This document shows, piece after piece, positions 1 through 64,000 of a stretch of 64,000 bases of DNA. A model generated the notes under the pieces. The model had not been told where the DNA came from and made no database searches. It was given only the letters and a program-made list of their open reading frames with translations. Source of the DNA: Escherichia phage EJP2. Every line of letters begins with the position of its first letter. Position 1 is the first letter of the stretch. The stretch lies in the sequence record OQ411014.1; one strand, 5' to 3'. The position numbers were made by a program, and so were the translations under genes.

Positions 1-42
1 GTACAGGATGTACTAACTCGTGACGCTTTCAAAATTCACAAT

Positions 43-447
43 ATGATGTTCAATATAAAAGAAGTCGTACAGTGCTTATTTTATTGTTCAAAGACTATGC
101 ATGACTTCTTTCATTCGGACATGTGTGATATGTTTGTGTGCACTGTAAATCGGGATGAGTCCTTTATTATGGGTATGCCAATGTCCGTGAATGCAGAGTA
201 CAATGAGTGCGTACTTCGTAATAACCCAGGTTCCTCACCACAACGCGATTTGCACGTGAAGAAGAATACGTACTGCATCAAGGGTGATGATATCGTTATA
301 ATGTTCTTGACAAAAGGTTTCATTCTTGATAACTTTACTGTCAAAGAGAGTTATCATGATTTCAGAGTTCAAGAAGATAATCCAACCGTTATGATCTATG
401 CATCTGATATAGAGAGTTTAGCGATGGATAATCCAGGAGTGATGTAG
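43..447 (+). CDS. hypothetical protein
   Basis: 134-aa ORF in the same orientation as the downstream gene block; no recognisable motif. Confidence 0.4.
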   Translation: MMFNIKEVVQCLFYCSKTMHDFFHSDMCDMFVCTVNRDESFIMGMPMSVNAEYNECVLRNNPGSSPQRDLHVKKNTYCIKGDDIVIMFLTKGFILDNFTVKESYHDFRVQEDNPTVMIYASDIESLAMDNPGVM

Positions 448-627
448 TGAAAAAGAAAAGCCAAACTAATGTACCGGATGTTCGTAACTTCGTACACAAA
501 CATATGGAAACATTCAGTAAAGCACAGACATTCGTTGACCGTAAAAAAGACCAACGCAATGGCAAAAGAAAACATAAAGGGCAAGACTGGTAAGTCTGCC
601 CTCTTTAATTAACAACGTGAGGTTATC

Positions 628-1524
628 ATGTTTCTGAATTTCAAAGAGTACAGCCTTAAAGAATACATTGAAATGTTCAGGGCGTTCTTTAAAGACCAAA
701 GTACAGTACTGCCCTTTGAATACTCAATTGATCGGGATTATGCCAGGACTCTTGGGTATATTATCATGCACGTAGGTGGCATGACGTTCTTGACTATTAA
801 AGATAATGGTCAGTTCTACGTTACTGAAGATGATAATATAACTTATAGTTACAATCCGAGTAAAAATTCTGAAAAAATCGTTACTCCACGTATAGACGTC
901 AATAAGTTCATTTGTCCTAAGACTCTAAAATCAGAAATCACTCACAAAGTTATAGTACTGAAGAATCGTACGCACGCTAATACCGGAAACTCTATAACTG
1001 TAATGGTCAAAGACAAATACGATTATACACGTTCAGCATATAAAAATAGTCCAATAAGTAATAAGTACAGTAGTGGAGTACATAAAACATTATGTATTGC
1101 ATCTAGAATGACTATTTCTGAATACTACGATGAAAGCGAAAGTACATGCATCCAAAGTTCTATTAATATTTGGAGTGATACTCTAGCGAATTGTTATAGT
1201 ATAACATTACATGAAAATCAAGGAAAATCTGTTGGTAAGATCGGTATGAGTACTTTGCATCCAAAAAACACCAGTCGCTTTACTATTGCAGATGATATTG
1301 TACAGTCTTTGCCTGATTTATCTTTGAGTCATCTCTTTAGTAATGAAGAAATTTATTTCAAATTACTATTGACACTAGAGCCTGAAGCGTGTAGACTATT
1401 CGAATTGATTCATACTGAAAGTATTGCACTTCTGAATGAAACAATAAATGACTGTACTCCATCGGAACGGAGTCCAGTACTGAGAGATGTAATAAGAAAC
1501 TTATCTATCAAGGAAGAGGGATAA
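628..1524 (+). CDS. hypothetical protein
   Basis: 298-aa ORF; ATG preceded by GAGG; no recognisable domain. Confidence 0.55.
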   Translation: MFLNFKEYSLKEYIEMFRAFFKDQSTVLPFEYSIDRDYARTLGYIIMHVGGMTFLTIKDNGQFYVTEDDNITYSYNPSKNSEKIVTPRIDVNKFICPKTLKSEITHKVIVLKNRTHANTGNSITVMVKDKYDYTRSAYKNSPISNKYSSGVHKTLCIASRMTISEYYDESESTCIQSSINIWSDTLANCYSITLHENQGKSVGKIGMSTLHPKNTSRFTIADDIVQSLPDLSLSHLFSNEEIYFKLLLTLEPEACRLFELIHTESIALLNETINDCTPSERSPVLRDVIRNLSIKEEG

Positions 1525-1525
1525 T

Positions 1526-1828
1526 ATGTATAAACTTGCGTTCAAGGATGGAATTGCAAAATACGCAACAATGGGCAATCGTCGAGTTCCAAGGAATGCT
1601 GAAACGATAACTCACCCAGATGGGACTACTATCTACATTGTTACTGCTACTAATGAACGAATGGCTACTGAACAGATAGTACTCCAAAGTAAGTTCGACC
1701 AGTCCAAAGTAAGTGCTCCGTACTTGCATTATGCGTACACACAGGAGATACTGGATATGGAGAACCCTGATATGTTCATGTTAGTACTGTTTGAATATGA
1801 CGAATGGCATAAACAAATTTTGTATTAA
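1526..1828 (+). CDS. hypothetical small protein
   Basis: 100-aa ORF starting 2 nt after the upstream stop. Confidence 0.5.
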   Translation: MYKLAFKDGIAKYATMGNRRVPRNAETITHPDGTTIYIVTATNERMATEQIVLQSKFDQSKVSAPYLHYAYTQEILDMENPDMFMLVLFEYDEWHKQILY

Positions 1829-1845
1829 CAATCCAAAAGATTTAC

Positions 1846-1874
1846 TTGACATTGTATCTGCACTTTGATATAAT
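1846..1874 (+). promoter_or_regulatory. sigma70-type consensus promoter (TTGACA-N17-TATAAT)
   Basis: TTGACA at 1846-1851 and TATAAT at 1869-1874, 32 nt upstream of the ATG at 1906. Confidence 0.6.
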
Positions 1875-1905
1875 AGATGCACTTTACTAATAAGAGGTTT
1901 TATAA

Positions 1906-2286
1906 ATGAGTACACCTTCCGCTATTCTAAAATCAATCACTGGCGTTCTACTAATTGAGAAGAACGGTGAAGACAAGTTAGTGTGTATTGAGGACTTACG
2001 TTCTTCCAAGCACTTCAGCATCGGTCAACTATTCAATGCCATTCGCGTACTAAACAACAAGACTGTTCAACAGTACGGTGCAAAGTGGCCTCGTTCTGAT
2101 GTAGGTACTGAATGTAGTAATGATTGGCTCGCACTGAAAGCAGCGTACAAGAATTCCAATTCAGATTATGAGTTCTTGATTGAAGTATGTAATCAACTAC
2201 AAGAAACAGTACCTGAAGTTGTTGAACGTGAAAAAGTACTGAAACAATTAGAGAAGTTTCGTCACGGTACTCTAGTACTAGAATAA
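1906..2286 (+). CDS. hypothetical protein
   Basis: 126-aa ORF with RBS AAGAGG upstream. Confidence 0.55.
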   Translation: MSTPSAILKSITGVLLIEKNGEDKLVCIEDLRSSKHFSIGQLFNAIRVLNNKTVQQYGAKWPRSDVGTECSNDWLALKAAYKNSNSDYEFLIEVCNQLQETVPEVVEREKVLKQLEKFRHGTLVLE

Positions 2287-2356
2287 TATAAAATCTTTTG
2301 TTATAAACTAATCAATTCAAATCAAAAAAAATTATACGGATATAAGGAATACTAAA

Positions 2357-2683
2357 ATGGAAAATACTAAATTTGATATGTTTGCATCCCTAGAAGAACG
2401 CGAATTCGAAGTAGAAGAAGTACAAACTCTAGATGAGTCTGATATTGAACTACTAACCGCATCTGAAGATGAAGCAGAAGAAGTTGAAAAGAAACGTCCT
2501 GGTATGAACCGCATTTCTCGCAGTACTGAAGAGTACAATGAAATGATTGAAAGTTCACACTACGAAACTCTAACTCATCCTGTAAGTGGTGTTGAGTACT
2601 CTGTGAAAGTAACTGTCTTCAAACCTGAAGTGAACCCACAAGAGAATATGCGTCCTGCATACGCTTACAGTACTAACCACTAA
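2357..2683 (+). CDS. acidic hypothetical protein
   Basis: 108-aa ORF with a D/E-rich N-terminal half. Confidence 0.5.
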   Translation: MENTKFDMFASLEEREFEVEEVQTLDESDIELLTASEDEAEEVEKKRPGMNRISRSTEEYNEMIESSHYETLTHPVSGVEYSVKVTVFKPEVNPQENMRPAYAYSTNH

Positions 2684-2692
2684 GGGTATAAA

Positions 2693-3010
2693 ATGATTTA
2701 TGAAAGTGAAATAATTTATTTCGGAATTGGGATTCTTATTGCAGTAGTAGTGTACATTATGGTTATAGTTGCAGTGTTTCGATATGCATTTGCATTGAGT
2801 ACACGCAATAATGTTGATATCGATAACTATAATGTTGCACCTGGGCTACCGTTACTAGGGTCAGAAGACTTTCCGTGGATACTGACAGCGTTACTAAGTT
2901 TAGGTGGGTATTTTTTAGGACTTCAGTTAGTCATTATCGCATGGCCTCTAATGATATTCGTAATAATTCAGGTAATTATTTCATATTCTAGAAAGAAAAA
3001 CTTTTCATAA
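2693..3010 (+). CDS. small membrane protein
   Basis: 105 aa with hydrophobic segments (IGILIAVVVYIMVIVAVF and LGGYFLGLQLVIIAWPLMIFVIIQVI). Confidence 0.55.
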   Translation: MIYESEIIYFGIGILIAVVVYIMVIVAVFRYAFALSTRNNVDIDNYNVAPGLPLLGSEDFPWILTALLSLGGYFLGLQLVIIAWPLMIFVIIQVIISYSRKKNFS

Positions 3011-3017
3011 TCAAATT

Positions 3018-3048
3018 AGCACGGTACAATGTATCGTGCTATTTTTTT
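3018..3048 (+). terminator. intrinsic terminator
   Basis: stem AGCACG/CGTGCT followed by a T7 run. Confidence 0.5.
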
Positions 3049-3068
3049 AACTAAACGAAGGAGAAGCA

Positions 3069-3866
3069 ATGAGAATCAAAGATATCAAAGATTACTCTCA
3101 TGCGACGAGAGCAGAAATCATCAGTATAGCCAAAAGCATACATCCACAATTACTGAACATCATCCAGTACCGAAGCCTTCAGGACGAATCCCTGTGTGAT
3201 AATCGTCTTACTGATATGTTCAATGAACAATTGCGTTCTAAAATCGATGCATATAAAATGCAGATGAAAGCAATGCGTACTCAGTACTTAGTAGAGTTCT
3301 TCGAGGATTATCTTCTTCTCGATGAAGGTTCTCCGTACGAGCACGACATGTACTATGGAATCGATTTGAACACAGGTAAGAAGCTCTCTAAGGCTTCGGA
3401 CTTCACTAACCCTACGTACGATGTGATTTATGTTCCAGAGGTTCAGAACGTCGTTGAGTGCGTTAATGCTATGCATACGTCTCATACTGACATTCGTCCG
3501 TTCTGGAATAAGAATTCATACACGATGTACAGTACTACAGAGCAGCATCACATCTATCCGTGCAAGAACGCAGAAGAGTTCATCAAGAGTGCACGTAAAC
3601 AATTCAGTACTTTACCTCATGAAAATGCTATCATGGATTTAGTTAGTACTGCTGCTAAGGTTCGGGACTTTGATTACCCACTACACTTCGCTGCGTTATC
3701 GTCTGGTGATGAGCGTTCGGTATATAGCAGTACTGTAATGAAATCCATTCAACGTCATCAAATCTTACGTGACTTCTTAGAAAGTGTTTACAGTCCTGAT
3801 GAAGTGTACTATACTAGTTCAGTTACAGAAGATGGGACATACAAGTTCTTTCCAAGCAATTACTAA
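3069..3866 (+). CDS. hypothetical protein
   Basis: 265-aa ORF with RBS GGAG. Confidence 0.55.
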   Translation: MRIKDIKDYSHATRAEIISIAKSIHPQLLNIIQYRSLQDESLCDNRLTDMFNEQLRSKIDAYKMQMKAMRTQYLVEFFEDYLLLDEGSPYEHDMYYGIDLNTGKKLSKASDFTNPTYDVIYVPEVQNVVECVNAMHTSHTDIRPFWNKNSYTMYSTTEQHHIYPCKNAEEFIKSARKQFSTLPHENAIMDLVSTAAKVRDFDYPLHFAALSSGDERSVYSSTVMKSIQRHQILRDFLESVYSPDEVYYTSSVTEDGTYKFFPSNY

Positions 3867-3878
3867 CGAGGATATATA

Positions 3879-4736
3879 ATGCGTTTGAGATTGGTTATTT
3901 CCAGTGCAGATGATCAGTTGTGGGTTAGGCCAGCGGACAGTACTAGACGTGTTCGTCTACCATCAGTTCATGGTCATACCTTTATTGTTGAGAACAAACA
4001 ATCAACATTAGAAGAAGCCTTTCGTCTATTCATTGGTGATTATGAATGTAAGCCATTCAATGACTATCATTGCACTTATGAAGTTGTTGATATTCCTGAT
4101 GAGTACATGTTCCAGTTGGCACTATTAGGCGTTCATGAGATGGACTTCCTTGTGTACAATAACGTCACTAAGAAAATGGCAATTTGTTCAGCAGTACATT
4201 TGGCTGTTGAATATACAATGGCAACTAATTCCAAGGTAGGTTATAACCAATCTTCTTATCGTAATAGTACTGCTACTACTAACGATGTTGTATTCCAGTG
4301 GGAGTACAAAAGTGACGAGTGGAAGACTAAGAACGATGATGTTACTGTTCATACAGTACTGGATAGTACTTATGATAATATCTATCAGTACATTGAGCCT
4401 AACCTAATGGAATGGGCTTGTAGGATGTACAGTAACATTGCTGATACTTTACGTCCTAGAGTTTATGGGTTCAAGAACTGGAAAAGTAAGATTGATACAT
4501 CTGATGAACCAGTAGCGTATGAAAAGTCCTACCCGTACTATAACTTCAGTGATTTATATTTCCTGTTCAATCAGTACTGCAACGATGAAGCGATGTTTTT
4601 GTACGCACAGGATGTAATCTCCGATTCAGCAATTGAGATATTGCGTGAACTGTACTGTCATTGTCAGTTTATCAGTACTAACATTCAGGTCGGCAAGGAT
4701 TACATAAAATTCTGTGATGAAAGAAGATCACGATAA
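3879..4736 (+). CDS. hypothetical protein
   Basis: 285-aa ORF with RBS GAGG. Confidence 0.55.
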   Translation: MRLRLVISSADDQLWVRPADSTRRVRLPSVHGHTFIVENKQSTLEEAFRLFIGDYECKPFNDYHCTYEVVDIPDEYMFQLALLGVHEMDFLVYNNVTKKMAICSAVHLAVEYTMATNSKVGYNQSSYRNSTATTNDVVFQWEYKSDEWKTKNDDVTVHTVLDSTYDNIYQYIEPNLMEWACRMYSNIADTLRPRVYGFKNWKSKIDTSDEPVAYEKSYPYYNFSDLYFLFNQYCNDEAMFLYAQDVISDSAIEILRELYCHCQFISTNIQVGKDYIKFCDERRSR

Positions 4737-4737
4737 T

Positions 4738-4767
4738 TTGAGCATTCATAAAAAAATGTGATATAAT
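4738..4767 (+). promoter_or_regulatory. sigma70-type promoter with extended -10 (TGaTATAAT)
   Basis: TTGAGC 4738-4743 and TATAAT 4762-4767; nearly identical to the promoter at 58672-58701. Confidence 0.55.
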
Positions 4768-4773
4768 TAGTAC

Positions 4774-5320
4774 TACGGATGGTTAGCTATCCGTATTTTA
4801 AATTTGAATGACCAGTACTACATACTGGTACGTTTTAACCCTGATTCACTCGAAAATGTAGAGGACAGTTGAGTACGCATTCAAGTACGTTCAGCAGAAG
4901 AAACCCGTTAGGTGTAGGCATAGTTTGTACCTCCCACGGCAATGTGGCTGATTAAACCATGAAGAGTAATACGATGACTCATGGCTTGCTTATGGCATGA
5001 TAGACATATAAGGATCGCTCCTTACCAAAATGTATAAGGGAATCTTATAAATTTTTGTAGGACTGATTAGAGGCTTACCCTTGATCCGTCCAAAATTTGA
5101 AGATACAGTACAGTACTGTTTATGTGGTAATGTATTGATGCGTGCTAAGACCACGACCGTTGCATAGAAACGCGATAGGAAGAAACAGGGCAACCCGCTT
5201 CCGTTCTTAATAGAAATTCGTAACATAAAATGATGACACATACCAGCGTCAAACTTTGTTCTTCCCTCCCTGTGGGGGGATGAAAATGAATCTACAAAAC
5301 CTCGTCAAATAATAATAAGA
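4774..5320 (+). ncRNA. candidate structured noncoding RNA, copy A (unknown class)
   Basis: 740-nt gap between + genes with its own promoter and no conserved reading frame; shares blocks with the locus at 58.7 kb (CACUCGAAAAUGUAGAGG, GAAACCCGU, CACGACCGUUG, AAACAGGGCAACCCG, ACAAACCUCGUCAA); stem GGAAG/CUUCC at 5178-5202 covaries with GCUGG/CCAGC in copy B. Confidence 0.45.
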
Positions 5321-5476
5321 AAGTACTAAATCAATTAGAACGAACGCTAGTGAGTGATAATTGATTTAGTAACAGTAACGCTTCGCTAGAAGTGTTACTC
5401 GTTGTTTAAGAATAAAATAACTTAGTGAGTTTTGGTTCTTTTGTTGTTCACTAAGTCCCTATAGAGAGAATATTAG

Positions 5477-5998
5477 ATGCCAGTGAAATATAAATCCCTT
5501 GATGGTGTTGTGAAGTACAAAGATCAAATGACTGAACAGGAATTACAAGAGTTCAGTGGGTACAAAATCGAGGGCAGTGCGGCACGTATTTCATACATTG
5601 AAGAGTACAAAGACGGAGATTTACTAGGGAAAATTATCCTTAGAATGACAAAAGCCCCAATCATATTTCGGGTAGTATACAAGGGATATAATGAAATTCG
5701 GTACAATACTGGAAGTGTTTCATCTAGATATTGCAGTAATGGTGATGTTTTTTGTGGTGAAATGCTGAGATATGATATGAATGGGAAGCTACAGGTTCGG
5801 GACTTTTTGAATCTAGGCAAGAACGTAACTGATGATATTGTTACTGAATTTGGTATCTCTGATATACTACAGCATGAATTTACAGAAGAAGAGTTATTCC
5901 GACTCTATATGAAATACGATTCAGGATTTAGATTCGTATCGGAATATAATAGAACTCCTGAACACTTCGATTCAGTACTGAAGGCGTGTTTGGAATAA
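5477..5998 (+). CDS. hypothetical protein
   Basis: 173-aa ORF. Confidence 0.55.
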   Translation: MPVKYKSLDGVVKYKDQMTEQELQEFSGYKIEGSAARISYIEEYKDGDLLGKIILRMTKAPIIFRVVYKGYNEIRYNTGSVSSRYCSNGDVFCGEMLRYDMNGKLQVRDFLNLGKNVTDDIVTEFGISDILQHEFTEEELFRLYMKYDSGFRFVSEYNRTPEHFDSVLKACLE

Positions 5999-6013
5999 TA
6001 GGATATACAATTC

Positions 6014-6532
6014 ATGGATGATAAAAAATCAAAGATGGATATACACTTTTCATCTAAAGCTCAAACTTGGAATACTCCAAGAGATTTATGGAATAAAATA
6101 AATGCAGTATGGAAGTTCACTCTAGATGCTGCGTGTTTAGAAAATAGTGCCTTGTGCGAAAAGTACTTCACTCCTGAAGACGATTCATTAGAACAGGACT
6201 GGGGTGATAACATAGTATGGCTTAACCCACCCTATAACGACCTCAAGACTTGGCTATCGAAGGCAGTACAGGAATATAAGAAAGGCTCTACAGTTGTCAT
6301 TCTGGTCCCTTCTAGGACGGATACAAAGGCATTCCAGGACTATGCTTCTAAAGAATGTTCGTGTATTTGTTTTATTAAGGGAAGACTCAAGTTCTTTGAT
6401 CCAGCTAGACCACCTGATGCGAGGGCAGACCCAGCACCATTCCCTAGCTGTTTGATAGTACTGGATGATGATCTTACACAAGAGAAAATCGATTTTCTAA
6501 AAACTCTAGGTCAGGTAATGAAGAATGTCTAA
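6014..6532 (+). CDS. DNA N6-adenine methyltransferase (phage Dam-type)
   Basis: NPPY motif (VWLNPPYNDLKTW) typical of amino-methyltransferases; size fits small phage Dam family. Confidence 0.6.
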   Translation: MDDKKSKMDIHFSSKAQTWNTPRDLWNKINAVWKFTLDAACLENSALCEKYFTPEDDSLEQDWGDNIVWLNPPYNDLKTWLSKAVQEYKKGSTVVILVPSRTDTKAFQDYASKECSCICFIKGRLKFFDPARPPDARADPAPFPSCLIVLDDDLTQEKIDFLKTLGQVMKNV

Positions 6533-7064
6533 ACGCTGTGTCTTTATGTTCGGCAGAATGAACCCGTGCCACCTCGGACACGGGAAAGTATTTGAAAAAG
6601 CACTACAACTAAAGGATAATGAAACTGATGTGAAGTTGTTCCTTAGTGCTTCGTTTGATCCTAAAAAGAATCCACTACCAAGAGAAGTTCGTCAGTACTA
6701 CATATCTGAGTTCTTCCCTGAAATAAAAGATTCTATACAAGATACAAACATAAACAATTTATTTGATATAATGAAATCACTTGATACTTATTATAGTGAT
6801 GTAATATTCGTAGGTGGTTCAGACAGGGCGAGTTCCTTCCAAGAACTACTACTGAAGTACAATAACAAACAGTACTCATTCGATTCTATCAGTACTGTAC
6901 TAGCTGGAACATCAAGAGAAGAATCTATGTTCAGTTCTACTCTAATGCGTAATGCAGTACAGAAGGACGATTTCAGTACTTTCAAGATATGTCTCCCTGG
7001 GGATAATGAATACTTGAAGTACGATATGTTCGCTGGTGTAAAGAAGTACATGAAAAATATTTGA
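6525..7064 (+). CDS. HxGH-family nucleotidyltransferase (cytidylyl/adenylyltransferase-like)
   Basis: N-terminal FGRMNPCHLGHG (GxFxPxHxGH) and C-terminal SSTLMR (ISSTxxR-like) motifs; overlaps the methyltransferase gene by 8 nt. Confidence 0.55.
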   Translation: MSKRCVFMFGRMNPCHLGHGKVFEKALQLKDNETDVKLFLSASFDPKKNPLPREVRQYYISEFFPEIKDSIQDTNINNLFDIMKSLDTYYSDVIFVGGSDRASSFQELLLKYNNKQYSFDSISTVLAGTSREESMFSSTLMRNAVQKDDFSTFKICLPGDNEYLKYDMFAGVKKYMKNI

Positions 7065-7678
7065 CACCTATCTATAGCCATGATACTATATGTACATGGC
7101 TATTTCTATATGAAGGTACTATAATGAAAGCAAAAGATCTGTTTGATATGGTTCACTCCAATCGTAAGCACCAATTGAATATTAATAGATCATTCAAGTT
7201 TGGTCACATGGATGTTACATATATAAAGTCATTTGGTTCTGATTTATTCTTGGTTGAGCTTGCTCAAGCTGGTAAATCTAAACGAGTATGTGAAATAATC
7301 TATTGTCCTCTCGAAGAAGAAAATGATACTTATGTTCCAGTTAAAGTATTTGATACTAAAGTCAAATTATCCAAGACTGAAATTGAGTTTGGTTTTCCGG
7401 TGGATGAAAAATTGAAGGATACAATTCGGTTTGTTCCGACTGATTTCAAAACTCCAGCATTTGATATAGACTTCAGTACTGAAGAATCGGCTTCACAAGC
7501 TATGTTCATTCATGATTTCGACCCCAAGAACTGTGAGTACCTAATGGCGGCTACACGTGCATTACAAGAAGTGTACCACCAGCCTGGATATGGGTACATG
7601 ATTATTTCGAGTACTTCTCCGGCATTACTGTGTGATGTACTAGGGATTGAAGTCCAAGTAGGAGTATACAATGCGTGA
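7061..7678 (+). CDS. paralogous early-gene family member
   Basis: C-terminal motif SASQAMFIHDFDP matching the shared E-x-x-F-Q/S-A-S/T-h-V-x-D/E-h-D module. Confidence 0.55.
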   Translation: MTPIYSHDTICTWLFLYEGTIMKAKDLFDMVHSNRKHQLNINRSFKFGHMDVTYIKSFGSDLFLVELAQAGKSKRVCEIIYCPLEEENDTYVPVKVFDTKVKLSKTEIEFGFPVDEKLKDTIRFVPTDFKTPAFDIDFSTEESASQAMFIHDFDPKNCEYLMAATRALQEVYHQPGYGYMIISSTSPALLCDVLGIEVQVGVYNA

Positions 7679-8222
7679 TAAAGTTCAACACATATTGAAT
7701 TGTATGCAGAAGAAAGTTCACGTTCAGAATGATGTACTTGATATGCAAGTATATACAATTCTATCTTCAGAAGATGGCGTGTTTAGTTCAACTATTCGAT
7801 GCCGCAATAAAAATAGCGGTTCCTTTACTATTATGCTAAGGAAGAAGACTGAAATGATTACTGCTCCTAGTTCAGTACTGGGACAAAACGACACATACAA
7901 TACAGTTTACACTTCTCTTGCAATGAAGATGGCAATCTTCTGTACGCATGGTAATCCCCTACACATTGTTCGTGGGGATAGTACAATAGGTGATGATGTC
8001 GTTCAGGATTTGAGTGACGAAGGTTTCTTTCGCTTGTTATTGGCAGTTGACCCGAAGTATAATATCGATATAGATGGGTACAAGCAGGTTCTTGAAATGA
8101 TTTATGCATTCGAAGAAGTAGTACCTGAAGATTGGACTATTGTTATTAGCTCACCATTAGATAATTTACATTCAATAGATGTTGATTCTATCTATTCAGT
8201 ACTGAAGGATGTCGTAGTATGA
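7671..8222 (+). CDS. hypothetical protein, possible family member
   Basis: DEGFFRLLLAVDP resembles the family motif; start overlaps the upstream gene. Confidence 0.5.
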   Translation: MRDKVQHILNCMQKKVHVQNDVLDMQVYTILSSEDGVFSSTIRCRNKNSGSFTIMLRKKTEMITAPSSVLGQNDTYNTVYTSLAMKMAIFCTHGNPLHIVRGDSTIGDDVVQDLSDEGFFRLLLAVDPKYNIDIDGYKQVLEMIYAFEEVVPEDWTIVISSPLDNLHSIDVDSIYSVLKDVVV

Positions 8223-8788
8223 ATGCCGCAGAGTTTGTTAGAGCACTTGTTGGTTTAGCTAAAGTGAAAACTTATAGAGGAAATATCACTAAATCAAATT
8301 CGCATTTTGTTCCACGTAATGGTCGTGAACATCTATTCGTTGATTCATTACTCATCAAGGGTATCGATGCATATGAAGAAATATACATTTCTATAGATAT
8401 GTGTGATGGATTCTTGAATTCCATTGCAGTTCATACAAGAAATAGATATACTCATTTCTCTATGTACAGAAAAACGGCATACACAGAGTATGATAAGTAC
8501 GCAATGGAAGAAACCTCCCCAGGGCGTTTCCTTATGCTTTTTCACAATGAAATTACCGAGCGTGATTTAATCATGAATCACAAGGGTGAATTTATTGTGC
8601 ACATGGACAATGAAAGTGAAGTGTTCAGTACTTTATTAGTACATAACTTCGATATAGAAAAGTACAGAGAAATTCATGAAACCTATAAGTGCATTGATGA
8701 ACTTAAAACTGACCTCTCATTCAGTACATATGATACTAATTGTGGTCTGAATTTCGCAGCACTATATCAAATTATATGGAAGGCATAA
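8219..8788 (+). CDS. paralogous early-gene family member
   Basis: motif ESEVFSTLLVHNFD; ATGA overlap with the upstream gene. Confidence 0.55.
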   Translation: MNAAEFVRALVGLAKVKTYRGNITKSNSHFVPRNGREHLFVDSLLIKGIDAYEEIYISIDMCDGFLNSIAVHTRNRYTHFSMYRKTAYTEYDKYAMEETSPGRFLMLFHNEITERDLIMNHKGEFIVHMDNESEVFSTLLVHNFDIEKYREIHETYKCIDELKTDLSFSTYDTNCGLNFAALYQIIWKA

Positions 8789-9309
8789 TGACTGCACTAA
8801 ATGATTTCATGACTCTCAGTACTGAAATAGTATCTTCTACAAAGGGAGAAATCACAATCCCCCGTGATGATGTATATATTATACTAACACCAGGAATAGC
8901 AGAGTCCATAAAAGTATACGAAAATAATGATTCTTTACAAGTACTGTACATGCCACAAGATTATCTTTTTGTAAATTCTGATTTTACTTTACATCAATTT
9001 CCTACGTATAGTAATTTTCAACAACGTTTCCCAAGTGATAAAACAAAAGAAATAAAATACGTACAGTACGATAATAGTTTTAAAAGTCGTACTCATTTTA
9101 TCGCTTTAGAAACTGAAGAAGATATATTCAATGCTATGATAGTACATTCATTTGATATAAACGCAGCACTAGAATTGATGAGTGTATTGACTGAAGTACC
9201 GGAAGATGTAACAGGTATTATTACTATAAGAACTAAGTACAATGAAGAATTGTTACTAAAGTGCAACAGTATGATGCGAGATTATATTAGTAATAAGGAA
9301 AACACATGA
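8788..9309 (+). CDS. paralogous early-gene family member
   Basis: start moved to the ATG overlapping the upstream TAA (N-terminus MTALNDF parallels MTVLNDF of the next gene); motif EEDIFNAMIVHSFD; close paralog of 9306-9836. Confidence 0.55.
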   Translation: MTALNDFMTLSTEIVSSTKGEITIPRDDVYIILTPGIAESIKVYENNDSLQVLYMPQDYLFVNSDFTLHQFPTYSNFQQRFPSDKTKEIKYVQYDNSFKSRTHFIALETEEDIFNAMIVHSFDINAALELMSVLTEVPEDVTGIITIRTKYNEELLLKCNSMMRDYISNKENT

Positions 9310-9836
9310 CAGTACTGAATGATTTTCTTAGAGATAGTAAGTACATTATTGATAATATTGCTGAAGAAATATCTATACCATCAATGGATGAGTTGATGAT
9401 GATATCAATGGACCCTGATGGTGGGTTGGTAAAAGTATATTACGATTTTGAACTGCACGTAATGTTCATGAAAAATCATTATGAACACGCTTCTGATATG
9501 TTGACACTTTATGATTTTGGGACGCATAAAAATTACCAACAACGTTTACCAGCAAACAAATCAAAGGATATGAAACTAAGTGTTTACAATTCTGCTGGTG
9601 TTACTATTCCGACTAAGATTTCTCTTGGTTCTGAAGAGGGAATCTTTTCTGCGGAATTAGTACATGATTCCAGTACTGAAGAAGCACTTGAAGTTATGCA
9701 AGTAATTTCTGAAGTACCTGACAGTACCAAAGGAATACTTACTATAAGAAATAAGTACAACGAACGATTACTTATAAAATGTAATGTGTTATTAGAACAA
9801 TATATACATGGAGTACTGAATGCAAATATGGTATAA
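9306..9836 (+). CDS. paralogous early-gene family member
   Basis: motif EEGIFSAELVHD; internal FGTHKNYQQRLPANKSK parallels FPTYSNFQQRFPSDKTK of the previous gene. Confidence 0.6.
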   Translation: MTVLNDFLRDSKYIIDNIAEEISIPSMDELMMISMDPDGGLVKVYYDFELHVMFMKNHYEHASDMLTLYDFGTHKNYQQRLPANKSKDMKLSVYNSAGVTIPTKISLGSEEGIFSAELVHDSSTEEALEVMQVISEVPDSTKGILTIRNKYNERLLIKCNVLLEQYIHGVLNANMV

Positions 9837-10113
9837 TGTAGTACAGAAGGATTGGGATGATAATGAAAAGACAGGGATGCGTTTCATTTCTGTTATCATT
9901 TCGAATGAAACTCGTTATGTTCTACGAGCGGATAAGAATGATGGCGTATGGGAATCATCTTTGTATCCAATGGGTTACAAATATTCTTTAGATGATGTTG
10001 CAAGTCTAGCTGATTCTATGATAGACTCAGTAAAGATTATGAAGTTCCTTGAACGTCCAGAGCTAACAACGGCTGATGATGTACAGGAATTTTTGGCGAC
10101 TTTACAAGGGTAA
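9820..10113 (+). CDS. hypothetical protein
   Basis: 97-aa ORF. Confidence 0.45.
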   Translation: MQIWYNVVQKDWDDNEKTGMRFISVIISNETRYVLRADKNDGVWESSLYPMGYKYSLDDVASLADSMIDSVKIMKFLERPELTTADDVQEFLATLQG

Positions 10114-10115
10114 TT

Positions 10116-10634
10116 ATGAAACTTTCTGACTTCATTGCACGCAAAGATTCGTTCAAAAATGGCGTTTTTCATCAAGTAGAAGGTACTGACTTTACATATA
10201 TCAGTACTAGTATTGGATTGGGAGAAGCATCGAGTATCGTATCTTTTTATACAAAAGAAACACTTGCTATATGTGATTTTGTATTTTCAACTAAACATTA
10301 TAATACCACAGACAATGCAATTATGTTCGATGCAAACTCAGTGAATGATGCTTGGTGTGTATATTTTTCTTATCCAAATACAAATGAAAATATAGTATTA
10401 TTCTTGGATGATTCAGAAGATAACGAGCCACCAGTACTGGTAGATATCTCATCAGAAGCGGATATCTTCACTAAAGCAGTAGCATTCGATATAAATTGTG
10501 ATGGTATTGAAGAGTACATTTCGATTTCCAAAGCAATCGAAAAAATTGCCAAGGATTTGGGATTACCGGAATTTACTCTAGAACTTCGTCACAATAAACT
10601 GAAGGAATTTCTTGAGATATTTGAACTATGCTAA
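10116..10634 (+). CDS. paralogous early-gene family member
   Basis: motif EADIFTKAVAFDIN. Confidence 0.55.
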   Translation: MKLSDFIARKDSFKNGVFHQVEGTDFTYISTSIGLGEASSIVSFYTKETLAICDFVFSTKHYNTTDNAIMFDANSVNDAWCVYFSYPNTNENIVLFLDDSEDNEPPVLVDISSEADIFTKAVAFDINCDGIEEYISISKAIEKIAKDLGLPEFTLELRHNKLKEFLEIFELC

Positions 10635-10873
10635 TAATTGACAATTTAGACATACCTGGTGAATTCGAAGTACTCGAAGGGATTAGTATGAGTACGTTCG
10701 TAATAAAAAGTACTGAAGCGTGGGTGAAAAAACACTTGACTGAATTAGGGTTATCCGATACACTACACTTCTTTAGTTACAGTACTGGAGATTTAGTTTT
10801 AGAATCGACAAGAGCGAGGATTACGAGTTTAAGTTCTAAGCGATTTTATGTTGAATTTATGGAAGGAGAATGA
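10628..10873 (+). CDS. hypothetical small protein
   Basis: 81-aa ORF overlapping both neighbours by a few nt. Confidence 0.45.
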   Translation: MLIIDNLDIPGEFEVLEGISMSTFVIKSTEAWVKKHLTELGLSDTLHFFSYSTGDLVLESTRARITSLSSKRFYVEFMEGE

Positions 10874-11442
10874 CAATGATCAATAGTAATACTTATATGC
10901 GTTACCTACGTATGGGCGTTTCTTTAGTTCCAGTTCGTGGAAAAGATTCAGTAGACCAAGAGTTCGCATATGCGATGCCTATTGATGGTGTACAGTACGT
11001 ACTGAACGATGGTGGTATGTACGAAGATACAAATGAGTCCGAAGACATGTCTGATATGCTTCAGAACTTATTAGCAGTAGTCAATAGTGACCGTCATGAT
11101 AAAGTAAAACGCGTTACTACGTTCCTGGAAAAGAATCTACACAAAACTGTTTGGTGTGAGATTGCTTCTGGACCACAACTGGGTTTGCTATTCGGGAACG
11201 CAGATGGTACAATTTGTCAATTAGCGATGGATTTCCGTTCTCCAGAGCAGTTCCAAGAGTACCGTGCATCTATCATCGAACACTTTGCAGCACTCGGTCT
11301 TGACGAATCTAAGATTCCAGAAATTAGTCCAATGGATACATTTGTACTGATTCCTGAGAGTCCAGCATTCGAAGCACTATTCAGTACTTTCCAGTGCTTA
11401 GGGATTGAAGTAAGTCCAGCAGATGTAGATGATGAAGAATAA
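10870..11442 (+). CDS. hypothetical protein
   Basis: 190-aa ORF with acidic C-terminus. Confidence 0.5.
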   Translation: MTMINSNTYMRYLRMGVSLVPVRGKDSVDQEFAYAMPIDGVQYVLNDGGMYEDTNESEDMSDMLQNLLAVVNSDRHDKVKRVTTFLEKNLHKTVWCEIASGPQLGLLFGNADGTICQLAMDFRSPEQFQEYRASIIEHFAALGLDESKIPEISPMDTFVLIPESPAFEALFSTFQCLGIEVSPADVDDEE

Positions 11443-11493
11443 TTAGTACTGTATATGTATACACCTTTACGATAAAGTCTTAAATATCTGAAG

Positions 11494-11724
11494 GTGTATA
11501 TTGTCATAGGAGGAAAAGTTATGAAATATTCATTGATTCGTTTAGGATTATTTGTTACAGTAGTCTTAATGGTTGTGATTGGTTCAGTACTGACACAGTT
11601 ATACCCTGCGTTTATTTTACTCGCTGGGATTTTTGGTTCAGTACTGATTGGGCTGGTGGGTTGGGCTTTGCAGCTTACCATCGATGCGGAATTAGAAAAG
11701 AGGATTAAAGATAAAGATGAATGA
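11494..11724 (+). CDS. small membrane protein
   Basis: 76 aa, two hydrophobic helices, RBS GGAGG. Confidence 0.55.
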   Translation: MYIVIGGKVMKYSLIRLGLFVTVVLMVVIGSVLTQLYPAFILLAGIFGSVLIGLVGWALQLTIDAELEKRIKDKDE

Positions 11725-11876
11725 TAAAGGTGAAGAGGAAGTCTTCTGTACTGCGTGCAATCTGTACGTACAACCTGAATACAGTTCGTACTCATGTATT
11801 TCACAGTACGGTTCATCAGTGTTCTGTAAAGAACTCTGTCCTATTTGTTATAAACAATTTCGGGAATTTTTAGTCG

Positions 11877-12566
11877 ATGCAGACATTTGATAATTCAATC
11901 AACATCAGTACTGAACTATTAAAAGTACTAAAAGTGATTTATAGTTTCAGTACTGAAGAGTTGTTGAAAGTACTACCAGAGAGTGTATCTAAACGAGAAA
12001 ACGAATATAAGTGCGTTTTTGATATACAACAAGATGTACAATTTCAAGTTCAAATTAACTACAAAGACGATTTGAATTATCGCAGTACTAATATTTCCAT
12101 TCTTGATGTGCGTCGCGGCGTAACAATGAATGGGACAATTCCATGTATCTTAGCTTTAGGTACATACGCAGCGAATAAATCAGAACCATCTATCATTTGT
12201 AACTACTCCCAAAGTAAAGAATTTATGGTTCGATATCATTCATTGACCGAAAATCCTGCTTATACAAATGTCAGTACTGATGGCAATTCACTTAGAATGA
12301 ATCGAATCAAGTACTACGAGATTGATGATATTTTTGATGAAGGTGCAGTATTCCAACATTCAATTATGCATGAGTTCGACCCTAATAGTATTCTGTTATT
12401 ACAGAAGATGGTCACTGTTGGGGATTACATCAGTACTAAATGTAATTCCAATAAAATCCTTGTCTCGGCTGATGAAGATAAGTTAGATGGTCTGTTGGAT
12501 TCACTTCTAAAGATTGATGTTGTTAGTAAATTCATTTCCTTATATGAAGGTACAGAATGGTCATAG
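11877..12566 (+). CDS. paralogous early-gene family member
   Basis: motif EGAVFQHSIMHEFDP. Confidence 0.55.
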   Translation: MQTFDNSINISTELLKVLKVIYSFSTEELLKVLPESVSKRENEYKCVFDIQQDVQFQVQINYKDDLNYRSTNISILDVRRGVTMNGTIPCILALGTYAANKSEPSIICNYSQSKEFMVRYHSLTENPAYTNVSTDGNSLRMNRIKYYEIDDIFDEGAVFQHSIMHEFDPNSILLLQKMVTVGDYISTKCNSNKILVSADEDKLDGLLDSLLKIDVVSKFISLYEGTEWS

Positions 12567-13180
12567 CCAATAAAGGTTTAGAAATCATTGAAATTGCACC
12601 GGATGAAGTTCAAATGGAAGTTGAAGTAATGTATCCGTGCAACATTGAACAGTACTGCAAACAGGGATTACAGTACTTAGAAGAAATGCAAGTACTACTT
12701 GATTCTCCTGATTGTATCGATAATTATACCAAATACACAACTGTAACCAGAACTACACCAGAATTGGAATTGATTGGTATTCGATATTGCAACACACGTC
12801 TCCCATCAATTATTACTACAGTTAAATTTACTGAAGTAATGTTGCTGGAAACATTTAGATGGCCTAAAACGTTACAAAGTCATTTCAATTCAATACGTTT
12901 TGGTGAAGATGAATACATTATCATGTGTGAAGATCCTAAGTCCTACAAATATGTAGTGATGGTCGAGCAAGATGAAGTATGCACAATTGAAGATATCAGA
13001 GACGAAAGTTCTTTATTTCAGGCTTCATTAGTTTCTGAATTAGATCCGTGTATACAGGAGTATCTCATCAAACATCACGAACTGTACTTGCGTGCAATTA
13101 GTAATGAGAACAAAGAGATTACTACTCTATGTACTACTCTGGCAGGTGGTGATTACTACGCAGAGAGGCAGTACTTATGA
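12557..13180 (+). CDS. paralogous early-gene family member
   Basis: motif ESSLFQASLVSELDP. Confidence 0.55.
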   Translation: MVIANKGLEIIEIAPDEVQMEVEVMYPCNIEQYCKQGLQYLEEMQVLLDSPDCIDNYTKYTTVTRTTPELELIGIRYCNTRLPSIITTVKFTEVMLLETFRWPKTLQSHFNSIRFGEDEYIIMCEDPKSYKYVVMVEQDEVCTIEDIRDESSLFQASLVSELDPCIQEYLIKHHELYLRAISNENKEITTLCTTLAGGDYYAERQYL

Positions 13181-13716
13181 ATGCCTTAGAACATATTGTA
13201 AAATACTTCAGTACTGCACAACCTAATGGGTATGCGTTGTTTCATGCAATGTTTCATTATGAACGAGAACCACTAGCAATTGAGCGTTATTATCAAAACG
13301 AGAAAACGCACTTCTTGATTCATGTTCGGGTCGGTTCAAAGATTGAAACTCTAAAAATGTACTATAATCACAAAGAATATCCGAAGAAAATTATAATGAT
13401 TCAATCGTCACCTACAAATAGTTTTATACATTTGATGAGTAATTATAAGACACAATTTTTAGATGATGCCAATAGTAATGTGTGTATTATGGGCGTTGAG
13501 GGAAAGGAATATAACTTCAATGCATTTGATGAATGTGCATTATTCCAGGCCAGTACTGTATGTGATATTGATGTGGATTTCATTTCAAAATCTATGTTGA
13601 CATTACAGAATATTTCGGATAGTATTAGTAGTGTTGTTACCTTACAAGGAACCAAAGGTGTAATCGATGAACTTTGTAATCTCAGGATTGATTCGATTAT
13701 GCGATTAGCTTCATAG
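13177..13716 (+). CDS. paralogous early-gene family member
   Basis: motif ECALFQASTVCDIDVD. Confidence 0.55.
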   Translation: MNALEHIVKYFSTAQPNGYALFHAMFHYEREPLAIERYYQNEKTHFLIHVRVGSKIETLKMYYNHKEYPKKIIMIQSSPTNSFIHLMSNYKTQFLDDANSNVCIMGVEGKEYNFNAFDECALFQASTVCDIDVDFISKSMLTLQNISDSISSVVTLQGTKGVIDELCNLRIDSIMRLAS

Positions 13717-13771
13717 TAATAGATTCAAAAAAATTTATAAAAGTGCAAATAATCACAAGGAGTGTGAATAT

Positions 13772-14506
13772 ATGTTAGATCGTATAAAATTTGCCCAGGA
13801 GATGGCGAATGAGCTAAACAAATCAAATTTCCAAACTGTATCACCTATTATGGCTGAGTATGCTACTGCATATGCAACAGATGGAGTTCAGTGTGGACAG
13901 GCGAATATGTTAGCGGACGTGTACAGTACTGTGCAGAGTAAGCAATTCTCTGTTAAGACGTACAAAGATAAATTCGTATCTTCATTCATGAAGGGTGAGA
14001 TTGCAGAAGATCGTGAGTTCACAGATCCTATCATTGAGCGTAGGATTTCTGGGGTGGCGAATCCGAATGCTGATCCATCGTTAGTCTTTGAGGAAGTACT
14101 GAATGATATTCGAGACAATGAACGCAGAAGTCTAAACCACTACGGTATTAATTCCACTGGAACAGTACTGTTAGGATTCAGCGAAGATGATGATTATTTT
14201 TACTTTCGTCTAACTGAATATGATTATGTGTATGATGCTCCCGCTTCAGTACAAGAGAAGACCTTCACAGAACGTAGTAAAAACTACCTAAAACATACAG
14301 GAAATCGTTGCGGAATCGAATGCTACAACACTGAAGGTGTTATGGTGTACGAATGGGTTCACCCGAACAATCAGGCTTATACACGCTGTCTGAAGAAGCG
14401 GTACGACCTACGTGATGCTGATTCTATGTATTTCAAAATCAAGAAGCAGAAGTACACCAGACCTGATGATAATGCATTGTTGGATATGGTTAGTATTCAC
14501 TTCTAA
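13772..14506 (+). CDS. hypothetical protein
   Basis: 244-aa ORF with RBS AAGGAG. Confidence 0.55.
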   Translation: MLDRIKFAQEMANELNKSNFQTVSPIMAEYATAYATDGVQCGQANMLADVYSTVQSKQFSVKTYKDKFVSSFMKGEIAEDREFTDPIIERRISGVANPNADPSLVFEEVLNDIRDNERRSLNHYGINSTGTVLLGFSEDDDYFYFRLTEYDYVYDAPASVQEKTFTERSKNYLKHTGNRCGIECYNTEGVMVYEWVHPNNQAYTRCLKKRYDLRDADSMYFKIKKQKYTRPDDNALLDMVSIHF

Positions 14507-14515
14507 ATCAATTAT

Positions 14516-14545
14516 GCAGTACTGCGATTGTAGTACTGCTTTTTT
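14516..14545 (+). terminator. intrinsic terminator with AGTACT-containing arms
   Basis: GCAGTACT...AGTACTGC stem followed by a T6 run. Confidence 0.6.
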
Positions 14546-14556
14546 CTGGAGATGCT

Positions 14557-15111
14557 ATGAATAATCTTGAGTTCGTTAAACACTTGGCTAATAAAGTTGA
14601 TACAATCGCACAGAAACATATTGACACTCAAAGTTCAATACCTATAAAATTAGCGATTCCTCATGATAATATGGAACTGTTCGATAGATTCTTTTCTGTT
14701 CGAGGCCGCCACGATAAAGATAGATATCTTTTACTCGACACTGACCGGAATGCTTTTCAGTACTCAACACCTACGTTTCCTGGAATTTTCATGAAAGTGT
14801 CTGATGGATTGTACCTTACGTACTCACCACCAGATATATCACAGACTATGATTGGATTGGATTCTAGGGTATTACTATTTCAGCCACGCAATCCAAGTGA
14901 TGTATATGATCCGTATGAATTCTTGACTGAAGAAATGCACTTCCAGGCATCTACAGTACTGGATATTCCGAGCATAGAAACTCTAAGAGAAATGCTTGAT
15001 ATTGTTGAGTTTTTGATTGAAAGTGAATTCAAATTTAGATGTTCAATGGACTACGATGATTACCAGAGTATTCAGATTGGTCGTTTTTATAATTACGCAA
15101 TGCAGGAATAA
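14557..15111 (+). CDS. paralogous early-gene family member
   Basis: motif EEMHFQASTVLDIP. Confidence 0.55.
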   Translation: MNNLEFVKHLANKVDTIAQKHIDTQSSIPIKLAIPHDNMELFDRFFSVRGRHDKDRYLLLDTDRNAFQYSTPTFPGIFMKVSDGLYLTYSPPDISQTMIGLDSRVLLFQPRNPSDVYDPYEFLTEEMHFQASTVLDIPSIETLREMLDIVEFLIESEFKFRCSMDYDDYQSIQIGRFYNYAMQE

Positions 15112-15115
15112 CCAA

Positions 15116-15727
15116 ATGAAGAATCTAGATAAATTTGAAGACCTTATCAGTACTGCAAAAGCGTTCGGGTATTATAATTTCATCCAACGCTTTGGCCTCA
15201 AAGAAGAAAGTAACCGTTTCTGTAAAGTATATCGTGGTATCTGTACTGAAGATTCGGAGTATCAGTTCTTGATTGGAACTATGCGTTCTAGTGGTGGGAT
15301 TACATACATCGTTGAAGATAATAAAACAGGTGAGTACTTGAACATGTTCGCTCTTCGGGCAGAAGGTGAATCTGAACTTACTGCGATGTTTAAAGACTGG
15401 ACACGACTATCATACAAATACGATAAGTTCAACATCTACAACTACGAAACCAAGAAGATGGAAGTTGTACCGAACATTGACATGTCTGAAGATGAACATT
15501 TTCAGTTCATGCTATTGCATGATATTCCAGATTATGATACAGTACAGTCAGTACTGAAATATCATAAAGAAGTTTCACCAATGCTCAAAGAACATAAGCT
15601 ATTCAATATCATCACGTACACGATGCCTGATTTTGATTTCACAAAGATGAAAATCAAACCTGAAGTAATTGACACGTGTATGGATTTGATACCTGAATCA
15701 TCTTTATACAAACACAAGGATATATAA
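15116..15727 (+). CDS. paralogous early-gene family member
   Basis: start set to the ATG at 15116 just after the upstream stop (track ORF begins 15017); motif EDEHFQFMLLHDIP. Confidence 0.5.
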   Translation: MKNLDKFEDLISTAKAFGYYNFIQRFGLKEESNRFCKVYRGICTEDSEYQFLIGTMRSSGGITYIVEDNKTGEYLNMFALRAEGESELTAMFKDWTRLSYKYDKFNIYNYETKKMEVVPNIDMSEDEHFQFMLLHDIPDYDTVQSVLKYHKEVSPMLKEHKLFNIITYTMPDFDFTKMKIKPEVIDTCMDLIPESSLYKHKDI

Positions 15728-16866
15728 TGACTACAATGCGTGAACTATATGACGATTTGAATGCATTAGTATCTGATGCTTTCTATCACAAAGATTTCGT
15801 TAGTAAAGGCTCTGGTACGTACCGGATTTTCTCGTACCGTCTAGCGAGTGCTGCTGACTTCGAAGAACGTAATGCCCTTGAGTCACGTGGTATTATGTTC
15901 GAGATTGATGCAGATACTAAAGAGCCAATTCGTATTGCTTCTCGGACTATGAAGAAGTTTTTCAATGCAGGGGAAACCCAAGAATTACAGTTCAAGAAGG
16001 ACGTACCATTCAGTACTATCAAGTGCGTAATGCCTAAGTTGGATGGTTCTGTTATTGCAACCTTCATGGACAATGATGGAATTATTCGTACTAAATCAAA
16101 CTCTTCGTTGGAGTCTGAGCACGCGTATTACAGTACTGAAATGATTCACGCCAATGATAAGTTACACGATGCAATCATTTGTGCTGAAGCTGCTGGTTAT
16201 ACTGTAATTATGGAATTTACTTCACCTGAGTACCGGATTATTCTTCCTTACCAGAAAGATGAACTAACTGTATTGCGTATCATTCATCGTGAAAGTGGTG
16301 AAAGCATTATGGGTTCTGACTTGAAGGAGAAGTTCCCAGTACTGTATGAGTTTTCGGTATTTGGTGATAAAGACATTCATGAATCATTCCCTGTTCGCAG
16401 TACTTTAGTACAGAGTATTGCTGCTGTTCGTGAAATGGAAGAGATTGAGGGATATGTTGTAGTACTACAAGATGGCACTACATTCAAGCTCAAGACGGAT
16501 TGGTATTGCAATTTACATTTTACCAAAGATAGTATTATCATTGATTCTCGACTATTCAAGGCAGTACTGGATGGTAGTTCAGATGATTTACGTCAATTGT
16601 TTGAAAATGATGAATATGCACTAAAAAAAGTCGAAAAAATGGAAAATTTGATTTTTTTGTGCTATAATAAGTTAGAAGAGGATGTGACTACTTTTTACGA
16701 AAAGTACAAGCACCTTGATCAAAAAACGTATGCTATGAAGGTGTTGGGTGAATTATCGAAAGATATGAACCGACAAGGACTTGCATTCAACTTGTACAAT
16801 GGTAAACCTGTTGATTACAAAGAAGTACTACTAAAGTACATGAAGAACGTGTTAGAAGGATTCTGA
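15727..16866 (+). CDS. rnlA: RNA ligase 1 (T4 RnlA-like)
   Basis: N-terminal TYRIFSY...RGIMFE...RIASR.MKKFFN and the lysine motif KLDGS match my recollection of T4 Rnl1; 379 aa. Confidence 0.85.
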   Translation: MTTMRELYDDLNALVSDAFYHKDFVSKGSGTYRIFSYRLASAADFEERNALESRGIMFEIDADTKEPIRIASRTMKKFFNAGETQELQFKKDVPFSTIKCVMPKLDGSVIATFMDNDGIIRTKSNSSLESEHAYYSTEMIHANDKLHDAIICAEAAGYTVIMEFTSPEYRIILPYQKDELTVLRIIHRESGESIMGSDLKEKFPVLYEFSVFGDKDIHESFPVRSTLVQSIAAVREMEEIEGYVVVLQDGTTFKLKTDWYCNLHFTKDSIIIDSRLFKAVLDGSSDDLRQLFENDEYALKKVEKMENLIFLCYNKLEEDVTTFYEKYKHLDQKTYAMKVLGELSKDMNRQGLAFNLYNGKPVDYKEVLLKYMKNVLEGF

Positions 16867-16895
16867 CATAGTAATAGCTGAACAGGGAGTAGTTC

Positions 16896-17135
16896 ATGGC
16901 TAACAAACCGAAGTACCAATTGAAGAAGGGTGAAGTACGTACACCGGAAGAGCAGAGAAGGATTTTAGAAGAAATCGATTCTTTACAGCATGAACGCTCC
17001 CGCAAAGGAGTTAAGAAAAGTGCTAAGAGGATTGCAAACACATTTGGAGTCTCAAGTACTGCATATAAAAAGGAACGTAAGCCCAAAAAGAAAAGAGACA
17101 GAATATACGATATAGGAAGATATGCTCGTGAATGA
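16896..17135 (+). CDS. small basic protein, possible DNA-binding
   Basis: 79 aa, highly K/R-rich. Confidence 0.5.
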   Translation: MANKPKYQLKKGEVRTPEEQRRILEEIDSLQHERSRKGVKKSAKRIANTFGVSSTAYKKERKPKKKRDRIYDIGRYARE

Positions 17136-17343
17136 TACAGTTATTCTTGAAACAGTAATGTATAAAGATAAAACTTATTATGCGGTGACTAACATATCCA
17201 GTGCTCAACGCACTAAGTACGTTCAACAACTAAAGGCAGTAGGTGATACTGTCTTTGTTATTGACAATTTGTTATTCATTGATGAAATGGGTTTATTCAA
17301 TATTAGTTTATTCGACACAGAAACAGCATTTTCAATTCGCTAA
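17122..17343 (+). CDS. hypothetical small protein
   Basis: 73-aa ORF. Confidence 0.45.
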   Translation: MLVNDTVILETVMYKDKTYYAVTNISSAQRTKYVQQLKAVGDTVFVIDNLLFIDEMGLFNISLFDTETAFSIR

Positions 17344-17360
17344 CAACTAGGAGATATATC

Positions 17361-17582
17361 ATGAAAGTTCAAATTATGCATAGTGTTGTCCAGGACATGT
17401 CTGTGGTGAAGTTTAGTACTCTAAGTGATTATTTCCGTTGTATCGAATTTATGGATACTAACGGTATACTGTGGGAACCAGTGAAGTACAGTTCCAGAAA
17501 CGATACCGCTAGTATTCGCGTTGATGAGGTAGCGTTGAATAAAATTTGTAAACGATATGGAGTTCAGAAATGCCTAAACTAG
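17361..17582 (+). CDS. hypothetical small protein
   Basis: 73-aa ORF with RBS GGAG. Confidence 0.5.
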   Translation: MKVQIMHSVVQDMSVVKFSTLSDYFRCIEFMDTNGILWEPVKYSSRNDTASIRVDEVALNKICKRYGVQKCLN

Positions 17583-18499
17583 TACTGACAGTTGGATTGC
17601 CTGGGTGCGGGAAAAGTACTTGGGCTACAGAAGAAGTAAAGAAATCCAAACGCAAAACTGTCATTCTAAATCGTGATGATATTCGTGAAACGATGTTCGG
17701 TGGTAACTGGGAATATCGTTATAGTAACGAGAACGAAAAATACGTCCAGAATACTCTCGCTTTTCAAGCCCAAGAAGCAGTGAAAAATGGCTGGGATATT
17801 ATCGTTGCAAATACTAATCTCAACCCAAAAGAACAAAACATGTGGAGTACTTTTGCAAAGGAGAATTCATATACCTTAGTACATCAGGACTTCTTCAAGG
17901 AGTTCAAGAAAGGTAAATCCTTTGTGCATGATTACTTCGCAATCAATGCTTTCGTGAAACATTGTAAAGAACGTAACCTAAAACGTTTGAAGTCTGTTCA
18001 AGAAAGTGTAATTGACCAAATGGCAACTTCGTACTATTACAGTACTGTTACGCCTCCACCAGTGATTGAAGGTGATGGTCTAAAATATTACATCGTAGAT
18101 ATTGACGGAACTCTAGCACATATGTTAGATTATCGTTCACCCTATGATGAAACAAAAGTTCATCTTGATGTACCTGATGAGTTCGTAATTTCAGTACTGC
18201 ACGCTCTTGTAAAAGACCCGTCAGTACGTATTATCCTCATGAGTGGTCGTCACGTCACCTGTAAAGAGCTAACACAAGAATGGTTAGCGAAGCATTCAGT
18301 ACCGTATCATGAGCTTCATATGCGTGCTGCGGACGATGTACGAGGGGACGATGTGGTGAAATATGAGTTGTATATGCAAGAAGTATACAACAAAAACAAA
18401 CGAGTCCAAGTTGTGTTCGATGACCGTCAAAAAGTTGTGAACACATGGCGTGAGTTGCTTGGCCTCAAAACCTTCCAGGTACAGCCTGGAAATTTCTAG
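17570..18499 (+). CDS. pseT: polynucleotide 5'-kinase / 3'-phosphatase (T4 Pnk-like)
   Basis: P-loop GLPGCGKSTWA at the N-terminus, HAD phosphatase motif YIVDIDGTLA and C-terminal FDDRQKVV; 309 aa. Confidence 0.85.
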   Translation: MPKLVLTVGLPGCGKSTWATEEVKKSKRKTVILNRDDIRETMFGGNWEYRYSNENEKYVQNTLAFQAQEAVKNGWDIIVANTNLNPKEQNMWSTFAKENSYTLVHQDFFKEFKKGKSFVHDYFAINAFVKHCKERNLKRLKSVQESVIDQMATSYYYSTVTPPPVIEGDGLKYYIVDIDGTLAHMLDYRSPYDETKVHLDVPDEFVISVLHALVKDPSVRIILMSGRHVTCKELTQEWLAKHSVPYHELHMRAADDVRGDDVVKYELYMQEVYNKNKRVQVVFDDRQKVVNTWRELLGLKTFQVQPGNF

Positions 18500-18508
18500 G
18501 AGTGATAT

Positions 18509-18895
18509 ATGCTCGTAATTCGAATCGGCAACGAAGAACGTGAAATCCGACTTGTGGAAACAATTGATAGTACTCAATATTTCGTACTCAAGAATGAAGT
18601 TAGTTCTGTTTCTCTAGTTGAAGCAGTTGACGACCTTTGCATTTCTCTGTATAGTGGTGGTATTGACACACTTGAAGAAGCAATCTGGATTGAAGCTGCA
18701 TACCTATCAGAAACATATGGCGTGTGGACATTTGATGAAGTTGATACAACTAAAGAAGCTACACGCTTGACGGAGTTCATGAACGATCTGATTGATGGTG
18801 TAGAGGAAGATGATCCTTTATATCAGCACGCACATTATACGGTTCAAGAAATCCAAGAAATAATCTCAACAAATCTAAAATATAAGGAAGAATAA
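18509..18895 (+). CDS. hypothetical protein
   Basis: 128-aa acidic ORF. Confidence 0.5.
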   Translation: MLVIRIGNEEREIRLVETIDSTQYFVLKNEVSSVSLVEAVDDLCISLYSGGIDTLEEAIWIEAAYLSETYGVWTFDEVDTTKEATRLTEFMNDLIDGVEEDDPLYQHAHYTVQEIQEIISTNLKYKEE

Positions 18896-18896
18896 T

Positions 18897-19253
18897 ATGA
18901 GCATTACAGTACTATTTGGTCTAGACAACGTTGACATTTTCGATGCAGTTGCAAAAGCACAAGACGTTGATGTTGCTGGGATGGTGGTTTCTTATGGTAA
19001 CGTCCAAGGTGAAACTATCGAGATTTATGGTGAACAAACAGTACTGAAAGTTGCTAGATTAGCAGAATTCAACGGTACTGCATTGACTGTCTATACTGAC
19101 GGTACTAAAGAGTTCATCGATGTTGCTAAGTTCATTCCTGTGTGTGAGCCTGTTGCAGCAGATAAGATTGGTGAACTAGTATTTGATCAAACTGAACTAC
19201 CATTTGCTGTAGCATTAGTTCGTGGTGTTCATCGTTTAGTTCACGTAATCTAA
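18897..19253 (+). CDS. hypothetical protein
   Basis: 118-aa ORF. Confidence 0.5.
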   Translation: MSITVLFGLDNVDIFDAVAKAQDVDVAGMVVSYGNVQGETIEIYGEQTVLKVARLAEFNGTALTVYTDGTKEFIDVAKFIPVCEPVAADKIGELVFDQTELPFAVALVRGVHRLVHVI

Positions 19254-19263
19254 TTTCAAATAC

Positions 19264-19293
19264 AGTACTGCTATTGTGGCAGTACTTTTTTTG
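19264..19293 (+). terminator. intrinsic terminator with AGTACT-containing arms
   Basis: AGTACTGC...GCAGTACT stem followed by a T7 run. Confidence 0.6.
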
Positions 19294-19301
19294 AGGTATA
19301 T

Positions 19302-19544
19302 ATGAGTAGTATTCAAAAGTTCCAAATGCTTGAAGGTACTCTAAAGAGCTTCACTGAAGTTGCTAATGATATGCGTACTGCATTACTCGGAACTAAAATT
19401 CAGTTACACGATGATACTCGTGTATATGAAGTACAAAGTATTTCATGGGATTATTCTGGTTCATTGACTATTGCAATTGAAGAATTACCGCGTGCATATT
19501 CAGTGAAGCGTGTTAGTCTAAATGAAATCTCTCGTGTTCTATAA
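19302..19544 (+). CDS. hypothetical protein
   Basis: 80-aa ORF with RBS GAGG. Confidence 0.5.
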   Translation: MSSIQKFQMLEGTLKSFTEVANDMRTALLGTKIQLHDDTRVYEVQSISWDYSGSLTIAIEELPRAYSVKRVSLNEISRVL

Positions 19545-19555
19545 AGGATAATCAA

Positions 19556-19723
19556 ATGTTTACAGCAATTCTAGGTTTTGTATTCTGGTTGGCAATGGTT
19601 GGTGCAGTAGTGTTTCAGGCACAAACACAAAATCGTAAAATCGCATTTTGGGTAGTGTGTGCACTAATTGTAACTCCAGTAATCCCAGCGAGTATACTCT
19701 ACTTCTTAGGTCGAAGGAAGTGA
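19556..19723 (+). CDS. small membrane protein (55 aa; below the ORF-track length cut-off)
   Basis: ATG at 19556 after RBS AAGGA; hydrophobic MFTAILGFVFWLAMVGAVVF...; stop TGA at 19721-19723. Confidence 0.4.
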   Translation: MFTAILGFVFWLAMVGAVVFQAQTQNRKIAFWVVCALIVTPVIPASILYFLGRRK

Positions 19724-19947
19724 CACTACTATTACTGATGTATATATGTGGATTCACTTCATCAGTACTAATATCTGAGTTTGAATATCATTTATACAAT
19801 GTTGAATGTACCAGAGTGGATTATTGTTATATAATAGTGTATTCACTCCTTGGTTGGTACGTTATGATACCTTGGATTGTCATTGACAATCTTTGGAAAT
19901 ATAAAAGAAAGGGTTAATACCCTTTATTAATTACATAAGGAATTATC

Positions 19948-20298
19948 ATGAACAATGCACAAGCCCAGTCTGCATTAGGTAGTATTGAGACGTTCATAGA
20001 GTCATTGGTTCAAATAAAACAACGTGAACTTGACCGCATAACTGAGAAAGTATCTAACTTGGAAGTACAAGTAACTCCAGAAATTATGTTAGAACTTGCG
20101 TGTGTCTTTTATCACAAAGACTATGATCTTACTGATTGTAAAGTTACTAGTGTTAAAGTACATCAAGTCTTGTACACTGAAGAAGAATGTATTGGTTTTA
20201 TCTTAGTAGTACTGGTAGAAATGCCGGACGAAACTATTGACAAATATTATTTGTGTCCAGATGATATTCATAAATTGAAGTTTATTGATGAGGAATAA
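19948..20298 (+). CDS. hypothetical protein
   Basis: 116-aa ORF with RBS AAGGA. Confidence 0.5.
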   Translation: MNNAQAQSALGSIETFIESLVQIKQRELDRITEKVSNLEVQVTPEIMLELACVFYHKDYDLTDCKVTSVKVHQVLYTEEECIGFILVVLVEMPDETIDKYYLCPDDIHKLKFIDEE

Positions 20299-20300
20299 AA

Positions 20301-20729
20301 ATGAAGCTATATTGCTTAGTGAACGTAAAATGTTGTGCAATACAAGCAGGTATTCAGGCATTACACAGTACTGCAAGAATGATGCACAAGTATCACATGA
20401 ATGGTCAAGCATGGGCTAATCTTATGATTGACACTTGGATGACTCACAACGAAACTGTAGTACTCTTACAGGGTGGTGTGCACAAAACTCTACGTGATAA
20501 AGTCAATCTCCTAAATGGACAAGAAGTTATGCCATTTGATTTCTTCACTGAAGAAGATATCAATGATGCATATACTAGTATCTCCATCCTTTGCAGTACT
20601 GAAATGGTTGAGGATATGAAACGTCTTCGTGAAGAAGAAGTTACTAAAGAAGACTTAGCACAAAAATACAGTTCGTGGTCTGCTGCTGAGATTTTGGAAT
20701 TTATGGCATTTGCGAGGACAATCTCCTAA
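20301..20729 (+). CDS. hypothetical protein
   Basis: 142-aa ORF. Confidence 0.5.
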   Translation: MKLYCLVNVKCCAIQAGIQALHSTARMMHKYHMNGQAWANLMIDTWMTHNETVVLLQGGVHKTLRDKVNLLNGQEVMPFDFFTEEDINDAYTSISILCSTEMVEDMKRLREEEVTKEDLAQKYSSWSAAEILEFMAFARTIS

Positions 20730-21955
20730 TGAAATTACCTACAGAGTGGTATGTTGCTCGAAGCATGAACAGTACTGAAGAGATTTTAGGCTTTTTGGTT
20801 GATGCATCGAGTAAAACATCAAAAACGTTTGAAAGTAAGAAAGAAAAGGCTGATTACTGGGCGAGAAACCGTACTAGTAATGGTAAGCTAGAAGGGATTT
20901 ATGTTAGTAATGAACCCCAAGAAGGTTTTCAGATTGTAACCAACGTTGGTCGTTATCGTACCAAGAACGTTCTATGGCGTGTATGGCATCCAGAAGGTTT
21001 TGAGTTCGAAATCACTTCTGACAACTTCTGTGATTTACTCCAGACTAACACTATCATTGATGGTGAAATTCAGGGTAAATTATTCTTGACTTCAGATAAG
21101 AAGTTAGTGAATGAGAAAACCAAACTCTTTGCAGATCGTATTGCTAAAGAAGAAAAAGCCAATAATATCAATGCTTCAGTAAAAGAATTGAAAATTGGTC
21201 AAGGCATTCGTATTGAAACTGTATCCAAAAGTACATCACCTGATTTTATCTATATGGGTAAAGTGCACTGTATCAGTACTCATGCTAATTACAAATACCG
21301 TATCAAAGATAAGAGTTCCTTAGTACACGTACTGAAACGTGTAATTGATGGTGCGTACTTCTTGACTGCAAAGATTACTCACGACTTTATTCGTGTTGAT
21401 CAGTACGATGTAAAAATCACACCAGCAGAAGTGTGCAAAGAAGTGAATGCATATTTCAAAGATGTATTTGACTATAACAATGCAGCTATGACACATCTAT
21501 GTCCGGTGTATACCTATGTTACTCCGTTGTGTGTGAGTCCAAAGCCATTCAAGAAAGATGACATGCACATTGAATTCACACAAGTTCCTGGTAATAGTAT
21601 TACCCGTTTCGATGGTTCTACACAGATTCGTTATGAACAAGACGGTGAACAGTACTGGGTATTTGGATATCTACGTCCATCCAAAAACACTTCATACGAT
21701 TCACACGTTTATAATATTGTGTTGACAACTAGTACTGGTGCAACTAAAATCTTCATGCGTAAATGCACAGTGAACGAACATGGTGTACTCAACCCCAATG
21801 CTGAATTGGGTAACATGTATAACTTCACGTACTGCACCGAATTTTATTCACCATGCAGTCGGCATATGCCAACATCTGAACTCGATGGCAAGAAGTGTTT
21901 AGTTCGGATTGATATTCCAGAATTTCTTGAAGTTGGACATTACACACTAAAATAA
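20729..21955 (+). CDS. hypothetical protein
   Basis: 408-aa ORF; ATGA overlap with the upstream gene. Confidence 0.55.
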   Translation: MKLPTEWYVARSMNSTEEILGFLVDASSKTSKTFESKKEKADYWARNRTSNGKLEGIYVSNEPQEGFQIVTNVGRYRTKNVLWRVWHPEGFEFEITSDNFCDLLQTNTIIDGEIQGKLFLTSDKKLVNEKTKLFADRIAKEEKANNINASVKELKIGQGIRIETVSKSTSPDFIYMGKVHCISTHANYKYRIKDKSSLVHVLKRVIDGAYFLTAKITHDFIRVDQYDVKITPAEVCKEVNAYFKDVFDYNNAAMTHLCPVYTYVTPLCVSPKPFKKDDMHIEFTQVPGNSITRFDGSTQIRYEQDGEQYWVFGYLRPSKNTSYDSHVYNIVLTTSTGATKIFMRKCTVNEHGVLNPNAELGNMYNFTYCTEFYSPCSRHMPTSELDGKKCLVRIDIPEFLEVGHYTLK

Positions 21956-21965
21956 GGATATTACT

Positions 21966-23381
21966 ATGAGCGTACTTTCTATTTTGACTGAACTAAAAGA
22001 CAATGCATCTATTCTGGTCAAAAAAGACATTCTCAATAAAAACAAGGACGATGCAGTACTGCAACGTGTTCTCAAACTAGCTTTAGACCCAGGAATTGTA
22101 AGTGGTTATAAGAAGCTACCGAATCCCTTCGTTAGTGAAACTAAGTACACACTCAACGAAGCACTAAATCAGCTTGATGATATCTACACTCGTAAGTACA
22201 CTGGTCATGCTGGACGTGACCACATTGCACAAATCCTAGGTTCAGTCACTGAAGATGACCGTGAAGTTATCCGTCGAGTACTGACTAAGGACTTAGAGTG
22301 TGGTGCTAGTGATAAGATTGTGAACGATGTATTTGGTAAAGGTTTTGTCAAAGATGAACCGTATATGCGTTGTTCATTGATTGATCATAAAACTGCAAAA
22401 AACATCAACTTCGATGGTTATGGTTATGCTGTCTCTGAAGTAAAAATGGACGGCACTTACCTGAACCACGTAGTCATCAACAATGCACTAACATCCTCAT
22501 CCAGAAATGGTAAACTATATGATTTTCTTGGTTGTCGTGACTTAGAAATGAGTGGGGTTGCTGGAATCATTCAGAAAAATGATCCACGTTTCAGTTCTGG
22601 TGTAGTTTTCATGGGAGAAGGTTTAGTACTAGACACTGATGGCACTATTCTTCCACGAACAACTGGTAATGGGATCATCCAAAAAGCGGGTAAAGATTCC
22701 ATAACATCGTTCGAAGCTATGCGGGTAGTCTTTGTATTATGGGACGTTGTTCCATATGATGCATTCTGTAATGGTTTTTGGGATGTGAAACGCAAAGAGC
22801 GTCGTGAAATACTTGAAAGTGCAATCAACGAATTCGATAGTGAATTTGTACGTATGGTTGAGTACCGTAAAGTAAAAAATCTAAAAGAAGCATTTGATTA
22901 TAACACTGAACTCATGAACAAGGGTGAAGAAGGTTCAGTACTGAAATGTGAAGATGGTGTTTGGAAATCACACACTTCTCCTAAGCAATTGAAAATGAAA
23001 CTGAAAATGCAAATTGATTTACGCATTGTAGGATTCAATGAAGGGGATAAGAAACGTAAAGGCTGTTTGGGTTCTTTACAACTTGAAAGTGATTGTGGTA
23101 CATTGAAAGTGAATGTAGGTACTGGTATCAAAGAGAAAGATGCCGAATGGACATTCAAAAGTATCTGGGAAAAACGTTTTGAACTATTGAATAAGATTGT
23201 CACTGTTGAGGCAAATGAAATCGTAGTTGATAAACGTACTGGAGAACCATCACTATTTTTGCCAGTGTTTGTTGAATTTAGATTTGACAAGGACACATGT
23301 GACACGTATACTCGTATCTTAGAAATTCGAGAAAGTGCTGTTGAGGTATTTGCAAACAGTATTGTTAGTTCTTTATTGTAA
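21966..23381 (+). CDS. ATP-dependent DNA ligase
   Basis: adenylation motif I KMDG (SEVKMDGTY); 471 aa, similar in size to T4 gp30. Confidence 0.7.
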   Translation: MSVLSILTELKDNASILVKKDILNKNKDDAVLQRVLKLALDPGIVSGYKKLPNPFVSETKYTLNEALNQLDDIYTRKYTGHAGRDHIAQILGSVTEDDREVIRRVLTKDLECGASDKIVNDVFGKGFVKDEPYMRCSLIDHKTAKNINFDGYGYAVSEVKMDGTYLNHVVINNALTSSSRNGKLYDFLGCRDLEMSGVAGIIQKNDPRFSSGVVFMGEGLVLDTDGTILPRTTGNGIIQKAGKDSITSFEAMRVVFVLWDVVPYDAFCNGFWDVKRKERREILESAINEFDSEFVRMVEYRKVKNLKEAFDYNTELMNKGEEGSVLKCEDGVWKSHTSPKQLKMKLKMQIDLRIVGFNEGDKKRKGCLGSLQLESDCGTLKVNVGTGIKEKDAEWTFKSIWEKRFELLNKIVTVEANEIVVDKRTGEPSLFLPVFVEFRFDKDTCDTYTRILEIRESAVEVFANSIVSSLL

Positions 23382-23451
23382 GATAACATTCGTTCCAGTA
23401 CTGAATACGTTATAAAATTTCTAAAATGTTTACCTAATATTAGAAGGGCAA

Positions 23452-23856
23452 ATGAAACCAATATCTAAGGCGACGTTGATGATGTACAAGGATGTACTGT
23501 ACATCACAGCCAAATCAACAAGCATTCAATCTCCAGGGATGGGTCTGTTCTCGGTGCAACGAAGATCAATTTTGTATTATGATTTTTTTGCAGAATTTGA
23601 TTTTGTTGATGCGTCGCTGACGATACATAAAACACGACACGGTTCAGTAAACGATACATTTGATAATTGTCTTGACAACTGCCAGATTGATGGTGTAAAG
23701 TATGTCCTATCAAACGGACTAAGAGCACCATCTCTTGCAGATTTCAGATGTTCTCAAGTTTTCTATGCAGAAGTGCTTGACGAGAACAATAAGTTGAATT
23801 ACAATACTCTTCTTGGTGCACTTCTGGTTGAACAGAATCGCTGGAAAGATATCTAA
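23452..23856 (+). CDS. hypothetical protein
   Basis: 134-aa ORF. Confidence 0.5.
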   Translation: MKPISKATLMMYKDVLYITAKSTSIQSPGMGLFSVQRRSILYYDFFAEFDFVDASLTIHKTRHGSVNDTFDNCLDNCQIDGVKYVLSNGLRAPSLADFRCSQVFYAEVLDENNKLNYNTLLGALLVEQNRWKDI

Positions 23857-23863
23857 AAAATGC

Positions 23864-23891
23864 TTGACAATCTAGAATAATGTGGTATAAT
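23864..23891 (+). promoter_or_regulatory. sigma70-type promoter with extended -10
   Basis: TTGACA 23864-23869 and TGgTATAAT ending at 23891, upstream of the ClpP gene. Confidence 0.6.
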
Positions 23892-23941
23892 AGTTGCACT
23901 TAGTACGAAATTCTAATTGATAATCGAAAAGGAAATAAAAT

Positions 23942-24634
23942 ATGTTTCATAACTCTATCAAAGCCAATGCATACGAAGAACCAACCAACATGACTATTCC
24001 AATCGTTGTTGAACAGACTCATAATGGTGAGCGTTCTTATGATTTACCATCTCGTTTGATGAACTCTCGTATCATCATGGTTGATACTGATTTCAACGAC
24101 CAGATGGCATATGTAATCAAAATGCAGTTGCTGTGGCTTGATAGTCAAAGTGCAGACCCAATCACTATGTACATCAACTCCCCTGGTGGTTCAGTACATG
24201 CTGGTTTAGGTATTGCTGATGTAGTTGCGAACCTTCGCTCTCCAGTACGCACTATCGTTATGGGTATGGCTGCATCGATGGGTTGTTACATGCAAAGTAC
24301 TATGGGTACTCCTGGTCTGCGTCTAGCAGGTAAACGTGCACAAATCATGGCACACCAAGTATCTTCTGGTACACAAGGTCTGATTCTAGACCAAGAGATT
24401 TCTCTGAATCATAGTAAGCGTTTGAACAAACTCTTGACTGAAGAGATTGCTGAAGCAGTAGGTATGCCGATTGAACAATTCCTTATTGACTGTAACCGCG
24501 ATTTGTGGTTAAATGCTGAAGAAGCATTGAACTACGGCACTAAAGGTTTCATCGATGGTATCTATCTGGGTAAACAAAACGAACAAGGCCAACTACTTGT
24601 CCAACGTCGTGGTGGTGTTGAGGAATGGGTGTAA
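23942..24634 (+). CDS. clpP: ClpP-family serine protease
   Basis: INSPGGSVHAG and catalytic-serine motif GMAASMG. Confidence 0.8.
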   Translation: MFHNSIKANAYEEPTNMTIPIVVEQTHNGERSYDLPSRLMNSRIIMVDTDFNDQMAYVIKMQLLWLDSQSADPITMYINSPGGSVHAGLGIADVVANLRSPVRTIVMGMAASMGCYMQSTMGTPGLRLAGKRAQIMAHQVSSGTQGLILDQEISLNHSKRLNKLLTEEIAEAVGMPIEQFLIDCNRDLWLNAEEALNYGTKGFIDGIYLGKQNEQGQLLVQRRGGVEEWV

Positions 24635-24921
24635 TGAGTAAAGTTCTAGTAAGGGGTGGCAACGCCCCTGATAATGCAGAAGTGCTGGATGATGCAGAAT
24701 TCATTCGTCTATGTTACAGTACTATCAAAGATAAGACTGTAGAGCTAGAGAACAGTACTGAAAGTTCTCAAGTCCTAGATGCATTATCAGATATTCTCGA
24801 ATTGAGTATGTCTATCATTCAAAAAGAAAACATTACTGCACAGAATTTATTTGCACACGCAATGAATCGTCGTAATGTTGAAGGTAGTTTTCTGGATAAA
24901 AAAGCAATCACTAAGGAGTAA
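24625..24921 (+). CDS. hypothetical protein
   Basis: 98-aa ORF overlapping the clpP stop. Confidence 0.5.
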   Translation: MGVMSKVLVRGGNAPDNAEVLDDAEFIRLCYSTIKDKTVELENSTESSQVLDALSDILELSMSIIQKENITAQNLFAHAMNRRNVEGSFLDKKAITKE

Positions 24922-24927
24922 TTTACT

Positions 24928-25371
24928 ATGAACGAACAACAACAGCGACAACAAGGTTACGATTTCTACTTCACCAACCAGTCCCTAACTGTAGAACAAC
25001 TAAAGCAACAGAGTACGTTCTTCCGTTTAGGTTATCGTGCAGCACAAGCTGATGTAGCGAAGAAAGCTAACAAAGCATTCCCAACTACCCTATATGATGT
25101 TCCACAGCGTGCAGAGCGTTTCAACGCTACATGGAACGACATTCTAGCAGCTACACGTAAACCACGTATGCGTAAGCTCCACGCTGACCATATGGCTCCA
25201 GTACTGTATACTCTAATCAAACACGTAGAGCTACAGAAAGATGAAATCTATCGCTATGCTGATGTTGTACGTCTAGTCGAAGAAGGTTTCGATAAGATTC
25301 TTCAAATCGGTGTTGATGAAGGTATCTTGACAGCACACGATTGTAAGCAGTATAATTACGTTCCTAAGTGA
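24928..25371 (+). CDS. hypothetical protein
   Basis: 147-aa ORF, Q-rich N-terminus. Confidence 0.5.
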   Translation: MNEQQQRQQGYDFYFTNQSLTVEQLKQQSTFFRLGYRAAQADVAKKANKAFPTTLYDVPQRAERFNATWNDILAATRKPRMRKLHADHMAPVLYTLIKHVELQKDEIYRYADVVRLVEEGFDKILQIGVDEGILTAHDCKQYNYVPK

Positions 25372-25378
25372 ATACCAC

Positions 25379-25402
25379 AGGCCACTTAATTGTGGCCTTT
25401 TT
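25379..25402 (+). terminator. intrinsic terminator
   Basis: stem AGGCCAC/GTGGCCT followed by a T run. Confidence 0.6.
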
Positions 25403-25420
25403 AATATAAGGAGAATCAAT

Positions 25421-26212
25421 ATGAAATTTATGATTATGTCCGACACACACGGTTCCAACGATTTCATTCCAGAGGGTGATTACAGCGATGTAGTACTGAT
25501 TATTCCTGGTGACTTCGATGAAGCTAAACGACCACGTTTCCGTACTAAGATTGAATCTCTGTGTAAGCAGTTTAAGGAAGTAGTACTGGTTCCTGGCAAT
25601 CATGAGTACTACGGTTCTAATATTCACAAAGTACATAAGATTTTGAAAGAAATGAATTTTGAGATTCCCAATTTCTCATTCCTGCAAAACGACTACATTT
25701 ACATTGGTGATGTATTGATTGTCGGTGCTACACTGTGGACTGATTACGACAGAAGTAATGCCCTAGTGAAGTTCGATGCAAAGATGAAGATGAATGATTA
25801 CAAACACATTCGTCATGGTACTGAAGCTGAACCGTGGAAGACTAAACTCACAGTAGAAGATGTAGAGTACATGCATCACATTTCGAAGAAATATATCAAG
25901 ATGCTGATTGACACAGAGCGTGAACTCGTACATAATGATATCAAGGTTGTGGTAGTAACACATCACGCACCAAGTTATCAGAGTGTTTCTCCACGTTACA
26001 AGAATGATTCACTGAATGGTTGTTACTGTTCTGATATGGATCAGTACGTAGCTGATACAAAAGCGGACTTCTGGATTCATGGACACGTACATGATAACTT
26101 CGATTATTATATCGATAAGACTCGTGTTCTGTGCAACCCAAGAGGCTATGCGTCATCTATTGGAGTTCATGAAAATAAAAACTTCAATGCAAACTATATT
26201 TTTGAGGTATAA
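25421..26212 (+). CDS. calcineurin-like metallophosphoesterase
   Basis: motifs SDTHGS, GDFDE, GNHEYY, THHAP and GHVHDN. Confidence 0.7.
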   Translation: MKFMIMSDTHGSNDFIPEGDYSDVVLIIPGDFDEAKRPRFRTKIESLCKQFKEVVLVPGNHEYYGSNIHKVHKILKEMNFEIPNFSFLQNDYIYIGDVLIVGATLWTDYDRSNALVKFDAKMKMNDYKHIRHGTEAEPWKTKLTVEDVEYMHHISKKYIKMLIDTERELVHNDIKVVVVTHHAPSYQSVSPRYKNDSLNGCYCSDMDQYVADTKADFWIHGHVHDNFDYYIDKTRVLCNPRGYASSIGVHENKNFNANYIFEV

Positions 26213-26214
26213 TA

Positions 26215-26808
26215 ATGAAGATTCGTGAGTTCACAGAACAAGAACAAGCTGCAATGCGTTTTGTGTTGCAGGATCGAGTACTGATCTGTAAAGGCATCTT
26301 TGATAAGATGGAAGAACGTCTACGTGAAGCATATGCTAACTACGTTCGTGATTTCAAATATTCATTCTGGAATCCATTCACTTTCAAACCAGTGAAAGAA
26401 TATAATTTCAGGCGAATGCTGATGGGTGATCTGTACTACAAATGGGCTAACCATCGTTATAGTATAGAGGATACTCTTATGGAGTACTTCCCGAAAGGTA
26501 CAGTACTGAATATTATGTACACTGATTCGTTTACACCGCCACATAATTTTGTACTGGATGTAGATAATCGTCTACGTAAAGTTGTGGAATGGGCTTACTG
26601 GTATGTAATTCGTTCTCCAGAAGATTTGGACTTCGGGCGTTTAGTACTGTCCTATGCGAAAGAGCCGTATGAGTTCTCACCAGAAGATGTACTGCGTTAT
26701 CGCAATCTGGAACGTTCGTACAAAGCTATCAGTAAAGAATGGGAAGAAATTCAGGGCATTTACGAGGGTTTCAAAGATGCAGTACACACTGTCGATTCAG
26801 AAAAGTAA
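26215..26808 (+). CDS. hypothetical protein
   Basis: 197-aa ORF. Confidence 0.5.
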   Translation: MKIREFTEQEQAAMRFVLQDRVLICKGIFDKMEERLREAYANYVRDFKYSFWNPFTFKPVKEYNFRRMLMGDLYYKWANHRYSIEDTLMEYFPKGTVLNIMYTDSFTPPHNFVLDVDNRLRKVVEWAYWYVIRSPEDLDFGRLVLSYAKEPYEFSPEDVLRYRNLERSYKAISKEWEEIQGIYEGFKDAVHTVDSEK

Positions 26809-27310
26809 AGAAGTACTTTATGATTTCCAGAACTTTATGATTCTGGCTGCTAAAGTACATACTCTTGCTATTCGCCGTTTGGATGATATGTACAACAAGT
26901 ACTTGAAGAGTGGGTACAATCATTGGTTCCGTGACAAGTACACATATGAAGAGTTCTTGAATGCGATTACGTTCAATACTACAATTGAAGTATTTGAACA
27001 CACAATGCATAATTTACCATTCAAACATATCAAACCAAAGAATTGGTCGTACTTTCTAAAAACCAGAACTATCAAGAAACTCACAAAGATGAGTGATGAG
27101 TCAATCGTGGAAGGTGTTTATGTAGTGACTAATGCGTGTGCAATCATGCAATACATGACACTAATCACTGACGTTACTGGTTTCTTGCGTAGGATTGAGT
27201 TGTATTCTAATTCAATGCCATATACAATTGACGACAACGATGTTCGACTGTACAATAAAGTTGTTGCAATGAACTGCAAGATGGCTACTGTTGTGGGGAA
27301 ATATAAATGA
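26654..27310 (+). CDS. hypothetical protein (start uncertain)
   Basis: track ORF overlaps the upstream gene extensively; the true start is probably an internal ATG near 26776-26834. Confidence 0.4.
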   Translation: MRKSRMSSHQKMYCVIAIWNVRTKLSVKNGKKFRAFTRVSKMQYTLSIQKSKEVLYDFQNFMILAAKVHTLAIRRLDDMYNKYLKSGYNHWFRDKYTYEEFLNAITFNTTIEVFEHTMHNLPFKHIKPKNWSYFLKTRTIKKLTKMSDESIVEGVYVVTNACAIMQYMTLITDVTGFLRRIELYSNSMPYTIDDNDVRLYNKVVAMNCKMATVVGKYK

Positions 27311-27819
27311 AACTAAAAGAACTCGACGTTGCCAGTACTCTAATTTGGATTTCAAATTTAGATAAGGTAGCTAAGGTATATAACTTAGCACTTGCTTATC
27401 ATAAAGAAATCACAGATAAAGCTGAACGTGAATTCGAAGAACATTATAGTAGTAAGTGGTTTTATCGTACCTTCACCAATGCGAATGATTATAAGAACGC
27501 ATGGTATGAAGATGATGGTAAGCACTATACTTTTGGGTGGATATTGGGTATCTTTGAATTGAGCAAGATGACAGTACTACCAGATGAGTTTCCAGAGTTA
27601 GCTAATCAATTGGCTGCTGATTGGGCTACTGGTTATCCAACTAAGTTGGAGCGTACAATCACTGCTTGGTCTAAATATGCAAAGCGACCCTTTGAAATTA
27701 CTACAGAAGATTTGACTTTGTATTTTGAATTCAAAGCGTGGCACTCTCTACTAAAAGAACTAACTACAGCTTTGGGGATTTATGATGAAGCACTCGACTT
27801 GGATGAAGATTGCATGTGA
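27307..27819 (+). CDS. hypothetical protein
   Basis: 170-aa ORF. Confidence 0.5.
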   Translation: MKLKELDVASTLIWISNLDKVAKVYNLALAYHKEITDKAEREFEEHYSSKWFYRTFTNANDYKNAWYEDDGKHYTFGWILGIFELSKMTVLPDEFPELANQLAADWATGYPTKLERTITAWSKYAKRPFEITTEDLTLYFEFKAWHSLLKELTTALGIYDEALDLDEDCM

Positions 27820-28258
27820 CGTAGCAGATGAGAGTAAGTGTATCTCTCATCACGTTGGTGCAGTTATAGTAAACAATGACAGGATTGTCAGTACTGGATA
27901 CAATGGCACACCACCTAAGCAGCCTAATTGCTGTGATGTGAATGCTCATCTGGTACACGACAAGACCTTACAACAATGGGTATCTGATGATGCTAAGGTA
28001 GAGCATCATCACTGGAGTCAATTACATGAGATTCATGCTGAGATGAATGCGTTATTGTATTCTTCTCCGAAGGATCGTATTGGGGCAACTCTTTACAGTA
28101 CTCTACAGCCGTGCTATACTTGCTCTTTATTGATTGCTGCTAGTGGTATCACTAAAGTGATTTATGAGAAGGGATATCCACGAACTCCACCTGAAGCTAC
28201 TTCAGTACTGGAACAGGCGGGTATTGAAATTATCAAGTTTTCTGACTTAGGGGAATAA
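27782..28258 (+). CDS. cd: dCMP deaminase (cytidine/deoxycytidylate deaminase family)
   Basis: zinc-binding motifs HAEMNAL and PCYTCS. Confidence 0.7.
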   Translation: MMKHSTWMKIACDVADESKCISHHVGAVIVNNDRIVSTGYNGTPPKQPNCCDVNAHLVHDKTLQQWVSDDAKVEHHHWSQLHEIHAEMNALLYSSPKDRIGATLYSTLQPCYTCSLLIAASGITKVIYEKGYPRTPPEATSVLEQAGIEIIKFSDLGE

Positions 28259-28260
28259 GT

Positions 28261-28527
28261 ATGATTTACATTATCCTTGGTGTCATCACTATGGCTATCA
28301 CAATTCTTCTTCTTATTGTTGGTGATAAGGTTGGTGTAGTAGAAGAGCCTCCTGGATTGGTTCGGAATTATGAAGTGCGATTTGAACCATCCAATAACAA
28401 GTACTATCTTGTGAATGTACTACCTAAGAAAGAAGTACCTGTAACGAATTGGTACGGGAAGAGAATCATGTATAAGGATATGATCCTAGCGGATTATGTT
28501 CGTGAAAAAATGAATTCTGTGAAATGA
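28261..28527 (+). CDS. small membrane protein
   Basis: N-terminal hydrophobic helix IYIILGVITMAITILLLIV. Confidence 0.5.
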   Translation: MIYIILGVITMAITILLLIVGDKVGVVEEPPGLVRNYEVRFEPSNNKYYLVNVLPKKEVPVTNWYGKRIMYKDMILADYVREKMNSVK

Positions 28528-28530
28528 AAA

Positions 28531-28557
28531 AAGGAGCCATATGGCTCCTTTTCTTTT
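28531..28557. terminator. bidirectional intrinsic terminator
   Basis: palindrome AAGGAGCCAT/ATGGCTCCTT flanked by an A run on one side and a T run on the other. Confidence 0.65.
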
Positions 28558-28661
28558 AGAAAACAATTTAATATCTGGATAATCATTTCAGTCCTTTAAC
28601 ATAATCCCACTGCGGCGGGATATTGGTTTGACATATCAAATTATCCCTAAATGTATTAATT

Positions 28662-29081
28662 TTATTCGTCATCTTTGTTGACAAAATCCAAATCTAGTAC
28701 ACTAGGTGGTGGTACATTACAAAAATATAAATCCCACGGTTTGTAGATTGATTCACCTGAACTTAACTTAATTTTGTGCGTTTGAAATGAAGTAACAAAT
28801 GCTTGATCTATTCGCATAAAAAATGTATTCTTACCAAGCAATGTAGACAGTACTGAATCAGATGCACTTGTGTCCAAGTACTGACCATCTTTATCAGTAT
28901 ATGTCAATCTGATAAAGCTGAAAATATTACCATCAGTGTCAACTAAATCAAAGGTGTTATCAGAGCGTTGTCTGAAAATATTGATGTTGTTTTTGATTAC
29001 ACCATTAATGTTTGCAACTGGGACACAGAATCCACCAATACTAAAAGGTAGTTCACCTCTACCTGCAATCACTTTTGCCAT
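28662..29081 (-). CDS. hypothetical protein, N-terminal paralog of the 29920-30576 gene
   Basis: one of only two convincing minus-strand genes; N-terminal region alignable with the Ig-like protein at 29920-30576. Confidence 0.55.
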   Translation of the reverse strand: MAKVIAGRGELPFSIGGFCVPVANINGVIKNNINIFRQRSDNTFDLVDTDGNIFSFIRLTYTDKDGQYLDTSASDSVLSTLLGKNTFFMRIDQAFVTSFQTHKIKLSSGESIYKPWDLYFCNVPPPSVLDLDFVNKDDE

Positions 29082-29238
29082 ACTATATCCTTTTATAAAA
29101 AACTGGTCATAAAATGACCTACATAATATTTATGTTACTTGTTCATTTTTTGTACAGCTAATGCTAAATAAATTTATATTGACACTGATAAGCAAACATG
29201 CTAGAGTAATCATCTTACACATTCATTGTAGAGGGTAT

Positions 29239-29853
29239 ATGAAAAAAATTCCATTAGAATTGTTACAGATATTTCTTATCTGGTTGCTATGTACTGTTCC
29301 CAGTTCAGCAGAAAGTTTGTCCAGTACTATCTTTAGAGATAAAGAGAATATTGTTCATTTTGGTGCTCCAGTTTCATTCGAGGCATATAGCAAATTACTG
29401 AAAATGTATAAGATAAAACCATTTTCTGAAATTAGACTCACCAGTAATGGTGGAGAATATGATGCTGGTATGAAGATTGCTCACTTAGTTTACACCAATG
29501 ACATATCAGTCTTTGTTCCAAAGTACTGTGCAAGTGCATGTACATTTATATTTTTTGGAGCTAGGGTTGAGCACCGTGACATTGCACCAACGGCAATGTT
29601 GGGATTACATAATGTGTCGTTTGGTATGAACAACTCAACGGGTGAAGACGCGAATAACTCGTCGATAACAGTCAAGGAGGCACTTGATTTTGCACAAGAA
29701 GCAGTTGTAAGATCAGGAATGATGATTTCATTCTATTCTGCGAATGGGATACCAAGTGATGTACTACTTCAAGTATCACAAACATATGGTCAAGGTATCA
29801 TAAATGTGCAACGGGCTGACTTAGTTCGTTGGGGTGCAATACAAGCGAAATAA
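29239..29853 (+). CDS. secreted protein with possible ClpP/SppA-like fold
   Basis: start set at the ATG after RBS AGAGGG; signal-peptide-like MKKIPLELLQIFLIWLLCTVPSSA; TSNGGEYDAG and CASACTF loosely resemble ClpP motifs. Confidence 0.45.
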   Translation: MKKIPLELLQIFLIWLLCTVPSSAESLSSTIFRDKENIVHFGAPVSFEAYSKLLKMYKIKPFSEIRLTSNGGEYDAGMKIAHLVYTNDISVFVPKYCASACTFIFFGARVEHRDIAPTAMLGLHNVSFGMNNSTGEDANNSSITVKEALDFAQEAVVRSGMMISFYSANGIPSDVLLQVSQTYGQGIINVQRADLVRWGAIQAK

Positions 29854-29878
29854 AAAAGGAGCCTAAAGGCTCCTTTTT
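29853..29878. terminator. bidirectional intrinsic terminator
   Basis: AGGAGCC-TAAA-GGCTCCT with flanking A5 and T5 runs. Confidence 0.65.
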
Positions 29879-29919
29879 GAATGTTTAATATCAAACCACA
29901 ATAAAAAAGTGGTTAACTT

Positions 29920-30576
29920 TTACGCCCCCAAAATAGTAACATTACATTGTGCAGTAAAATTACCATCAACACTAGTTGCTGTTATAATAGCATTCCCAGC
30001 CAACAAACCAGTGACCAGACCAGAATCAGAAACTGAAGCTACTGTTGGTTCGGAAGATTCCCACAGTACTGATTGGTTTGTAGCATCCTCTGGTGTGAAA
30101 ATTGGCGTGAGTTGGTCAGTTTCACCTGTCTGAATAGAAGATGTTACTTTATTCAATGCAAGACCAGTAACATACACTGAACGATCACGTTGACTTGCAT
30201 AAGAATTAAGATAAAATGATGAACCATCGCCTAGGATGATTTTATTTAAGAATAGTTTTATTGCAAAACCGACCAGTTCATCTTTTTCTGGATCATATAC
30301 CTTAATACAAAATTTACCAGGGTCAAGTTTAGCAGCAAGTTCTTCATCGGTATCACTTAGCAATAACGGTTGTTTGTTCTTATCCAAAGCTGTTATTTGA
30401 AGAAATTCATATAGTGAATCACCAGTTTTGGATTGCAAGTCAAACATGATAGTACTTCTCTGTTTTGATATATTAATAGTAGTTAGTTCTGTACCATCTT
30501 TCAATACGGCAGCGTTGACATTTATACCCGAAATATCGAACGGAAATTGGTCGCGGCGAGCAATTGGTTTACCCAT
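29920..30576 (-). CDS. Ig-like (Big_2-type) domain protein, possible virion decoration or adhesin
   Basis: C-terminal ~70 aa match the Big_2 pattern (SVLWESSEPTVASVSDSGLVTGLLAGNAIITATSVDGNFTAQCNVTI). Confidence 0.6.
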   Translation of the reverse strand: MGKPIARRDQFPFDISGINVNAAVLKDGTELTTINISKQRSTIMFDLQSKTGDSLYEFLQITALDKNKQPLLLSDTDEELAAKLDPGKFCIKVYDPEKDELVGFAIKLFLNKIILGDGSSFYLNSYASQRDRSVYVTGLALNKVTSSIQTGETDQLTPIFTPEDATNQSVLWESSEPTVASVSDSGLVTGLLAGNAIITATSVDGNFTAQCNVTILGA

Positions 30577-30633
30577 TGTAACCTCCTTATAGTTTACAAT
30601 TTTAAATATTTATCCATAATGTGCTAAAAAAAC

Positions 30634-30663
30634 TTGCACATTCCAAGATAATACTGATATAAT
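30634..30663 (+). promoter_or_regulatory. sigma70-type promoter with extended -10
   Basis: TTGCAC 30634-30639 and TGaTATAAT ending at 30663. Confidence 0.55.
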
Positions 30664-30716
30664 AGACTCATCCAACGCGAAGTTGGTGTAAACAAACTAC
30701 TAAGAGGACTTAGACA

Positions 30717-31790
30717 ATGAAAAACGAAAACGTATATGTATACATCGGACGCTTCCAGCCAGCACATAAAGGCCACGAAGCAGTACTTGAAAATGCAATC
30801 AAAAAAGCTGACCGTGTTGTTATTCTAGTGGGTAGTGCTGAACAAGCTCGTTCCCCTAAGAACCCGTTCACCTTTGAAGAACGCCAAAAAGTACTGGACG
30901 GTATCACAACTCGTCTTGCACAAGATGAATGGGCGAAAGGTCGCCGTGTGATGATCGACATCCTACCTGTACATGACTTCGTATACAACAACCAGAAATG
31001 GCTCATGGAAGTTCAAGAACAAGTTCGTTCCTGCACTAAAAGTGAAAACATTACTCTAACTGGTTGTCGTAAACATGGCGATGATAGTACTTTCTATCTT
31101 GAGTTCTTCCCTCAGTGGAATCAAGATTTCATTACAGAAACTACACAAGAAGATGTTGGTATCAATGCCACTCAACTACGTAACCAATTCTTCAGTACTA
31201 AACAAGTACCTGAACAAAATGTACTTACTCCTGAAACTGTAGAGTTCCTTGAGAAGTTCAGCGTAGAAAAGAAAGATGTACTAGATTACCTAGTGAAAGA
31301 ACATGCTTTTACTACAAAATATAAAGCAGACATGAAGAAACAACTACCATTTGACACAATCCCATTCCTGACTGGTGATAGTCTGATTGTCTGTGCAGGT
31401 CATGTTCTTGTAGGTATTCGTCGCTCTGAACCAGGCAAAGGTCAGTACTGTCTACCTGGTGGGTTCTTCGATGCATGGAAAGATAAAGATCAAGTTGATA
31501 CTGCTTTACGTGAACTCAAAGAAGAAACCAAAATTGATGTACCAATGAATAAACTACGCGGTTCTATTGAACGTGTAGAAGAGTTTGGTGACTTTGACCG
31601 TGACCCACGCTGGCGTGTAATCACTAAGTGCATCTACATCAAACTTGACGGTACTAAACTACCTAAAGTAAAAGGCTCAGATGATCTCAAAGGTTGCTTC
31701 TGGATGCCTATGACTGAAATTGCTAAAAATCGTGCTAACTTCTTTGTTGATCACGTTTCCATCATTGACACGTTCTTAGGAATCCTGTAA
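30717..31790 (+). CDS. natV: bifunctional NMN adenylyltransferase / Nudix hydrolase (NadM-Nudix, NatV-like)
   Basis: N-terminal YIGRFQPAHKGH (HxGH) and a C-terminal Nudix box (...ALRELKEETKI). Confidence 0.75.
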   Translation: MKNENVYVYIGRFQPAHKGHEAVLENAIKKADRVVILVGSAEQARSPKNPFTFEERQKVLDGITTRLAQDEWAKGRRVMIDILPVHDFVYNNQKWLMEVQEQVRSCTKSENITLTGCRKHGDDSTFYLEFFPQWNQDFITETTQEDVGINATQLRNQFFSTKQVPEQNVLTPETVEFLEKFSVEKKDVLDYLVKEHAFTTKYKADMKKQLPFDTIPFLTGDSLIVCAGHVLVGIRRSEPGKGQYCLPGGFFDAWKDKDQVDTALRELKEETKIDVPMNKLRGSIERVEEFGDFDRDPRWRVITKCIYIKLDGTKLPKVKGSDDLKGCFWMPMTEIAKNRANFFVDHVSIIDTFLGIL

Positions 31791-31791
31791 T

Positions 31792-32331
31792 ATGAATGTA
31801 ATTTCTCTGACTCCAGGTTTGAAAGCAGACTTGGATGCAGTAAAGGAAAGTAAGTACAATAAGATAACTAGCTGTACTGAACTAATCTTGAGTACTGATG
31901 GTTATTCTGAATGTAATCAATTGTTCGTTGATGCACTTCAACACATTGATAAAAAACTGTATCTAACCGATTTTCTTTATCTTATTCAGAGAACGTGGAT
32001 TAGCAATGCACAAAACAGAAATCACCTGAATTCAGGTGAAAGTACTTCAAGCTATGGTTATTGGAAATATAACTTCGCTGGAGTATCATCGGATACTTTA
32101 TACATTACGAACTATGTTCCGTCTGGAAATATCAGAATTGTCGATTCAGTACAACATTATGAATATTATGATATTGACACGGAAAAGCCAAGTCTGTATA
32201 CTATATCCGATATCGTAATTAGAAATGAAAAGACATTGTTCAACATGGTATTTCCAACGACTACTAAACTGTTTTCGAAGGAATACATGAAGTTCACAAT
32301 TCCATTGTCTCTGATTATGAACAACCAATAA
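31792..32331 (+). CDS. hypothetical protein
   Basis: 179-aa ORF between the two NAD salvage genes. Confidence 0.5.
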   Translation: MNVISLTPGLKADLDAVKESKYNKITSCTELILSTDGYSECNQLFVDALQHIDKKLYLTDFLYLIQRTWISNAQNRNHLNSGESTSSYGYWKYNFAGVSSDTLYITNYVPSGNIRIVDSVQHYEYYDIDTEKPSLYTISDIVIRNEKTLFNMVFPTTTKLFSKEYMKFTIPLSLIMNNQ

Positions 32332-32379
32332 GAACGCGGAGTTCTTATATAACATCAACTACCAAAGAGGTAATATAAA

Positions 32380-33852
32380 ATGCAAAACGTAAATTTCATC
32401 CTAAACGCAGATAGTTACAAGCACTCTCATTTACTAATGATGAAAGAAGGTGTTCAAGCTCTTGAATCAAACATCATTGCTCGTAAACCATCTAAATTCA
32501 CCAGTCATGTAGTTATGATGGGTCTTCAGATTTTCGTTCAGGAATATCTGGATATCACAATTACTGCGGCTGATATCGATGAAGCAGAGATTGAAACAAA
32601 CGAACGTGGTGATGATTTTGACCGCGACTTCTGGGAACACATCGTGAATGTACACAAAGGTAAACTACCTTTACATATCCGTGCTATCCCTGAAGGTACA
32701 GTAGTTCCAGTTGGTATGCCGTTGGTTCGCTCCTTCAGTACTGACCCACGTACTATGGTACTCGCTAGTTTCGTCGAAACTCAATTACAACGTGCAATCT
32801 GGTTCCAAACTACTGTTGCATCTAATGCTCGCAGTATCAAGGAATTTCTTGCTGATACTATGGAACGTCATGCTGGTCATCGCTTTGTGGATTATCATCT
32901 ACATAACTTCGGCTGTCGTGGTGCAAGTTCCTATGAAACAGCAATGCTCGCAGGTGTAGCTCATGCCGCTCTATTCAGTGGCTCTGACTGCCTATTAGCA
33001 AACCGTAGTATCAAATACTACTACAATACTACTAAACCATATGTTAGTAGTGTTATGGCGAGTGAACACAGTGCTACATGTTCTAACTCCGATGCAGACA
33101 AGCGTGATGATTCAGCAATGGCGTTGAAGATGGTTCGCCTATGGGAAAAGAAAGTAGATAAGTTCATTGCTAATGGTTCAGTTGGTGCACCCCCAATTGT
33201 TTCTGTAGTAATCGATACTTATGATGCTTATCGCTTTGTTCGTGAGTTCATCGGTACTCGTCTAAAATCTACAATCGAAGAGATTGCAGCTAAATGTCCA
33301 AGTGCTAAACTAGTAATGCGTCCTGATAGTGGTAATCCACTAACTATGCCAATCGAAATCGTATCTATCCTTATGGAGAAATTCGGTTCAGTACTGAATG
33401 CTAATGGCATGAAAGTACTTCCATCTTTCATTGGTGTTCTTCAGGGCGACGGAGTTTCAGAAAGTTCAATCCGTGAAATCGTCCACAACCTAGAGAAAAA
33501 GAACTACTCTCTAGAGAATCTAATCTTTGGTATGGGTGGTAAAAACTCCCACGTCGAAGGTGGTCGTGATGCATATTCTTTCGCCCAGAAAGGTTGTGCA
33601 CAGCAACTAGCTGATGGTACTTGGGAAGATTTGTTCAAAGATCCTATTACTGACGTTGGGAAAAAATCCCTTCGTGGTCGTGTAACTACTTACTTGTGCA
33701 AAGAAAGTGGGAAGATGATGGCTGAACGAATCGAACTACAAGAAGTAAATCCTTTCTTAGAAGATATGATGGTTGACATTTTTGTAAATGGTGATATCAT
33801 GAATCTAAGCTCTTTTGATGATGTACGTGCTCGTGCGAACAAGGGATTGTAA
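32380..33852 (+). CDS. nadV: nicotinamide phosphoribosyltransferase (NAMPT/NadV)
   Basis: 490 aa; N-terminal NADSYKHSH and overall pattern match the NAMPT family. Confidence 0.8.
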   Translation: MQNVNFILNADSYKHSHLLMMKEGVQALESNIIARKPSKFTSHVVMMGLQIFVQEYLDITITAADIDEAEIETNERGDDFDRDFWEHIVNVHKGKLPLHIRAIPEGTVVPVGMPLVRSFSTDPRTMVLASFVETQLQRAIWFQTTVASNARSIKEFLADTMERHAGHRFVDYHLHNFGCRGASSYETAMLAGVAHAALFSGSDCLLANRSIKYYYNTTKPYVSSVMASEHSATCSNSDADKRDDSAMALKMVRLWEKKVDKFIANGSVGAPPIVSVVIDTYDAYRFVREFIGTRLKSTIEEIAAKCPSAKLVMRPDSGNPLTMPIEIVSILMEKFGSVLNANGMKVLPSFIGVLQGDGVSESSIREIVHNLEKKNYSLENLIFGMGGKNSHVEGGRDAYSFAQKGCAQQLADGTWEDLFKDPITDVGKKSLRGRVTTYLCKESGKMMAERIELQEVNPFLEDMMVDIFVNGDIMNLSSFDDVRARANKGL

Positions 33853-33860
33853 TATCAATG

Positions 33861-33884
33861 GGGAGTCTTAGTACTCCCTTTTTT
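33861..33884 (+). terminator. intrinsic terminator
   Basis: stem GGGAGT/ACTCCC followed by a T6 run. Confidence 0.55.
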
Positions 33885-33895
33885 GCGAGGTTTAT

Positions 33896-34534
33896 ATGTG
33901 GTCTAAAGTAAAAGATAATCTAGATGCGTACATTATCCCACTACACGATGTGGTATGGCTACGAGATGAAGTACGTAAGGCAATGACCGAAGGTTATGCG
34001 TTTCCAGCAGAAGAAGATGAAATTCAAAAAGATGCATCAGTAGTTTCTGATGAAATGATTATCGGTTATCCAGATCCAGAAAATGAAAATATGTTCATGT
34101 TTGGATTCAAAGATGATGATTGTCTGGACGACCAAAGTATCATTGACCACATTACACATCGCTGTTGGGAAGATATTAGTGAAGCTGGTATTGTTTCATT
34201 TGGTGAAATGGAAAGTTTTTCAGCAGTTGTGTATAATGAAGATGTTCCAAATTTCCGTAAGCACAAGACAGAAGTGGATAACTTCCTAACTCATTTGATT
34301 GGTCGATCTATTGTTAGTGATGAGCCATCATTCCTCAATAACACTGCGGAATGTAAAGAATTCATCTTAGAACGATATGATTATGAAAATATGAAACGTA
34401 CTGCGACGAATAAGTGGGGCAACTTCAATTATCGTTTATTTGAAAATGATGAAGGAGATGTCGTGACAATCGTTACATACAATGCTAAACTGATCTCCTA
34501 CTATAACTTCAGATACAAAGACGAGGATCTATAA
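33896..34534 (+). CDS. hypothetical acidic protein
   Basis: 212-aa ORF. Confidence 0.5.
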   Translation: MWSKVKDNLDAYIIPLHDVVWLRDEVRKAMTEGYAFPAEEDEIQKDASVVSDEMIIGYPDPENENMFMFGFKDDDCLDDQSIIDHITHRCWEDISEAGIVSFGEMESFSAVVYNEDVPNFRKHKTEVDNFLTHLIGRSIVSDEPSFLNNTAECKEFILERYDYENMKRTATNKWGNFNYRLFENDEGDVVTIVTYNAKLISYYNFRYKDEDL

Positions 34535-34535
34535 A

Positions 34536-34748
34536 ATGGTTTTGACTTATCTTTTCATGTTCGGTATGTACGCAGTAACCACTGGTTGTGCATGGTTCCT
34601 GACTTCAATTACATTCATTGGTTGGGCCAATCGTGAAGGTAAAATCAAATACGGCTTGTGGTTCCGTGAGTTCAGTCCTTTTGTAGTACCACTATGGATT
34701 ACAACTATTGTAATTTATATTCTCATCCCAGTAGTATTCTTGGGTTGA
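34536..34748 (+). CDS. small membrane protein
   Basis: 70 aa, two hydrophobic helices. Confidence 0.5.
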   Translation: MVLTYLFMFGMYAVTTGCAWFLTSITFIGWANREGKIKYGLWFREFSPFVVPLWITTIVIYILIPVVFLG

Positions 34749-34788
34749 CATTACAGTACTGTTCAAGATTTTCTAATAAGGATTATAT

Positions 34789-35391
34789 ATGACTTGTATT
34801 ATCGCTTTTACTGATGGTAAATCATCCTTCATCGCAGGTGACAAACTAGGTTCCAACGGCTTTACTAAATCAGTAATGGTTGAACCAAAAGTCTTTGAGA
34901 AAGAGTTTCATCGTGTTAGTACCAATGATGAAGGTACTGTGCGGACGCGTGAAACGATGGCACTCGGTTATACTACGTCATTTCGTATGGGACAACTTCT
35001 GTCTTACAATCTAGTACTGCCTGACCAAGATGCGAATCAATCCTTCAGTCAGTACCTGGTTCAGAAAGTAATTCCACTTATTCGTCATATGTTCAAAGAT
35101 GAATGGGGTGCACGTGATAGCTCACAAGATATTGGTGGTGGTCAGTTCATTATTCTGCATAACCACACTATCTACGAAGTTCAAGGTGACTTCTCAGTAC
35201 TGCAACCTAAGACACAAATTACTGCTGTAGGTTCAGGTACTTACCATGCAATTGCAGCTATGCAAGCACTACAAAGTGTTTCATCTGATACTAAGAAAGA
35301 TCTACTACATTACGTACCAACGATTTTTGATATTGTCAGTACTAATGTAACTTCAGTATCTGCTGAACATGATGTATTGCATTACAAATAA
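34789..35391 (+). CDS. Ntn-hydrolase, HslV/proteasome-beta-like
   Basis: N-terminus MTCIIAF with Thr2 as the candidate nucleophile, followed by SFIAGDKLGS, resembling the HslV start TTIV...AGDGQ. Confidence 0.45.
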   Translation: MTCIIAFTDGKSSFIAGDKLGSNGFTKSVMVEPKVFEKEFHRVSTNDEGTVRTRETMALGYTTSFRMGQLLSYNLVLPDQDANQSFSQYLVQKVIPLIRHMFKDEWGARDSSQDIGGGQFIILHNHTIYEVQGDFSVLQPKTQITAVGSGTYHAIAAMQALQSVSSDTKKDLLHYVPTIFDIVSTNVTSVSAEHDVLHYK

Positions 35392-35582
35392 TGGTTGATA
35401 TATTTTTCATTGTAATGATGATGCTTGGTGTATTCGGGTTGATTGCAATTACCCGAATCACTGATAGACCATACACAGATAACATTGAACGCGTTTGTAT
35501 GTTTCTACTAAGTACTATAATGTTGGTTATCGTTGGTGTAGTAGGTTCTATGTTTGCAGAACTAATTCTAATTGCGTACTGA
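35391..35582 (+). CDS. small membrane protein
   Basis: 63 aa, hydrophobic. Confidence 0.45.
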   Translation: MVDIFFIVMMMLGVFGLIAITRITDRPYTDNIERVCMFLLSTIMLVIVGVVGSMFAELILIAY

Positions 35583-35605
35583 TGTACGCTTTTTAAGGAG
35601 TACTT

Positions 35606-35839
35606 ATGGACTTAGCAGATTTGGTTTATGTTGTATCGTTAGTACTGTACGGTATTTGTATAGTACTGACTATGTTAGAATGGAGTACTTGGAGTGATGG
35701 TTTCAAAGAACTAAATGGTGAGTTTACCTCTAAATACTATGCAATTAGTTATTTTATCATGAAGTTAGGTATGATTGGAATGTATGGTATTTTGGGATAT
35801 CTATTCTACTTCTTACCTGAACATATGAGATTATTTTAG
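35606..35839 (+). CDS. small membrane protein
   Basis: 77 aa, hydrophobic. Confidence 0.45.
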   Translation: MDLADLVYVVSLVLYGICIVLTMLEWSTWSDGFKELNGEFTSKYYAISYFIMKLGMIGMYGILGYLFYFLPEHMRLF

Positions 35840-35849
35840 GAGATATAAA

Positions 35850-36281
35850 ATGGCAGGAAAAGGATATTGCAGCCTAAAACTTGATAAAGCACAAGCAAAG
35901 GAATTGAAACGGATTTTAAAAATCGGTGGCGTTGAATGCTTAGACCCTTCGGATTTGCATTGTACTTTAATGTACGATGAAAGTAATCCTAACATCAAAA
36001 TGCTCAAGAACACAAAGACTTATAAAGCTAAAGTAACTGGTGTTAGTAAATTGGGTGATGCGATTGTATTGGATTTGGAATCCCCTGGCATCAAGAAACG
36101 TCATCAGGAATTGAAGAATGCTGGTTATAAGCACTCATTCCCTGAATTGAAAATTCATATGAGCATCAACTACGATCCAAAAAGTACTGATAAGGATTTA
36201 CTAGAACTCTTTATCAAATTGAAGGGTATTCCTTCAGTACTGATATTTGGTAATGAAAAATTTGAATCTCTAAAGCCGTAA
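35850..36281 (+). CDS. 2H phosphoesterase superfamily protein (LigT/CPDase-like)
   Basis: two H-x-T/S-x motifs (LHCTLMY and IHMSINY) with typical spacing. Confidence 0.5.
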   Translation: MAGKGYCSLKLDKAQAKELKRILKIGGVECLDPSDLHCTLMYDESNPNIKMLKNTKTYKAKVTGVSKLGDAIVLDLESPGIKKRHQELKNAGYKHSFPELKIHMSINYDPKSTDKDLLELFIKLKGIPSVLIFGNEKFESLKP

Positions 36282-36291
36282 GGAGTATATA

Positions 36292-37050
36292 ATGGACGTG
36301 AATAAATTTCTTGACAACAAAGGACAAAAGCGTCTGTTAGTACTAACTGGTGCGGGTTTCAGTGCGGAATCTGGAGTTAGTACATTTCGTGATGCAGAAG
36401 ATGCCCTATGGGAAGGTGTGAAGATTAACGATGTATGTAACATTGCGAGCTTAGGCTTTAAGTACGCACAAGTACATGCATTCTACAACACACTAAGAAC
36501 TATCATCAAGGACAAAGAGCCTAACGAAGCACACTATGAAATTAGCGTTATGGAGTCAATGTACGGGGATAACTTCCTACACATGACTGCTAATATCGAT
36601 GATTTATATGAGCGTGCTGGTGGCACTGCTATGCACCTTCATGGCAACATCAAAGAAGTCATTGAGAACTATTCAATGGCACATAACGACTTTACAGTAC
36701 TGGATGTTGGATATGAAGTTTATATTCCAAAGGAAGGTGTATTTGCTAAACCTAATGTAGTATTCATTGGTGAATCAGAGCGTTATGTGAATAACCAGCG
36801 TATTCCGTTGTATGAAGAACGAAATAAAGTACTGGCATCCTTGACAGACTTAGATACCGTTGTTATCATTGGTTCATCGGATACAATCCTGAAGTGGAGT
36901 TCGTTGGTTGGTTTAGGCACACCAGCTTATACCATCAACATCAACACAAGAAAGAATGACACTGACTGGGCGTTCGATAAGAAGATTTACAAGCCAGTAA
37001 CTAAAGCGTTATTGGAATTGAGGGAGTTAGTTCTTACACGGATGGGATAG
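36292..37050 (+). CDS. Sir2-family NAD-dependent deacylase / ADP-ribosyltransferase
   Basis: NAD-binding motif GAGFSAESGVSTFRD and catalytic HG motif (HLHGN); no zinc-ribbon cysteines seen. Confidence 0.75.
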   Translation: MDVNKFLDNKGQKRLLVLTGAGFSAESGVSTFRDAEDALWEGVKINDVCNIASLGFKYAQVHAFYNTLRTIIKDKEPNEAHYEISVMESMYGDNFLHMTANIDDLYERAGGTAMHLHGNIKEVIENYSMAHNDFTVLDVGYEVYIPKEGVFAKPNVVFIGESERYVNNQRIPLYEERNKVLASLTDLDTVVIIGSSDTILKWSSLVGLGTPAYTININTRKNDTDWAFDKKIYKPVTKALLELRELVLTRMG

Positions 37051-37059
37051 GAGTGAGTT

Positions 37060-37614
37060 ATGGATTTTACAGAGATACCATTCGGACAACGCAGTGAAAG
37101 ATTTGACTGTGCGTTCGTTTGGATCTACGCTAAGAATTGCACACCATACAAGGATTATCCATATAATGATATTCCTAACGTATCTTTAGTACTGACAGAG
37201 TTACGCTTTGATGGTCTAATGGGTGCGGTTGGTGGAGCAGTTGAGGATGATGATCCTTCATTGGAAGTGGCAGTGCAACGTGAAGCCTTAGAGGAAATAA
37301 ACTTTTCTCTTGACATTACTAATCTGAAACCGTTATTATCATTACGTTCCCCATACGGAGCACATAACCATAGTTTCTCGTACGAAGTACAGTACGATGA
37401 GCTACTAGAGATTCGGAACAACGCATACAAAGGTGCTCACTTCAGTGCTGAAAATGCGGGTGTAAATCTGATTCACGTATGTCGCTATACGAAGGGAAGA
37501 GGGAACGAATGTGGTTACAATAACATTCTTACACAGAATTTTATTGGCACATCCAAACTGGAACTAGAGCGTTTAGTTCATAATGAAAATTTACTAATAA
37601 ATTACCTTGCATAA
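37060..37614 (+). CDS. Nudix hydrolase
   Basis: Nudix box GAVGGAVEDDDPSLEVAVQREALEEINF. Confidence 0.65.
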   Translation: MDFTEIPFGQRSERFDCAFVWIYAKNCTPYKDYPYNDIPNVSLVLTELRFDGLMGAVGGAVEDDDPSLEVAVQREALEEINFSLDITNLKPLLSLRSPYGAHNHSFSYEVQYDELLEIRNNAYKGAHFSAENAGVNLIHVCRYTKGRGNECGYNNILTQNFIGTSKLELERLVHNENLLINYLA

Positions 37615-37624
37615 AGGATAAAAT

Positions 37625-37957
37625 ATGTATAAGATGTTTATAGACGACCTTCGGGATGCAGAGAAGCATTACCCAAATGAAGGATTCATCGTCACAAGGA
37701 CTTACAATGAAGCTGTACAGTACGTACAAGAACATGGTCTACCTAGTTTTGTTTCATTCGACCATGACTTGGGCGACACTGACAGTACTGATGAGAAGAC
37801 TGGATATTCTTTTGCTAAGTTCCTCATCGAGTACATGATTGATAACGATTTGCGGGAACCGTTTGAGTACTTTATTCACAGTGCTAATCCAGTTGGTGCA
37901 GAGAATATCAAACAGTACTTGCAAAATGGGTTCAACTTTATCCAAGGGCAAGCATGA
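37625..37957 (+). CDS. hypothetical protein
   Basis: 110-aa ORF. Confidence 0.5.
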   Translation: MYKMFIDDLRDAEKHYPNEGFIVTRTYNEAVQYVQEHGLPSFVSFDHDLGDTDSTDEKTGYSFAKFLIEYMIDNDLREPFEYFIHSANPVGAENIKQYLQNGFNFIQGQA

Positions 37958-38244
37958 AAGTAATAACATTTATTCTGATTTTGATTGTTGTTGTTGGTAT
38001 TCGCCTTAAAATAGCGGAGAACCAATACAACACTGAAAGACTGAATATTACGAAAGAATCTGGAACAGTAGTTGCAACTGGACAATGCAACAAATACACT
38101 TGTGCTTACTCTGTAAAAACCTCTAGTGGTTCTACAGTGAACAGTACTGGTGACACTCCGGTAAGTCTCGGTCAAATCGTATACCGTGAATGCTGGGAAG
38201 AAAGGGTCAGGGGTCCGCGTTGTTACGTAGACTTTAGACCATAA
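37954..38244 (+). CDS. small secreted or membrane protein
   Basis: N-terminal hydrophobic MKVITFILILIVVVGI and several cysteines. Confidence 0.45.
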   Translation: MKVITFILILIVVVGIRLKIAENQYNTERLNITKESGTVVATGQCNKYTCAYSVKTSSGSTVNSTGDTPVSLGQIVYRECWEERVRGPRCYVDFRP

Positions 38245-38269
38245 AACACTATCATGAAAAGGGAATTTT

Positions 38270-39724
38270 ATGAAAAAATATGCTATTGATACAAACGTAC
38301 TTCTAAGCGATCCAAACGCAGCAACCGCTTTCAAAGGTGCTACAGTGGTTCTACCATTTACAGTACTGGAAGAAATGGACTCCATCAAGAGTCGTGGTGT
38401 TGACGTTAGCCGTGATGCACGTGTAGCAATTCGCAATATCAGTAACATCCTGGAAGACGCGTCTCATGAAGAGATTAGTACTACTGGGGTTGATATGTCC
38501 AAACTACATCCACATTTAGATTCCGACAGTCGTCTAATGATTGTTACATCTGAAGAAGCTGAAGCACTTCTACGTGTTGCAGGTATTGATAAGTCCGATG
38601 CTGAACTTACAAAAGTTGCTACACTAATGAACAGTACTGTACCGGATGACAAGATTATTCTTGTTGCTCTAGCTACAGAATCAGTACTGGTTACTCGTGA
38701 TATCAACATGCGTATCAAAGCTATGGCTTATGGTGTTGAAGTTCAGGACTATCGTAGTGATGTTACTATTTCCGATTCTGACCTACTACATATTGGGAAC
38801 CACAAACTAGAGTTTTCGTTCTGGGATACCATTGCGGATCGTGGTTTAGAAGTTTTCAGTACTAAAGAAGGTCGTAACACTTATCAACTAATTGCTAAAG
38901 ATGCAATTCAGGATCTACTACCAGAAAATCTATGCGTTGGTGACTATCTATATGATGACACTGATTTGCTAATGGTATATGATGGAGAAGGTGATCGTGA
39001 GTTCTCTGATGGTGAAGTTGATGACACAGTGTACTCCGTGTTCATTGATGTTGGTCAACACAGTGCAATGCGTACTAAGATTTGGGATATCAAAGCTAAG
39101 AACGTGAAACAAGCAATGGCAATCAACAGTATTCTTGACCCTAATGTTCACTTGACAGTACTGTTAGGTTCTGCGGGTACAGGTAAGACTTTGATTACTC
39201 TAGCATGTGCACTAGAACTAACATTAGAGAAGCGTCAGTACGATAAAGTTATTTTCTCTAAAACCCAAGACTCACAGTTTGATGAAATTGGTTTCTTACC
39301 AGGAACCGAAATGGAAAAAATGCTTCCGAATTGTGGACCTGCACTGGATGCATTGGAATTCCTTCACAAAGATGATGCTAACCCTCAAGGTTCAATTGAA
39401 GAAATCATCAAACGTAATGTTGTACAATTCAAAGCACTGAACTTTATTCGTGGACGTTCGTTTACCAATACAATTCTAGTTGTTGATGAATTCCAAAACA
39501 TTACTCCGGCTCAAGCTAAAACTATCTTGACACGGGCAGGAATGAACTGTAAAGTTATCATCATGGGTAACTTAGCACAGATTGATAGTAAGTTTATCAG
39601 TTCTGTAAACAGCGGTTTGACCTATGTAGTTGAGAAGTTCAAAGATTGGGAAGGTTGTCGTATCATCGAACTCGAAGGTGTTGTACGTTCTGCACTAGCT
39701 GAATTCGCTGAAGAAAATATGTAA
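38270..39724 (+). CDS. phoH: PIN-domain / PhoH-like ATPase fusion (PhoH2-type)
   Basis: N-terminal PIN-like YAIDTNVLLSDP; Walker A LLGSAGTGKT and conserved PhoH C-terminal region. Confidence 0.8.
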   Translation: MKKYAIDTNVLLSDPNAATAFKGATVVLPFTVLEEMDSIKSRGVDVSRDARVAIRNISNILEDASHEEISTTGVDMSKLHPHLDSDSRLMIVTSEEAEALLRVAGIDKSDAELTKVATLMNSTVPDDKIILVALATESVLVTRDINMRIKAMAYGVEVQDYRSDVTISDSDLLHIGNHKLEFSFWDTIADRGLEVFSTKEGRNTYQLIAKDAIQDLLPENLCVGDYLYDDTDLLMVYDGEGDREFSDGEVDDTVYSVFIDVGQHSAMRTKIWDIKAKNVKQAMAINSILDPNVHLTVLLGSAGTGKTLITLACALELTLEKRQYDKVIFSKTQDSQFDEIGFLPGTEMEKMLPNCGPALDALEFLHKDDANPQGSIEEIIKRNVVQFKALNFIRGRSFTNTILVVDEFQNITPAQAKTILTRAGMNCKVIIMGNLAQIDSKFISSVNSGLTYVVEKFKDWEGCRIIELEGVVRSALAEFAEENM

Positions 39725-39757
39725 TATATTGGGGGAGTTTCAATACTCCCCATTCAT

Positions 39758-39967
39758 TTGGACAGTACTATGAGTTTAGATTTGAACTTAGTTCGACACG
39801 CACTGTCACGGTTTGATTGGGCTGATACATTATTTTCGTTAGCTGAACAATCATTATCAACGGTTCCGGCTGATAACACTGACAGGCTTAAGCGTTTGTC
39901 GTTGTTATACAAAACACAAGCCTTAGTGAATCATGACAGAATTTTGAATAGAAGAAAAATGTTATAA
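39758..39967 (+). CDS. hypothetical small protein
   Basis: 69-aa ORF. Confidence 0.4.
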   Translation: MDSTMSLDLNLVRHALSRFDWADTLFSLAEQSLSTVPADNTDRLKRLSLLYKTQALVNHDRILNRRKML

Positions 39968-39971
39968 ATTA

Positions 39972-40001
39972 TTGAGACAAAACTCAATACTATGATATAA
40001 T
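39972..40001 (+). promoter_or_regulatory. sigma70-type promoter with extended -10
   Basis: TTGAGA 39972-39977 and TGaTATAAT ending at 40001. Confidence 0.55.
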
Positions 40002-40031
40002 AGATACATCAACAACAAAGAGGAAATAAAC

Positions 40032-40280
40032 ATGGAACAGAATAAAAAAGAAGCTCAAAACTCCCGTCGCGTAGCAATGGATAAACTATCCGCTCTAACA
40101 GAACTCAAGAAACTACGTCGTGACGGTATCCTAACTCGTCAACAGTTCCGTCGTGAAGTATGGGACAAAGGTCTACAAACTGGCGTGAAAGGTGTTCCAG
40201 AAATCACTGCTTTCGAAGTTGTGAAAGTAGATGGTAAGAAAGCACTAACCGTTCAAGTTCGTCCTTGGGGTCGTATCTGA
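40032..40280 (+). CDS. hypothetical basic protein
   Basis: 82 aa with RBS AGAGGA. Confidence 0.5.
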   Translation: MEQNKKEAQNSRRVAMDKLSALTELKKLRRDGILTRQQFRREVWDKGLQTGVKGVPEITAFEVVKVDGKKALTVQVRPWGRI

Positions 40281-40369
40281 AACGGGCATATTCTAAACAA
40301 TTTTGATAAATAACATTACAAGAATAATAATAAAGTTATTTAACTCCATGTTGTTTAGTTATACTTTCC

Positions 40370-40396
40370 AGCCCACTAATTTAGTGGGCTTTTTTT
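40370..40396 (+). terminator. intrinsic terminator
   Basis: AGCCCACTA...TAGTGGGCT stem followed by a T6 run. Confidence 0.65.
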
Positions 40397-40409
40397 ATGT
40401 GGTGACTAT

Positions 40410-41108
40410 ATGAATTTCGAACAGACAGTACTGAAAGCTGTTAGAGAACACGTAATATACTTCAGTGGTTACAGTACTTTTAGGGGGTATTACATCGTTG
40501 GTTCATTCATGCAATGTAAACGTTGTATCTTCATGGAACCTAAAGATATAGATGTAATTATTGTAACCAATGAGAAAGAAGAAATAGGTGAAAAGGAATA
40601 TAGTTTCTTCATTGAAGAAGCTGATAACATTGAAGTTAATGTTACAGTACTGACACCTGTTGAAAACCTAAATTCTATAATCAGACTCGAACCAAAGTAC
40701 TTTGATTCATTCTGTTCATCTAAGTCTCTTGAATGGGACATTGATGGTATTCGTAATATTTCTAATTCTGAAATCAGGTCTAAGGTCATGAAGTTCTCTG
40801 ACTTAGCTTTCAACAAAGGCAAAAAGAAACTCACCATAGAAAAAGATTACGATGAAGAATTAGGACTCAAGAATATTTGTCATGCTTATCGTTTTCTGAT
40901 TGATGCTATCCGGTTCTATTACCCATCTACACCTATGTTAGAGAAAGAGATGATGGACTTAGGTTATAGCAAGTACCGCAATCGGGTTTATAAAATTTAC
41001 AAAAATACGCAAGGTACACTTGACGATAAGTACCAAGCTATGGTAAAGTACGCTAAACCTGAATACAACAGGATGTGTTCAGAGTTTAGGAAATTGTTCC
41101 CTCGATAA
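40410..41108 (+). CDS. putative nucleotidyltransferase-fold protein
   Basis: VGSF...(x14)...DIDVIIV resembles the minimal Pol-beta-type GS...DxD motif. Confidence 0.35.
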   Translation: MNFEQTVLKAVREHVIYFSGYSTFRGYYIVGSFMQCKRCIFMEPKDIDVIIVTNEKEEIGEKEYSFFIEEADNIEVNVTVLTPVENLNSIIRLEPKYFDSFCSSKSLEWDIDGIRNISNSEIRSKVMKFSDLAFNKGKKKLTIEKDYDEELGLKNICHAYRFLIDAIRFYYPSTPMLEKEMMDLGYSKYRNRVYKIYKNTQGTLDDKYQAMVKYAKPEYNRMCSEFRKLFPR

Positions 41109-41119
41109 AAGGAGTTTAT

Positions 41120-41410
41120 ATGCAATACAGACCACTATACGACCATGTTCTTGCTAAACAGATTGTTCATGAAGCTAAGAGTTCTTTTGGTATCATCCTG
41201 AACAGTACTGGTGTAGAAGAGACAACTACTGCTACTGTTGTTGCAGTTGGTACTGGGTCGAAGAATAGCCTAGGGAAAGTTATTCCAGTTGGTGTAAACG
41301 TAGGTGATGTGGTATCATTCAGTCCTGATGCTGCTGTTCATCGTGTTACACTAGATGGTACTGAATATCTTGTTATGCGTAAAGATTGCATCTTAGGCGT
41401 ACAGGAATAA
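41120..41410 (+). CDS. groES: co-chaperonin GroES (Cpn10) homolog
   Basis: 96 aa; RPL.D.VL.K...GIIL...VVAVG.G...V.VGD.V.F pattern characteristic of GroES. Confidence 0.7.
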   Translation: MQYRPLYDHVLAKQIVHEAKSSFGIILNSTGVEETTTATVVAVGTGSKNSLGKVIPVGVNVGDVVSFSPDAAVHRVTLDGTEYLVMRKDCILGVQE

Positions 41411-41426
41411 CATAAAGGGAGCCATT

Positions 41427-41798
41427 ATGGTTCCCTATTTTTATGAGGTCAATATAATGAACGTGAATACCAGTACTGAACGATTGAAAATTTACGAAAC
41501 ACTAGAACGATATCTTGATATTGATGAAGTTAGTCCACAATATATTATTGACATTTTACAAAAACACGTCGATAATAATCCAGGAAAATGCCTTGTATGT
41601 TATTGCAACGAAGATATGTTAGAAATAACTGCTTCACACTTGGAAACTGATGAAGAATATAACGCCAGACAAAACTTTATCCAACAGCAGCAAGAACGAA
41701 AAGAAACTGAAAAACACATGAAAGCACTGATGAAGAAGTCATCACTCAGTACTGAAGAAAAAGCACTCCTAATCAAATACATTGAGGAAAACAAATGA
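41427..41798 (+). CDS. hypothetical protein
   Basis: 123-aa ORF. Confidence 0.5.
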   Translation: MVPYFYEVNIMNVNTSTERLKIYETLERYLDIDEVSPQYIIDILQKHVDNNPGKCLVCYCNEDMLEITASHLETDEEYNARQNFIQQQQERKETEKHMKALMKKSSLSTEEKALLIKYIEENK

Positions 41799-42568
41799 AT
41801 CGTGAAAAGATGCTTTATCATGCAAAAGAAAAGGGTTGTTTGAATTTTGATATCTACACAATGAAACGTGAAACACGTGATAACCTGGACTTCCTTTTGG
41901 ATGGTGACTTTTTAGATTTCAAAACAGACAGTGCATTCGGTAATGATCGCAACAGTAAATGGCAGGAATACGTAATCACCAATAGGGGTATTGCATTACT
42001 GGGAGTGTATCGTCTTGAGTATGCACATCTCAATGAACGTGATACTGAAAAACATATCGGTCGCATCGAACAACTTCGTGAATTACTTGATGTTGTTGAT
42101 GTAAAGCTAACTGATATTGAATATGCATTTACGAATAACCAACGTAAATCAGTGAACTACATGAACACCAACTATCCTACTGGTGCAAGTACATTAGTTC
42201 ACAAGATAAAAGAACAAGAAAAAAGTGTTGACACAACTCCCAATGATGAGCTATCATTACTCTCGTTGTTTGAGTTCAGTACTGAATTAGGTAAAAAAGG
42301 TTCCAGTACTAAACGCTCTGACGATTATGTCCTGAAGAAGTGTATGGAAGAACTTGGTGAGTTAGCTCTTGAAGTTACTATCAGTCAAGGTGAATCCTAC
42401 AAAGAACCAGGCAAAGATGGTGTCAAAGGTGAAGCAGTAGATTTAGCGATTTGTGCACTTGACATGTTCGCATTACAATGTAATAATATGAGTCCAGACG
42501 AGATAGAACGTGAGTTCTTGACTTATATGACAACTAAAGTGAATAAGTGGAGAAATACTCTAAAATGA
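41795..42568 (+). CDS. hypothetical protein
   Basis: 257-aa ORF with ATGA overlap. Confidence 0.5.
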   Translation: MNREKMLYHAKEKGCLNFDIYTMKRETRDNLDFLLDGDFLDFKTDSAFGNDRNSKWQEYVITNRGIALLGVYRLEYAHLNERDTEKHIGRIEQLRELLDVVDVKLTDIEYAFTNNQRKSVNYMNTNYPTGASTLVHKIKEQEKSVDTTPNDELSLLSLFEFSTELGKKGSSTKRSDDYVLKKCMEELGELALEVTISQGESYKEPGKDGVKGEAVDLAICALDMFALQCNNMSPDEIEREFLTYMTTKVNKWRNTLK

Positions 42569-42843
42569 GTAACACTAACAGTACTATCAAAGTTGAATGG
42601 TATGATAAAGTTACTGAAGTTCGTGCTCAGTGGGAGAATAATCATTTTATCTCTGACGGCGGGTTAGCTGGGCGAATCTACTTCAGTGATGAGTTCAATC
42701 AAGAATGGAGTGCTGGTGAACCTAAGTATTCAGTACTCCACGATGATGGACAATCTTCAGTAGTAGAGTTCGATGAAGAATGTGAGGAATTTGTTTCTGT
42801 TCAATCACATTTACCAATTATCTATTACAACAAAGAGAAATAA
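42547..42843 (+). CDS. hypothetical protein
   Basis: 98-aa ORF. Confidence 0.45.
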   Translation: MEKYSKMSNTNSTIKVEWYDKVTEVRAQWENNHFISDGGLAGRIYFSDEFNQEWSAGEPKYSVLHDDGQSSVVEFDEECEEFVSVQSHLPIIYYNKEK

Positions 42844-43037
42844 TGAAAAAAGTTCTTGCAGTACTGCTATCTACTATGATAGTATCTTGTTCTGCTCCTG
42901 ATGTTAAACCTGGTGAAGCATACCAGGTTTATCCTGGACTGGTACAATTACAAATGCAGGGTGCAACGTACTCTTGTCATGAAATTCACGAAGATAATAC
43001 TCTATCTTTAATGTGTCGCAAAAACCGAATGAGGTAA
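42843..43037 (+). CDS. small lipoprotein
   Basis: signal peptide plus lipobox (MKKVLAVLLSTMIVSCSA). Confidence 0.5.
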   Translation: MKKVLAVLLSTMIVSCSAPDVKPGEAYQVYPGLVQLQMQGATYSCHEIHEDNTLSLMCRKNRMR

Positions 43038-43043
43038 TATAAC

Positions 43044-43376
43044 ATGAAAACTTCCGTACTAATTGCAGTTGATACCAGTGGTGAATACAACAACGAACAC
43101 ACCAAGAGTCGAGTACTGGACATTCTTCGTAACCTGTGTCCTCGTTCTAATGTTGATTTGATTACTTTCGATGCTGATGGTATTCTGCAATGGGATATTC
43201 CGGTGTTCCTTGAAAATAACATCGTCGGTTACGAAACCAAATCCGATTTCATGAGCATCCTTGAATATATGGATGAAACTGATTATGACCGTCAATTCAT
43301 TTTAGTTGAAAATTTTGATGGACTTCAAGACACAATTGATGTATATTCTCTGAAAACACACGGCTTTGTAGCCTAA
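43044..43376 (+). CDS. hypothetical protein
   Basis: 110-aa ORF. Confidence 0.5.
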   Translation: MKTSVLIAVDTSGEYNNEHTKSRVLDILRNLCPRSNVDLITFDADGILQWDIPVFLENNIVGYETKSDFMSILEYMDETDYDRQFILVENFDGLQDTIDVYSLKTHGFVA

Positions 43377-43420
43377 AAAATAAACAACTTAGTAAATAAT
43401 TTCATATAGGAAAACAATAA

Positions 43421-43594
43421 ATGAGCAATACAAATAAACCCCTACTGTGTGGTCACTGTTCCAAAACACTGGGTGAACATAATTCCGTTGACGCAGGGTG
43501 TCCAATTCAAGTAGGGAAACTGGTCGTGGCTTTCAGTAAATCAAAGAAATTCACTGAACATGCTCCTATTGCTAAAATGGAATTCTTTTACTAA
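43421..43594 (+). CDS. small cysteine-containing protein (57 aa; below track cut-off)
   Basis: ATG at 43421 and TAA at 43592-43594; CGHC...GC motif; weak RBS. Confidence 0.3.
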   Translation: MSNTNKPLLCGHCSKTLGEHNSVDAGCPIQVGKLVVAFSKSKKFTEHAPIAKMEFFY

Positions 43595-43741
43595 CTAACA
43601 AATGAAGTACTATAAGCCGTGCCGCTGGGTAATATCAGCATAAGACCGTACGCGACAGAAGCTAATACAGAGAGTCCCTACTCGGTATACCATCCTCTCT
43701 GGGCGATAGTACTTCACCCTTTAATTACAAGGAGTGCAGTG

Positions 43742-44380
43742 ATGAAAGACTTCAAAGATATGACCACATCAGATAAGTACTGGTACATCATCGAACATCC
43801 GGCGTTCATGAATGATGAGTTCGTTTCAGTAAACATCTGTGTTGAACCACAAAACGTATGCCCCATTACTGAACGTATCGAGAATTACAAACCACTGAAT
43901 ACTAAAGTTCAGTACTGGATAGAGTTCTGTCCTCCGTATAAAGATTCGTACACTAATAACAAATTCGTACAATCACACGATACTGATTGTGATTGTGGTG
44001 GTTGGACGTATGAAGAAGCAATCGATAATCTCTTCGATTTGGTTATCGAGAAGTACGGCTCTTACACCGACGAAGACCTAAAAACTAAAATGGGTGAAGT
44101 TTTTGGGACTACCAAACCAGTAATTTGGAAACGCAGCGTTGAGGATCGTGTCCAGGCACTACTCAAACAGCGTACATCAAATAAAGTAGAAGACCCGTTG
44201 GAATTCACTTTCTTAGAAAAAGATATCAAAAATCTAAAAGGTACACTCCATGCCTTGACTGAACATCGAAAGACTGCTAATATAGATTCATACAGTGAAA
44301 TTGACGATTGCATTCAGAATTGTAAAGTAGATATATCTATTCTGGAAGCATCATTAAAAATCGGAATGATGATTGAATGA
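43742..44380 (+). CDS. hypothetical protein
   Basis: start moved to the ATG following RBS AAGGAG (track ORF begins 43619). Confidence 0.5.
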   Translation: MKDFKDMTTSDKYWYIIEHPAFMNDEFVSVNICVEPQNVCPITERIENYKPLNTKVQYWIEFCPPYKDSYTNNKFVQSHDTDCDCGGWTYEEAIDNLFDLVIEKYGSYTDEDLKTKMGEVFGTTKPVIWKRSVEDRVQALLKQRTSNKVEDPLEFTFLEKDIKNLKGTLHALTEHRKTANIDSYSEIDDCIQNCKVDISILEASLKIGMMIE

Positions 44381-44751
44381 ATCCCAAATTAGAACGATTG
44401 GTAAATGAATTACGTACCCTGCCACCTTTGGAGTTAGATGAAGGTGCAGGGCGTAGACGTTATCGTGTTATTGCACGTGCACTTGATAAGCGTGGACGTG
44501 TGATTTGTACCAGAACTAACACGTATAAAACGTCACATCCAGTACAGAAGCATTTCGCGTTAAAGGTTGGTCGTCCTGATGCAATCTTTTTGCACGCTGA
44601 AATTTCAGTACTACTCTCTGCAAAACAGGATGTTCATACACTCCTTATTGCTAGAATCGATAGTAATGGTAATCCCGCTCTCGCTAAACCTTGCGAGATT
44701 TGTTCTATCGCAATTCAGCAATACGGTGTAAAAGAAATTATCCATACATAA
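44377..44751 (+). CDS. cytidine/dCMP deaminase-family zinc enzyme
   Basis: HAEISVL and PCEICS zinc-binding motifs; 124 aa. Confidence 0.55.
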   Translation: MNPKLERLVNELRTLPPLELDEGAGRRRYRVIARALDKRGRVICTRTNTYKTSHPVQKHFALKVGRPDAIFLHAEISVLLSAKQDVHTLLIARIDSNGNPALAKPCEICSIAIQQYGVKEIIHT

Positions 44752-44760
44752 GGAAGTACA

Positions 44761-45318
44761 ATGACTATTATCGTGAATTTAGTAGGTGGTCCGTGCTGTG
44801 GAAAAAGTACTACTGCTGCTGGACTATTCAGTACTATGAAACTTCAAACAACTAACAAGGTTGAACTTGTTACTGAAGTTATCAAAGACCATGTGTACGA
44901 TGAGAACAAAGGTGCAATGCAAGACCAGGTTCTTCTTACTGCTGAACAGAATCACCGATTCAAACGTTTAGATGGTAAAGTTGATTTTGTAATCTCGGAC
45001 GCTTCCCTTTTGAACGCAATCGTGTATAATCAGTTCTACAATCAAAACAAAGATATCAGTACTGAACTATCTCGTAAACTATTCGAGAAGTACGATAACG
45101 TTGTATTCTTCCTTCCACGTAAGCCTCAATATGATGCATACGGACGTACACAGTCAGAAGAAGATGCACGTTTCATCGATGAACTTTTCGAGAGTGTGTT
45201 CTGGGAATATTCTATTCCTTTCATTGATATGCGTGAATATACTCACGATGTTCTTCCAGAAAAGATTCTTGAGAAACTTCAAGAGAAATTTGGCAATACT
45301 GTAACCCTACGAGGCTAA
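44761..45318 (+). CDS. P-loop nucleoside/nucleotide kinase-like protein
   Basis: N-terminal Walker A VGGPCCGKSTT; 185 aa. Confidence 0.45.
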   Translation: MTIIVNLVGGPCCGKSTTAAGLFSTMKLQTTNKVELVTEVIKDHVYDENKGAMQDQVLLTAEQNHRFKRLDGKVDFVISDASLLNAIVYNQFYNQNKDISTELSRKLFEKYDNVVFFLPRKPQYDAYGRTQSEEDARFIDELFESVFWEYSIPFIDMREYTHDVLPEKILEKLQEKFGNTVTLRG

Positions 45319-45319
45319 T

Positions 45320-45502
45320 ATGAAAACAATCTTCAGTAAAGAGTACGATGGAGAAGATCTTTACGATCTAAATCGTGATATCAGTGAAGCACTGGATGAA
45401 CGATTCAATACGTTAGTAGGTTCAATCCCTACTGATGAAAATGGTATTCAAGAAGGTAAATTCATTGTAACAGTAAAGTGGACTGCACACGAGGATGACT
45501 AA
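45320..45502 (+). CDS. hypothetical small protein
   Basis: 60-aa ORF. Confidence 0.4.
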   Translation: MKTIFSKEYDGEDLYDLNRDISEALDERFNTLVGSIPTDENGIQEGKFIVTVKWTAHEDD

Positions 45503-45945
45503 TGCTTCAGTACTGTGATGGTATAGAGGTTAGTCACTATATAGAATCCAGAATACACAAGTATGATTTCTTAGGTTTTCTACCATTGATTGATGTGGAC
45601 GGTCTTGAGTACTATACTGTTGAAAACAAAGGTAGATTGAGTGATATTTTTGCACGTGTTTCTCCTGTTATTGGTGAGGAATCGGACATGATTACTGAAC
45701 TTGAGTATTGGTTCACTCAACCGATTCCCCAAGATGCACGAGAAGAACGAAAGTTATATCATGAATATTATCGTGATGAATTTATAAAACGCTTGCAAGA
45801 ATGGAAATACTGTGTTAGATTCTTAGGGTGCGACGACGCTGATTACTTCATGCGTTTCAAAAACAAGGAACATGCTCTGGAGTTCCTAAATACCGTCAGT
45901 TCGTTTGACGAAATATATAATCATGAACATTCAATGATGTGGTAA
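45502..45945 (+). CDS. hypothetical protein
   Basis: 147-aa ORF. Confidence 0.5.
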   Translation: MLQYCDGIEVSHYIESRIHKYDFLGFLPLIDVDGLEYYTVENKGRLSDIFARVSPVIGEESDMITELEYWFTQPIPQDAREERKLYHEYYRDEFIKRLQEWKYCVRFLGCDDADYFMRFKNKEHALEFLNTVSSFDEIYNHEHSMMW

Positions 45946-45955
45946 GGAAAATATA

Positions 45956-46369
45956 ATGGCTAATACTATTGCAATGAAAAACACAACCACTGGTGAAATC
46001 CGTAATGGTTTCACTGGTTTCTCTTGGACAACCCTGTTCTTCTGGGCTTTCCCAGCAATCTTCCGAATGGACTTTGTTACATTCATCGTGGTGTTCCTAG
46101 TAACACTAGTACTGTCAGCTACTACCATGTTCGGTGGTGCTATCCTAGTAATCGTATGGGCGTTCCTGTACAACCGTTACTACACCATTAGTCTTATCCG
46201 AAAGGGTTACAAGTTCAATGGTACTCACGAAGAGAACAAAGCAGCAGCAATGATTCTCAGGATTGAACTAAATGCTAATAACTGTCTAACTACTGAACCA
46301 GTACCACAAACTCCAGCACCTGCACCAGTTGCACAACCTGAAGTTCAGGGAGAACCAGTACAGAAATAA
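45956..46369 (+). CDS. membrane protein
   Basis: two hydrophobic helices and a proline-rich C-terminus. Confidence 0.5.
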   Translation: MANTIAMKNTTTGEIRNGFTGFSWTTLFFWAFPAIFRMDFVTFIVVFLVTLVLSATTMFGGAILVIVWAFLYNRYYTISLIRKGYKFNGTHEENKAAAMILRIELNANNCLTTEPVPQTPAPAPVAQPEVQGEPVQK

Positions 46370-46380
46370 TCCTCTCTAAG

Positions 46381-46405
46381 AGCGTCCTTTATGGACGCTT
46401 TTTTC
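46381..46405 (+). terminator. intrinsic terminator
   Basis: AGCGTCC-TTTAT-GGACGCT followed by a T6 run. Confidence 0.65.
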
Positions 46406-46526
46406 GTTTTATGTTAATGAAATATAACAGTACTAATATTGATTTAGGTCAACGTATTTTGGGCTTCATGGACGTATAATTCTTCTCAATGGATGTAAAT
46501 AATTTACTAATAACAAGGAGAAGAAT

Positions 46527-48332
46527 ATGAAACATGATAAACTATACGCAGATGTGAACGATTTCTTGAGTCAGAGTAATCCTGATATTCTACAAGAGAA
46601 TGCTAACAAAGATTCCAAAATGGTGAATACTCACAGGGATTTACTCGCTGGGATACTTTCCAAACACTTCGCAGAGGAAGTTATCTCAGATGATTTGATG
46701 AAGTGGCATACTGAAGGTTATGGTCATATTCATGATTTAGATTACTACATTAGCCCGTTGACTAACTGTTGTTTAGTGAACTATCAAGAGATGCTAGAGA
46801 ATGGTTTCAAATTGGGTAATGCACAAGTTGGTTCCCCTAATAGCATTGGTGTAGCGTGTACAGTACTGACACAGATAGTACTGGCAGTTTCAGCTTCACA
46901 GTACGGTGGACAGTCCTTAGCTCACATTGATGCCGGATTAGCTCCGTATGTTCGGAAATCTCACGAACGTCTATTGAAGGAACAAGAAAAGTATAATCTA
47001 CCAGATGAATACGTTACTTCTGCTCTTGAGAAGGAAGTGTATGATTCTATGCAAGCAGTACTGTACCAAGTGAATACCATCACAAGTTCCAATGGACAAA
47101 CGCCTTTTATATCTATTAGCTTAGGTTTGGACACTTCTGTGTATGGTCGGATGATTACTTCTGCGTACTTGAAAGTTCATGAGAAAGGTCTAGGTAAAGA
47201 TGGTACTACTCCTGTATTCCCTAAAGTTATTTTCTTTTTGGATGAAGGTACTAACTTCAAGCCTAATGACCCAAATTACGATCTAAAGGTACAAGCGATG
47301 CAATGTGCATCAAAACGCATCTATCCTGACTTTGTTTCAGTACCGAAGAATAAAGAAGTAACTGGCAGTACAAGTACAGCAGTAACACCTATGGGTTGTC
47401 GTTCTTTCCTGTCACAATGGAAAAACGATGACGGTACTGAACAATACAACGGTCGCTTCAACTTAGGTGTAGTATCCATCAACTTACCGCTAATTGCTCT
47501 TGAAAGTCCGTCAGAAGAGGATTTCTATAGTAATGTGCGTCATCATATGGATATTGCATTCAGAGCACAGATGAACCGTGTAGAGCGTCTAAAGAGCATG
47601 AAAGCGAAGCAGAACCCTACACTTTTCATGGAAGGGGCAATTGCTCGTCTAAAAGCAGATGACACTATCGAAGAGCTATTTTATGATGGTTATGCGAGTA
47701 TTAGTATTGGATATGTCGGTTTAGCTGAATGTTCAGACATTTTACGTTCAGGACTGGATAAAGATTTTTGTGTAGAAATCCTGACCTTTATGAAAAATAT
47801 TTGTAATTCCTATACTGAAAACTCCAAAATCGCTTTTAGTCTGTACGGTACACCTGCGGAGTCATTATGCTACAAATTTGCGAAATGTATCGAGAAAAAG
47901 CATCCTTCAGTACTGAAACGTGATTTTATCACTAACTCATTCCATCAACCAGTTTGGGTGGATAGTACTCCATTTGAGAAGTTCAAATACGAAGAAGGGT
48001 TCTCTTTGCTCAGTAATGGTGGTAATATCAGTTACGTTGAAACTCCTAACCTTGCACAGAATATGAAGGCTCTAGAAGGTATTATTGACTATGCTTATCA
48101 CAGAATCCATTATTTTGGAATCAACCAGCCTGTTGACAGATGTTATGCTTGTCAGTTCAATGGTGAGTTCAAAGTAGATAAAAATGGGTTTCATTGTCCA
48201 CAATGTAATAACCGAGACGAAACGAAGATGTCTGTCATTAGACGTGTTTCTGGGTACTTGAGTTCTCCTAATAGCCGTCCTTTCAACAAAGGTAAGCAAC
48301 AGGAAGTAATTGTAAGGGTAAAACATAAATGA
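46527..48332 (+). CDS. nrdD: anaerobic ribonucleoside-triphosphate reductase (class III RNR)
   Basis: 601 aa; C-terminal zinc ribbon (CYACQ...HCPQC) and glycyl-radical motif RRVSGYL. Confidence 0.85.
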   Translation: MKHDKLYADVNDFLSQSNPDILQENANKDSKMVNTHRDLLAGILSKHFAEEVISDDLMKWHTEGYGHIHDLDYYISPLTNCCLVNYQEMLENGFKLGNAQVGSPNSIGVACTVLTQIVLAVSASQYGGQSLAHIDAGLAPYVRKSHERLLKEQEKYNLPDEYVTSALEKEVYDSMQAVLYQVNTITSSNGQTPFISISLGLDTSVYGRMITSAYLKVHEKGLGKDGTTPVFPKVIFFLDEGTNFKPNDPNYDLKVQAMQCASKRIYPDFVSVPKNKEVTGSTSTAVTPMGCRSFLSQWKNDDGTEQYNGRFNLGVVSINLPLIALESPSEEDFYSNVRHHMDIAFRAQMNRVERLKSMKAKQNPTLFMEGAIARLKADDTIEELFYDGYASISIGYVGLAECSDILRSGLDKDFCVEILTFMKNICNSYTENSKIAFSLYGTPAESLCYKFAKCIEKKHPSVLKRDFITNSFHQPVWVDSTPFEKFKYEEGFSLLSNGGNISYVETPNLAQNMKALEGIIDYAYHRIHYFGINQPVDRCYACQFNGEFKVDKNGFHCPQCNNRDETKMSVIRRVSGYLSSPNSRPFNKGKQQEVIVRVKHK

Positions 48333-48799
48333 ACTACCAAACTATCGTAATTGATGATATGGTGAACGGTGAGGGCATTCGCTGCTCTCTGTTCGTCAGT
48401 GGGTGCAGTCATGGCTGTGAAGGGTGTTTCAACGAAAAAGCGTGGGATTATCGCTCTGGATTTGAATACACTACCAGTACTGAAGAATGTATCCTAGAAG
48501 AGCTTCAGAAGGATTATGTGAGTGGTTTATCGCTATTAGGTGGTGATCCACTCATGCCGAAGAACATTATTGAGGTAATTGCTCTTTGTAAGAAAGTAAA
48601 GGAACAATTCCCAAATAAGACCATTTGGTGCTGGAGTGGGTACACTTTAGAGGAAATCCAAGAGAATCATGCTAAGGACGTATTACAGTACTTAGATGTT
48701 CTTGTGGATGGAAAGTTCGACTTAGAGAAGTATGACAGTACTGTTCAGTTCAGGGGTTCGAGTAATCAACGAATTCTGTATAAAGGTACTGACTTTTGA
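48329..48799 (+). CDS. nrdG: anaerobic RNR activating enzyme (radical SAM)
   Basis: cysteine cluster GCSHGCEGCF; ATGA overlap with nrdD. Confidence 0.8.
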   Translation: MNYQTIVIDDMVNGEGIRCSLFVSGCSHGCEGCFNEKAWDYRSGFEYTTSTEECILEELQKDYVSGLSLLGGDPLMPKNIIEVIALCKKVKEQFPNKTIWCWSGYTLEEIQENHAKDVLQYLDVLVDGKFDLEKYDSTVQFRGSSNQRILYKGTDF

Positions 48800-48803
48800 A
48801 TAT

Positions 48804-48826
48804 AGGCTCCTTTATGGAGCCTTTTC
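48804..48826 (+). terminator. intrinsic terminator
   Basis: AGGCTCC-TTTAT-GGAGCCT followed by a T run. Confidence 0.65.
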
Positions 48827-48840
48827 TATTATAAAGGAGG

Positions 48841-48848
48841 TATAAATA
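48841..48848 (+). promoter_or_regulatory. T4-late-promoter-like TATAAATA box
   Basis: exact TATAAATA 34 nt upstream of the fibre-like gene start. Confidence 0.3.
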
Positions 48849-48881
48849 AGTTATCGGATATCTATAACTAAGGGATATGAA

Positions 48882-51581
48882 ATGACTAAAAGAATTTATG
48901 GAGGCTTAGACGTTACTCATAACGTAACAGTTCAGGGCAAAAGGACAGTACAAGGTATCAATAATCAAGTATTCGATGCGAATGGTGATATGAAGATTAA
49001 TACCTATACTCAACAGGAATTACTCGATATTGTTAGCTTAATGCCAATATCACACTACGGTACTCACAACTACTTACCTGCTGGTGTTAGTGGGGACTTT
49101 AATGGTGCAGCGGAGAACCCAGCACAACGTAGAAACAAAATCCTACTGGAGAACGATGGTACACTAGTAATGCTACGTGCTGGTACAAACGGCAGTGTAG
49201 AAGGTTTATTCTATGCTTACCTACCAAATGCACTATCAGTTACTGATTTAGGTAGAGGTGTAAACACTGGTCGTCAGTACAAGCCAGGTTATTTTGGTAG
49301 TACTAAAACTGCTTTCGGTTTGTATAATACAGATGAGAACATTCTTCTAGGAAGATATTCTGATTCGTCAAATGGCAGTACTGGATGGTTTATTTCCATT
49401 ACTAACGGAACACTAGATGACACACAACATAATGGTTTCTTCTTGAATGCTTATACTGATATTGCCCCTCAAGGTGGTGTTGAATATGCAATGATGGCAG
49501 AAGATGGTTCAATTTACGTATTCAGTGTAGATACAAGTAATAACGAATTTAATATTGCAGTTGTTAGAGTTACTTTCAATTTGACGAATAAAACTTACAC
49601 AGCGTCAAGAATCACTGGTTGGACAACCAAGACGTTCTATAATACTACATATTCAGCAGATACTAATATTGTAGTGACGAAGAAAGTAAACTCAACTAAT
49701 ATCGCTGATAAGCCATATATGTACGTTCCGAATGGACTACTTGGTTTAGGTGTATACATGACGTCAATTGACTTGTGTGTAGCACAACAGCCAGGTACAC
49801 AGAACTTCCGCTTTAGAGTTAATGGTGATGCGTGGGCTACTATGGCAACGTATAATACCAGACCACAGCACAGTTATAGTTTCAACTTCAATATGAGTAC
49901 TAAACAATGTACGCTGGATGCAGGGAATGACATTGGTTCAAACGCAGCACCATTTATTGTTACTAATACAGGTTCACAATTAATTGCTTCTGGTAACGTA
50001 ATCAACCAAGATGATTTATATAATCACGGTGGGTGGAGAAACATTTATAGTTCTTACTATTACTTGGATATTGGTACAGTATTCTGTACTACGAGTCCTA
50101 ACTTGTCAGAACCATTGGGGATTGAAAAAGCAACATACCCAGCACAAAGTGTTTACAGTATGCTTAACGTAAGAGCAGTCAATGCATCAGCATTCAATAA
50201 AGGGAATCTTGGTCCTTCGTTCGGTTCAGCAGTTGGTTCTTACATTAACGGCGTAGAATTACTACCAGGTAACAGTACTAAACAATTCTCTCGTTCTTCT
50301 GGTACTGGTGCATTTAGACCATCATATGCAGTACATGCTGCTTCACCTACCTTTACGTTTAAATCTCTTTCAAGAGGTACAATGAAAGGTTATGAGCCTA
50401 CTGCTGAACGTGATTTCATTACAGATAATATAAACAACCGTATTTTCATTAGTACTGTATCTGGTTCGAATGTTACGACAAATGGTGGGATTTTCATGGT
50501 TGGTCAACGTTATTCACAGTCTTTGTCATTTGACAAACATGGTGTTGGTACTGGAACAATCTCGGTCACTGATTCAGTACTGGTAAATTTCAGAAATTCT
50601 GAATATGCAAAAGTACCTGCTTCATGGAATCTTTCTACAGCAGCAACTAAAGATATGACACTATTTGTTCCACAACAAACTGATATTCCTGCTTTTGTAA
50701 TGTTAAGTACTGTTACTACTGGAAATAAAAACTATATTAAGATTGTGGAAGTGAACGTTAATACCAGAAGTGGTAATATTACTTCAATTAGTTTTAAGCG
50801 TAATGTAATTGAAAACGTTTATGGTGATAGTTTTACACCAAATGGTGCTGGTGGTTTTGCTTCATCTTCTGTAGGTTTAACAATATATGATGGCGGTTCG
50901 TTCTACTTTATTGGTGGTTCAGATCCTTTATCTCACCCAACAATTGGCAATACGAATACACATCAATTCAGAGCTATTGTTACTAAAAGTACTGCACAAT
51001 TTGACAGCTTTATTATTTCAGGTTCACATGCTAGTTATGAACAGGGTATTCAACCTGCTGCTCTTCCTGGTATTGGCTTTGGGTATTTCCAAGCAATTGA
51101 CTACTCAAACAAAATGACATTCCAGAAATGTGGTACTACTGTTGCTGAATATAATGCATGGACAGCAATTGGTGATCCAATTAACGTAGTTTCACAAGAC
51201 GTTGCACAAGGATTTGTTGTTTACTTCAACGAAGAAACACCAGTAATGCTCAGTGGTAAGTCATTTACGATGCCAGTTCAAAGTGTTGATTTGAAAACTA
51301 TTAAAGCTAACCCAGCGAATACGACATTCCACATTTATGTGAGAATGAACCAAGGTAATGCAGAATATCATATAACTACTGAAGTTATTTCCGAAACTGG
51401 TAGTACTGCATATAACGTATTCTGGATTGGTACTGTTACTACGGATGCTATCCAAATCTCGACTATTAATGTATTCAAGCGTTCTCGTTTGGATGTATTT
51501 GGTGCATCACTTGAACCAACCGGATCATCATTCCCAGTGAGTTATGGTCTACCATCAGGCAACGGAACAATTAACTGGTAA
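48882..51581 (+). CDS. tail fibre / receptor-binding-like structural protein
   Basis: 899 aa, S/T/N/G/Y-rich and poor in charged residues; C-terminal ~110 aa module shared with the next two genes. Confidence 0.6.
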   Translation: MTKRIYGGLDVTHNVTVQGKRTVQGINNQVFDANGDMKINTYTQQELLDIVSLMPISHYGTHNYLPAGVSGDFNGAAENPAQRRNKILLENDGTLVMLRAGTNGSVEGLFYAYLPNALSVTDLGRGVNTGRQYKPGYFGSTKTAFGLYNTDENILLGRYSDSSNGSTGWFISITNGTLDDTQHNGFFLNAYTDIAPQGGVEYAMMAEDGSIYVFSVDTSNNEFNIAVVRVTFNLTNKTYTASRITGWTTKTFYNTTYSADTNIVVTKKVNSTNIADKPYMYVPNGLLGLGVYMTSIDLCVAQQPGTQNFRFRVNGDAWATMATYNTRPQHSYSFNFNMSTKQCTLDAGNDIGSNAAPFIVTNTGSQLIASGNVINQDDLYNHGGWRNIYSSYYYLDIGTVFCTTSPNLSEPLGIEKATYPAQSVYSMLNVRAVNASAFNKGNLGPSFGSAVGSYINGVELLPGNSTKQFSRSSGTGAFRPSYAVHAASPTFTFKSLSRGTMKGYEPTAERDFITDNINNRIFISTVSGSNVTTNGGIFMVGQRYSQSLSFDKHGVGTGTISVTDSVLVNFRNSEYAKVPASWNLSTAATKDMTLFVPQQTDIPAFVMLSTVTTGNKNYIKIVEVNVNTRSGNITSISFKRNVIENVYGDSFTPNGAGGFASSSVGLTIYDGGSFYFIGGSDPLSHPTIGNTNTHQFRAIVTKSTAQFDSFIISGSHASYEQGIQPAALPGIGFGYFQAIDYSNKMTFQKCGTTVAEYNAWTAIGDPINVVSQDVAQGFVVYFNEETPVMLSGKSFTMPVQSVDLKTIKANPANTTFHIYVRMNQGNAEYHITTEVISETGSTAYNVFWIGTVTTDAIQISTINVFKRSRLDVFGASLEPTGSSFPVSYGLPSGNGTINW

Positions 51582-51590
51582 GGAGAAATT

Positions 51591-52178
51591 ATGCCATTAC
51601 AATACAGAACGGACGTGAACGCAGCAGGACAAATTAAAGTACAGAATAAAACAACTGGTGTTTCTATTACATCAGGTAACGGTCAAGTATATTCTACAAC
51701 ATCTGCGGGGGCGATTACGTTCCCAGTACTGACAACTGATGATGTGGATTATATTACACTTGAATTACCACTCTCTCAGTTCGGAGAATTGTATGAGAAT
51801 ACTAGTCTTAATATTACAAGTACTGGTTTAGTACTGAAGTTTAATAGAATAATTCCACTCTTCATGAGTGGGATTTACTACGATGTTCCAGTTCAGAACA
51901 TCACAGCACAAGCTGCAACGTCAGGTACAGCAACATATTATGTGTATGTTAAACTAGAACTTGGTGCACCAAAATATTTCATCTCCAGAACAGAAGGTGT
52001 TGAGAACGAAATAACCATGTTCATAGGTACTATCACAGTAAGTACTACCACAATAACAGCAATCAATATTAACAAAGTTTCCAGATTCGGTACATACAGA
52101 CCGAGTACTACACAGAAAGGTTCTTCTTTCCCTGTCAGTACTGGACACCCTTCACAAACTGGTTCAATTAACTGGTAA
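51591..52178 (+). CDS. short paralog carrying only the fibre C-terminal module
   Basis: 195 aa; C-terminus RFGTYRPSTTQKGSSFPVSTGHPSQTGSINW matches the endings of both flanking large proteins. Confidence 0.55.
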   Translation: MPLQYRTDVNAAGQIKVQNKTTGVSITSGNGQVYSTTSAGAITFPVLTTDDVDYITLELPLSQFGELYENTSLNITSTGLVLKFNRIIPLFMSGIYYDVPVQNITAQAATSGTATYYVYVKLELGAPKYFISRTEGVENEITMFIGTITVSTTTITAININKVSRFGTYRPSTTQKGSSFPVSTGHPSQTGSINW

Positions 52179-52187
52179 GGAAATAAC

Positions 52188-54941
52188 ATGTCATCTAAAA
52201 GAGTAATAGGTTCAGTTGAGTTTTTAAGTAACTTAGCTGTAAATGGGAAATACGCAATGCGTTCCTTTAATGGTGTCAATCCAGATGCCAATACTGGTAT
52301 AATCACTTATCCATTTTATACCAGAGAAGAAGTTCAGAAGATTCTCGATATACTCCCTGTTTCACGTATAGGTGAAATGGACTATCTACCACCGAACGTA
52401 AGTGGTTCCTTTAGTGGAGCTACTTCATTCTCGAATGATCGCAGAGTTCAGCCATGTATTATTGAAGATGATGGTACAGCCGTAATTATTCGCCCTGGTA
52501 CGAATGGTAGTCAGTTTGATTTTTATTATGCTTACATCCGTAACGTCAGAAATATCCCAACTCTAACACAAAGTGATATTGTTCAGACGAATACCAGATA
52601 TCACCCATCATATCTTACTAGTACTCAAAAGATTGAACAATTTTACGGTACTGATGGATATGATCTTCTTTGGTACAGAGTTTCTGACTCAGTTAATAGT
52701 TCAAACTATTTTGCAATTACATTAACTAACGGTTCCTTTAACGTAGTAGGTCACCAACATGCTCTTATTCCACAAACATCTATGCCTAATTTCACACCAG
52801 CATATGCTCATATCGTGAATGGTTCAGTATACATGTGGGGCTATGACAGTACTTTAGGTTCAGGTAGAGCATTGAAGTTATACACTATCCCAACTAGTTC
52901 GTTGCGTTCTGGTGTTACTACTGGTTTAACTGCTGTCACTGGATTTAATGGAAAAACTATCAACGGTAATGCTTATACAGCAGCCAGTACTGCTAGGATT
53001 TATGATACATATGCAAGTACTACCAGTACTGCTGATTGCTTAATTCAATACACGTCTAACATGTATTCTCCTGAATATCACGACTACGCCATCTCCAATG
53101 CAATGGCGGCTGGTAATGCTGATAATACACAGATTCGTTTCACTATGTTCCCTACATATCGTTACGGTTCTGCGTATGGTTTTAGTGGTATATTCATGTA
53201 CGCAATTAGTTTAGTCTATAATATCAGTACTAAAACATTTACGTACGATACTACATCTTTAGGTAAAATTGTGGTGAATGCTACACTAAATGGTTCTACA
53301 ATGACCTATACAGAAACTGCTAACCCATATTTGGTTGATGCAACTTCATGGCGTGGTTTTGGTGCAAGTCTAGGTAACTGTGGAACAATCTGTCAAGCAG
53401 GTGATGGTTTCATGGTGAGTACTCGCTCTCGTTGGGCAAGTTCTGCTCCTTACGGTGTCAGTACTTCTAAGATTAATAACTTTACTTCTCAATTCGATTC
53501 TATTAAAATGACTGGTAGAAGTGTTACTGCAAATACTCAACTATTTGCTAACCCAATCTACGGTTCTGCAATTGGTGAGAACTTGATGGGTCCACGTCTG
53601 TTAAGTAAAACTCGTATGATTCTTGCATGTTCAGGTACATACGATGGTGTATCCAACGCAAGCTATGACAATACTGTAGTTGCGGACTTCGGTACTGATT
53701 CGAACTTCTCATACAAGTCAATGACTCAAGGTACACTTACTGGGTATGCACCACAAACGTATCGTAAATTCGCTAATAATGACAACTTCAGACTATCAGA
53801 ATTAGTAACACTAATGGACAGTACTGGTAATGTTCAAGCAAGTAGTACTGCATTCATCGAGAACGTTAAGTACACTGGTGGGATTGGTATTAACCCTGAT
53901 ACACTTGAATACACTGGCAGTACTGTTAATATGTCCAATGCAGTTATCCAATCACTTAAACAAGGTATTGCAACTTCTGCTGGTATTCCATTGAATACAA
54001 GTTTGCTTACAGTGTATTACATTCCTGATACATCATATTGCAATCACCAAGCAGTACTAATGGTTCGTAATCCTGATAACACTGGCGTTGTAGTACTAGC
54101 TGAAATGAATTTAACTACAAGTACTTCTGGAAGTACAATTACTGTTACTGGTGGTTCTGTAATAAGAACTTTCGTTCAGAACAGACCAAATATTACTTCA
54201 GTAAATGGTGGGAACTACGCTCGTAACGTTGGTGTTTGTGCTGGTAAATTCAGTGGTTTTAATTACCTTAGTGTTCACTCAGCGAATAACTTTGGTGTTC
54301 CTGGTGATGCAAGGTCTTATTCGTTCTTTGCAAAAGTTAAGGGTGGTGCTATAGTATCACAGAGAATCGATGAGTCCTATTATTCACAGACATATGGCAG
54401 GACTGGTGGTTTCCTACCAGGGAAAGGTTTCGGTTATTATGATAACTCAGTGAGTGATTACCAGACCAAATCCGTGTTCCAACTCTTCGGTACTACTGAA
54501 GCACAGATGGATGCACTAATTGCTGGTACTGGAACATCAACACCTGTTGTTGTTATGTCTCAAGAAGTTCCTGAAGGTTTTAGTGTTTACTTTACACAAG
54601 AACTACCAGTATTCTTAGGTGGTATGTACGATAAGCTACCAATCCAGACAGTTGATTTGAGAACTATCAAAGCTGATCCATCCAATACTACTTTCTATAT
54701 CTACGTATCAATGGATAGAAGTAAAGGTGAAGCATCATACGTTATCAGTACTGCACTCTTGGATGAAACTCTAACCAGAGCATTCATTGGTACTATTGTG
54801 ACTATTGATGCAGGTATTGACCGGATTGATGCAGAGAAGGTAACACGCTTCTTGACTTACAGACCAAGTACTTACAAGAGGGGTTCTGCAATCCCTGCGA
54901 GTACTGGTGTTCCATCTGGGACTGGTTCACGCTGGCATTAA
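52188..54941 (+). CDS. tail fibre / receptor-binding-like structural protein
   Basis: 917 aa; shares VDL(K/R)TIKA(N/D)P...TTF(H/Y)IYV and C-terminal motifs with 48882-51581. Confidence 0.6.
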   Translation: MSSKRVIGSVEFLSNLAVNGKYAMRSFNGVNPDANTGIITYPFYTREEVQKILDILPVSRIGEMDYLPPNVSGSFSGATSFSNDRRVQPCIIEDDGTAVIIRPGTNGSQFDFYYAYIRNVRNIPTLTQSDIVQTNTRYHPSYLTSTQKIEQFYGTDGYDLLWYRVSDSVNSSNYFAITLTNGSFNVVGHQHALIPQTSMPNFTPAYAHIVNGSVYMWGYDSTLGSGRALKLYTIPTSSLRSGVTTGLTAVTGFNGKTINGNAYTAASTARIYDTYASTTSTADCLIQYTSNMYSPEYHDYAISNAMAAGNADNTQIRFTMFPTYRYGSAYGFSGIFMYAISLVYNISTKTFTYDTTSLGKIVVNATLNGSTMTYTETANPYLVDATSWRGFGASLGNCGTICQAGDGFMVSTRSRWASSAPYGVSTSKINNFTSQFDSIKMTGRSVTANTQLFANPIYGSAIGENLMGPRLLSKTRMILACSGTYDGVSNASYDNTVVADFGTDSNFSYKSMTQGTLTGYAPQTYRKFANNDNFRLSELVTLMDSTGNVQASSTAFIENVKYTGGIGINPDTLEYTGSTVNMSNAVIQSLKQGIATSAGIPLNTSLLTVYYIPDTSYCNHQAVLMVRNPDNTGVVVLAEMNLTTSTSGSTITVTGGSVIRTFVQNRPNITSVNGGNYARNVGVCAGKFSGFNYLSVHSANNFGVPGDARSYSFFAKVKGGAIVSQRIDESYYSQTYGRTGGFLPGKGFGYYDNSVSDYQTKSVFQLFGTTEAQMDALIAGTGTSTPVVVMSQEVPEGFSVYFTQELPVFLGGMYDKLPIQTVDLRTIKADPSNTTFYIYVSMDRSKGEASYVISTALLDETLTRAFIGTIVTIDAGIDRIDAEKVTRFLTYRPSTYKRGSAIPASTGVPSGTGSRWH

Positions 54942-54954
54942 TTTAAACTCAATT

Positions 54955-54983
54955 GAGGTTGTCTATTGACAGCCTCTTTTTTT
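54955..54983 (+). terminator. intrinsic terminator
   Basis: GAGGTTGTC-TATT-GACAGCCTC followed by a T7 run. Confidence 0.65.
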
Positions 54984-54994
54984 CTTGATATAAT
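54966..54994 (+). promoter_or_regulatory. sigma70-type promoter overlapping the terminator
   Basis: TTGACA 54966-54971 lies in the terminator stem; TGaTATAAT ends at 54994. Confidence 0.5.
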
Positions 54995-55021
54995 GTTTAG
55001 ACTCATGGAAGGAGGAAAATT

Positions 55022-55333
55022 ATGCAATACAGAACACCAGTACTGATCAATCGATACAAAAGTAAAGACTTTGATGTTTACATTGGTCGTGGGACAAAAT
55101 GGGGAAACCCGTTCCCAATCGATGAAGCATGTGGTCAAACTCGCCTAATCGTTATTGAAATGTACAGACACCAAATGTATGAATGGCTAGAAAATGGAAC
55201 CATCACTGTTCAGGATATTTTGGATTTATCGGGAAAAACCATTGCATGTTCTTGTGCACCAAAGGCATGTCATGGAGATATAATCATAGAGGTATTCAAT
55301 GAAATAGTGAGTATGATGAATGCAGGAACATAA
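55022..55333 (+). CDS. DUF4326-like protein
   Basis: YIGRGTKWGNPF motif near the N-terminus, as I recall for DUF4326 proteins. Confidence 0.45.
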   Translation: MQYRTPVLINRYKSKDFDVYIGRGTKWGNPFPIDEACGQTRLIVIEMYRHQMYEWLENGTITVQDILDLSGKTIACSCAPKACHGDIIIEVFNEIVSMMNAGT

Positions 55334-55721
55334 AATATATGACATCATTAAAACTCTTAAAACTTGTAAGAGAGTAACATTATCTGAAAAAGTTTACTGC
55401 GGTTTAAATGATAAAAAGTGTATCATGTTCGATTGTATAGATGATGGTGAATCCAGCATTAGTATTGCTAGTCCTAAGAATCCTAATGGTGATTTTATCT
55501 TCTGTACAGTTACTGATGAACTTGAATTTGTACTCGTCAAGAGTGATGGTGCACAATCTGAAATCTTAGACTTGAGTACTGAAGATAGATTCTTTCAACG
55601 AAGTTTACTCTTTGACTTATCATTAACCTATGATGAGTATCAATCAGTACTTCATAATTTCAACAAATTTTATAACGGACTAATCAGTACTGTTATAATC
55701 TATTCAACCGAGGTCATATAA
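55320..55721 (+). CDS. hypothetical protein
   Basis: 133-aa ORF. Confidence 0.5.
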   Translation: MQEHKIYDIIKTLKTCKRVTLSEKVYCGLNDKKCIMFDCIDDGESSISIASPKNPNGDFIFCTVTDELEFVLVKSDGAQSEILDLSTEDRFFQRSLLFDLSLTYDEYQSVLHNFNKFYNGLISTVIIYSTEVI

Positions 55722-56968
55722 TGTCAAAAAATATGCTCGAAAATATCATCGTAAAACACTACGCTGGTAGTATCGCTTATGGTACAAATACTCCCTTATC
55801 AGATGTTGATTTCCGTGGAATCTTTATGGCTCCAAAGGAATTCATCTTGTCTCCGTTCGTAAACGTAGGGGAAGCATCTGATTCAAAAGAAGAAGATACT
55901 AAATTCTACGAACTCAATAAGTTCATGAAACTAAATGTCGATGCGAACCCGAATATCCTCGAAACACTATGGGTCGATGATGAACACATCGTTGAAAGTA
56001 CTGAAATGTACCAACATCTTCGCAAGCACAGAAGTGAACTACTAAGTAATAAGATTGCATTTACTTATACTGGATTCGCATATAACCAAGTTCACCGCAT
56101 GAGCAACCATAATGGCTGGATGGATAAAGAGAGAATTGCTGAACGCAGACTCAATGAAATCATCGAAAAACATCCTTGTATTGAAGTGAAAGAGTGGATG
56201 TACGAATATTTCCCTCATTATGTCATTGACCGGATTGACTTCTCTAATGTAAAAGGTTATAGTGATGATGTTGATTTGGACTTGGATAAGTTCTTGCGTG
56301 ATAGTTCTCTGCAACTGATCAGTACTAAATCCTTAGCACAGCATCACTTCGTGCGTTTAGTACATAATTACTTACCACAGAAAGTACTTGACCGTGATTT
56401 CAACTTAGCTCATTTCAATACGAATCATGAACTAATTCACTACGGTGATAATATCTTTGCAGTAGTTCCAACTCAGGGGAAATCGAAAGTACTTTCAGTA
56501 CATAACGATTTAGTTTGGGATTCAAAGAAAGAACGTACTCCTGAAGAACTAAAAGTACTTCCATCTTTGATTGTGAAATTCAATCGCAAAGAATATGAAG
56601 AACTGAATGATAAACGCAAGCACTATCACAAGTGGAAAGAGAACCGTAACAGTATTCGTGCTGAACTGGAGTCAAAGAATGGCTTCGATACTAAGCACGC
56701 AATGCACGTGGTTCGTTTATTACGTACAGCAAAAGAAGCACTGTTGACTGGTGTCATCAACGTCAAACGTCCTGATGCGGAAGAATTACTTGCAATCCGT
56801 AATGGTGCTTGGACATATGAAGAAATGATGAAGTACTTTGAATCTGAATCTAAATTAGTAATGAACTTAGGTAAAACATCAAAAGTACTTCCATCGTCCC
56901 CAAACCGTAAACTAGCAACTCAATTAGTACTAGACTTACGTGAGATGCATTGGAAACAAGGAAAATAA
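55721..56968 (+). CDS. Pol-beta-superfamily nucleotidyltransferase
   Basis: N-terminal YAGSIAYGTNTPLSDVDFRGIF (GS...SDxD motif); 415 aa. Confidence 0.55.
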   Translation: MSKNMLENIIVKHYAGSIAYGTNTPLSDVDFRGIFMAPKEFILSPFVNVGEASDSKEEDTKFYELNKFMKLNVDANPNILETLWVDDEHIVESTEMYQHLRKHRSELLSNKIAFTYTGFAYNQVHRMSNHNGWMDKERIAERRLNEIIEKHPCIEVKEWMYEYFPHYVIDRIDFSNVKGYSDDVDLDLDKFLRDSSLQLISTKSLAQHHFVRLVHNYLPQKVLDRDFNLAHFNTNHELIHYGDNIFAVVPTQGKSKVLSVHNDLVWDSKKERTPEELKVLPSLIVKFNRKEYEELNDKRKHYHKWKENRNSIRAELESKNGFDTKHAMHVVRLLRTAKEALLTGVINVKRPDAEELLAIRNGAWTYEEMMKYFESESKLVMNLGKTSKVLPSSPNRKLATQLVLDLREMHWKQGK

Positions 56969-56969
56969 T

Positions 56970-57122
56970 ATGCCTGAACTACAGAAACATATTGACGCTA
57001 TCATTGAACTTTACTTCAACGAAAAAGATACAGTAAAGCGTTATGAAATTGCAGCAGAAGTACAACATGCACTAGATGAAGCACGTCAAGCTACTGTTCA
57101 TAAAATCACTAAAGGCAAATAA
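56970..57122 (+). CDS. hypothetical small protein
   Basis: ATG at 56970 after RBS AAGGAA; 50 aa. Confidence 0.4.
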   Translation: MPELQKHIDAIIELYFNEKDTVKRYEIAAEVQHALDEARQATVHKITKGK

Positions 57123-57129
57123 CGAAAAA

Positions 57130-57154
57130 GGCCCAGATTATTCTGGGCTTTTTT
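57130..57154 (+). terminator. intrinsic terminator
   Basis: GGCCCAGA-TTAT-TCTGGGCT followed by a T6 run. Confidence 0.65.
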
Positions 57155-57198
57155 ATGTGCTAAATATTTGTACATTCATCATCAACACGGAGGTACAT

Positions 57199-57555
57199 AT
57201 GGGTGTATTCACGAAGTACTGGAAACTTGCTTCAGTACTTATTCTGTTACTAGGCTCATTCTATTCAGGGTGGTACGTAAAGACTCTAAAGGATGGTTAT
57301 GAACAGAATATTGTTAAAGAAGTAAAACAAGAAGTACAGGGTGCATTAAAGGAAGTAAAAGAACAGAACTACCAAAACTACTTAAACACGAAAGAGTATT
57401 TGGATTCTAAACAAATCAATGTAATCAAAGAAAAGATTCCAGTTATCATTGAGAAAGAAAAAGAGATATACTTCCAGTACTGTTTAGAAGAGGAAGGAGT
57501 AGAGGCTCTACGTATTCTACGTGAGAACTCAAGAATTGCGAGAGGTATGAAATGA
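57199..57555 (+). CDS. i-spanin (Rz-like), candidate
   Basis: start set at the ATG after RBS GGAGG; N-terminal transmembrane helix then a charged coiled-coil-like region; overlaps the lipoprotein gene. Confidence 0.5.
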   Translation: MGVFTKYWKLASVLILLLGSFYSGWYVKTLKDGYEQNIVKEVKQEVQGALKEVKEQNYQNYLNTKEYLDSKQINVIKEKIPVIIEKEKEIYFQYCLEEEGVEALRILRENSRIARGMK

Positions 57556-57875
57556 AAAAGTTAATCCTTAGTATTGTATTCGCTTGTACAGTACTTCTAT
57601 GTGGTTGTGCACCAAAAGCATTAGTAACAATGGAAGCACCTATACTGGAGACTGATTCTAAGTTCCTGGAGCGTTGTACTGCTGATACACCAGTACCGGA
57701 AAATCCTTACATTGATAAAGACGGGAAGAAGCTATACAATGGTATTTCCAGCATGGAAGCCTTTCAAAAATGGCAAACAGTATATGATGATTGTGCACTC
57801 AAACATGATGCACTAATAAATGTTATACTAGAATTGCAAAAAAATCGTACAGTACTATTGAAGAAAGAACATTGA
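57552..57875 (+). CDS. o-spanin (Rz1-like outer-membrane lipoprotein), candidate
   Basis: signal peptide with lipobox (VLLCGC); ATGA overlap with the preceding gene. Confidence 0.5.
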   Translation: MKKLILSIVFACTVLLCGCAPKALVTMEAPILETDSKFLERCTADTPVPENPYIDKDGKKLYNGISSMEAFQKWQTVYDDCALKHDALINVILELQKNRTVLLKKEH

Positions 57876-57927
57876 TGTATTATACTCAGGGGGTCCAATA
57901 TCGGATTCCCTTTTTTATGGAGCAAAT

Positions 57928-58293
57928 ATGACAACTAAAATTTTCCCTCAGAGTCTTATGAAGGATCTATCTTACGGTTACGGTACTACTAAGGTCATGG
58001 GTGATTATAATGAAAAGACTGATTCCTTCGCACCGGATATCGAATATGAAGTCTTACACAATGAACAGTGTAATACTACTCGTTGGAACAGTGTTCATGA
58101 TTTAGTTTTTCTTGACAAGAGTACTGGGAAAACGTATCATACACAGTATGAAGTTGGTCTTACCGAATCGCAGTATTTGAGTGCATTTGACTATGATAAA
58201 GAAGGTGTCGAATGTACTGAAGTACAAACGTGGGAAGAGCAAGTTACCTATACAGTGTTAAAATGGCGGGATAAAAATGATTCAAGATATTGA
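57928..58293 (+). CDS. hypothetical protein
   Basis: 121-aa ORF. Confidence 0.5.
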   Translation: MTTKIFPQSLMKDLSYGYGTTKVMGDYNEKTDSFAPDIEYEVLHNEQCNTTRWNSVHDLVFLDKSTGKTYHTQYEVGLTESQYLSAFDYDKEGVECTEVQTWEEQVTYTVLKWRDKNDSRY

Positions 58294-58666
58294 TTTTTCT
58301 AATTTGGAATACGTCAGTGCAGTCAAAAATATCAGTACTGAAGATGATATCAAATACGTTACTACTACGATTACGTTCTTGCGTAAAGAAGATAGTATTG
58401 CTCATCTAACTGGACTTGAGAAGACTTTCGCTGAACTCAAATTACAAGAAGAATCAAAGTACATCAAACTTGCTTCGGTGTACACTACGGTTGAAGATGT
58501 TATCCAGAAAGATGAGCCAATTAAGGTGATTTTTTCTGGGATAAATAAAAAGTACCGGCAGGTTACTCGTTCTGAAACGGATGAGAACATGCACATTATT
58601 CTGAATGACATTCAGTTCGTAGATATGGTTTTTGACCGTTCTGAAAATAAACATGTTTACATGTAG
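58277..58666 (+). CDS. hypothetical protein
   Basis: 129-aa ORF. Confidence 0.5.
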   Translation: MIQDIDFSNLEYVSAVKNISTEDDIKYVTTTITFLRKEDSIAHLTGLEKTFAELKLQEESKYIKLASVYTTVEDVIQKDEPIKVIFSGINKKYRQVTRSETDENMHIILNDIQFVDMVFDRSENKHVYM

Positions 58667-58671
58667 TATTT

Positions 58672-58701
58672 TTGAGATGAATGAAAATTTTGTGATATAA
58701 T
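58672..58701 (+). promoter_or_regulatory. sigma70-type promoter with extended -10 (TGTGATATAAT)
   Basis: TTGAGA 58672-58677 and TATAAT 58696-58701; near-identical to the promoter at 4738-4767. Confidence 0.55.
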
Positions 58702-58707
58702 GTATAG

Positions 58708-59235
58708 TACGGATAACACCTATGTTGAATGTCTTTGATAAACAGAACCTGATCCACTCGAAAATGTAGAGGGCAGATGAGTAGAACATTCACTACGAAG
58801 TGCAAATGAAACCCGTCAGTAATAAAGCGTAAGTGCGGTCATACAAACGAGACGTAAGACACACGCGACACGGCAAAGCGGCACTATAAAAGCGATAAGA
58901 AAACATATTCGCTCTTGATAGACTTATGAGGCATACTCACCCAGTTGAAAGGGAGTCTCTTTACGGAGAGACAGCAGTATTTGTTGCTGAATTAGCAAGT
59001 ACTGTAAGCGTGTGAGGAACACGACCGTTGTATGCAGACTGTAGTAGCTGGAAACAGGACAACCCGCCAGCGTTGCTACTTTTATTTGTACGGGAAAGAT
59101 CCGTCCAAAAAGTAGTGAATCTACAAATTCAGATTGGTAAGACTACCAGCGTCAGGATATTCCTGATTTTTTTTCGGCCCTCCCTTGTGGGGGGATGGAA
59201 TTGGATCAACAAACCTCGTCAAGTATAATATGAAT
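58708..59235 (+). ncRNA. candidate structured noncoding RNA, copy B (unknown class)
   Basis: 688-nt intergenic gap with promoter; shares sequence blocks with locus A and the covarying stem GCUGG/CCAGC at 59047-59071; the only ORF (59028-59228) starts with TTG and its frame is not conserved in copy A. Confidence 0.45.
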
Positions 59236-59354
59236 AGTATTAGTACTTAATAATTCAAATGAATTGAGAGATATGAGATGAGCGATAGCGAAATCGAATA
59301 TGTCTCAATTCTTGGCTTACGCAGTAAGCCAACGAAACATTACAGGAGCTTATC

Positions 59355-59765
59355 ATGAGTCAGTTAGAACCAATTGTAGGATCTTATAATATTTTCTTCA
59401 AAGATACCAATGTAACACCAAGCAGTTCATATAACCAAAATACACGTGTAAGTACTTACACAATTGAGCATTTAAGTACTGGCAAGAATTTCAGTACTGA
59501 ATACGGGAAGTACGTCCAGAAGAACTCCGATTGTTTTCAGCTATTTCGTAACTCCCCACGTCAAGATATTTTACTAATCACAAACGAAGTGGAGTTCCGT
59601 CAAAGATCTCTTGATTTCCCTAATGCAGTTCATTATACTATTAGTGATATCGACTTCATCAAAGTACTTGTTCATTACGACGAAGTATCAAAGGTAAGTA
59701 CTTTTGAGGATTTGTCTTTTGATGAAGTAATTGCACTCAAGGATAAACTATATGAAAGCAAGTGA
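59355..59765 (+). CDS. hypothetical protein
   Basis: 136-aa ORF with RBS AGGAG. Confidence 0.55.
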   Translation: MSQLEPIVGSYNIFFKDTNVTPSSSYNQNTRVSTYTIEHLSTGKNFSTEYGKYVQKNSDCFQLFRNSPRQDILLITNEVEFRQRSLDFPNAVHYTISDIDFIKVLVHYDEVSKVSTFEDLSFDEVIALKDKLYESK

Positions 59766-60291
59766 ACTAGCTGCGATTCTACTCAAGAATCCAGATATGG
59801 AAGTATATACGGAGAATCATCATTATGACAGTTATGATAATGACTCTTATTTCACTACAGAAAAAGTAGATTCAGTAGTACTGTCACCTGATGGTCTTTT
59901 CTTGAATTTCAAAACTATTGACACGGATACTGCACTGAAGACTCCAATGAGTAAACCGAAGTTGCATACGTTCCGTATAAAACTAAAAGATGGTGAGTAC
60001 TTTAGGATTCCAGAGAGTTACCACACTCTCAGTACTTTGATTGATTTCGAAGTTGAAGGTCATATGGTATTTTATGTGTCATGGCATGATGACTGGTGGA
60101 TTTTAGCACCTGAAGATACAGAAGATGAGTTCGTAAAAGAAAAAATATCTTATTCTTCATCTACACATTACACTCCAGATGATGTAGAATGTGTTCAGAT
60201 AATTACTGCACTAGATGATAAGTGGGAACCAATCTACACTGACTTCACTTTGCAAGATGCCATTGAATTTGCCAATAGGAATACTAAATGA
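59752..60291 (+). CDS. hypothetical protein, paralog of the 60288-60782 gene
   Basis: start set to MKASELAAILLKNPDMEVY, which parallels MKAKDLIDLLKNDPEQELY of the next gene. Confidence 0.5.
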   Translation: MKASELAAILLKNPDMEVYTENHHYDSYDNDSYFTTEKVDSVVLSPDGLFLNFKTIDTDTALKTPMSKPKLHTFRIKLKDGEYFRIPESYHTLSTLIDFEVEGHMVFYVSWHDDWWILAPEDTEDEFVKEKISYSSSTHYTPDDVECVQIITALDDKWEPIYTDFTLQDAIEFANRNTK

Positions 60292-60782
60292 AAGCTAAAG
60301 ACCTAATCGATTTACTAAAAAATGATCCAGAACAAGAACTATACGTGCAGCTTTCCCGAACAACTTCATGGGATGAAGATTACTGTACTGCTCATGTAGT
60401 GACTGATATTGAGATGACTCCATCTGGTATTTTCATTGAGTATGACTATCATAGTGCTAAGTCTGTAAAGATGCCAGCAGATGCACCATATGTCGGAGCT
60501 TTCCGTATCTTCCTGAAAAATGGTGAAGAATTCATTCCTAATGAAGTAGAAGATTTCTGGCCTAGTATTTTTGATTTTGGTTACTACGCATCATACAAAA
60601 CTGACAACGAATGTGTTGTACTGGAGTATAGTGAAGAATGTCAATACAATCCTGATAAAGTTGTCAGTACTGTAGATGATGTAGATCGTGTTGAAGTTGT
60701 AACTAGCGTTCAAGGATGGAAAACAGAATGGACATCTATGACGTTCCAGGAAGCATTCGAGTTTATGACGAATCTAGAGTAA
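60288..60782 (+). CDS. hypothetical protein, paralog of the 59752-60291 gene
   Basis: N- and C-termini align with the upstream gene; ATGA overlap. Confidence 0.5.
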   Translation: MKAKDLIDLLKNDPEQELYVQLSRTTSWDEDYCTAHVVTDIEMTPSGIFIEYDYHSAKSVKMPADAPYVGAFRIFLKNGEEFIPNEVEDFWPSIFDFGYYASYKTDNECVVLEYSEECQYNPDKVVSTVDDVDRVEVVTSVQGWKTEWTSMTFQEAFEFMTNLE

Positions 60783-61144
60783 ATCCGTTCGTACTAGAAG
60801 ATATGCTGTGTAAGTACTTTGAATTCAACATGTACAATAAAGAAAAATTGGCCCCTTGGGACGAAAGATGTTTGTTCGAAATATTGAGGCATAATTTTGA
60901 AGATGAACGCAGTCTATATGATACAGTACTGAAGTTAGTTGATATACTTAGTTCTACATTTGACGAACAGGTATTTGTGGCTTCATACCCAAGTAATTAT
61001 AGTGCTGTAGTTCATCCAAATGTTGTTTACCTTGATGAATTTGCATTCGGAAGAACATATCCAGAATGCAAAATTATCATTGCGTTCAACTATATGAATG
61101 TTGATGTTTCTTATAATGGTGTCCTTAGATATATAGTAAGATGA
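60716..61144 (+). CDS. hypothetical protein (start uncertain)
   Basis: track ORF overlaps the upstream gene by 67 nt; the true start is probably internal. Confidence 0.4.
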   Translation: MENRMDIYDVPGSIRVYDESRVNPFVLEDMLCKYFEFNMYNKEKLAPWDERCLFEILRHNFEDERSLYDTVLKLVDILSSTFDEQVFVASYPSNYSAVVHPNVVYLDEFAFGRTYPECKIIIAFNYMNVDVSYNGVLRYIVR

Positions 61145-61178
61145 TAAATATTCTATATCATTATATGAGGATTATTTT

Positions 61179-61625
61179 ATGAGCGATTTTGATGCAGCAG
61201 TAGATATGCGTAACATACTGGATTACATGGATGATACAGTACAAGAGAACGGTTCTTCTGAACTACTTGAGTTCGTTGAGGATTGTATCTTTTTGGAATC
61301 ATTGAGTCACCACTGGCACTTACAGTGTAAGATTTATTCCAAACATATGGAACTCGATGAACTATACAAAGAAATTGGTGAATACGTTGATTCCTTCATT
61401 GAAGGACTAATGAGTACTCGTGGTGTTCTACCTATGGTATCGGAGAAGCAATACTTCTTCGTAGGATTAGATCAATGTATTCCAGTACTGGAACAGTACG
61501 TACAACAAGCTAAAGTCATCCATGAGATGTTAGCTGCTGAAGATGATTTCGGTTCAGTGAATAGTATTGAAGACATTATTAGTTTTCTAGAACGTACTCT
61601 TTACAAACTGAAGTGTCTAGACTAA
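61179..61625 (+). CDS. hypothetical protein
   Basis: 148-aa ORF. Confidence 0.5.
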   Translation: MSDFDAAVDMRNILDYMDDTVQENGSSELLEFVEDCIFLESLSHHWHLQCKIYSKHMELDELYKEIGEYVDSFIEGLMSTRGVLPMVSEKQYFFVGLDQCIPVLEQYVQQAKVIHEMLAAEDDFGSVNSIEDIISFLERTLYKLKCLD

Positions 61626-61633
61626 AATACAAA

Positions 61634-61655
61634 GGACGCACAATGCGTCCTTTTT
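61634..61655 (+). terminator. intrinsic terminator
   Basis: GGACGCA-CAA-TGCGTCC followed by a T5 run. Confidence 0.65.
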
Positions 61656-61672
61656 CTATATGAGGATTTTAT

Positions 61673-62020
61673 ATGAGTGAAACACGTGTAATCTATGGCT
61701 TGATTGCAGAACTAAATTCACCTGTTGATTACGATGAAGAGATTGACCGCATCTCTGACAGTACTCTAAGTCTGAACTACAATGGTACATTAGTGTATAT
61801 GGTTCAAGAAGAACTAGAGTCATATGAATTTGGTTTGCTAATTTCTACTAAGCAATATGGCGATAAAGACAAGTTCCTTGCACTATGCAAAGAAGCAAAT
61901 CTTGATGTCAATCCTGACAGTACTGACATTTTCTGCGTACAATGGTATGACGGGGTAGATTGTCCTTTGGATTGTACCAGCATTGAAGAATATAGAGCGT
62001 ATCGTACCGGTGCTAAATAG
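61673..62020 (+). CDS. hypothetical protein
   Basis: 115-aa ORF with RBS GAGGA. Confidence 0.5.
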   Translation: MSETRVIYGLIAELNSPVDYDEEIDRISDSTLSLNYNGTLVYMVQEELESYEFGLLISTKQYGDKDKFLALCKEANLDVNPDSTDIFCVQWYDGVDCPLDCTSIEEYRAYRTGAK

Positions 62021-62056
62021 TATTATATCAATACTACTCTATAAGGAGATAATAAA

Positions 62057-62281
62057 ATGCAAGCTAACGATTTGTCTGGTAAAATTGTCACTGAAGGTGA
62101 CGTAGTAGCTTATGGACATGACAATGGAAGTACTTTAGAACTAGGTAAAGTATATAAGATTACGCCTAAGAAAGTTTGGATGTATCCTATTCAGGATGGT
62201 GTAGTACAGTTCCTGTGCAAACAGTGCCGTGATTGGAGGCGAGTGGTAAAGGTTGAGAATTTCTATAATCGAGATAAATGA
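62057..62281 (+). CDS. hypothetical small protein
   Basis: 74 aa with RBS AAGGAG. Confidence 0.5.
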   Translation: MQANDLSGKIVTEGDVVAYGHDNGSTLELGKVYKITPKKVWMYPIQDGVVQFLCKQCRDWRRVVKVENFYNRDK

Positions 62282-62516
62282 GATTTATGAAGAATACCGA
62301 GACGTGTGGCGTAATGCTGATTACAGTATAGTACGCCGCAAACGTCTACTGGAATTATTTGATAAGGGTCTTGTAATTGTGGTGAACACGAAGCATTGTC
62401 CACAACTAAAACAGGATGCGGATTTGAAAAAGTTGCTCAAGGATGGTAAACTAGAACAGTTCAATATCAGAGAGAGTAAGAATTTCAAGAGGACATATCT
62501 AAGAAGGAAGCCATGA
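62253..62516 (+). CDS. hypothetical small protein
   Basis: 87-aa ORF. Confidence 0.4.
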   Translation: MRISIIEINEIYEEYRDVWRNADYSIVRRKRLLELFDKGLVIVVNTKHCPQLKQDADLKKLLKDGKLEQFNIRESKNFKRTYLRRKP

Positions 62517-62517
62517 T

Positions 62518-63072
62518 ATGGCAAAACTACAATTTACATATGCAGCAATGAATTGCGGTAAAAGTACTGCACTATTACAAACAGCTTATAACCTAAGTAA
62601 TATTGGAAAGAAAGTACAATACTACACATCAGCACTTGATGACCGATATGGTTATGGTAAAATTACTTCCAGAATTGGTCTGTCCGAAGAAGCTATGGTC
62701 ATTCCTAAAGATGACTTTTCAGTACTGAATGATATCATTACTGATTACAATGAAGGTACTGAACCTTTTGCAATTTTCGTTGATGAATGTCAGTTCTTGA
62801 ATACAAATCAGATTGACAAATTGGCGTATATCGCTGATAATTGCAATGTAGCCGTATATTGTTATGGACTCAGGACTGATTACAGTGGTGTACTCTTTGA
62901 GGGTTCTAAACGTCTCTTTGAGTTAGCTGATGACTTACATGAGCTAAGTAACAACTGTCAATGTGGTGCTAAGGCTACGATGACAAAGCGACTAAATGAC
63001 AGTACTGAACAAGTACTGATTGGTGATAATGACATGTATCAATGCGTATGCAGAGCGTGTCACAAGAAATAA
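62518..63072 (+). CDS. tk: thymidine kinase
   Basis: P-loop MNCGKST and C-terminal zinc-binding cysteines (CQCGAKAT...CVCRAC). Confidence 0.8.
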   Translation: MAKLQFTYAAMNCGKSTALLQTAYNLSNIGKKVQYYTSALDDRYGYGKITSRIGLSEEAMVIPKDDFSVLNDIITDYNEGTEPFAIFVDECQFLNTNQIDKLAYIADNCNVAVYCYGLRTDYSGVLFEGSKRLFELADDLHELSNNCQCGAKATMTKRLNDSTEQVLIGDNDMYQCVCRACHKK

Positions 63073-63081
63073 GGACAACAT

Positions 63082-63330
63082 ATGATTAGTTACAAAGACA
63101 TTATCTTTGCAGTACTGAAGCGTTTCAAAAATGAAGTACTTGATGAGTTTGATGACCGTACTCTGTTCAAACTATTAGCGTACTGTACTGCTGCATTTGT
63201 AGTATTCTCTTTTGTACCAGGGTGGGCTATTGTTGTTGCACTTCTGATTGGTTGGGTTACTTACATCGTTGACCGTTCACAAGACGCAAAGACTTGGGCT
63301 GAACATGAAAAAGATGTTGACGAAGAATAA
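63082..63330 (+). CDS. small membrane protein
   Basis: 82 aa with a central hydrophobic helix. Confidence 0.5.
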   Translation: MISYKDIIFAVLKRFKNEVLDEFDDRTLFKLLAYCTAAFVVFSFVPGWAIVVALLIGWVTYIVDRSQDAKTWAEHEKDVDEE

Positions 63331-63350
63331 AAAATAACATACACTTAAAA

Positions 63351-63376
63351 GGTGCTACAGATGTAGTGCCTTTTTT
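63351..63376 (+). terminator. intrinsic terminator
   Basis: GGTGCTA...TAGTGCC stem (two G-U pairs) followed by a T6 run. Confidence 0.55.
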
Positions 63377-63390
63377 CTTAGGAGAGTACT

Positions 63391-63870
63391 ATGTGGTTAT
63401 TTCTATTTTGTTTGATAATGGCATTTGCAACAGTGCAATTGTTCTTTGAGATGGTACATTCTGGTGTATTCGGAGATAGATTGTACTTCAAGGTGAAGTT
63501 TATTGGATTTGATGTAAACACTGAGCGTTCACAGGTGATCCGTACATTAATAATGATGTATCATTCTGGTAAGTACAAAATTGAACTGAACAAGCAGACA
63601 TTATATTTCATCCAAGAAGGCGAGAACAGTACTGAATACATTGTGGAGTGCTTACATGTAAGTGATGTGAATTCATATAAGTACGGACGTTTTGCTGGTA
63701 TTACTAGTACTACAATGGATAACCGAGGCATAATTGATTTCGACACTCGGATGATGTTGTATGATATTGTTGCTGAAGCAAAAGAGCCTGAACCACCAGC
63801 AGATGTTCCAACTTACCAGTACTCAAACTTGAAAGGTTTCTTTGCCCCTAAACAGGATATCGAATTATGA
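63391..63870 (+). CDS. hypothetical protein with N-terminal hydrophobic segment
   Basis: 159-aa ORF with RBS GGAGAG. Confidence 0.5.
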   Translation: MWLFLFCLIMAFATVQLFFEMVHSGVFGDRLYFKVKFIGFDVNTERSQVIRTLIMMYHSGKYKIELNKQTLYFIQEGENSTEYIVECLHVSDVNSYKYGRFAGITSTTMDNRGIIDFDTRMMLYDIVAEAKEPEPPADVPTYQYSNLKGFFAPKQDIEL

Positions 63871-64000
63871 TTATTGAATATGTAATTGCAATGTGTACTG
63901 CGAGTGCTGTAGCACCGTTGGGTTCTTATATTCTGTACCAGAATCGTGAAGTTATTTCGCGTAAACTGGGTAAACTCTTCGGTACTAAAAAGCTGATTGA

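Follow-up and report, generated by a model that had tools for sequence, protein, structure and literature searches.

The window, by which we mean the whole 64-kb stretch of DNA analysed, carries 11 motif-bearing open reading frames (ORFs) on the plus strand within 7124-15727 and a twelfth at 55320-55721 (Table 1), and the family footprint amounts to 6.7 kb, or about 10% of its length. The array interval is bounded by genes for a cytidylyltransferase and RNA ligase 1 (Rnl1). The motif-bearing ORFs claimed in an initial annotation of this DNA are present in the ORF list as described, and its tentative ORF at 7671 proved to be a member (7671-8222); of its starts, 8788 and 15116 stand, whereas the first member begins at 7124 rather than 7061, judging from the gene calls on metagenomic contig L006. 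The members had also been called consecutive, but non-member genes (9820-10113, 10628-10873, 10870-11442, 11494-11724 and 13772-14506) lie between them; the larger four (9820, 10628, 10870 and 13772) have orthologues in related phages, and 11494-11724 is the fifth. The distal member did not appear in the earlier list, and the gene downstream of it matches Pfam PF10127 (E 3e-16).

Table 1. Family members, interspersed genes and candidate expression signals in the window. Ranks are from leave-one-out profile tests.
Feature	Position	Strand	Length (aa)	Motif	Remarks
Possible distant relative	5477..5998	+	173	EEELFRLYMKYD	HMM E 0.37
Candidate sigma-70-type promoter	7061..7089	+			TTGACA-17-TACTAT with TG and A/T-rich upstream tract; in gap before member A; consensus match only
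Member A	7124..7678	+	184	EESASQAMFIHDFD	F replaced by S; start as in L006 gene call; rank 2/178, E 1.7e-4
Member B	7671..8222	+	183	DEGFFRLLLAVD	Weakest member; rank 2/178, E only 0.085
Member C	8219..8788	+	189	ESEVFSTLLVHNFD	ATGA overlap with B; rank 2/178, E 4.7e-5
Member D	8788..9309	+	173	EEDIFNAMIVHSFD	Recent paralogue of member E; rank 1/178, E 9.5e-9 (member E left out too)
Member E	9306..9836	+	176	EEGIFSAELVHD	ATGA overlap with D; rank 2/178
Landmark, not member	9820..10113	+	97		In all Rak2-like relatives; splits slot 1 from slot 2; orthologues in L001-L005 (phmmer); phrog_14956, unknown function
Member F	10116..10634	+	172	EADIFTKAVAFD	Only member in slot between conserved genes 9820 and 10870
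Non-member gene	10628..10873				Conserved across Rak2-like jumbo phages
Landmark, not member	10870..11442	+	190		Conserved; phrog_15575; hhalign against family P 0.13
Non-member gene	11494..11724				Interspersed among members
Member H	11877..12566	+	229	EGAVFQHSIMHEFD	hhalign against Hallingskeid 14944 subfamily P 5.9e-6
Member I	12557..13180	+	207	ESSLFQASLVSELD	hhalign against H P 4.5e-4, 89 columns
Member J	13177..13716	+	179	ECALFQASTVCDID	ATGA overlap with I; 93% identical to its L006 homologue, P0017
Landmark, not member	13772..14506	+	244		phrog_16105; hhalign against family P 0.2
Terminator-like hairpin and T-run	14516..14539	+			Between conserved gene 13772 and member L
Member L	14557..15111	+	184	EEMHFQASTVLDIP	Orthologues in Hallingskeid and metagenomes
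Member M	15116..15727	+	203	EDEHFQFMLLHDIP	Most widely conserved subfamily; stop overlaps RNA ligase 1 start
Distal twelfth member	55320..55721	+	133	EDRFFQRSLLFDLS	Stop overlaps start of RlaP-like nucleotidyltransferase gene

These ORFs have the properties of real, expressed-looking genes. The 11 reading frames are all unbroken, in the window as on L006 (93-100% identical), the starts used here agree with the gene calls on that contig, Shine-Dalgarno-like sequences lie upstream of members, and neighbours are joined by start/stop overlaps; the ATGA overlaps reported earlier were seen at 8219, 9306 and 13177, and an additional one lies at 10870. Furthermore, the members, of about 180 residues, form one lineage-specific protein family, found only in a sub-clade of the Rak2-like (T4-superfamily) jumbo phages. 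It is almost certainly wrong to regard the motif as a likeness produced by chance or composition in small, unrelated ORFs, even though single sequences are mostly indistinct from unrelated ORFs when compared with the narrow profiles of the L and M subfamilies, and pairwise phmmer searches link only D with E and, weakly, C with D. When each interval member was left out of the HMM in turn, all 11 ranked first or second among the 178 window ORFs, and in 10 of 11 such tests the distal member outscored the one left out. The family HMM also picks out untrained members exactly at the syntenic slots of another contig (L009), where relatives outside the training set carry the motif too, gives zero matches in 62 T4-like control loci, and the members have a predicted architecture in common; chance resemblance is effectively refuted by the ranks, the syntenic matches and the clean control loci. 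In profile-profile comparisons (hhalign), P was below 0.01 in 26% of subfamily pairs versus 1% of family-versus-control pairs, and the L and M subfamilies align with a P of 1.3e-4 over 81 columns. The family-HMM check proposed at the outset finds the members related by leave-one-out. Member B reaches an E value of 2.2e-17 with the final HMM, B itself being in the training set. The 8788/9306 pair, previously described as alignable, are clear paralogues (phmmer E 6.5e-36, 40% identity), and the other tentative ORF, at 5477, is a distant relative at best, as its orthologue profile aligns with that of the family motif on motif (hhalign P 0.008) over just 22 columns.

The shared module is centred on [S/T]-E-E-x-x-F-Q-x-S-[T/L]-h-x-D-h-P and begins 57-78 residues before the C-terminus (first given as 40-60). 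Near-invariance is limited to two residues, E (83%) and F (96%), a pattern that points to a scaffold without enzymatic activity; conservation exceeds 80% only at M1, at a Pro ahead of the motif and at E, F and Q, with Q and S replaced in window members B-F. AlphaFold models of members M (pLDDT 85, pTM 0.77) and D (pLDDT 78.7) have the same order of secondary-structure elements, the D model being confident in just one of five runs and both models being biased towards a common fold by the family-wide alignments on which they were built. The predicted fold is compact alpha/beta: an N-terminal helix leads into a meander sheet of eight or nine strands, and a helix-turn-helix, one strand and a last helix follow. 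The motif is predicted to form the first C-terminal helix, with an acidic N-cap and the D-h-P turn, and would be structural in nature and not catalytic, its invariant Phe anchoring the motif helix on the sheet. Motif and element order are kept across approximately 25 subfamilies at less than 20% identity. No conserved constellation of catalytic-type residues was found in the family alignment and the remainder of the sequence is variable; the proteins are therefore most likely non-enzymatic binders, each with a different partner. Modelling of members had been suggested as a check, and the M and D models both match uncharacterised phage proteins, namely independently predicted BFVD models from Rak2-like phages, with three targets in common. 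A counterpart of the predicted fold was not found in the PDB.

The array is interrupted: its members occupy four slots, separated by genes (9820, 10628, 10870 and 13772) that are conserved in Rak2-like jumbo phages. The landmark order (cytidylyltransferase, 9820, 10870, 13772, Rnl1) is kept in all annotated phage and metagenomic loci with a complete interval and in 14 of 15 IMG/VR loci, the exception (L012) having no detectable 9820 orthologue, and within the region nucleotide-level alignment across genera (65-72%) is limited to gene 13772. Among relatives, each slot holds from zero to five members. The interval contains 11 copies here and 11 on the near-identical metagenomic contig; other relatives have 10, 6, 5, 4-6 or 2, and CBB/GAP32/RaK2-type phages have none, nor do the 62 T4-like control loci. 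With one further copy elsewhere in the window, this lineage has the largest set seen. The comparison of copy number recommended in the initial annotation, which had called the family locally amplified and strongly diverged, agrees with that description (0-11 copies across relatives), and the array is a lineage-specific gene expansion that has multiplied and diverged in slots between core genes. Hyperplastic regions, the 'plastic periphery' of T4-superfamily genomes, were reportedly described by Comeau and Krisch. Such variable content between core genes of fixed order is found here too, as small genes without known function whose content differs among related phages; the difference is that the slots hold mainly repeated, diverged copies of one family, not unrelated ORFans, and that the genome is that of a roughly 350-kb Rak2-like jumbo phage.

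The earlier statement that no known domain is present is borne out: no window member reached the Pfam-A gathering score, NCBIfam gave no match for the family, PADLOC gave chance-level matches only, and the best profile E value against PDB sequences was 0.24. In PHROGs the family is broken into many unconnected clusters. Member M alone matches phrog_32531 (E 4.3e-17), and other subfamilies match separate PHROGs (e.g. 28118, 34636, 31297 and 38478), all of unknown function; eight of the 10 window members scanned had no PHROG match at E<=0.01, and member J had none. Orthologues of M occur in 41 phage records, every one annotated as hypothetical (tblastn). For nine of the 12 window members, the only homologues among 15 billion proteins were near-identical ones. 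Abundant paralogues are a feature shared with Rak2-like and other jumbo phages, as in the approximately 35 copies of a zinc-ribbon protein in Bacillus phage G and the 22 paralogous ORFs listed for CBB (PMC5259590), and the RaK2, CBB and Iyer et al. (2021) papers (PMC3622015, PMC5259590, PMC7824862) describe, in the passages covered, neither this family nor its motif, fold or slot-wise copy variation.

The initial annotation placed the array in an early region. This may be so, the one local hint being the promoter-like site at 7061-7089; the region has no excess of sigma-70-like matches (36 versus 55.7 expected), and the CBB authors assign their presumed early region to another part of the genome (PMC5259590). 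No T4-late-type motif (ATAAATA or TATAAATA) was found between 4 and 17 kb. DNA mimics (for example Ocr/Ard) typically have an exceptionally negative charge; member proteins are acidic (pI 4.3-5.9), as is the window generally (median 5.2). Between the window and L006, the 11 pooled members have a pN/pS of 0.42 versus 0.11 for neighbouring genes (Fisher p=5e-5), and thus evolve faster, with approximately fourfold more protein change relative to synonymous change. Diversifying selection had been proposed; the faster evolution is in keeping with it, but positive selection is not demonstrated because pN/pS is well below 1, and relaxed constraint fits the ratio as well as an arms race does. Amino-acid differences are as frequent in the variable part (3.4%) as in the motif module (3.5%), and at this depth of comparison nothing points to a hypervariable binding surface.

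How might such a family serve the phage? We tentatively favour, at a little short of an even chance, a family of non-enzymatic binders in variable copy number, expressed by the host polymerase and acting in host takeover or counter-defence. One fold in many diverged copies would allow each copy to bind a different partner; the genes would probably be transcribed from host-RNA-polymerase promoters, along with neighbouring nucleic-acid repair and anti-restriction genes, their products would serve host takeover or counter-defence, and copies would then be gained and lost in step with the hosts that each lineage encounters. A takeover or anti-defence role is plausible from the gene context, since genes for a Dam methylase, RNA ligase 1 and polynucleotide kinase lie nearby and an RlaP-like nucleotidyltransferase gene adjoins the distal member. 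No homology that would tie a member to a host target or to a defence system was found in Pfam, NCBIfam, PADLOC or the PDB. Poxvirus multigene families, for example Bcl-2-like fold proteins and ankyrin/PRANC proteins, together with 'genomic accordions', provide a working model of a scaffold copied many times, with sequence so diverged that it is hard to recognise, a copy per host factor and copy number following host pressure, although this is an analogy only, with no sequence or structural relationship. A more specific version, which we regard as distinctly unlikely, makes the conserved helix motif (E-E-x-x-F-Q-x-S-T-h-x-D-h-P) a docking element for a common hub (either a phage enzyme or a host machine, for instance RNA polymerase or a protease) and the variable sheets the target-binding parts, so that the members would be interchangeable adaptors whose copy number sets host range; each copy would disable a different host defence or factor, and the set would be the phage counterpart of poxvirus ankyrin/F-box families.

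Other readings must be weighed against these. The array might consist largely of dispensable duplicates, a recombination by-product in a hyperplastic region under weak constraint in which most copies have no specific role. The fourfold higher pN/pS, the free variation in presence and absence among relatives (complete absence included) and the lack of orthologues of most members outside the lineage are all consistent with this, but we consider it unlikely given that every frame is intact in both sequences, that pN/pS is still well below 1, that motif and element order are retained over so many subfamilies, and that tight translational coupling is kept. It is similarly doubtful that the members are accessory subunits which tune the substrate choice of, or protect, phage nucleic-acid repair enzymes (RNA ligase 1, polynucleotide kinase and the RlaP-like nucleotidyltransferase). 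The stops of M (15727) and of the distal member (55721) do overlap the starts of the ligase and nucleotidyltransferase genes, respectively, the widespread M orthologues speak for this reading, and the M match has the RNA ligase 1 gene as its neighbour at each of the loci examined in relatives (Hallingskeid, 7t3, PBECO4 and phAPEC6). However, another ORF separates the M orthologue from the ligase in PBECO4, phages of the CBB, XbC2, GAP32 and RaK2 types keep the ligase and kinase with no interval member, and 11 fast-diverging copies are not expected for cofactors of two or three conserved enzymes.

Finally, the members could be virion-packaged proteins, ejected with the DNA as in T4, with their similar N-termini (M-x-x-L-D/E-x-F) as a capsid-targeting signal. 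This is a T4-superfamily phage, and T4-type internal-protein loci are likewise arrays of diverged genes; that of T4 holds IPI, IPII, IPIII and IP-like genes, of which IPI* is an anti-restriction protein, and its strongly diverged small proteins likewise have no more than a short conserved segment in common. In T4 that segment is an N-terminal capsid-targeting peptide of approximately 10 residues (MKTYQEFIAE), cleaved off at a prohead-protease site (L/I-x-E). The member N-termini resemble this peptide loosely, but they have no conserved L/I-x-E site, the signature of the array is an internal helix 57-78 residues before the C-terminus, the N-terminal helix is predicted within the fold (pLDDT 83-87, M model), and the lack of ATAAATA motifs noted above may also speak against late expression of this kind. 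Furthermore, although an inner body is present in the phAPEC6 capsid (PMC7247149), the phAPEC6 members gp378c and gp379c are missing from the 62-protein proteome of purified virions determined by mass spectrometry (Table 1 of PMC7247149) in this one relative, and we consider packaging improbable.

In summary, related jumbo phages differ in gene content at this locus mainly through this family. Approximately 25 unconnected orphan clusters are joined into one family with a confidently predicted fold that has no PDB counterpart, and this provides an annotation handle for 'hypothetical proteins' of Rak2-like phages. Should the copies turn out to be dispensable, the locus would still illustrate clearly how the genomes of jumbo phages grow. 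If instead the members prove to be inhibitors of host factors or defences, as in the binder reading that we favour, the array would amount to a compact set of new inhibitors that share a scaffold, and the gradient from 0 to 11 copies would offer a ready comparative system for links to host range.

The ORFs and motifs of the initial annotation, a set of paralogues of 170-240 aa sharing a C-terminal E-x-x-F-Q/S-type motif, were present as stated, with improved starts at 7124, 8788 and 15116 that coincide with the gene calls of a near-identical metagenomic contig (L006; 86-100% protein identity to the window). The proposed paralogy of 8788 and 9306 was borne out by pairwise phmmer (E 6.5e-36), and ATGA overlaps were found at 8219, 9306 and 13177, with another at 10870. 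As pairwise phmmer detected only 8788/9306 and, weakly, 8219/8788, profile tests were needed for the family claim. When the full set of 178 window ORFs with 60 aa or more was searched with an HMM built from the remaining members, each omitted member ranked first or second (E 9.5e-9 to 0.085) and the best alignment covered the motif every time; assuming independent tests, the chance of this outcome is ~(2/178)^11. The members are thus mutually related, as had been claimed. The sole ORF ever to outrank an omitted member, 55320-55721, bears the family motif (EDRFFQRSLLFDLS) and is therefore a twelfth member, distal to the eleven in the interval. An HMM from orthologues of members L (14557) and M (15116) alone was too narrow, recovering no window members beyond these two, and single sequences searched against such narrow profiles left most members unseparated from unrelated ORFs; hence whole-family leave-one-out and networks of subfamily profiles were required. 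ORF 5477-5998, originally flagged as a possible member, gave only a motif-to-motif hhalign match to the family profile (P=0.008) and is at best a possible distant relative. The conserved ORF 3879-4736 (285 aa) contains an internal DIPDEYMFQLALLGVHEMD resembling the motif (hhalign P 0.016), and its counterpart in Pectobacterium phage CBB has EESMFQ and a borderline HMM match (E 0.017); either very distant kinship or chance may account for the resemblance.

Iterating the HMM over the syntenic regions of related phages recruited more ORFs with the family motif. Of two database-wide searches, one with a profile and word-based pre-filtering yielded 25 proteins, and the other, in which 1.84 billion cluster representatives were scanned exhaustively with the HMM, gave 45 matches at E<=1e-3; all proteins from both searches are of 120-240 aa and carry the motif. 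The family sequences fall into ~25 BLAST subfamilies, and nine of the twelve window members have only near-identical homologues. All-vs-all hhalign of subfamily profiles gave P<0.01 in 26% of family pairs versus 1% of pairings with controls, for which the interspersed conserved genes supplied the profiles, and several alignments span 90-120 columns, so homology extends beyond the motif. The subfamily-weighted consensus is [S/T/D]-E(83%)-E-x-x-F(96%)-Q(80%)-x-S(70%)-[T/L]-h-[Y/H]-D-h-(P)-D, with weaker conservation at positions in the N-terminal helix and in the helix after the motif. The earlier impression that no known domain is present was supported: Pfam, NCBIfam, PADLOC and PDB sequence profiles gave no significant match, PHROGs matched only clusters of unknown function, and the profile searches proposed as a check identified no characterised family.

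Contrary to the first description, the members are not all consecutive, since the array is interrupted by 9820-10113, 10628-10873, 10870-11442 and 13772-14506. The three of these genes that were compared with the family by hhalign (9820, 10870 and 13772) are non-members (P 0.13-0.2). Three interspersed genes have orthologues in all five relatives, and 10628 in two of the five. The conserved interspersed genes delimit four slots, in which the number of members varies by phage; in the comparison of copy number across relatives that had been suggested, interval totals ranged from 0 to 11. All but one of the members in L009, another metagenomic contig, were outside the training set; finding them in precisely these slots thus provides independent validation.

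Family members per slot between conserved genes (cyt, cytidylyltransferase-like gene; Rnl1, RNA ligase 1)
Locus	cyt to 9820	9820 to 10870	10870 to 13772	13772 to Rnl1	Total
Window	5	1	3	2	11
L006	5	1	3	2	11
L009 (metagenomic)	1	1	5	3	10
Hallingskeid	1	0	3	2	6
7t3	0	0	1	4	5
PBECO4, phAPEC6	0	0	0	2	2
CBB, XbC2	0	0	0	0	0

An IMG/VR scan anchored on RNA ligase 1 yielded 79 loci. The family HMM found no members in the 62 loci without Rak2-type landmark genes, most of which come from contigs as large as T4-like phages (~160-230 kb). Of the 15 Rak2-like loci with synteny, ten had no member and the others had 2, 4, 5, 5 and 6. Together with the counts from relatives, this makes the set in the window lineage the largest observed.

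The array lies in a genome segment in which the + strand carries 80 of the 88 ORFs that reach 100 aa in the window. Megablast of the array region against GenBank phages gave no match, and blastn gave patchy 65-72% identity to Rak2-like jumbo phages of ~350 kb (Erwinia phage Hallingskeid, Xanthomonas XbC2, Salmonella 7t3, Escherichia PBECO4/121Q and Pectobacterium CBB). The conserved gene at 13772, for which no Pfam or PDB match was found, provides the region's only cross-genus nucleotide alignment (65-72% identity, 62 phage records). A Dam-type methylase gene lies upstream of the array and a polynucleotide kinase gene downstream, and the start of the RlaP-like nucleotidyltransferase gene overlaps the stop of the distal member; with RNA ligase 1, the window thus holds several RNA-repair genes. 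The hydrophobicity of the small ORF within the array suggests that its product is probably a membrane protein. Further upstream, 4737-5476 is a stretch of 740 bp without a + strand ORF, which opens with a strong sigma-70-like promoter with an extended -10 (4738-4767), after which come a hairpin and a T-run (4774-4795). A similar gene-free gap occupies the matching place in CBB, XbC2 and PBECO4. In the gap, neither a tRNA nor a match to Rfam (best E 0.42) was found, and it may encode an unknown RNA.

Features in and around the array
Feature	Coordinates	Length	Remarks
Cytidylyltransferase-like gene	6525-7064		Upstream bound of array; Pfam PF01467
Small ORF within array	11494-11724	76 aa	Very hydrophobic; 67-aa gene call in same place in L006
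Conserved gene inside array	13772-14506	244 aa	phrog_16105, unknown function
RNA ligase 1	15727-16866		Downstream bound of array
RlaP-like nucleotidyltransferase, RNA-repair pathway	55721-56968	415 aa	Pfam PF10127, E 3e-16; phrog_388

Between the window and L006, pooled pN/pS was 0.42 for the members and 0.11 for eight other genes of the stretch (nonsynonymous:synonymous differences 76:46 and 14:36, respectively; Fisher p=5e-5), indicating that the members evolve faster at the protein level, under purifying selection overall. Thus, of the diversifying selection initially proposed, the faster protein divergence stands, but a pN/pS of 0.42 denotes overall constraint. The density of amino-acid changes upstream of the motif did not exceed that on its downstream side. 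Divergence across 3879-15727 is a mosaic, with dS near 0 in 11877, 15116 and 10870 and of 0.11-0.15 in the Dam and cytidylyltransferase genes and in members E (9306) and J (13177), which suggests recent recombination among co-circulating relatives. Elsewhere in the window, 48882-54941 is a second local duplication, in which paralogous proteins of 899 and 917 aa (48882-51581 and 52188-54941; phmmer E 2e-70) flank a 195-aa ORF (51591-52178) related to both (E 1e-21, 7e-18). The adjacent ORFs 59731-60291 and 60288-60782 (186 and 164 aa), which overlap in the ATGA manner, are also paralogous (phmmer E 1.5e-15).

AlphaFold2 with the family alignment gave a confident model of M (pLDDT 85, pTM 0.77), in which residues 4-25 form a helix; nine strands follow in succession, then the motif helix (125-134), another helix (140-159), one strand and a helix at the C-terminus. 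The model of D (8788) has the same order of elements (pLDDT 78.7) and was confident in one of five models only. Foldseek against BFVD matched solely uncharacterised proteins of Rak2-like jumbo phages, including RaK2, GAP32, Yersinia fHe-Yen9-03/04 and Erwinia pEa_SNUABM_47, with three targets common to M and D. The fold family is probably wider than the sequence family, and some matches have consecutive accession numbers, which suggests similar arrays in other genomes. As fold relatives, p32/Mam33, frataxin, Ugi and LolA-like proteins were rejected, Z reaching 6.3 at most. In the predicted model the motif forms the first C-terminal helix and its caps. As only E and F are near-invariant, Q and S being replaced in several window members, we infer that the motif is a structural signature rather than an active site.

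What the family does can be put forward only tentatively. We lean towards non-enzymatic binders for host interaction, whether in takeover or counter-defence, because the conservation is scaffold-like, the members diverge rapidly and are in copy-number flux, their neighbours include anti-restriction and RNA-repair genes, a well-placed sigma-70-like promoter lies at 7061-7089, and both phAPEC6 members are missing from the phAPEC6 virion proteome (PMC7247149). The members might instead be accessories of repair enzymes, as M and the distal member each extend into the start of a gene for RNA repair; we consider this unlikely. It is also improbable that they are near-neutral duplicates; all eleven interval members have intact reading frames in the window as well as in L006. 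A role as T4-like internal proteins seems very improbable, and a T4 capsid-targeting sequence was rejected, with no conserved L/I-x-E cleavage site after the N-terminus.

DNA mimicry by the members found no support, their acidity being no higher than the window background. As to expression, the early placement initially proposed is at most putative: the literature yielded no transcriptomics for the Rak2-like phage group, and the CBB authors place the presumed early region elsewhere in the genome (PMC5259590).

The window is also marked by a palindromic octamer, CAGTACTG, with 102 copies in 64 kb against about 1.3 expected and a maximum of 5 in 100 shuffles. Its sites (e.g. 704, 7474, 9671, 11585, 11639, 14517 ... 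63627) have a density of ~1 per 630 bp and are spaced more evenly than random (CV 0.64); nearly every copy is within coding sequence, two of the three frames being used. Two copies lie 54 bp apart in ORF 11494-11724, and some sites are positionally kept in gene 13772. The octamer also occurs in L001-L007 and L009 and is enriched in all Rak2-like loci, and its core AGTACT is over-represented 10-13 times in every such locus examined. A connection of the octamer with the protein motif was rejected, since it encodes S-T-E there in member A (7124) only. Nothing relevant to it was found in the literature; it could act as a signal in protein binding, in modification or in a packaging-related step, and its enrichment looks more unusual than the paralogue array. 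GTAC is ~3x over-represented in the window, and GATC is rare (83 observed versus ~217 expected from base composition) despite the phage's own Dam-family methylase gene (6014-6532).

Genomes of the T4 superfamily have plastic slots between core genes, and the pattern of the array is like these. It is also consistent with the general paralogue content of RaK2, in which paralogues make up ~10% of proteins (PMC3622015). The literature passages searched contain no description of the family, its motif, its fold or its slot-wise expansion. The array is a lineage-specific expansion of an orphan family in a jumbo phage.

Follow-up and report, generated by a model that had tools for sequence, protein, structure and literature searches.

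Two probable Rho-independent terminators with AGTACT-containing stems at the borders of the rnlA-pnk unit in Escherichia phage EJP2

The stretch of Escherichia phage EJP2 DNA analysed here (OQ411014.1; 64,000 nucleotides, referred to as the window) is rich in the palindrome AGTACT, and at two intergenic places neighboring copies of this word form the arms of a hairpin that is followed by a run of T. This raises the question of whether the two hairpins are terminators and whether they tie the word to regulation. Judged by their anatomy and surroundings, both are very probably Rho-independent terminators that bracket a nine-gene unit containing rnlA and the polynucleotide kinase gene pnk. In our preferred reading, to which we give a probability of about 0.7, they are canonical plus-strand terminators of the host polymerase with stems co-opted from the abundant AGTACT word. 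The genome-wide role of AGTACT is best read as a different question, one that concerns double-stranded DNA.

Anatomy of the two hairpins

Two hairpins with T-runs had been predicted at these places, and both sequences were found there. At site 1 (14516-14545, plus strand), the DNA consists of GCAGTACT (14516-14523), gcgattgt, and AGTACTGC (14532-14539). The RNA hairpin (14516..14539, +) folds as GCAGUACUGC-GAUU-GUAGUACUGC with 10 pairs, one of them G·U; it includes CAGTACTG at 14517-14524 and AGTACTG at 14532-14538 and is followed by the T6 tract TTTTTT (14540..14545, +). Formally, these arms are a direct repeat (TGCAGTACTGC / TGTAGTACTGC, 14-nt spacing), and their pairing depends entirely on the self-complementary AGTACT core and on a GC ahead of the first copy. 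The fold has an energy of -16.0 kcal/mol (z = -7.0; none of 200 shuffles folds as well), compared to -11.7 kcal/mol and only 8 pairs for the antisense strand. It starts 9 nt after the TAA (14504-14506) of a 244-aa gene (13772..14506, +), which matches PHROG 16105 (function unknown; E = 2.8e-124) and has homologs in 70 phage records, all from Rak2-like jumbo phages. The intergenic gap is 50 nt long and is followed by the ATG (14557-14559, +; Shine-Dalgarno GGAG at 14548-14551) of a 184-aa gene (14557-15111).

The arms appear in the opposite order at site 2 (19264-19292, plus strand): AGTACTGC (19264-19271), tattgtg, and GCAGTACT (19279-19286). The hairpin (19264..19286, +) folds as AGUACUGCUA-UUG-UGGCAGUACU, again with 10 pairs including one G·U, and the region holds CAGTACTG at 19263-19270 and CAGTACT at 19280-19286. 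Its T6 tract (TTTTTT, 19287..19292, +) has a second possible pairing partner in the A-rich TCAAATA (19256-19262). The fold has an energy of -12.2 kcal/mol (z = -4.8; 1 of 200 shuffles folds as well), and the antisense fold is weaker, with only 8 pairs. The hairpin starts 10 nt past a TAA (19251-19253) in a gap of 48 nt, which is followed by the ATG (19302-19304, +; Shine-Dalgarno GAGG at 19293-19296) of an 80-aa ORF (19302-19544).

Several details of the original prediction could be refined. The T6 run at site 1 stood, but the T7 run expected at site 2 is also a T6, base 19293 being a G; seven are reached only by including the arm's final T. The described similarity of the loops is real (gATTGT versus tATTGTg), but the RNA loops are GAUU and UUG rather than 8 and 7 nt long, since one G·U and one further pair extend both plus-strand stems and shrink the loops to 4 and 3 nt. 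A ribosome-binding site and ATG at a similar distance were confirmed, with the Shine-Dalgarno sequence 5 nt before the ATG at both sites. The enriched palindrome had been equated with the arms themselves; AGTACT does lie in the arms of both hairpins, but AGTACTGC is not palindromic, and the enriched word is AGTACT/CAGTACTG. Over CAGTACTGC-N-ATTGT, the two sites match at 14 of 15 positions, 9 of which belong to the word.

Both elements have the features of Rho-independent terminators (defined here by a stem of at least 5 bp with several G-C pairs, a loop of 3 to 8 nt, and a T tract 0 to 2 nt from the stem): a stem-loop with 5 (site 1) and 4 (site 2) G-C pairs of 10, T6 directly after the stem, and a location in the gap past a stop codon. 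They lie on the same strand as 99 of the 104 ORFs, are near the top in stability among the window's 15 intergenic terminator-like hairpins, and have their G·U pairs and T-runs only in the plus sense. Rfam, at either threshold, returned no RNA family, and no tRNAs were found. The T-run abuts the Shine-Dalgarno sequence at both sites, which probably allows some read-through, and neither gap contains a promoter-like match. Terminator 1 and the next gene lie too close together to fit a promoter between them, so the unit would depend for its expression on read-through or an internal promoter. The hairpins lie within possibly longer polycistronic transcripts, 8 to 6 nt upstream of a Shine-Dalgarno sequence, and might be thought to protect a 3′ end after endonucleolytic cleavage or to tune translation of the next gene. 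We regard such a stability or processing role as very unlikely, because a strong stem with T6 immediately behind it is the hallmark of intrinsic termination, a stability element would not need the run, and the T-run is kept in relatives too.

The rnlA-pnk unit and equivalent boundaries in relatives

Nine co-directional ORFs (14557..19253, +), probably a transcription unit or the distal part of one, lie between the two hairpins. In order, they encode proteins of 184 and 203 aa, RnlA (15727-16866, +; PHROG RNA ligase, E = 1e-97), three proteins of 79, 73, and 73 aa, polynucleotide kinase (17570-18499, +; PHROG, E = 1.7e-91), and two proteins of 128 and 118 aa. The block rnlA-o79-o73a-o73b-pnk is kept in eight relatives. 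No homologs of o128 and o118 were found in 50,697 phage records, and the same holds for the ORFs that flank site 2, which thus lies among ORFs without homologs in a variable stretch from pnk to the DNA ligase gene. A protein-database search for a site 2 ortholog gave only one related contig, which at ~99% identity is too close for covariation. Hairpins with like arms in Hallingskeid and 121Q adjoin ORFs that had no BLASTP match in the pairs tested.

Terminators recur at the corresponding borders of related phages. A hairpin with a T-run directly follows the homolog of the 244-aa gene in about 20 relatives, with lineage-specific stems: GCCCCG..CGGGGC in the GAP32/CBB group, GTACACG..CGTGTAC in the Munch group, GTCCAGTAC..GTACTGGAC in RaK2, GGGTACTT..AAGTACCC in XaC1, and GCCCAGT..ACTGGGC in Hallingskeid. 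Homologs of the site 1 gene in viral contigs were found by an alignment-based scan; a single-protein scan found none. At the distal end of the rnlA-pnk block, a terminator was present in every relative examined. It comes right after pnk in 121Q, Munch, GAP32, CBB, RaK2, and XaC1, whereas in the window and Hallingskeid that position has none and the next terminator follows after two more ORFs. In Hallingskeid this is a word-armed hairpin after two unrelated ORFs, in the same relative place as site 2. Across RaK2, 121Q, GAP32, CBB, Munch, XaC1, and Hallingskeid, the hairpins with T-runs at equivalent boundaries have unrelated stems; the predicted terminator positions are conserved in the clade while the stems turn over. 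PA5oct, a distant relative from the broader set of Rak2-related jumbo phages, relies on the RNA polymerase of its host, and its factor-independent terminators sit at RNA-seq stop sites (PMC7318152). The prediction of intrinsic terminators is thus well supported by anatomy, strand-specific pairs, stability, position, and the terminators at equivalent boundaries of relatives.

The AGTACT word and the origin of the stems

AGTACT occurs 283 times per strand in the 64-kb window, about 13-fold more often than the 21.5 copies expected, at a density of ~1 per 226 bp. Its extension CAGTACTG has 102 copies (0.8 expected), and AGTACTGC, with 41 matches against 1.55 expected, is a minor subset of the enriched word. 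Most copies (259 of 283, ~91%) lie wholly inside ORFs, in all three frames, and 73% of Ser-Thr dipeptides are encoded by AGT-ACT. The genome otherwise purges palindromes. Over-use of AGTACT was found in every Rak2-like genus examined; it is not a general feature of T4-like phages, as 25 kb of T4 contain 3 copies against 8.5 expected. An origin in codon usage or a protein motif was rejected because all three frames are used, the rare one of which would need Cys, Trp, or stop. A mutational drive such as very-short-patch repair was also rejected: none of the one-base neighbors of AGTACT/CAGTACTG is depleted, and all of them rise in a graded way. Selection on the word at the DNA level is strong. 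Its flanks are symmetric (TTnCAGTACTGnAA), which suits a symmetric dimer that recognizes double-stranded DNA better than it suits recognition of a hairpin.

The word has little preference for terminators. AGTACT pairs spaced 9 to 20 nt apart number 14 in the window (14.1 under random placement), so that clustering into close pairs could be dismissed, and only 2 of the 15 intergenic terminators of the window carry AGTACT in their arms. Over nine clade loci, 7 of 68 terminators contain it (3.4 to 4.2 expected, P = 0.05 to 0.13); enrichment of GTAC or AGTACT in terminators is thus at or near background, and any mild preference for AGTACT is borderline, with P = 0.05 under the stricter null. With ~91% of copies single and inside ORFs, pairs at chance level, and 2 of 15 terminators involved, the proposal that the hairpins link the genome-wide motif to regulation is not supported. 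The two intergenic pairs are the most stable of the 14 (-16.0 and -12.7 kcal/mol; the remainder range from -5.1 to -10.8 kcal/mol) and the only ones with T6 after them. About 1.3 of the 14 close pairs would be expected in the non-coding 9% of the window, so that two functionless hairpins could be attributed to word abundance. We consider this the least probable explanation: only these two pairs are lengthened to 10 bp by G-C and G·U, have the lowest energies, and run straight into T6, and terminators occupy the equivalent boundaries of relatives.

The preferred reading is co-option. As AGTACT is self-complementary and occurs ~1 per 226 bp, random placement supplies ~14 hairpin-capable pairs per 64 kb. 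The stems would consist of two neighboring copies of AGTACT/CAGTACTG, together with a G-C clamp and a single G·U pair; the intergenic pairs would have been extended, stabilized, and given a T-run, with the abundant word serving as raw stem material. Host RNA polymerase would read both terminators on the plus strand, the first closing the gene that precedes the rnlA-pnk RNA-repair block and the second closing the block plus two lineage-specific ORFs. Termination itself and the direction of co-option are inferred. The hairpins would act as RNA, and six orthologous word-armed terminators are consistent with this: the core pairs survive intact (8 of 8) amid scrambled loops and spacers, and all three arm substitutions yield G·U and retain the RNA pair, although one of them turns the DNA word into AGTGCT. 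Three of these 6 orthologs have unaltered AGTACTGC/GCAGTACT arms, and 4 of the 6 retain the two AGTACT cores, although the protein encoded downstream is only 40 to 57% identical. One observation counts against co-option: AGTACTGC/GCAGTACT arms followed by TTT were found in 13 stretches among 2.9 million viral contigs, 8 of the 13 on Rak2-like jumbo contigs, a recurrence beyond what the co-option model needs. In addition, a loop core AT(T/C)GT is common to three non-homologous word-armed hairpins (sites 1 and 2 and the 3′ end of 121Q gene 488), which may point to shared ancestry or to some additional constraint.

We consider two further explanations unlikely. The hairpins could stem from a single terminator cassette, mobile or duplicated and similar to the PeSLs of T4-type phages, that provides short homology for ORF swapping in hyperplastic regions; the shared arms and loops would then be owed to descent instead of separate assembly from the word. 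The 14/15 identity of the sites would fit, as would the place of site 2 amid ORFs without homologs in the variable pnk-DNA ligase stretch, its match at 21 of 24 positions to the hairpin after 121Q gene 488 (with dissimilar upstream ORFs, among those compared), and the matching place of the Hallingskeid hairpin, two unrelated ORFs past pnk; PeSLs are composite terminator/promoter motifs that mediate such exchange (PMC4122927). However, the common bases are mostly the abundant word, beyond which just 5 to 6 loop bases agree, the promoter half is absent with the T-run abutting the Shine-Dalgarno sequence, the flanks are dissimilar, and there are just two copies in 64 kb. An equally doubtful general proposal is that the AGTACT-family palindrome (TTnCAGTACTGnAA here) is a genome-wide signal for a dimeric reader of phage or host origin, with the hairpins on double duty and occupancy coupling the unit boundaries to the process that the word serves. 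Its specific form, in which adjacent word copies are bound as double-stranded DNA and occupancy modulates termination or read-through, or acts as a roadblock, at the unit borders, is slightly less likely still. The strong selection at the DNA level, the symmetric flanks typical of a dimer site, the arms unchanged in half of the orthologs despite the diverged downstream protein, and the borderline excess in terminators would agree with it. There is, however, no known reader protein, the site 1 boundary stems of relatives lack the word, word pairs are nowhere clustered, and the ortholog substitutions retain the RNA pair even where they break the DNA word. The last point, together with flanks that fit a dimer on double-stranded DNA, also speaks against the earlier idea that the motif is read as structure.

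Known systems and implications for Rak2-like phages

The two elements resemble the canonical Rho-independent terminators of enterobacteria and T4-like phages, which host RNA polymerase reads, in their G+C-containing stem, 3- to 4-nt loop, immediate T-run, and location just past a stop codon on the coding strand. They differ in that their stems are relatively A+T rich (4 to 5 G-C pairs of 10) and are built from an over-represented word instead of an arbitrary G+C-rich sequence. Such use of a word is known from the DUS of Neisseria and the USS of Pasteurellaceae, which are likewise dense (at least ~1 per kb) and mostly genic, with complementary pairs co-opted as terminator stems. In Neisseria, DUS occur in ~55% of the high-confidence terminators, and opposite-strand copies lie close together more often than expected (Kingsford et al. 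2007, PMC1852404), whereas AGTACT is in 2 of 15 window terminators and 7 of 68 clade terminators and its close pairs are not in excess. Unlike DUS and USS, AGTACT is palindromic, so copies in any orientation pair, and as the genome is that of a phage, uptake by competence machinery does not apply. T4-type PeSL cassettes (PMC2839356, PMC4122927) share the setting of conserved intergenic stem-loops in hyperplastic regions with unrelated ORFs in a T4-related myovirus; the hairpins described here lack a promoter half or an extended conserved flank, their likeness is mostly the word, and there are two in 64 kb. REP/BIME elements are also repeated, hairpin-capable palindromes at gene 3′ ends, but REPs are intergenic only, whereas ~91% of AGTACT copies lie inside ORFs.

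The two hairpins probably delimit the rnlA-pnk RNA-repair unit of an uncharacterized Rak2-like jumbo phage and are useful for its annotation. They do not explain the over-represented word, so an explanation must be looked for in double-stranded DNA. Full-text literature searches for CAGTACTG/AGTACT, or for palindromes with restriction-site avoidance, in combination with phage terms gave only unrelated matches, and no paper paired AGTACT with the names of these phages. In the literature searched, its over-representation is thus undescribed for Rak2-like jumbo phages, and it is a more interesting object than the hairpins. If the hairpins did serve double duty, the borders of an RNA-repair operon would carry tandem reader sites as DNA that act in termination as RNA. 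If a reader of AGTACT exists, the word would represent a novel type of genome-wide signal in phages, with a density and an effect on the proteome comparable to those of uptake sequences or Chi sites.

Two hairpins flanking the RNA-repair unit

The window derives from a Rak2/121Q/GAP32-group jumbo myovirus. The DNA ligase it encodes shares 76% identity with those of Escherichia Asteriusvirus phages, and megablast of the window matched only Erwinia phage Hallingskeid. A crude ORF set placed 99 of its 104 ORFs on the + strand, and coding sequence made up ~91% of the window. The stretch under study encodes a T4-type RNA ligase 1 (15727-16866; PHROG-level assignment) and a polynucleotide kinase (17570-18499), with a DNA ligase gene farther along, beyond the kinase. 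The ORFs of this RNA-repair unit (14557-19253) lie between two hairpins, both of which were present as originally described when the window was re-read. Site 1 (14516-14539, T6 at 14540-14545) reads GCAGTACT-gcgattgt-AGTACTGC, and site 2 (19264-19286, T6 at 19287-19292) reads AGTACTGC-tattgtg-GCAGTACT; the original prediction gave the T6 of site 1 correctly, whereas its T7 at site 2 is a T6 unless the last arm base is counted. The reported likeness of the loops was borne out (14/15 nt shared between the sites, loop core ATTGT included), as was the RBS-ATG after each terminator: at both sites the T-run abuts a Shine-Dalgarno site 5 nt ahead of an ATG. Each hairpin starts 9 to 10 nt after a TAA stop.

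Folding of the + strand RNA gave 10 pairs per stem, the arms being extended by one G·U and one further pair, and left loops of GAUU (site 1) and UUG (site 2). The site 1 fold reached -16.0 kcal/mol (z = -7.0; 0/200 shuffles as good) and that of site 2 -12.2 kcal/mol (z = -4.8; 1/200). The reverse-strand folds were weaker, with 8 pairs at either site, since C·A mismatches replace the G·U pairs, and the T-run exists in the + sense only. In formal terms, site 1 consists of a direct repeat (TGCAGTACTGC / TGTAGTACTGC), which can pair only because AGTACT is self-complementary. A public sequencing run (Logan SRR10386367) contains a 40-kb contig that matches this part of the window at ~99% identity. 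Its site 2 T-run is shorter by 2 nt, and its pnk ORF was called as 284 aa instead of 309 aa; either discrepancy may reflect homopolymer length or faulty assembly.

Homologues of the gene that precedes site 1 occur in 70 phage records, and its nearest relative is that of Hallingskeid (78.7% amino-acid identity). Just 3′ of this gene, a hairpin with a T-run was found in ~20 relatives, with lineage-specific stems: GCCCCG..CGGGGC in the GAP32/CBB group, GTACACG..CGTGTAC in the Munch group, GTCCAGTAC..GTACTGGAC in RaK2, GGGTACTT..AAGTACCC in XaC1 and GCCCAGT-actgca-ACTGGGC in Hallingskeid. Among the relatives compared, only the 121Q type lacked it. The block rnlA-o79-o73a-o73b-pnk, in which the middle three ORFs encode 79, 73 and 73 aa, is kept in all relatives examined, and a terminator lies directly 3′ of pnk in 121Q, Munch, GAP32, CBB, RaK2 and XaC1. 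The window and Hallingskeid have none at that position; the next one follows two unrelated ORFs on. The terminator positions in the relatives therefore place sites 1 and 2 at the two ends of the RNA-repair unit, where boundaries are conserved. Together, the anatomy and the hairpins with T-runs at equivalent boundaries support the predicted intrinsic terminators, and we put the probability that both are real at about 0.85 to 0.9. PA5oct, a distant jumbo phage of the wider Rak2-related group, relies on the RNA polymerase of its host, and factor-independent terminators lie at its RNA-seq stop sites (PMC7318152).

The region around site 2 is hyperplastic (18509-20298, + strand; pnk on one side, the hydrolase and ligase genes on the other). 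Its ORFs of 128, 118, 80 and 116 aa had no homologues in eight related loci, and those of 118 and 80 aa had none in 50,697 phage records either; the Hallingskeid counterpart spans ~7 kb with ~22 different ORFs. In Kaldavass (L005), a homing-endonuclease gene is inserted directly 3′ of pnk on the opposite strand (21036-21701) and shifts the post-pnk terminator by ~20 nt.

The AGTACT word in terminator stems

The original prediction also tied a genome-wide motif to regulatory hairpins. The motif itself was misnamed: AGTACTGC (41 matches versus 1.55 expected) is a small subset of a far larger signal, in which AGTACT occurs 283 times per strand in the window versus 21.5 expected (~13-fold), AGTACTG 312 times on both strands versus 11, and the palindrome CAGTACTG 102 times versus 0.8. 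The link to hairpins was not supported, as tests of pairs, terminators and orthologues were mostly negative. AGTACT pairs 9 to 20 nt apart numbered 14, versus 14.1 expected under random placement, and 12 of these 14 were internal to ORFs. The two intergenic pairs were the most stable (-16.0 and -12.7 kcal/mol versus -5.1 to -10.8 for the others) and the only ones directly followed by T6. AGTACT occurred in the arms of 2 of the 15 intergenic + strand terminator-like hairpins of the window, the remainder having unrelated G+C-rich stems. Across nine loci of the clade it occurred in 7 of 68 such hairpins, versus 4.2 expected from random segments (P = 0.13) and 3.4 under a hairpin-aware null (P = 0.05).

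Six Mimasvirus-like contigs carry an orthologous terminator 5′ of a gene beginning MNNIREY..CRDDIFYF, with arms derived from AGTACTGC/GCAGTACT. Its 8 core pairs are retained in 6/6 contigs, all three substitutions lead to G·U pairs (one of them changing AGTACT to AGTGCT), and the loop and spacer sequences are scrambled. Judged from sequence, this pattern is the one predicted for an RNA hairpin, not for a double-stranded DNA recognition site.

Less probably, the hairpins descend from a common terminator cassette, for which the PeSL elements of T4-type phages provide a precedent (PMC2839356, PMC4122927). Site 2 matches the 121Q hairpin after gene 488 at 21/24 positions despite unrelated upstream ORFs, which, like the resemblance between sites 1 and 2, could reflect such descent; however, the promoter half is missing at both hairpins, and the shared bases are mostly the word itself. 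When 2.9 million viral contigs were searched for AGTACTGC-N3-10-GCAGTACT-TTT, 13 stretches matched. Eight of these lay on Rak2-like jumbo contigs, as would partly be expected from a word that is common nowhere else. The closest precedent for a word in stems comes from Neisseria and Pasteurellaceae, where DNA uptake sequences have been co-opted into terminator stems; there the word occurs in ~55% of terminators and close complementary copies are in surplus (PMC1852404). In contrast, the window shows neither a high terminator share nor a close-pair surplus. Both sites are best filed as ordinary intrinsic terminators, assembled by happenstance from an abundant self-complementary word.

Three more terminators hold the word in other arrangements. 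A perfect 22-nt palindrome in 121Q (L001, 24590-24611; AGGAATCCAGTACTGGATTCCT) has CAGTACTG at its apex and a GUAC loop, and the word spans arm and loop in terminators of the window (33861-33878; GGGAGTcttagtACTCCC) and Hallingskeid (L002, 17727-17746; GCCCAGTactgcaACTGGGC). A window stretch of ~690 nt (58667-59354) has no sizeable + strand ORF and no Rfam match; a 111-aa - strand ORF overlaps its first ~120 nt, and it contains a terminator-like hairpin (59151-59167; GTCAGGAtatTCCTGAT, then T8).

Enriched and missing palindromes across the clade

The flanks of the word are roughly symmetric, T-rich at -2/-3 and A-rich at +2/+3, and the full consensus is therefore a 14-bp palindrome, TTnCAGTACTGnAA. 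CAGTACTG is distributed over the three reading frames as 46, 37 and 7 copies; the least used frame, CAG-TAC-TGx, requires a Cys, Trp or stop codon. The word bends codon-pair and dipeptide usage: AGT-ACT encodes 73% of Ser-Thr dipeptides versus 18% expected from codon usage, GTA-CTG encodes 42% of Val-Leu versus 5%, and the dipeptides ST, QY and YC are 1.7- to 1.9-fold over-represented in proteins. One-base neighbours of the word were not depleted, and the spacing of its copies is slightly more regular than random placement would give (coefficient of variation, 0.81).

Against four relatives, 28 to 37% of the AGTACT sites of the window were conserved, versus 13 to 21% for any 6-mer; positions turn over between genera while density is maintained. 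Enrichment was common to all Rak2-like genera examined (121Q, Hallingskeid, Munch, GAP32, Kaldavass, CBB, RaK2 and XaC1), with preferred flanks varying by lineage (CAGTACTG in some, AAGTACTT in GAP32 and CBB). It was absent from 25 kb of T4 (3 AGTACT versus 8.5 expected), and a full-text literature search found no paper connecting the word with these phages.

GCGC was absent from the window (78 expected) and from every relative examined (L001-L006, L101-L103), whereas 25 kb of T4 contained 38 (26 expected). Missing 6-bp palindromes of the window include CTGCAG, CTCGAG, AAGCTT, CCATGG, CAGCTG, AGGCCT and AGCGCT, and TTAA and GATC stand at 0.21 and 0.38 times expectation. Strong purging of palindromes thus exists beside a 13-fold enrichment of one. 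A small Dam-family N6-adenine DNA methyltransferase is encoded at 6014-6532 (+ strand; PF05869, E = 1.4e-28) and keeps its place beside a cytidyltransferase gene in every relative examined; AGTACT or GTAC is a candidate target of this enzyme. While the two hairpins themselves are of modest interest, the over-represented AGTACT and the total absence of GCGC across the clade merit separate study.

Follow-up and report, generated by a model that had tools for sequence, protein, structure and literature searches.

An Rnl1-Pnkp pair separated by three small genes in Escherichia phage EJP2, a probable RaK2-like form of the T4 tRNA repair pathway

Phages classically counter host anticodon nucleases by combining RNA ligase 1 (Rnl1) with a polynucleotide 5'-kinase/3'-phosphatase (Pnkp). 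In phage T4, the two enzymes are the products of rnlA (gp63) and pseT, and the genes that lie between these two (alc, the spanin genes pseT.3 and pseT.2, and pseT.1) serve functions that have nothing to do with RNA repair. The pair is already known from RaK2-like phages as well: the RaK2 paper of 2013 attributes RNA repair to gp464 and gp470, and the occurrence of Rnl1 and PNK-HAD in jumbo phages was surveyed in Iyer 2021. Escherichia phage EJP2 is a RaK2-like phage (PMC10213699). The window analyzed here is a stretch of 64,000 nucleotides from this phage (OQ411014.1), in which a preliminary description had recognized a T4-type repair pair and had proposed the three small open reading frames between the enzymes as accessory factors. 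Our analysis indicates that the locus is very probably a RaK2-like version of the T4 tRNA repair pathway, with small genes that most likely do not belong together as an accessory set.

The two repair enzymes

The ligase (15727 to 16866, + strand, 379 amino acids) is assigned to the T4 Rnl1/gp63 family on the basis of matches to Pfam RNA_lig_T4_1 (E=1e-18), T4_Rnl1_C (PF20819; E=1.5e-17, residues 267-366), and phrog_562 (E=1e-97), and of an alignment over residues 4-376 with the T4 Rnl1 structure (PDB 2c5u; E=6e-58), with 35% identity to T4. The lysine nucleophile of motif I (KxDG) is present as K104 within KLDGS, which aligns with K99 in KEDGS of T4. Alongside K104, the conserved residues are R54, K77, F79, G107, E163, E241, G242, K254, and K256, and the positions corresponding to T4 R54, K75, F77, G102, E159, E227, G228, K240, and K242, which cover motifs III, IV, and V and the ATP contacts of the N-terminal subdomain, are all kept in EJP2 Rnl1 and in four relatives. 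R54 and K75 are essential in T4 Rnl1 (PMC6379707). The all-helical C-terminal domain that is specific to Rnl1 is also present, as seen from the T4_Rnl1_C match and from the T4 alignment extending to residue 376, and in T4 this domain confers specificity for the tRNA anticodon loop (PMC6379707). A difference from T4 is found at the position of K119, where EJP2 has N125 and relatives have N or H; the neighboring equivalent of T4 K117 is kept (K123). Lys119 is reportedly essential in the T4 enzyme. As the change is clade-wide, loss of the K119 equivalent is probably tolerated in the Rnl1 of these phages.

Similarly, the kinase-phosphatase (17570 to 18499, + strand, 309 amino acids) falls within the T4 Pnkp/PseT family, with matches to Pfam AAA_33 (E=1.6e-19), HAD_PNKP (E=7e-41), and phrog_505 (E=2e-91) and a full-length alignment with the T4 Pnkp structure (PDB 1ltq; E=3e-30; 34% identity to T4). 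The residues listed as essential for the T4 kinase are Lys15, Ser16, Asp35, Arg38, Asp85, and Arg126, and a corresponding set is given for the phosphatase (PMC2831316). In EJP2, the P-loop GxxGxGKS is kept as GLPGCGKST (K15 and S16), as are D36, R39, and R139, the last of these lying within RNLKR at the position of T4 R126 in RNSKR. All six T4 phosphatase residues (Asp165 and Asp167 of the DxDxT motif, Arg176, Arg213, Asp254, and Asp278) have their counterparts in D177 and D179 (DIDGT), R189, R227, D260, and D285, and a functional phosphatase domain is therefore predicted. The remaining kinase position differs: T4 Asp85 corresponds to Asn81 (codon AAT) in EJP2, within VANTNLNP versus ISDTNLNP of T4. 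Asp is found at this position in 19 other Pnkp orthologues and Asn in EJP2 alone. Because Asp85 is essential by alanine substitution in T4, where it has a structural hydrogen-bonding role (PMC2831316), it is conceivable that Asn81 lowers kinase activity in the EJP2 isolate. This change, specific to the isolate, affects an essential kinase residue in a phage that is a therapeutic candidate.

Recognition of the two proteins as a T4-type RNA repair pair is therefore borne out, since each can be aligned over its whole length with the T4 enzyme of known structure, and since the ligase lysine nucleophile and the DxDGT phosphatase site are preserved. The two findings that would have counted against it, a missing catalytic lysine motif in the ligase and a defective phosphatase domain in the kinase, were not obtained. 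Homology identifies the enzymes as Rnl1 and Pnkp, and their mechanism and substrate in EJP2 are proposed by analogy with T4. As such, the locus very probably represents the RaK2-like jumbo-phage form of the T4 tRNA healing-and-sealing pathway, in which host anticodon nucleases would leave a 2',3'-cyclic phosphate and a 5'-OH, Pnkp would convert these into a 3'-OH and a 5'-phosphate, and the anticodon loop would then be resealed by Rnl1 through its tRNA-specific C-terminal domain.

A compact block with clade-restricted small genes

The five open reading frames are co-directional on the + strand, with exactly the boundaries given in the preliminary description. Between the enzymes lie the genes for a basic protein (16896 to 17135, + strand, 79 amino acids; phrog_15306), an acidic protein referred to here as mid (17122 to 17343, + strand, 73 amino acids; phrog_26893), and a protein referred to as third (17361 to 17582, + strand, 73 amino acids; phrog_14730, EJP02_098), which overlaps the start of Pnkp by 13 nt. 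Each of the five is preceded by a Shine-Dalgarno-like motif, and the distances between them range from -14 to +29 nt. The cassette is contained in a nine-gene block bounded by terminator-like hairpins on the + strand, upstream at 14516 to 14539 and downstream at 19264 to 19286, each with a 10-bp stem and a T-run after it. From 14540 to 19263 on the + strand, no strong terminator-like site was found between genes; the only two matches in this interval have weak 6- to 7-bp stems and lie inside the Rnl1 coding sequence. Rnl1, Pnkp, and the three small genes thus lie in one tightly packed block that is probably co-transcribed.

The three small open reading frames are real, clade-restricted genes, since each falls within an established PHROG of unknown function, can be traced through orthologues to other phages, and is under purifying selection relative to synonymous change. 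An RNA element in place of genes was considered and rejected, with no Rfam match and with constraint at the protein level, and what looked like a family of paralogues upstream of Rnl1 proved to be a short shared motif without significant similarity. A literature search for expression or virion proteomics data on the small genes in related phages returned nothing.

All of the 19 loci that were examined first have the intact cassette, as do those later loci for which enough sequence was available; these later loci were retrieved by anchoring on a 244-amino-acid upstream protein and mostly came from the same clade. It forms a five-gene island that is conserved between variable flanks in 17 to 19 of the 19 loci, and the full cassette also occurs in the distant lineages L025 and L028. 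The basic protein is its most conserved member, exceeding both Rnl1 and Pnkp and indicating very strong constraint. The label of highly basic holds, with 25 K+R against 11 D+E and a pI of 10.4. By contrast, mid is poorly conserved, with 25 to 46% identity among orthologues, and has no match in Pfam.

Possible roles of the small genes

We lean, on balance, toward the explanation that, as in T4, unrelated early genes have simply been inherited side by side, and that no small open reading frame is tied to RNA repair. As the T4 interval holds unrelated genes, a position between ligase and kinase is weak evidence for shared function, and loci of the 121Q and RaK2 types likewise carry extra unrelated small genes between third and Pnkp. 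The basic gene is particularly informative here. It was found in every locus, including in a minimal 57-amino-acid form in RaK2, and its position between the gene for the 244-amino-acid landmark protein and the DNA ligase region is constant in all lineages, whatever their enzyme content. It is kept in the lineages L021 and L026, where Rnl1 is missing, and in one lineage (L022-24, L069, and L070) without either enzyme within +/-10 kb, as judged on contigs of 40 to 55 kb, so that Rnl1 or Pnkp could be encoded in other parts of the genomes concerned. Among the unannotated neighbors in the Rnl1-less loci, neither Pfam nor local HMMs found a ligase or kinase in hidden or degenerate form. Because it persists where Rnl1, or both enzymes nearby, are missing, the basic protein probably does not serve repair as a dedicated accessory. 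It could instead belong to the core genes of the phage clade and act independently of RNA repair, and its predicted build, with one amphipathic helix, K/R-rich tails, and a C-terminal RIYxxxRxxRE helix, would most readily suit a small helical protein that binds nucleic acid or a partner. The basic protein had no significant structural match, and a PDB sequence search with its family profile gave nothing significant. Very strongly conserved, restricted to the clade, and kept in position even where the repair enzymes are missing, it is a candidate for a core factor of these 350-kb phages, which are little understood.

What is not readily explained by synteny is the behavior of third. This gene occurs only where Rnl1 does and is the sole small open reading frame to track the ligase; the two are not adjacent, and yet both are absent from L021 and L026 whereas the relative L025 (70% anchor identity) has the full cassette, a pattern unexpected from one random deletion. 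As its presence tracks Rnl1, third could conceivably be a ligase-linked factor, although the co-variation amounts to one or two independent loss events only, and we regard this phyletic link as a weak lead. The fold of third appears ACT-like (beta-beta-alpha-beta-beta-alpha), with 6 to 21% identity, which is not significant, to ACT and ACT-like regulatory domains such as those of aspartokinase and CASTOR1/2; a PDB sequence search with the family profile likewise found nothing significant. Because this fold is common, the resemblance may be topological only. Unlike the ACT regulators, which bind small molecules, third is a stand-alone protein of 73 amino acids that is found only in this RaK2-like phage clade, with no known ligand. 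By comparison, mid is missing from 121Q-type, RaK2-type, and L058 loci and present in the Rnl1-less L021 and L026, and is regarded as dispensable filler.

It could also be speculated that the five genes form an extended RNA repair or counter-defense module, in which tRNA, broken RNA ends, or an anticodon nuclease would be bound by the basic protein, and third would regulate or partner Rnl1. Conservation of the island between variable flanks, tight packing without an internal terminator, the stronger constraint on the basic protein than on the enzymes, the co-occurrence of third and Rnl1, and the full cassette in distant lineages would all fit such a module. Nevertheless, we consider it unlikely, given the persistence of the basic gene in loci without one or both enzymes, the absence of mid from three sub-clades, the few loss events behind the co-variation of third, and the unrelated functions carried in the equivalent T4 interval. 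The small proteins, moreover, do not resemble Dmd, Stp, Arn, or AsiA in sequence and are rejected as their homologues; the family HMMs scored -1.4 to 1.6 bits against Dmd and Stp, and the PADLOC defense models gave no match. The suggestion that they might be nuclease inhibitors is accordingly not upheld. The broader idea of accessory factors is left unproven and partly contradicted: the conserved island, the packing, and the co-occurrence of third with Rnl1 agree with it, and retention of the basic gene without the enzymes does not. We hold it to be quite improbable that third is an unrecognized Rnl1 partner lost with the ligase while the basic protein is a cofactor binding tRNA or RNA ends, which would make the cassette an extended repair or counter-defense module specific to RaK2-like jumbo phages. 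Equally doubtful is the idea that the basic protein regulates transcription of the early region as a helix-turn-helix DNA-binding protein, comparable in role to Alc, which occupies the same post-rnlA position in T4. The helix-turn-helix-like helices of the basic protein are deleted in relatives, and no conserved core was found that significantly resembles helix-turn-helix DNA-binding proteins in fold or profile.

The reading that we prefer is therefore a tRNA repair pair within conserved gene order, with three small genes that most likely are not a single accessory set. The conserved basic protein, the link between third and Rnl1, and Asn81 are modest points that open no long-standing question, and the locus is otherwise ordinary.

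Comparison with T4 and with other RaK2-like phages

The comparison with T4 places the two loci side by side at the level of both enzymes and layout. Both enzymes of EJP2 are full-length homologues of those of T4 with the same domain architecture, in that Rnl1 has the tRNA-specific C-terminal domain and the kinase is fused to a DxDxT phosphatase; the residue differences are those at the positions of T4 Rnl1 K119, which is Asn or His in the clade, and Pnkp Asp85, which is Asn in EJP2. Gene order and orientation are also shared, with the ligase upstream, the kinase downstream, and several small genes between. The comparison of gene order that the preliminary description had called for thus confirms the layout and at the same time weakens the accessory idea, as the intervening genes are unrelated: four in T4 (alc, pseT.3, pseT.2, and pseT.1) versus basic, mid, and third in EJP2. 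Homology of the small open reading frames to Alc, PseT.3, PseT.2, or PseT.1 was rejected, with a best E of 1.4 by BLASTP (word size 2), and HMMs of mid and third found nothing among the T4 open reading frames.

Orthologous loci are found in RaK2, where the interval runs from gp464 (RNA ligase) to gp470 (polynucleotide kinase), and in 121Q, PBECO4, GAP32, CBB, Munch, and Hallingskeid. These share with EJP2 Rnl1, a gene of the basic family, a gene of the third family, and Pnkp. Variation is detectable around this common set: RaK2-type loci have the 57-amino-acid basic protein, lack mid, and carry three other small genes ahead of Pnkp, and 121Q-type loci carry two extra genes between third and Pnkp. 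Unlike both of these types, EJP2 presents the compact five-gene form of the locus.

The RNA repair pair and its cassette

The preliminary description placed a T4-type RNA repair pair, RNA ligase 1 (Rnl1) and polynucleotide kinase-phosphatase (Pnkp), around three small genes. The five ORFs are tightly packed on the + strand, and the coordinates given for them prove exact. Rnl1 (15727-16866, 379 aa) is followed by the basic ORF (16896-17135, 79 aa), the mid ORF (17122-17343, 73 aa), which overlaps the basic ORF by 14 nt, the third ORF (17361-17582, 73 aa), whose product is identical (100%) to EJP02_098 of phage EJP2, and Pnkp (17570-18499, 309 aa), which overlaps the third ORF by 13 nt. A Shine-Dalgarno-like motif lies 5' of each of the five. 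Two strong terminator-like hairpins on the + strand (14516-14539 and 19264-19286), each with a 10-bp stem and a T-run, have related stems (GCAGTACT/AGTACTGC) and bracket a nine-gene block at 14557-19253. As no strong intergenic terminator-like site was found between them, co-transcription of this block is plausible; the two weak terminator matches of 6-7 bp in this interval both fall within the Rnl1 coding sequence. No tRNA gene or Rfam family match was detected in the whole 64-kb window, and the six tRNAs reported for EJP2 lie elsewhere in its genome.

The assignment of both enzymes is well founded in domain, structural, and catalytic-residue matches. Rnl1 matches the Pfam families RNA_lig_T4_1 and T4_Rnl1_C and phrog_562, and T4 Rnl1 crystal structures align to residues 4-376 (E=6e-58); Pnkp matches AAA_33, HAD_PNKP, and phrog_505 and is aligned over its full length by T4 Pnkp (E=3e-30). 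Column-by-column comparison with T4 reveals that Rnl1 keeps the catalytic lysine K104 (T4 K99) together with R54, K77, F79, G107, E163, E241, G242, K254, and K256. Similarly, Pnkp keeps K15, S16, D36, and R39 in the kinase and D177 and D179 (DIDGT), R189, R227, D260, and D285 in the phosphatase, all six of the phosphatase residues essential in T4. With the ligase lysine motif and the phosphatase residues both in place, the enzyme calls stand.

Two positions depart from T4. The position of T4 Rnl1 K119, a residue we take to be important, is Asn or His throughout the clade. An apparent loss of Pnkp Arg126 in the MAFFT alignment was ruled out, the residue being R139 in a conserved RNxxR motif. 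Asp85, one of six kinase residues given as essential in T4 Pnkp by alanine substitution (PMC2831316), is replaced by Asn81 (codon AAT, 17810-17812), and 19 other orthologues from the fetched loci have Asp here. The difference may reflect a hypomorphic mutation specific to this isolate, a tolerated substitution, or an error in sequencing.

The repair pair is already known for the RaK2-like clade and for the published EJP2 genome. The 2013 RaK2 paper names "two RNA repair proteins," the RNA ligase gp464 and the polynucleotide kinase gp470, Iyer et al. (2021) surveyed Rnl1 and PNK-HAD across jumbo phages, and the 2023 publication of EJP2 (OQ411014, RaK2-like, 37% G+C, with which the window agrees) annotates an RNA ligase (PMC10213699). 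The small genes between the enzymes are discussed in neither the RaK2 paper of 2013 nor Iyer et al. (2021).

Conservation of the locus

The cassette is a conserved island amid variable flanks. All 19 related loci first fetched keep the gene order Rnl1, basic, (mid), third, Pnkp, as do later loci having enough sequence; each of the five genes is present in 17-19 of the 19, compared with 4-7 for the two genes just upstream and none, within the fetched flanks, for the genes downstream. For the seven ORFs 3' of Pnkp (18509-21955), no homologue was detected in any of these 19 loci within 3.5 kb of the cassette, and this hypervariable stretch separates the cassette from a conserved ATP-dependent DNA ligase gene (21966-23381). 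Several consecutive ORFs in 11877-15727, of approximately 180-230 aa, also vary among related phages. All that these ORFs have in common is a short motif, [DE]E..[LH]FQAS.V.[DE][IL][DP], with no significant pairwise similarity among them, and they may be a very divergent paralogue array.

Within the cassette, mid is poorly conserved (24-46% identity) and has no counterpart in the 121Q type, the RaK2 type, or locus L058, which have other small genes inserted ahead of Pnkp. Two or three extra small acidic ORFs lie between third and Pnkp in 121Q (L003, 4215-4790) and in a RaK2-type locus (L029, 3710-4477); as those of Asteriusvirus and RaK2-type phages are unrelated to each other and to window genes, this interval evidently accepts gene insertions.

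Most informative about the basic protein is the gene content of distant lineages that carry a homologue of it, which is more varied. Rnl1, mid, third, and Pnkp are all present in P0022 (L025) and P0028 (L028), and Rnl1 in P0027 (L027), a short contig that does not reach the other three. Two lineages, P0026 (L026/L066) and P0029 (L021), have mid and Pnkp and lack Rnl1 and third. In P0024 (L022-24, L069/70), none of the four genes was found within ±10 kb of the basic gene, which has a 244-aa landmark gene on one side and, on the other, a 392-aa ORF and then DNA ligase. By landmark-protein identity, P0024 is the outgroup (35-41%), and L026 is closest to the full-cassette locus L025 (70%). The basic gene thus persists at this position more than any other element, and the enzymes around it vary in presence from lineage to lineage.

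The landmark itself (13772-14506, phrog_16105, no Pfam domain) recurs at 35-79% identity in all lineages examined, including those without Rnl1 and Pnkp, and is a stable upstream marker of the locus. Genes for a Dam-like protein (6014-6532), the DNA ligase, a ClpP-like protease (23942-24634), and a Metallophos phosphoesterase (25421-26212) are syntenic with the P0024 and P0026 lineages and mark out a conserved early or replication region that contains the RNA repair cassette.

The small proteins as candidate accessory factors

The small ORFs were initially put forward as candidates for accessory factors in an Rnl1/Pnkp counter-defence module, a role that is unproven and for which the three genes differ. 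The basic protein deserves its label (25 K+R against 11 D+E, pI 10.4) and is more conserved than either enzyme, with 61-92% identity in related loci (median 75%) against 46-60% for the enzymes and a pN relative to Erwinia phage Hallingskeid of 0.037 against 0.27-0.29. Its retention in contigs where the enzymes are absent (±10 kb) contradicts the proposal for this protein and argues against a dedicated accessory role. The family is very narrow: a search of 1.84 billion proteins yields 13 representatives at E<=0.001, and all phage records carrying it are RaK2-like. In the AF2 model (mean pLDDT 73.5), residues 17-37 form a long helix and residues 43-50 and 54-61 two short ones. The segment suspected from the sequence to be a helix-turn-helix is either variable or missing in distant members, and the 57-aa RaK2 form lacks it yet still matches the family (E=1.7e-14). 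The conserved core consists of a basic N-terminal tail, TPEE with one amphipathic helix (I23, D28, S35, and G38 invariant), a K/R-rich linker, and a C-terminal RIYxxxRxxRE.

In the phage collection searched, from which EJP2 seems to be missing, the nearest record is Hallingskeid, with 84% nucleotide identity across just 9% of a 4.5-kb query. Within 15000-19500, megablast-level similarity to any phage record is confined to 16766-17180 (84%, Hallingskeid), which takes in the end of Rnl1, the whole basic ORF, and the first part of mid. Synonymous divergence is low in the basic ORF (pS 0.42 versus 0.68-0.84 in neighbours), which suggests local recombination or nucleotide-level constraint.

An accessory role is not supported for mid. 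For third, it is weakly suggested by presence that tracks Rnl1: third occurs in every Rnl1-bearing locus and is absent from three Rnl1-less lineages. Basic and mid separate it from Rnl1, yet its presence matches, and the genes inserted in the 121Q and RaK2 types lie on its Pnkp side. This co-occurrence pattern is a genuine lead, reflecting only one or two independent events. The 77 database homologues of third are all stand-alone (64-96 aa), and those with a source name, a minority, all belong to the RaK2-like clade. AF2 predicts a beta-beta-alpha-beta-beta-alpha sandwich (mean pLDDT 81), and a BFVD model of the RaK2 orthologue, built independently, superposes on it (TM 0.92). As this fold is widespread, it does not point to a function.

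Proposed mechanism and comparison with T4

In the favoured mechanism, by analogy with T4, Pnkp would heal nuclease-cleaved tRNA and Rnl1 would seal it. The basic protein is most likely a core protein of this clade that acts independently of them, with nucleic acid or another protein as its probable binding partner, and third is possibly linked to the ligase. The small ORFs show no similarity to T4 alc, pseT.3, pseT.2, or pseT.1 or to Dmd, Stp, Arn, or AsiA, and no match to PADLOC models. The layout of ligase, small genes, and kinase is itself common to T4, in which rnlA, alc, pseT.3, pseT.2, pseT.1, and pseT are all co-directional. The T4 intervening genes have unrelated roles, alc being annotated as a host transcription inhibitor and pseT.3/pseT.2 as Rz-like spanins. 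Comparison with the T4 gene order therefore does not favor the proposed module: given these unrelated genes and the lack of similarity to them, a location between the enzymes is only weak support for a common function.

Follow-up and report, generated by a model that had tools for sequence, protein, structure and literature searches.

This locus raises the question of why two genes run against the rest of the window, and whether they form one unit with the exported protein that is encoded between them. The window (the whole 64,000-nucleotide stretch analysed, from Escherichia phage EJP2, sequence record OQ411014.1) comes from a RaK2-like jumbo myophage. The original prediction read positions 28531-30576 as a terminator-insulated minus-strand island, possibly late-expressed or horizontally acquired, of decoration or adhesin proteins. 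Its three ORFs were found where it had placed them, at 28662-29081 (minus), 29239-29853 (plus) and 29920-30576 (minus). The two minus-strand genes are indeed the only convincing ones on that strand, as the other ORFs of 100 aa or more on this strand of the window overlap family-supported plus-strand genes. ORFs 11217-11816 and 37876-38448 were rejected as genes because they overlap plus-strand ORFs which occupy the stretches left free by supported genes, and ORFs 22898-23461 and 40490-40837 because they lie largely or wholly within longer plus-strand ORFs; no family matches were obtained for 11217-11816, 37876-38448 or 22898-23461. The features of the locus are as follows.

28527..28557, both strands: T1, bidirectional intrinsic terminator (A6-GGAGCC-ATAT-GGCTCC-T4CT4), predicted from the hairpin and its A and T runs
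28662..29081, minus strand: 139-aa predicted virion protein, anchor domain only (phrog_33171 'virion structural protein', E 3.9e-42)
29105..29119, minus strand: small GGTCAT-TTT-ATGACC hairpin and U-run, lying in the 139-aa gene leader after the late-promoter motif and before the ribosome-binding site
29127..29133, minus strand: late-promoter-like ATAAATA, 45 nt ahead of the start codon of the 139-aa gene
29179..29207, plus strand: sigma70-like promoter TTGACA-17-TAGAGT with a TGn extended -10 (10/12 matches), upstream of the ClpP-like gene
29239..29853, plus strand: 204-aa exported ClpP-fold serine peptidase-like protein, predicted (phrog_26024 'protease', 1.5e-43)
29852..29878, both strands: T2, bidirectional intrinsic terminator (A6-GGAGCC-TAAA-GGCTCC-T5), predicted from the hairpin and its A and T runs
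29920..30576, minus strand: 218-aa predicted virion protein, anchor plus one Big_2 domain (profile matches, identity to CBB_112/g094c)
30607..30613, minus strand: late-promoter-like ATAAATA, 30 nt ahead of the start codon of the 218-aa gene
30635..30663, plus strand: sigma70-like promoter TGCACA-17-TATAAT with a TGn extended -10, ahead of the NadM/Nudix-NAMPT genes

The layout from left to right is therefore T1, the leftward 139-aa gene, divergent promoters, the rightward ClpP-like gene and T2, followed by the leftward 218-aa gene, a second set of divergent promoters and the rightward NadM gene. The two hairpins are real: GGAGCC-N4-GGCTCC occurs only at 28533-28548 and 29858-29873, against a chance expectation of 0.01. 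T1 folds with -15.4 kcal/mol on the plus strand and -17.3 on the minus strand, and T2 with -16.2 and -15.7 kcal/mol on its two strands, values that all fall between about -15 and -17 kcal/mol, with z from -4 to -5.4. Each combines a GC-rich hairpin with an A-run upstream and a T-run downstream between convergent genes, the 88-aa gene (plus) and the 139-aa gene (minus) for T1 and the ClpP-like gene (plus) and the 218-aa gene (minus) for T2, as expected of bidirectional intrinsic terminators, and termination is predicted. They do not bracket 28531-30576, as had been proposed, since T2 falls inside it, and at the right edge (30577-30716) there are divergent promoters but no terminator. In place of a single insulated cassette, two separate monocistronic units are predicted. 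T1 is 97% identical to the terminator that separates CBB_111 and CBB_112, and the terminators have been kept together with their genes across genera. When the region was compared with INPHARED by megablast, the sole match was this 37-nt terminator in CBB.

The expectation of late, independent expression was supported by the promoter motifs. ATAAATA is four-fold depleted in the 64 kb, with 6 copies on both strands against 25.8 +/- 4.9 expected, and two of these six precede the two minus-strand genes, where GATAAATA and CATAAATA stand 30 and 45 nt, respectively, ahead of the ATGs. The same GGATAAATATT context was found 35 nt upstream of CBB_112. ATAAATA also stands upstream of homologues in other genera, and ten related loci carry 1-2 copies per 4-11 kb, most of them upstream of the family gene. 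The motif is farther off (97-187 nt upstream) in 121Q/phAPEC6 and for g095c, and Hallingskeid 0575 and A4_463 have no copy within 200 nt. The CBB paper gives ATAAATA as the late-promoter consensus, and CBB encodes a gp55-like sigma; given this sigma and the distance of the motif from the genes, both copies can be taken as putative T4-type late promoters (TATAAATA, with ATAAATA as the CBB variant). A search of the literature gave no transcriptome of any RaK2-like enterobacterial phage, and we infer the late timing of both genes from the motif.

Each minus-strand gene would then have a T4-like late promoter (G/C-ATAAATA), presumably recognised by the host RNA polymerase with a phage gp55-like sigma, and would be translated from its own Shine-Dalgarno sequence; that of the 218-aa gene is a strong ribosome-binding site, AAGGAGGT. 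Each transcript would end at an A-run/GC-hairpin/T-run terminator, which could also halt the convergent plus-strand early transcript, with plus-strand transcription restarting at the sigma70-like promoters of the two divergent intergenic regions. The -10 element of the promoter at 30635..30663 is conserved in the alignment with CBB and fHe-Yen9-04. Under this scheme, the reversed orientation would be a mark of late timing, reflecting the usual T4-type strand separation of late from early/middle genes, and not a sign of foreign origin.

The proposed paralogy of the two minus-strand proteins was confirmed over residues 1-122 (BLASTP, 34% identity, E 6e-13). Both match the profile of an anchor family with a domain of ~120 aa at the extreme N-terminus, in which I5, P12, F13, G17, A23, R39, D45 and L46 are invariant. 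With the 139-aa protein as the only query, a word-indexed homology search gave a single near-identical protein, and the family search then needed a profile built from ten phage homologues. An exhaustive profile search of 1.84 billion proteins gave 100 representatives, in nearly all of which the anchor begins at residue 1. In this family, a fixed N-terminal domain (residues 1 to ~122) precedes a C-terminal part with 0 to 7 Ig-like domains, which are Big_2 repeats or of other Ig-like kinds; the proteins are 76 to 2364 aa long, or 102 to 1859 aa if only clear members are counted. As far as sampled, the family is confined, or nearly so, to RaK2-like jumbo phages. The anchor has no Pfam match and no solved structure, phmmer gave no match to it in the PDB, and NCBIfam held no useful match to either minus-strand protein. 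The model of the anchor predicts a beta-rich core with a faint resemblance to SH3/Tudor barrels (residues 18-115 of the 139-aa protein form an AF2 core with pLDDT 83-92) and a conserved but unstructured N-terminal peptide. Foldseek against BFVD found RaK2-like homologues and unannotated jumbo-phage proteins only.

In the 218-aa protein, the anchor domain occupies codons 1-125 (30202-30576) and is followed by a Big_2 domain at residues 136-213 (29938-30171). This domain had been predicted and was confirmed by Pfam (PF02368, E 4.8e-18, 65.3 bits with a cut-off of 22.8); PDB Big_2 domains also match the protein at E 1e-14. The protein matches phrog_10468 (E 2.7e-17) and phrog_33171 (E 4.4e-12) and is of the orthologue type of CBB_112 and RaK2 gp496, with full-length identities of 49-52% to CBB_112, the GAP32 Ig-domain protein and fHe-Yen9-04 g094c, and 34% to RaK2 gp496. 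These four (phrog_10468, phrog_215 type) have the same anchor plus Big_2 architecture at the same antisense site after the dCMP deaminase gene. CBB_112, GAP32 and g094c share the terminator and the ATAAATA motif with the window, whereas RaK2 has a different hairpin and ATAAATT. In the window, unlike the CBB_112-type loci, insertion of a second family gene and the exported ClpP-like gene has separated the terminator from the Ig gene.

The 139-aa protein lacks the Big_2 domain and is of the orthologue type of 121Q gp471 and phAPEC6 gp347, to both of which it is 55% identical; it also matches phrog_10468 (E 3.7e-14). Like this 14-kDa virion protein, it consists of the anchor only, and its gene is likewise antisense and divergently adjoins the ClpP-like gene. 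It differs in an additional 15-aa acidic, proline-rich tail, and in the distance of the late motif, which is 145-187 nt upstream in 121Q/phAPEC6 and 45 nt in the window. The anchor-only and anchor plus Big_2 types would have diverged before the phage genera did.

A role as decoration or adhesin proteins, as had been suggested, is supported by the detection of homologues in purified virions by mass spectrometry. CBB virions contained CBB_112 (4 peptides, 24%) and CBB_496 (4 peptides, 17.5%) (PMC5259590), and gp347 was abundant in phAPEC6 virions (8 peptides, 75% coverage) (PMC7247149). Our main reading, to which we would give a probability of about 0.75, is that the two minus-strand ORFs are independent monocistronic late genes for virion surface proteins in which an anchor is combined with variable Ig display. 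We infer that attachment to the surface of the capsid or tail is the task of the N-terminal domain, and the Ig domains may mediate weak adhesion to host or environmental glycans. The phiKp24 capsid has been reported to need no decoration protein, which may count against this reading. In architecture, the 218-aa protein is like T4 Hoc and T5 pb10, in which one capsid-binding module is joined to one or more exposed Ig-like domains and which belong to a type that is typically dispensable and late-binding. The order is that of pb10 (N-terminal anchor, C-terminal Ig domain) and the reverse of that of Hoc, where the anchor is C-terminal after N-terminal Ig-like domains. No similarity of the anchor to Hoc or pb10 was found in sequence or fold. 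Membership of the T4 Hoc family was rejected in favour of a functional analogy, the sole 'Hoc-like' match in the PDB being 7x30_P (E 0.011), mostly in the Ig region.

The alternative that survives best is that the proteins belong to the tail and do not decorate the capsid: they could be true major tail or tube proteins, decorations of the tail sheath or collar, or the bases of tail 'hairs'. On phAPEC6 tails, decoration proteins that are still unassigned occur at two levels, in addition to hair-like fibres, and distant Tudor-repeat proteins with weak anchor-profile matches gave sub-threshold matches to Gp18_dom_I, the model of tail-sheath domain I. 'Major tail protein' is also the label of homologues in RefSeq and CBB, but this derives only from the Big_2 domain. 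Matches in the PDB to lambda gpV and other tube proteins are confined to residues 126-216, and those to PHROG tail-protein families lie at residue 127 or beyond, except for one that starts at residue 63. The anchor model has no tail-tube fold, so that an N-terminal tube domain of the lambda gpV/T4 gp19 type was not seen, and the tube protein of a related jumbo phage has been identified separately by sequence homology search. We regard a place in the tail as somewhat unlikely, though decoration of the tail surface is possible. The CBB annotation of a homologue as 'major tail protein' was itself counted against the surface-decoration reading; the value of the present analysis is mainly as an annotation aid, as this widespread label is a Big_2 artefact.

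Within the surface-display reading, the decoration densities to which no protein has been assigned in the 121Q and phAPEC6 capsid maps could plausibly be ascribed to the anchor domain. Either the protein or fibre that occupies each hexamer centre or the decoration that forms a lattice on 121Q and phAPEC6 could then be a family member, which would make the family an analogue of Hoc whose anchor is new and faintly like SH3/Tudor folds. If paralogues with and without Ig domains competed for the same binding sites, this might determine how much adhesin a particle displays. Phage display on jumbo capsids is a further possible use of the anchor. The joint proposal that the anchor family accounts for the unassigned RaK2-like capsid densities and that the exported CASAC protein is an ATPase-independent periplasmic effector protease is a tentative one, and rather unlikely.

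The protein encoded between the two genes had been described as signal peptide-bearing with ClpP/SppA-like motifs. Of this, the signal peptide (conserved, ending in PSSA followed by E) and the ClpP-like part stood, and the SppA-like part was not supported by profile searches. Pfam CLP_protease (PF00574) scores it at 20.1 bits, marginally under the cut-off of 20.2, and 13/15 family members match this model at E <=0.01 (best 2.8e-5); NCBIfam ClpP models scored far under their cut-offs. Foldseek against ClpP in the PDB gave E 7e-9 and a TM of ~0.6. The invariant Ser99 (CASAC) and His124 (LGLHN) align with the nucleophile Ser and the His of ClpP, these being the two members of the triad that were placed, and the model thus predicts a ClpP fold with Ser and His in canonical positions. 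While fold, Ser and His are shared with ClpP (MEROPS S14), the N-terminus is a signal peptide and not axial loops, and invariant cysteines flank the nucleophile in this 204-aa protein. The predicted signal peptide argues against a cytoplasmic, ATPase-coupled role. Predicted export is a feature in common with SppA/SohB, but no Peptidase_S49 match was found in Pfam at E up to 1 or in NCBIfam; weak NfeD1b_N matches were seen in 2/15 family members. It is not a copy of the canonical ClpP of the phage (23942-24634; E 0.13). A start at 29161 (230 aa), as in public assemblies, was rejected for 29239 on the basis of the ribosome-binding site, promoter position and homologue alignment: the sigma70-like promoter sits downstream of the alternative ATG, which favours 29239 as the true start, and the equivalent Met is the start in all 15 homologues.

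It is very unlikely that the three genes form one functional module in which the exported ClpP-like protease processes, or acts with, both Ig/anchor proteins. A family gene does divergently adjoin the ClpP-like gene in 121Q, A4, RaK2/K64-1, XaC1 and the window, but the two are ~3 kb apart in Hallingskeid. The protease gene is on the opposite strand, with its own sigma70-like promoter in place of the ATAAATA motif, and is missing in CBB, GAP32 and fHe-Yen9-04, which keep the Ig gene; the supposed inclusion of this gene in a cassette is thus not supported, and CBB packages its Ig protein without it. The protease has a conserved signal peptide, whereas neither of the two minus-strand proteins shows a comparable N-terminal hydrophobic signal, and its predicted export is at odds with virion assembly, which is cytoplasmic. 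The ClpP-like protein is also missing from the CBB and phAPEC6 virion lists. The gene is probably expressed on its own, with a function unrelated to the decoration proteins. The CASAC ClpP-fold protein could be used early for remodelling of the host envelope, for example in superinfection exclusion or receptor removal, and this uncharacterised accessory enzyme, with its predicted export, is worth biochemical study.

That the island is a recently acquired, terminator-insulated foreign cassette (moron) is extremely unlikely. In its favour are an orientation opposite to the remainder of the window, the presence of separate promoters and terminators, a gene content that differs among phages at this site and the somewhat atypical codon usage of the ClpP-like gene (z -2.1). 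Against it, the codon usage (z +0.58 and +0.09) and GC content of both minus-strand genes are phage-typical, the family is almost restricted to RaK2-like phages, and several genera have orthologues at this site together with the same terminator. The recent horizontal acquisition that had been suggested was rejected because of this typical codon usage and the conserved synteny, which extends over at least five genera of RaK2-like phages.

Antisense family genes were found at the same site, after the dCMP deaminase gene, in CBB, GAP32, fHe-Yen9-04, RaK2, 121Q and A4, and all inspected family members are antisense genes amid oppositely oriented neighbours. The gene order (dCMP deaminase, small membrane protein, antisense family gene or genes, an optional ClpP-like gene and, in some lineages, NadM) was found in fHe-Yen9-04, CBB, RaK2, 121Q, A4 and two metagenomic relatives. 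This site is a conserved hot spot for varying surface-display proteins in RaK2-like phages, with the ClpP-like gene as a variable neighbour. Since the virion protein family is already known in related phages and the protease is separately regulated, the locus is an ordinary, conserved feature of the group. In the leader of the 139-aa gene, the 41-nt stretch with the small hairpin folds at -8.6 kcal/mol (z -2.9); 121Q has a small ORF (472) upstream of gp471.

RaK2-like jumbo phages share this locus, which is conserved and has been annotated before. The original prediction was largely right in what it observed there, and its reading of the minus-strand products as decoration or adhesin proteins is supported. 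The interest rests on two uncharacterised items, the N-terminal anchor domain of the minus-strand proteins and the exported ClpP-fold enzyme encoded between them. All three predicted ORFs were present as described. The plus strand carries nearly every ORF of 100 aa or more in the window, and the two antisense ORFs remain its only convincing minus-strand genes: the other long minus-strand ORFs that were tested had no family support, and plus-strand ORFs cover their stretches.

Features of the locus and its flanks
23942-24634, plus: canonical ClpP (TIGR00493, E 3.7e-49)
27782-28258: dCMP deaminase, flanking gene
28261-28527, plus: 88-aa membrane protein, N-terminal hydrophobic helix (phrog_19937)
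28527-28557: hairpin terminator T1
28662-29081, minus: 139-aa protein, anchor domain only
29082-29238: divergent intergenic region 1; minus strand CATAAATA, plus strand TTGACA-17-TAGAGT
29239-29853, plus: 204-aa exported ClpP-like protein
29852-29878: hairpin terminator T2
29920-30576, minus: 218-aa protein, anchor and Big_2 domains
30577-30716: divergent intergenic region 2; minus strand GATAAATA, plus strand TGCACA-17-TGnTATAAT
30717-31790, plus: bifunctional NadM/Nudix enzyme
32380-33852, plus: NAMPT

Both hairpins proposed to bracket the island are real, being the sole GGAGCC-N4-GGCTCC sites in 64 kb (chance expectation 0.01) and stable on either strand (-15 to -17 kcal/mol), but they do not enclose it, because T2 separates the ClpP-like gene from the 218-aa gene. 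The left-to-right order (88-aa gene, T1, 139-aa gene, divergent region, ClpP-like gene, T2, 218-aa gene, divergent region, NadM) points instead to two monocistronic minus-strand units, each terminator serving one convergent gene pair. Additional small hairpins (28604-28621 and 29893-29915) are found in the 3' untranslated regions of the minus-strand genes, between stop codon and main terminator, and weak sigma70-like plus-strand matches follow right after T1 (28555-28624), an arrangement loosely reminiscent of the promoter/stem-loop shuffling cassettes known from T4-type phages.

Megablast matched no close phage genome, and it is protein and sensitive DNA searches that place the window among the RaK2-like jumbo myophages. 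Erwinia phage Hallingskeid shares ~77% DNA identity across 47% of an 8-kb stretch, the same searches matched fHe-Yen9-04, Munch/7t3, CBB and GAP32, and one metagenomic contig (L008) is almost identical, with the same layout. Throughout this group, the site after the dCMP deaminase carries antisense genes of one family.

Antisense family genes and the ClpP-like gene at the same site in related phages
CBB / GAP32: CBB_112; ClpP-like gene absent
fHe-Yen9-04: g094c, g095c; absent
RaK2 / K64-1: gp496; present, divergent
121Q / phAPEC6: 471 (with small ORF 472) / gp347; present
A4: 463, 464 (seven Big_2 domains), 466; present
Metagenomic relative L007: one 643-aa gene; present

Among the genomes examined, only the window and L008 have a family gene on both sides of the ClpP-like gene. 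A AAAAAAGGAGCC-N4-GGCTCCTTTT terminator is kept 3' of CBB_112 and g094c, and CBB_496, encoded elsewhere in the CBB genome, is likewise a lone antisense family gene. The 88-aa protein gene is always ahead of the site (homologues CBB_111, 121Q_470 and fHe-Yen9-04 g093).

The predicted paralogy of the two minus-strand proteins holds over residues 1-122 (34% identity, E 6e-13), and the Big_2 domain of the 218-aa protein is clear (E 4.8e-18). They are old paralogues rather than a local duplication, because the 139-aa protein is closer to 121Q gp471 (55% identity) than to its neighbour (only 34%), and the 218-aa protein shares ~50% identity with CBB_112 and g094c. Just 100 representatives of the anchor domain came out of an exhaustive profile search of 1.84 billion proteins, nearly all with the domain starting at residue 1. 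Clear family members are 102 to 1859 aa long, with C-terminal parts made of Big_2 arrays, other Ig-like domains or sequence without a Pfam match. Three homologues were detected in purified virions by mass spectrometry: CBB_112 (4 peptides, 24.3% coverage) and CBB_496 (4 peptides, 17.5%)(PMC5259590), and phAPEC6 gp347 (14.1 kDa; 8 peptides, 75.2%)(PMC7247149). We take the family to be decoration proteins that combine an anchor with a display part, analogous to T4 Hoc and T5 pb10 without homology to them. Capsid maps of 121Q and phAPEC6 contain decoration and hexamer-centre fibre densities without an assigned protein, and the phAPEC6 tail likewise bears unassigned decorations, so either capsid or tail may hold the binding site. 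The label 'major tail protein' goes back solely to the Big_2 domain that these proteins have in common with lambda gpV.

Horizontal acquisition, which had been suggested as one possibility for the cassette, is not supported as a recent event for the minus-strand genes, given codon usage matching the phage (z +0.58 and +0.09), unremarkable GC content and deep synteny. Mildly atypical codon usage (z -2.1) and a patchy distribution mark the ClpP-like gene as the more mobile part of this hot spot.

Late expression had also been raised as a possibility. ATAAATA is the late-promoter consensus of CBB, which encodes a gp55-like sigma factor. The window holds 6 copies against 25.8 +/- 4.9 expected, a four-fold depletion, at 40306, 48842, 58541 and 61144 (plus) and at 29133 and 30613 (minus). 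The latter two precede the minus-strand genes, both in a common ATAAATATT context. Two of the remaining four are also just upstream of ORFs, 33 nt ahead of an 899-aa ORF at 48882 (phrog_3573) and 28 nt ahead of a DUF5856 ORF at 61179; these two ORFs may also be late genes, lying within the plus-strand gene series. Ten related loci have 1-2 copies per 4-11 kb, mostly 25-45 nt and sometimes 97-187 nt upstream of a family gene; RaK2 has ATAAATT instead, and Hallingskeid 0575 and A4_463 have no ATAAATA within 200 nt. In T4-type phages, late genes scattered among early ones are typically read from the opposite strand, and the minus-strand orientation here fits that pattern. Both genes are putative late genes; a literature search turned up no transcriptomes of RaK2-like enterobacterial phages. 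Between the motif and the ribosome-binding site of the 139-aa gene is a terminator-like hairpin (GGTCAT-TTT-ATGACC, 29105-29119, minus) followed by a U-run. It is also found in L008 and may act as an attenuator or, as a 5' stem-loop, have a stabilising effect.

For the ClpP-like protein, a start at 29161 was set aside in favour of 29239, as that Met is the first residue in all 15 homologues, a GAGGG ribosome-binding site precedes it, and position 29161 is already upstream of the gene's own sigma70-like promoter (TTGACA-17-TAGAGT, 29179-29207). The predicted signal peptide is conserved and ends PSSA|E, and the loose likeness to ClpP firmed up into a ClpP fold (Foldseek against PDB ClpP, E 7e-9, TM 0.6). 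The protein scores 20.1 against a Pfam cut-off of 20.2, and 13 of its 15 relatives match the model. Two invariant residues, Ser99 and His124, fall on the catalytic Ser and His of ClpP, whereas no residue could be matched to the third member of the triad. Invariant cysteines are on either side of the predicted nucleophile (C97-A-S99-A-C101) and could plausibly pair in a disulfide in the periplasm once the protein is exported. The protein was not recently copied from the canonical ClpP of the phage (BLASTP E 0.13); the CBB homologue of that canonical protein, CBB_104, gave 1 peptide in virions. We think it unlikely that the ClpP-like protein works together with the decoration proteins; its gene is absent at the CBB and fHe-Yen9-04 loci, and its product from the CBB and phAPEC6 virion protein lists (PMC5259590, PMC7247149). 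If a role had to be guessed, we would favour an exported peptidase that needs no ATPase and acts on envelope proteins.

Directly downstream is a plus-strand NAD+ salvage module (30717-33852; NadM/Nudix enzyme, 179-aa protein, NAMPT), which accompanies the locus in CBB, fHe-Yen9-04 and Hallingskeid as well. Other parts of the window hold several sets of tandem paralogues, at 8740-9309/9306-9836, 59731-60291/60288-60782 and, on the plus strand, 48882-51581, 51591-52178 and 52188-54941, where a short related ORF separates the genes of the phrog_3573 pair, two ~900-aa proteins with 28% identity.
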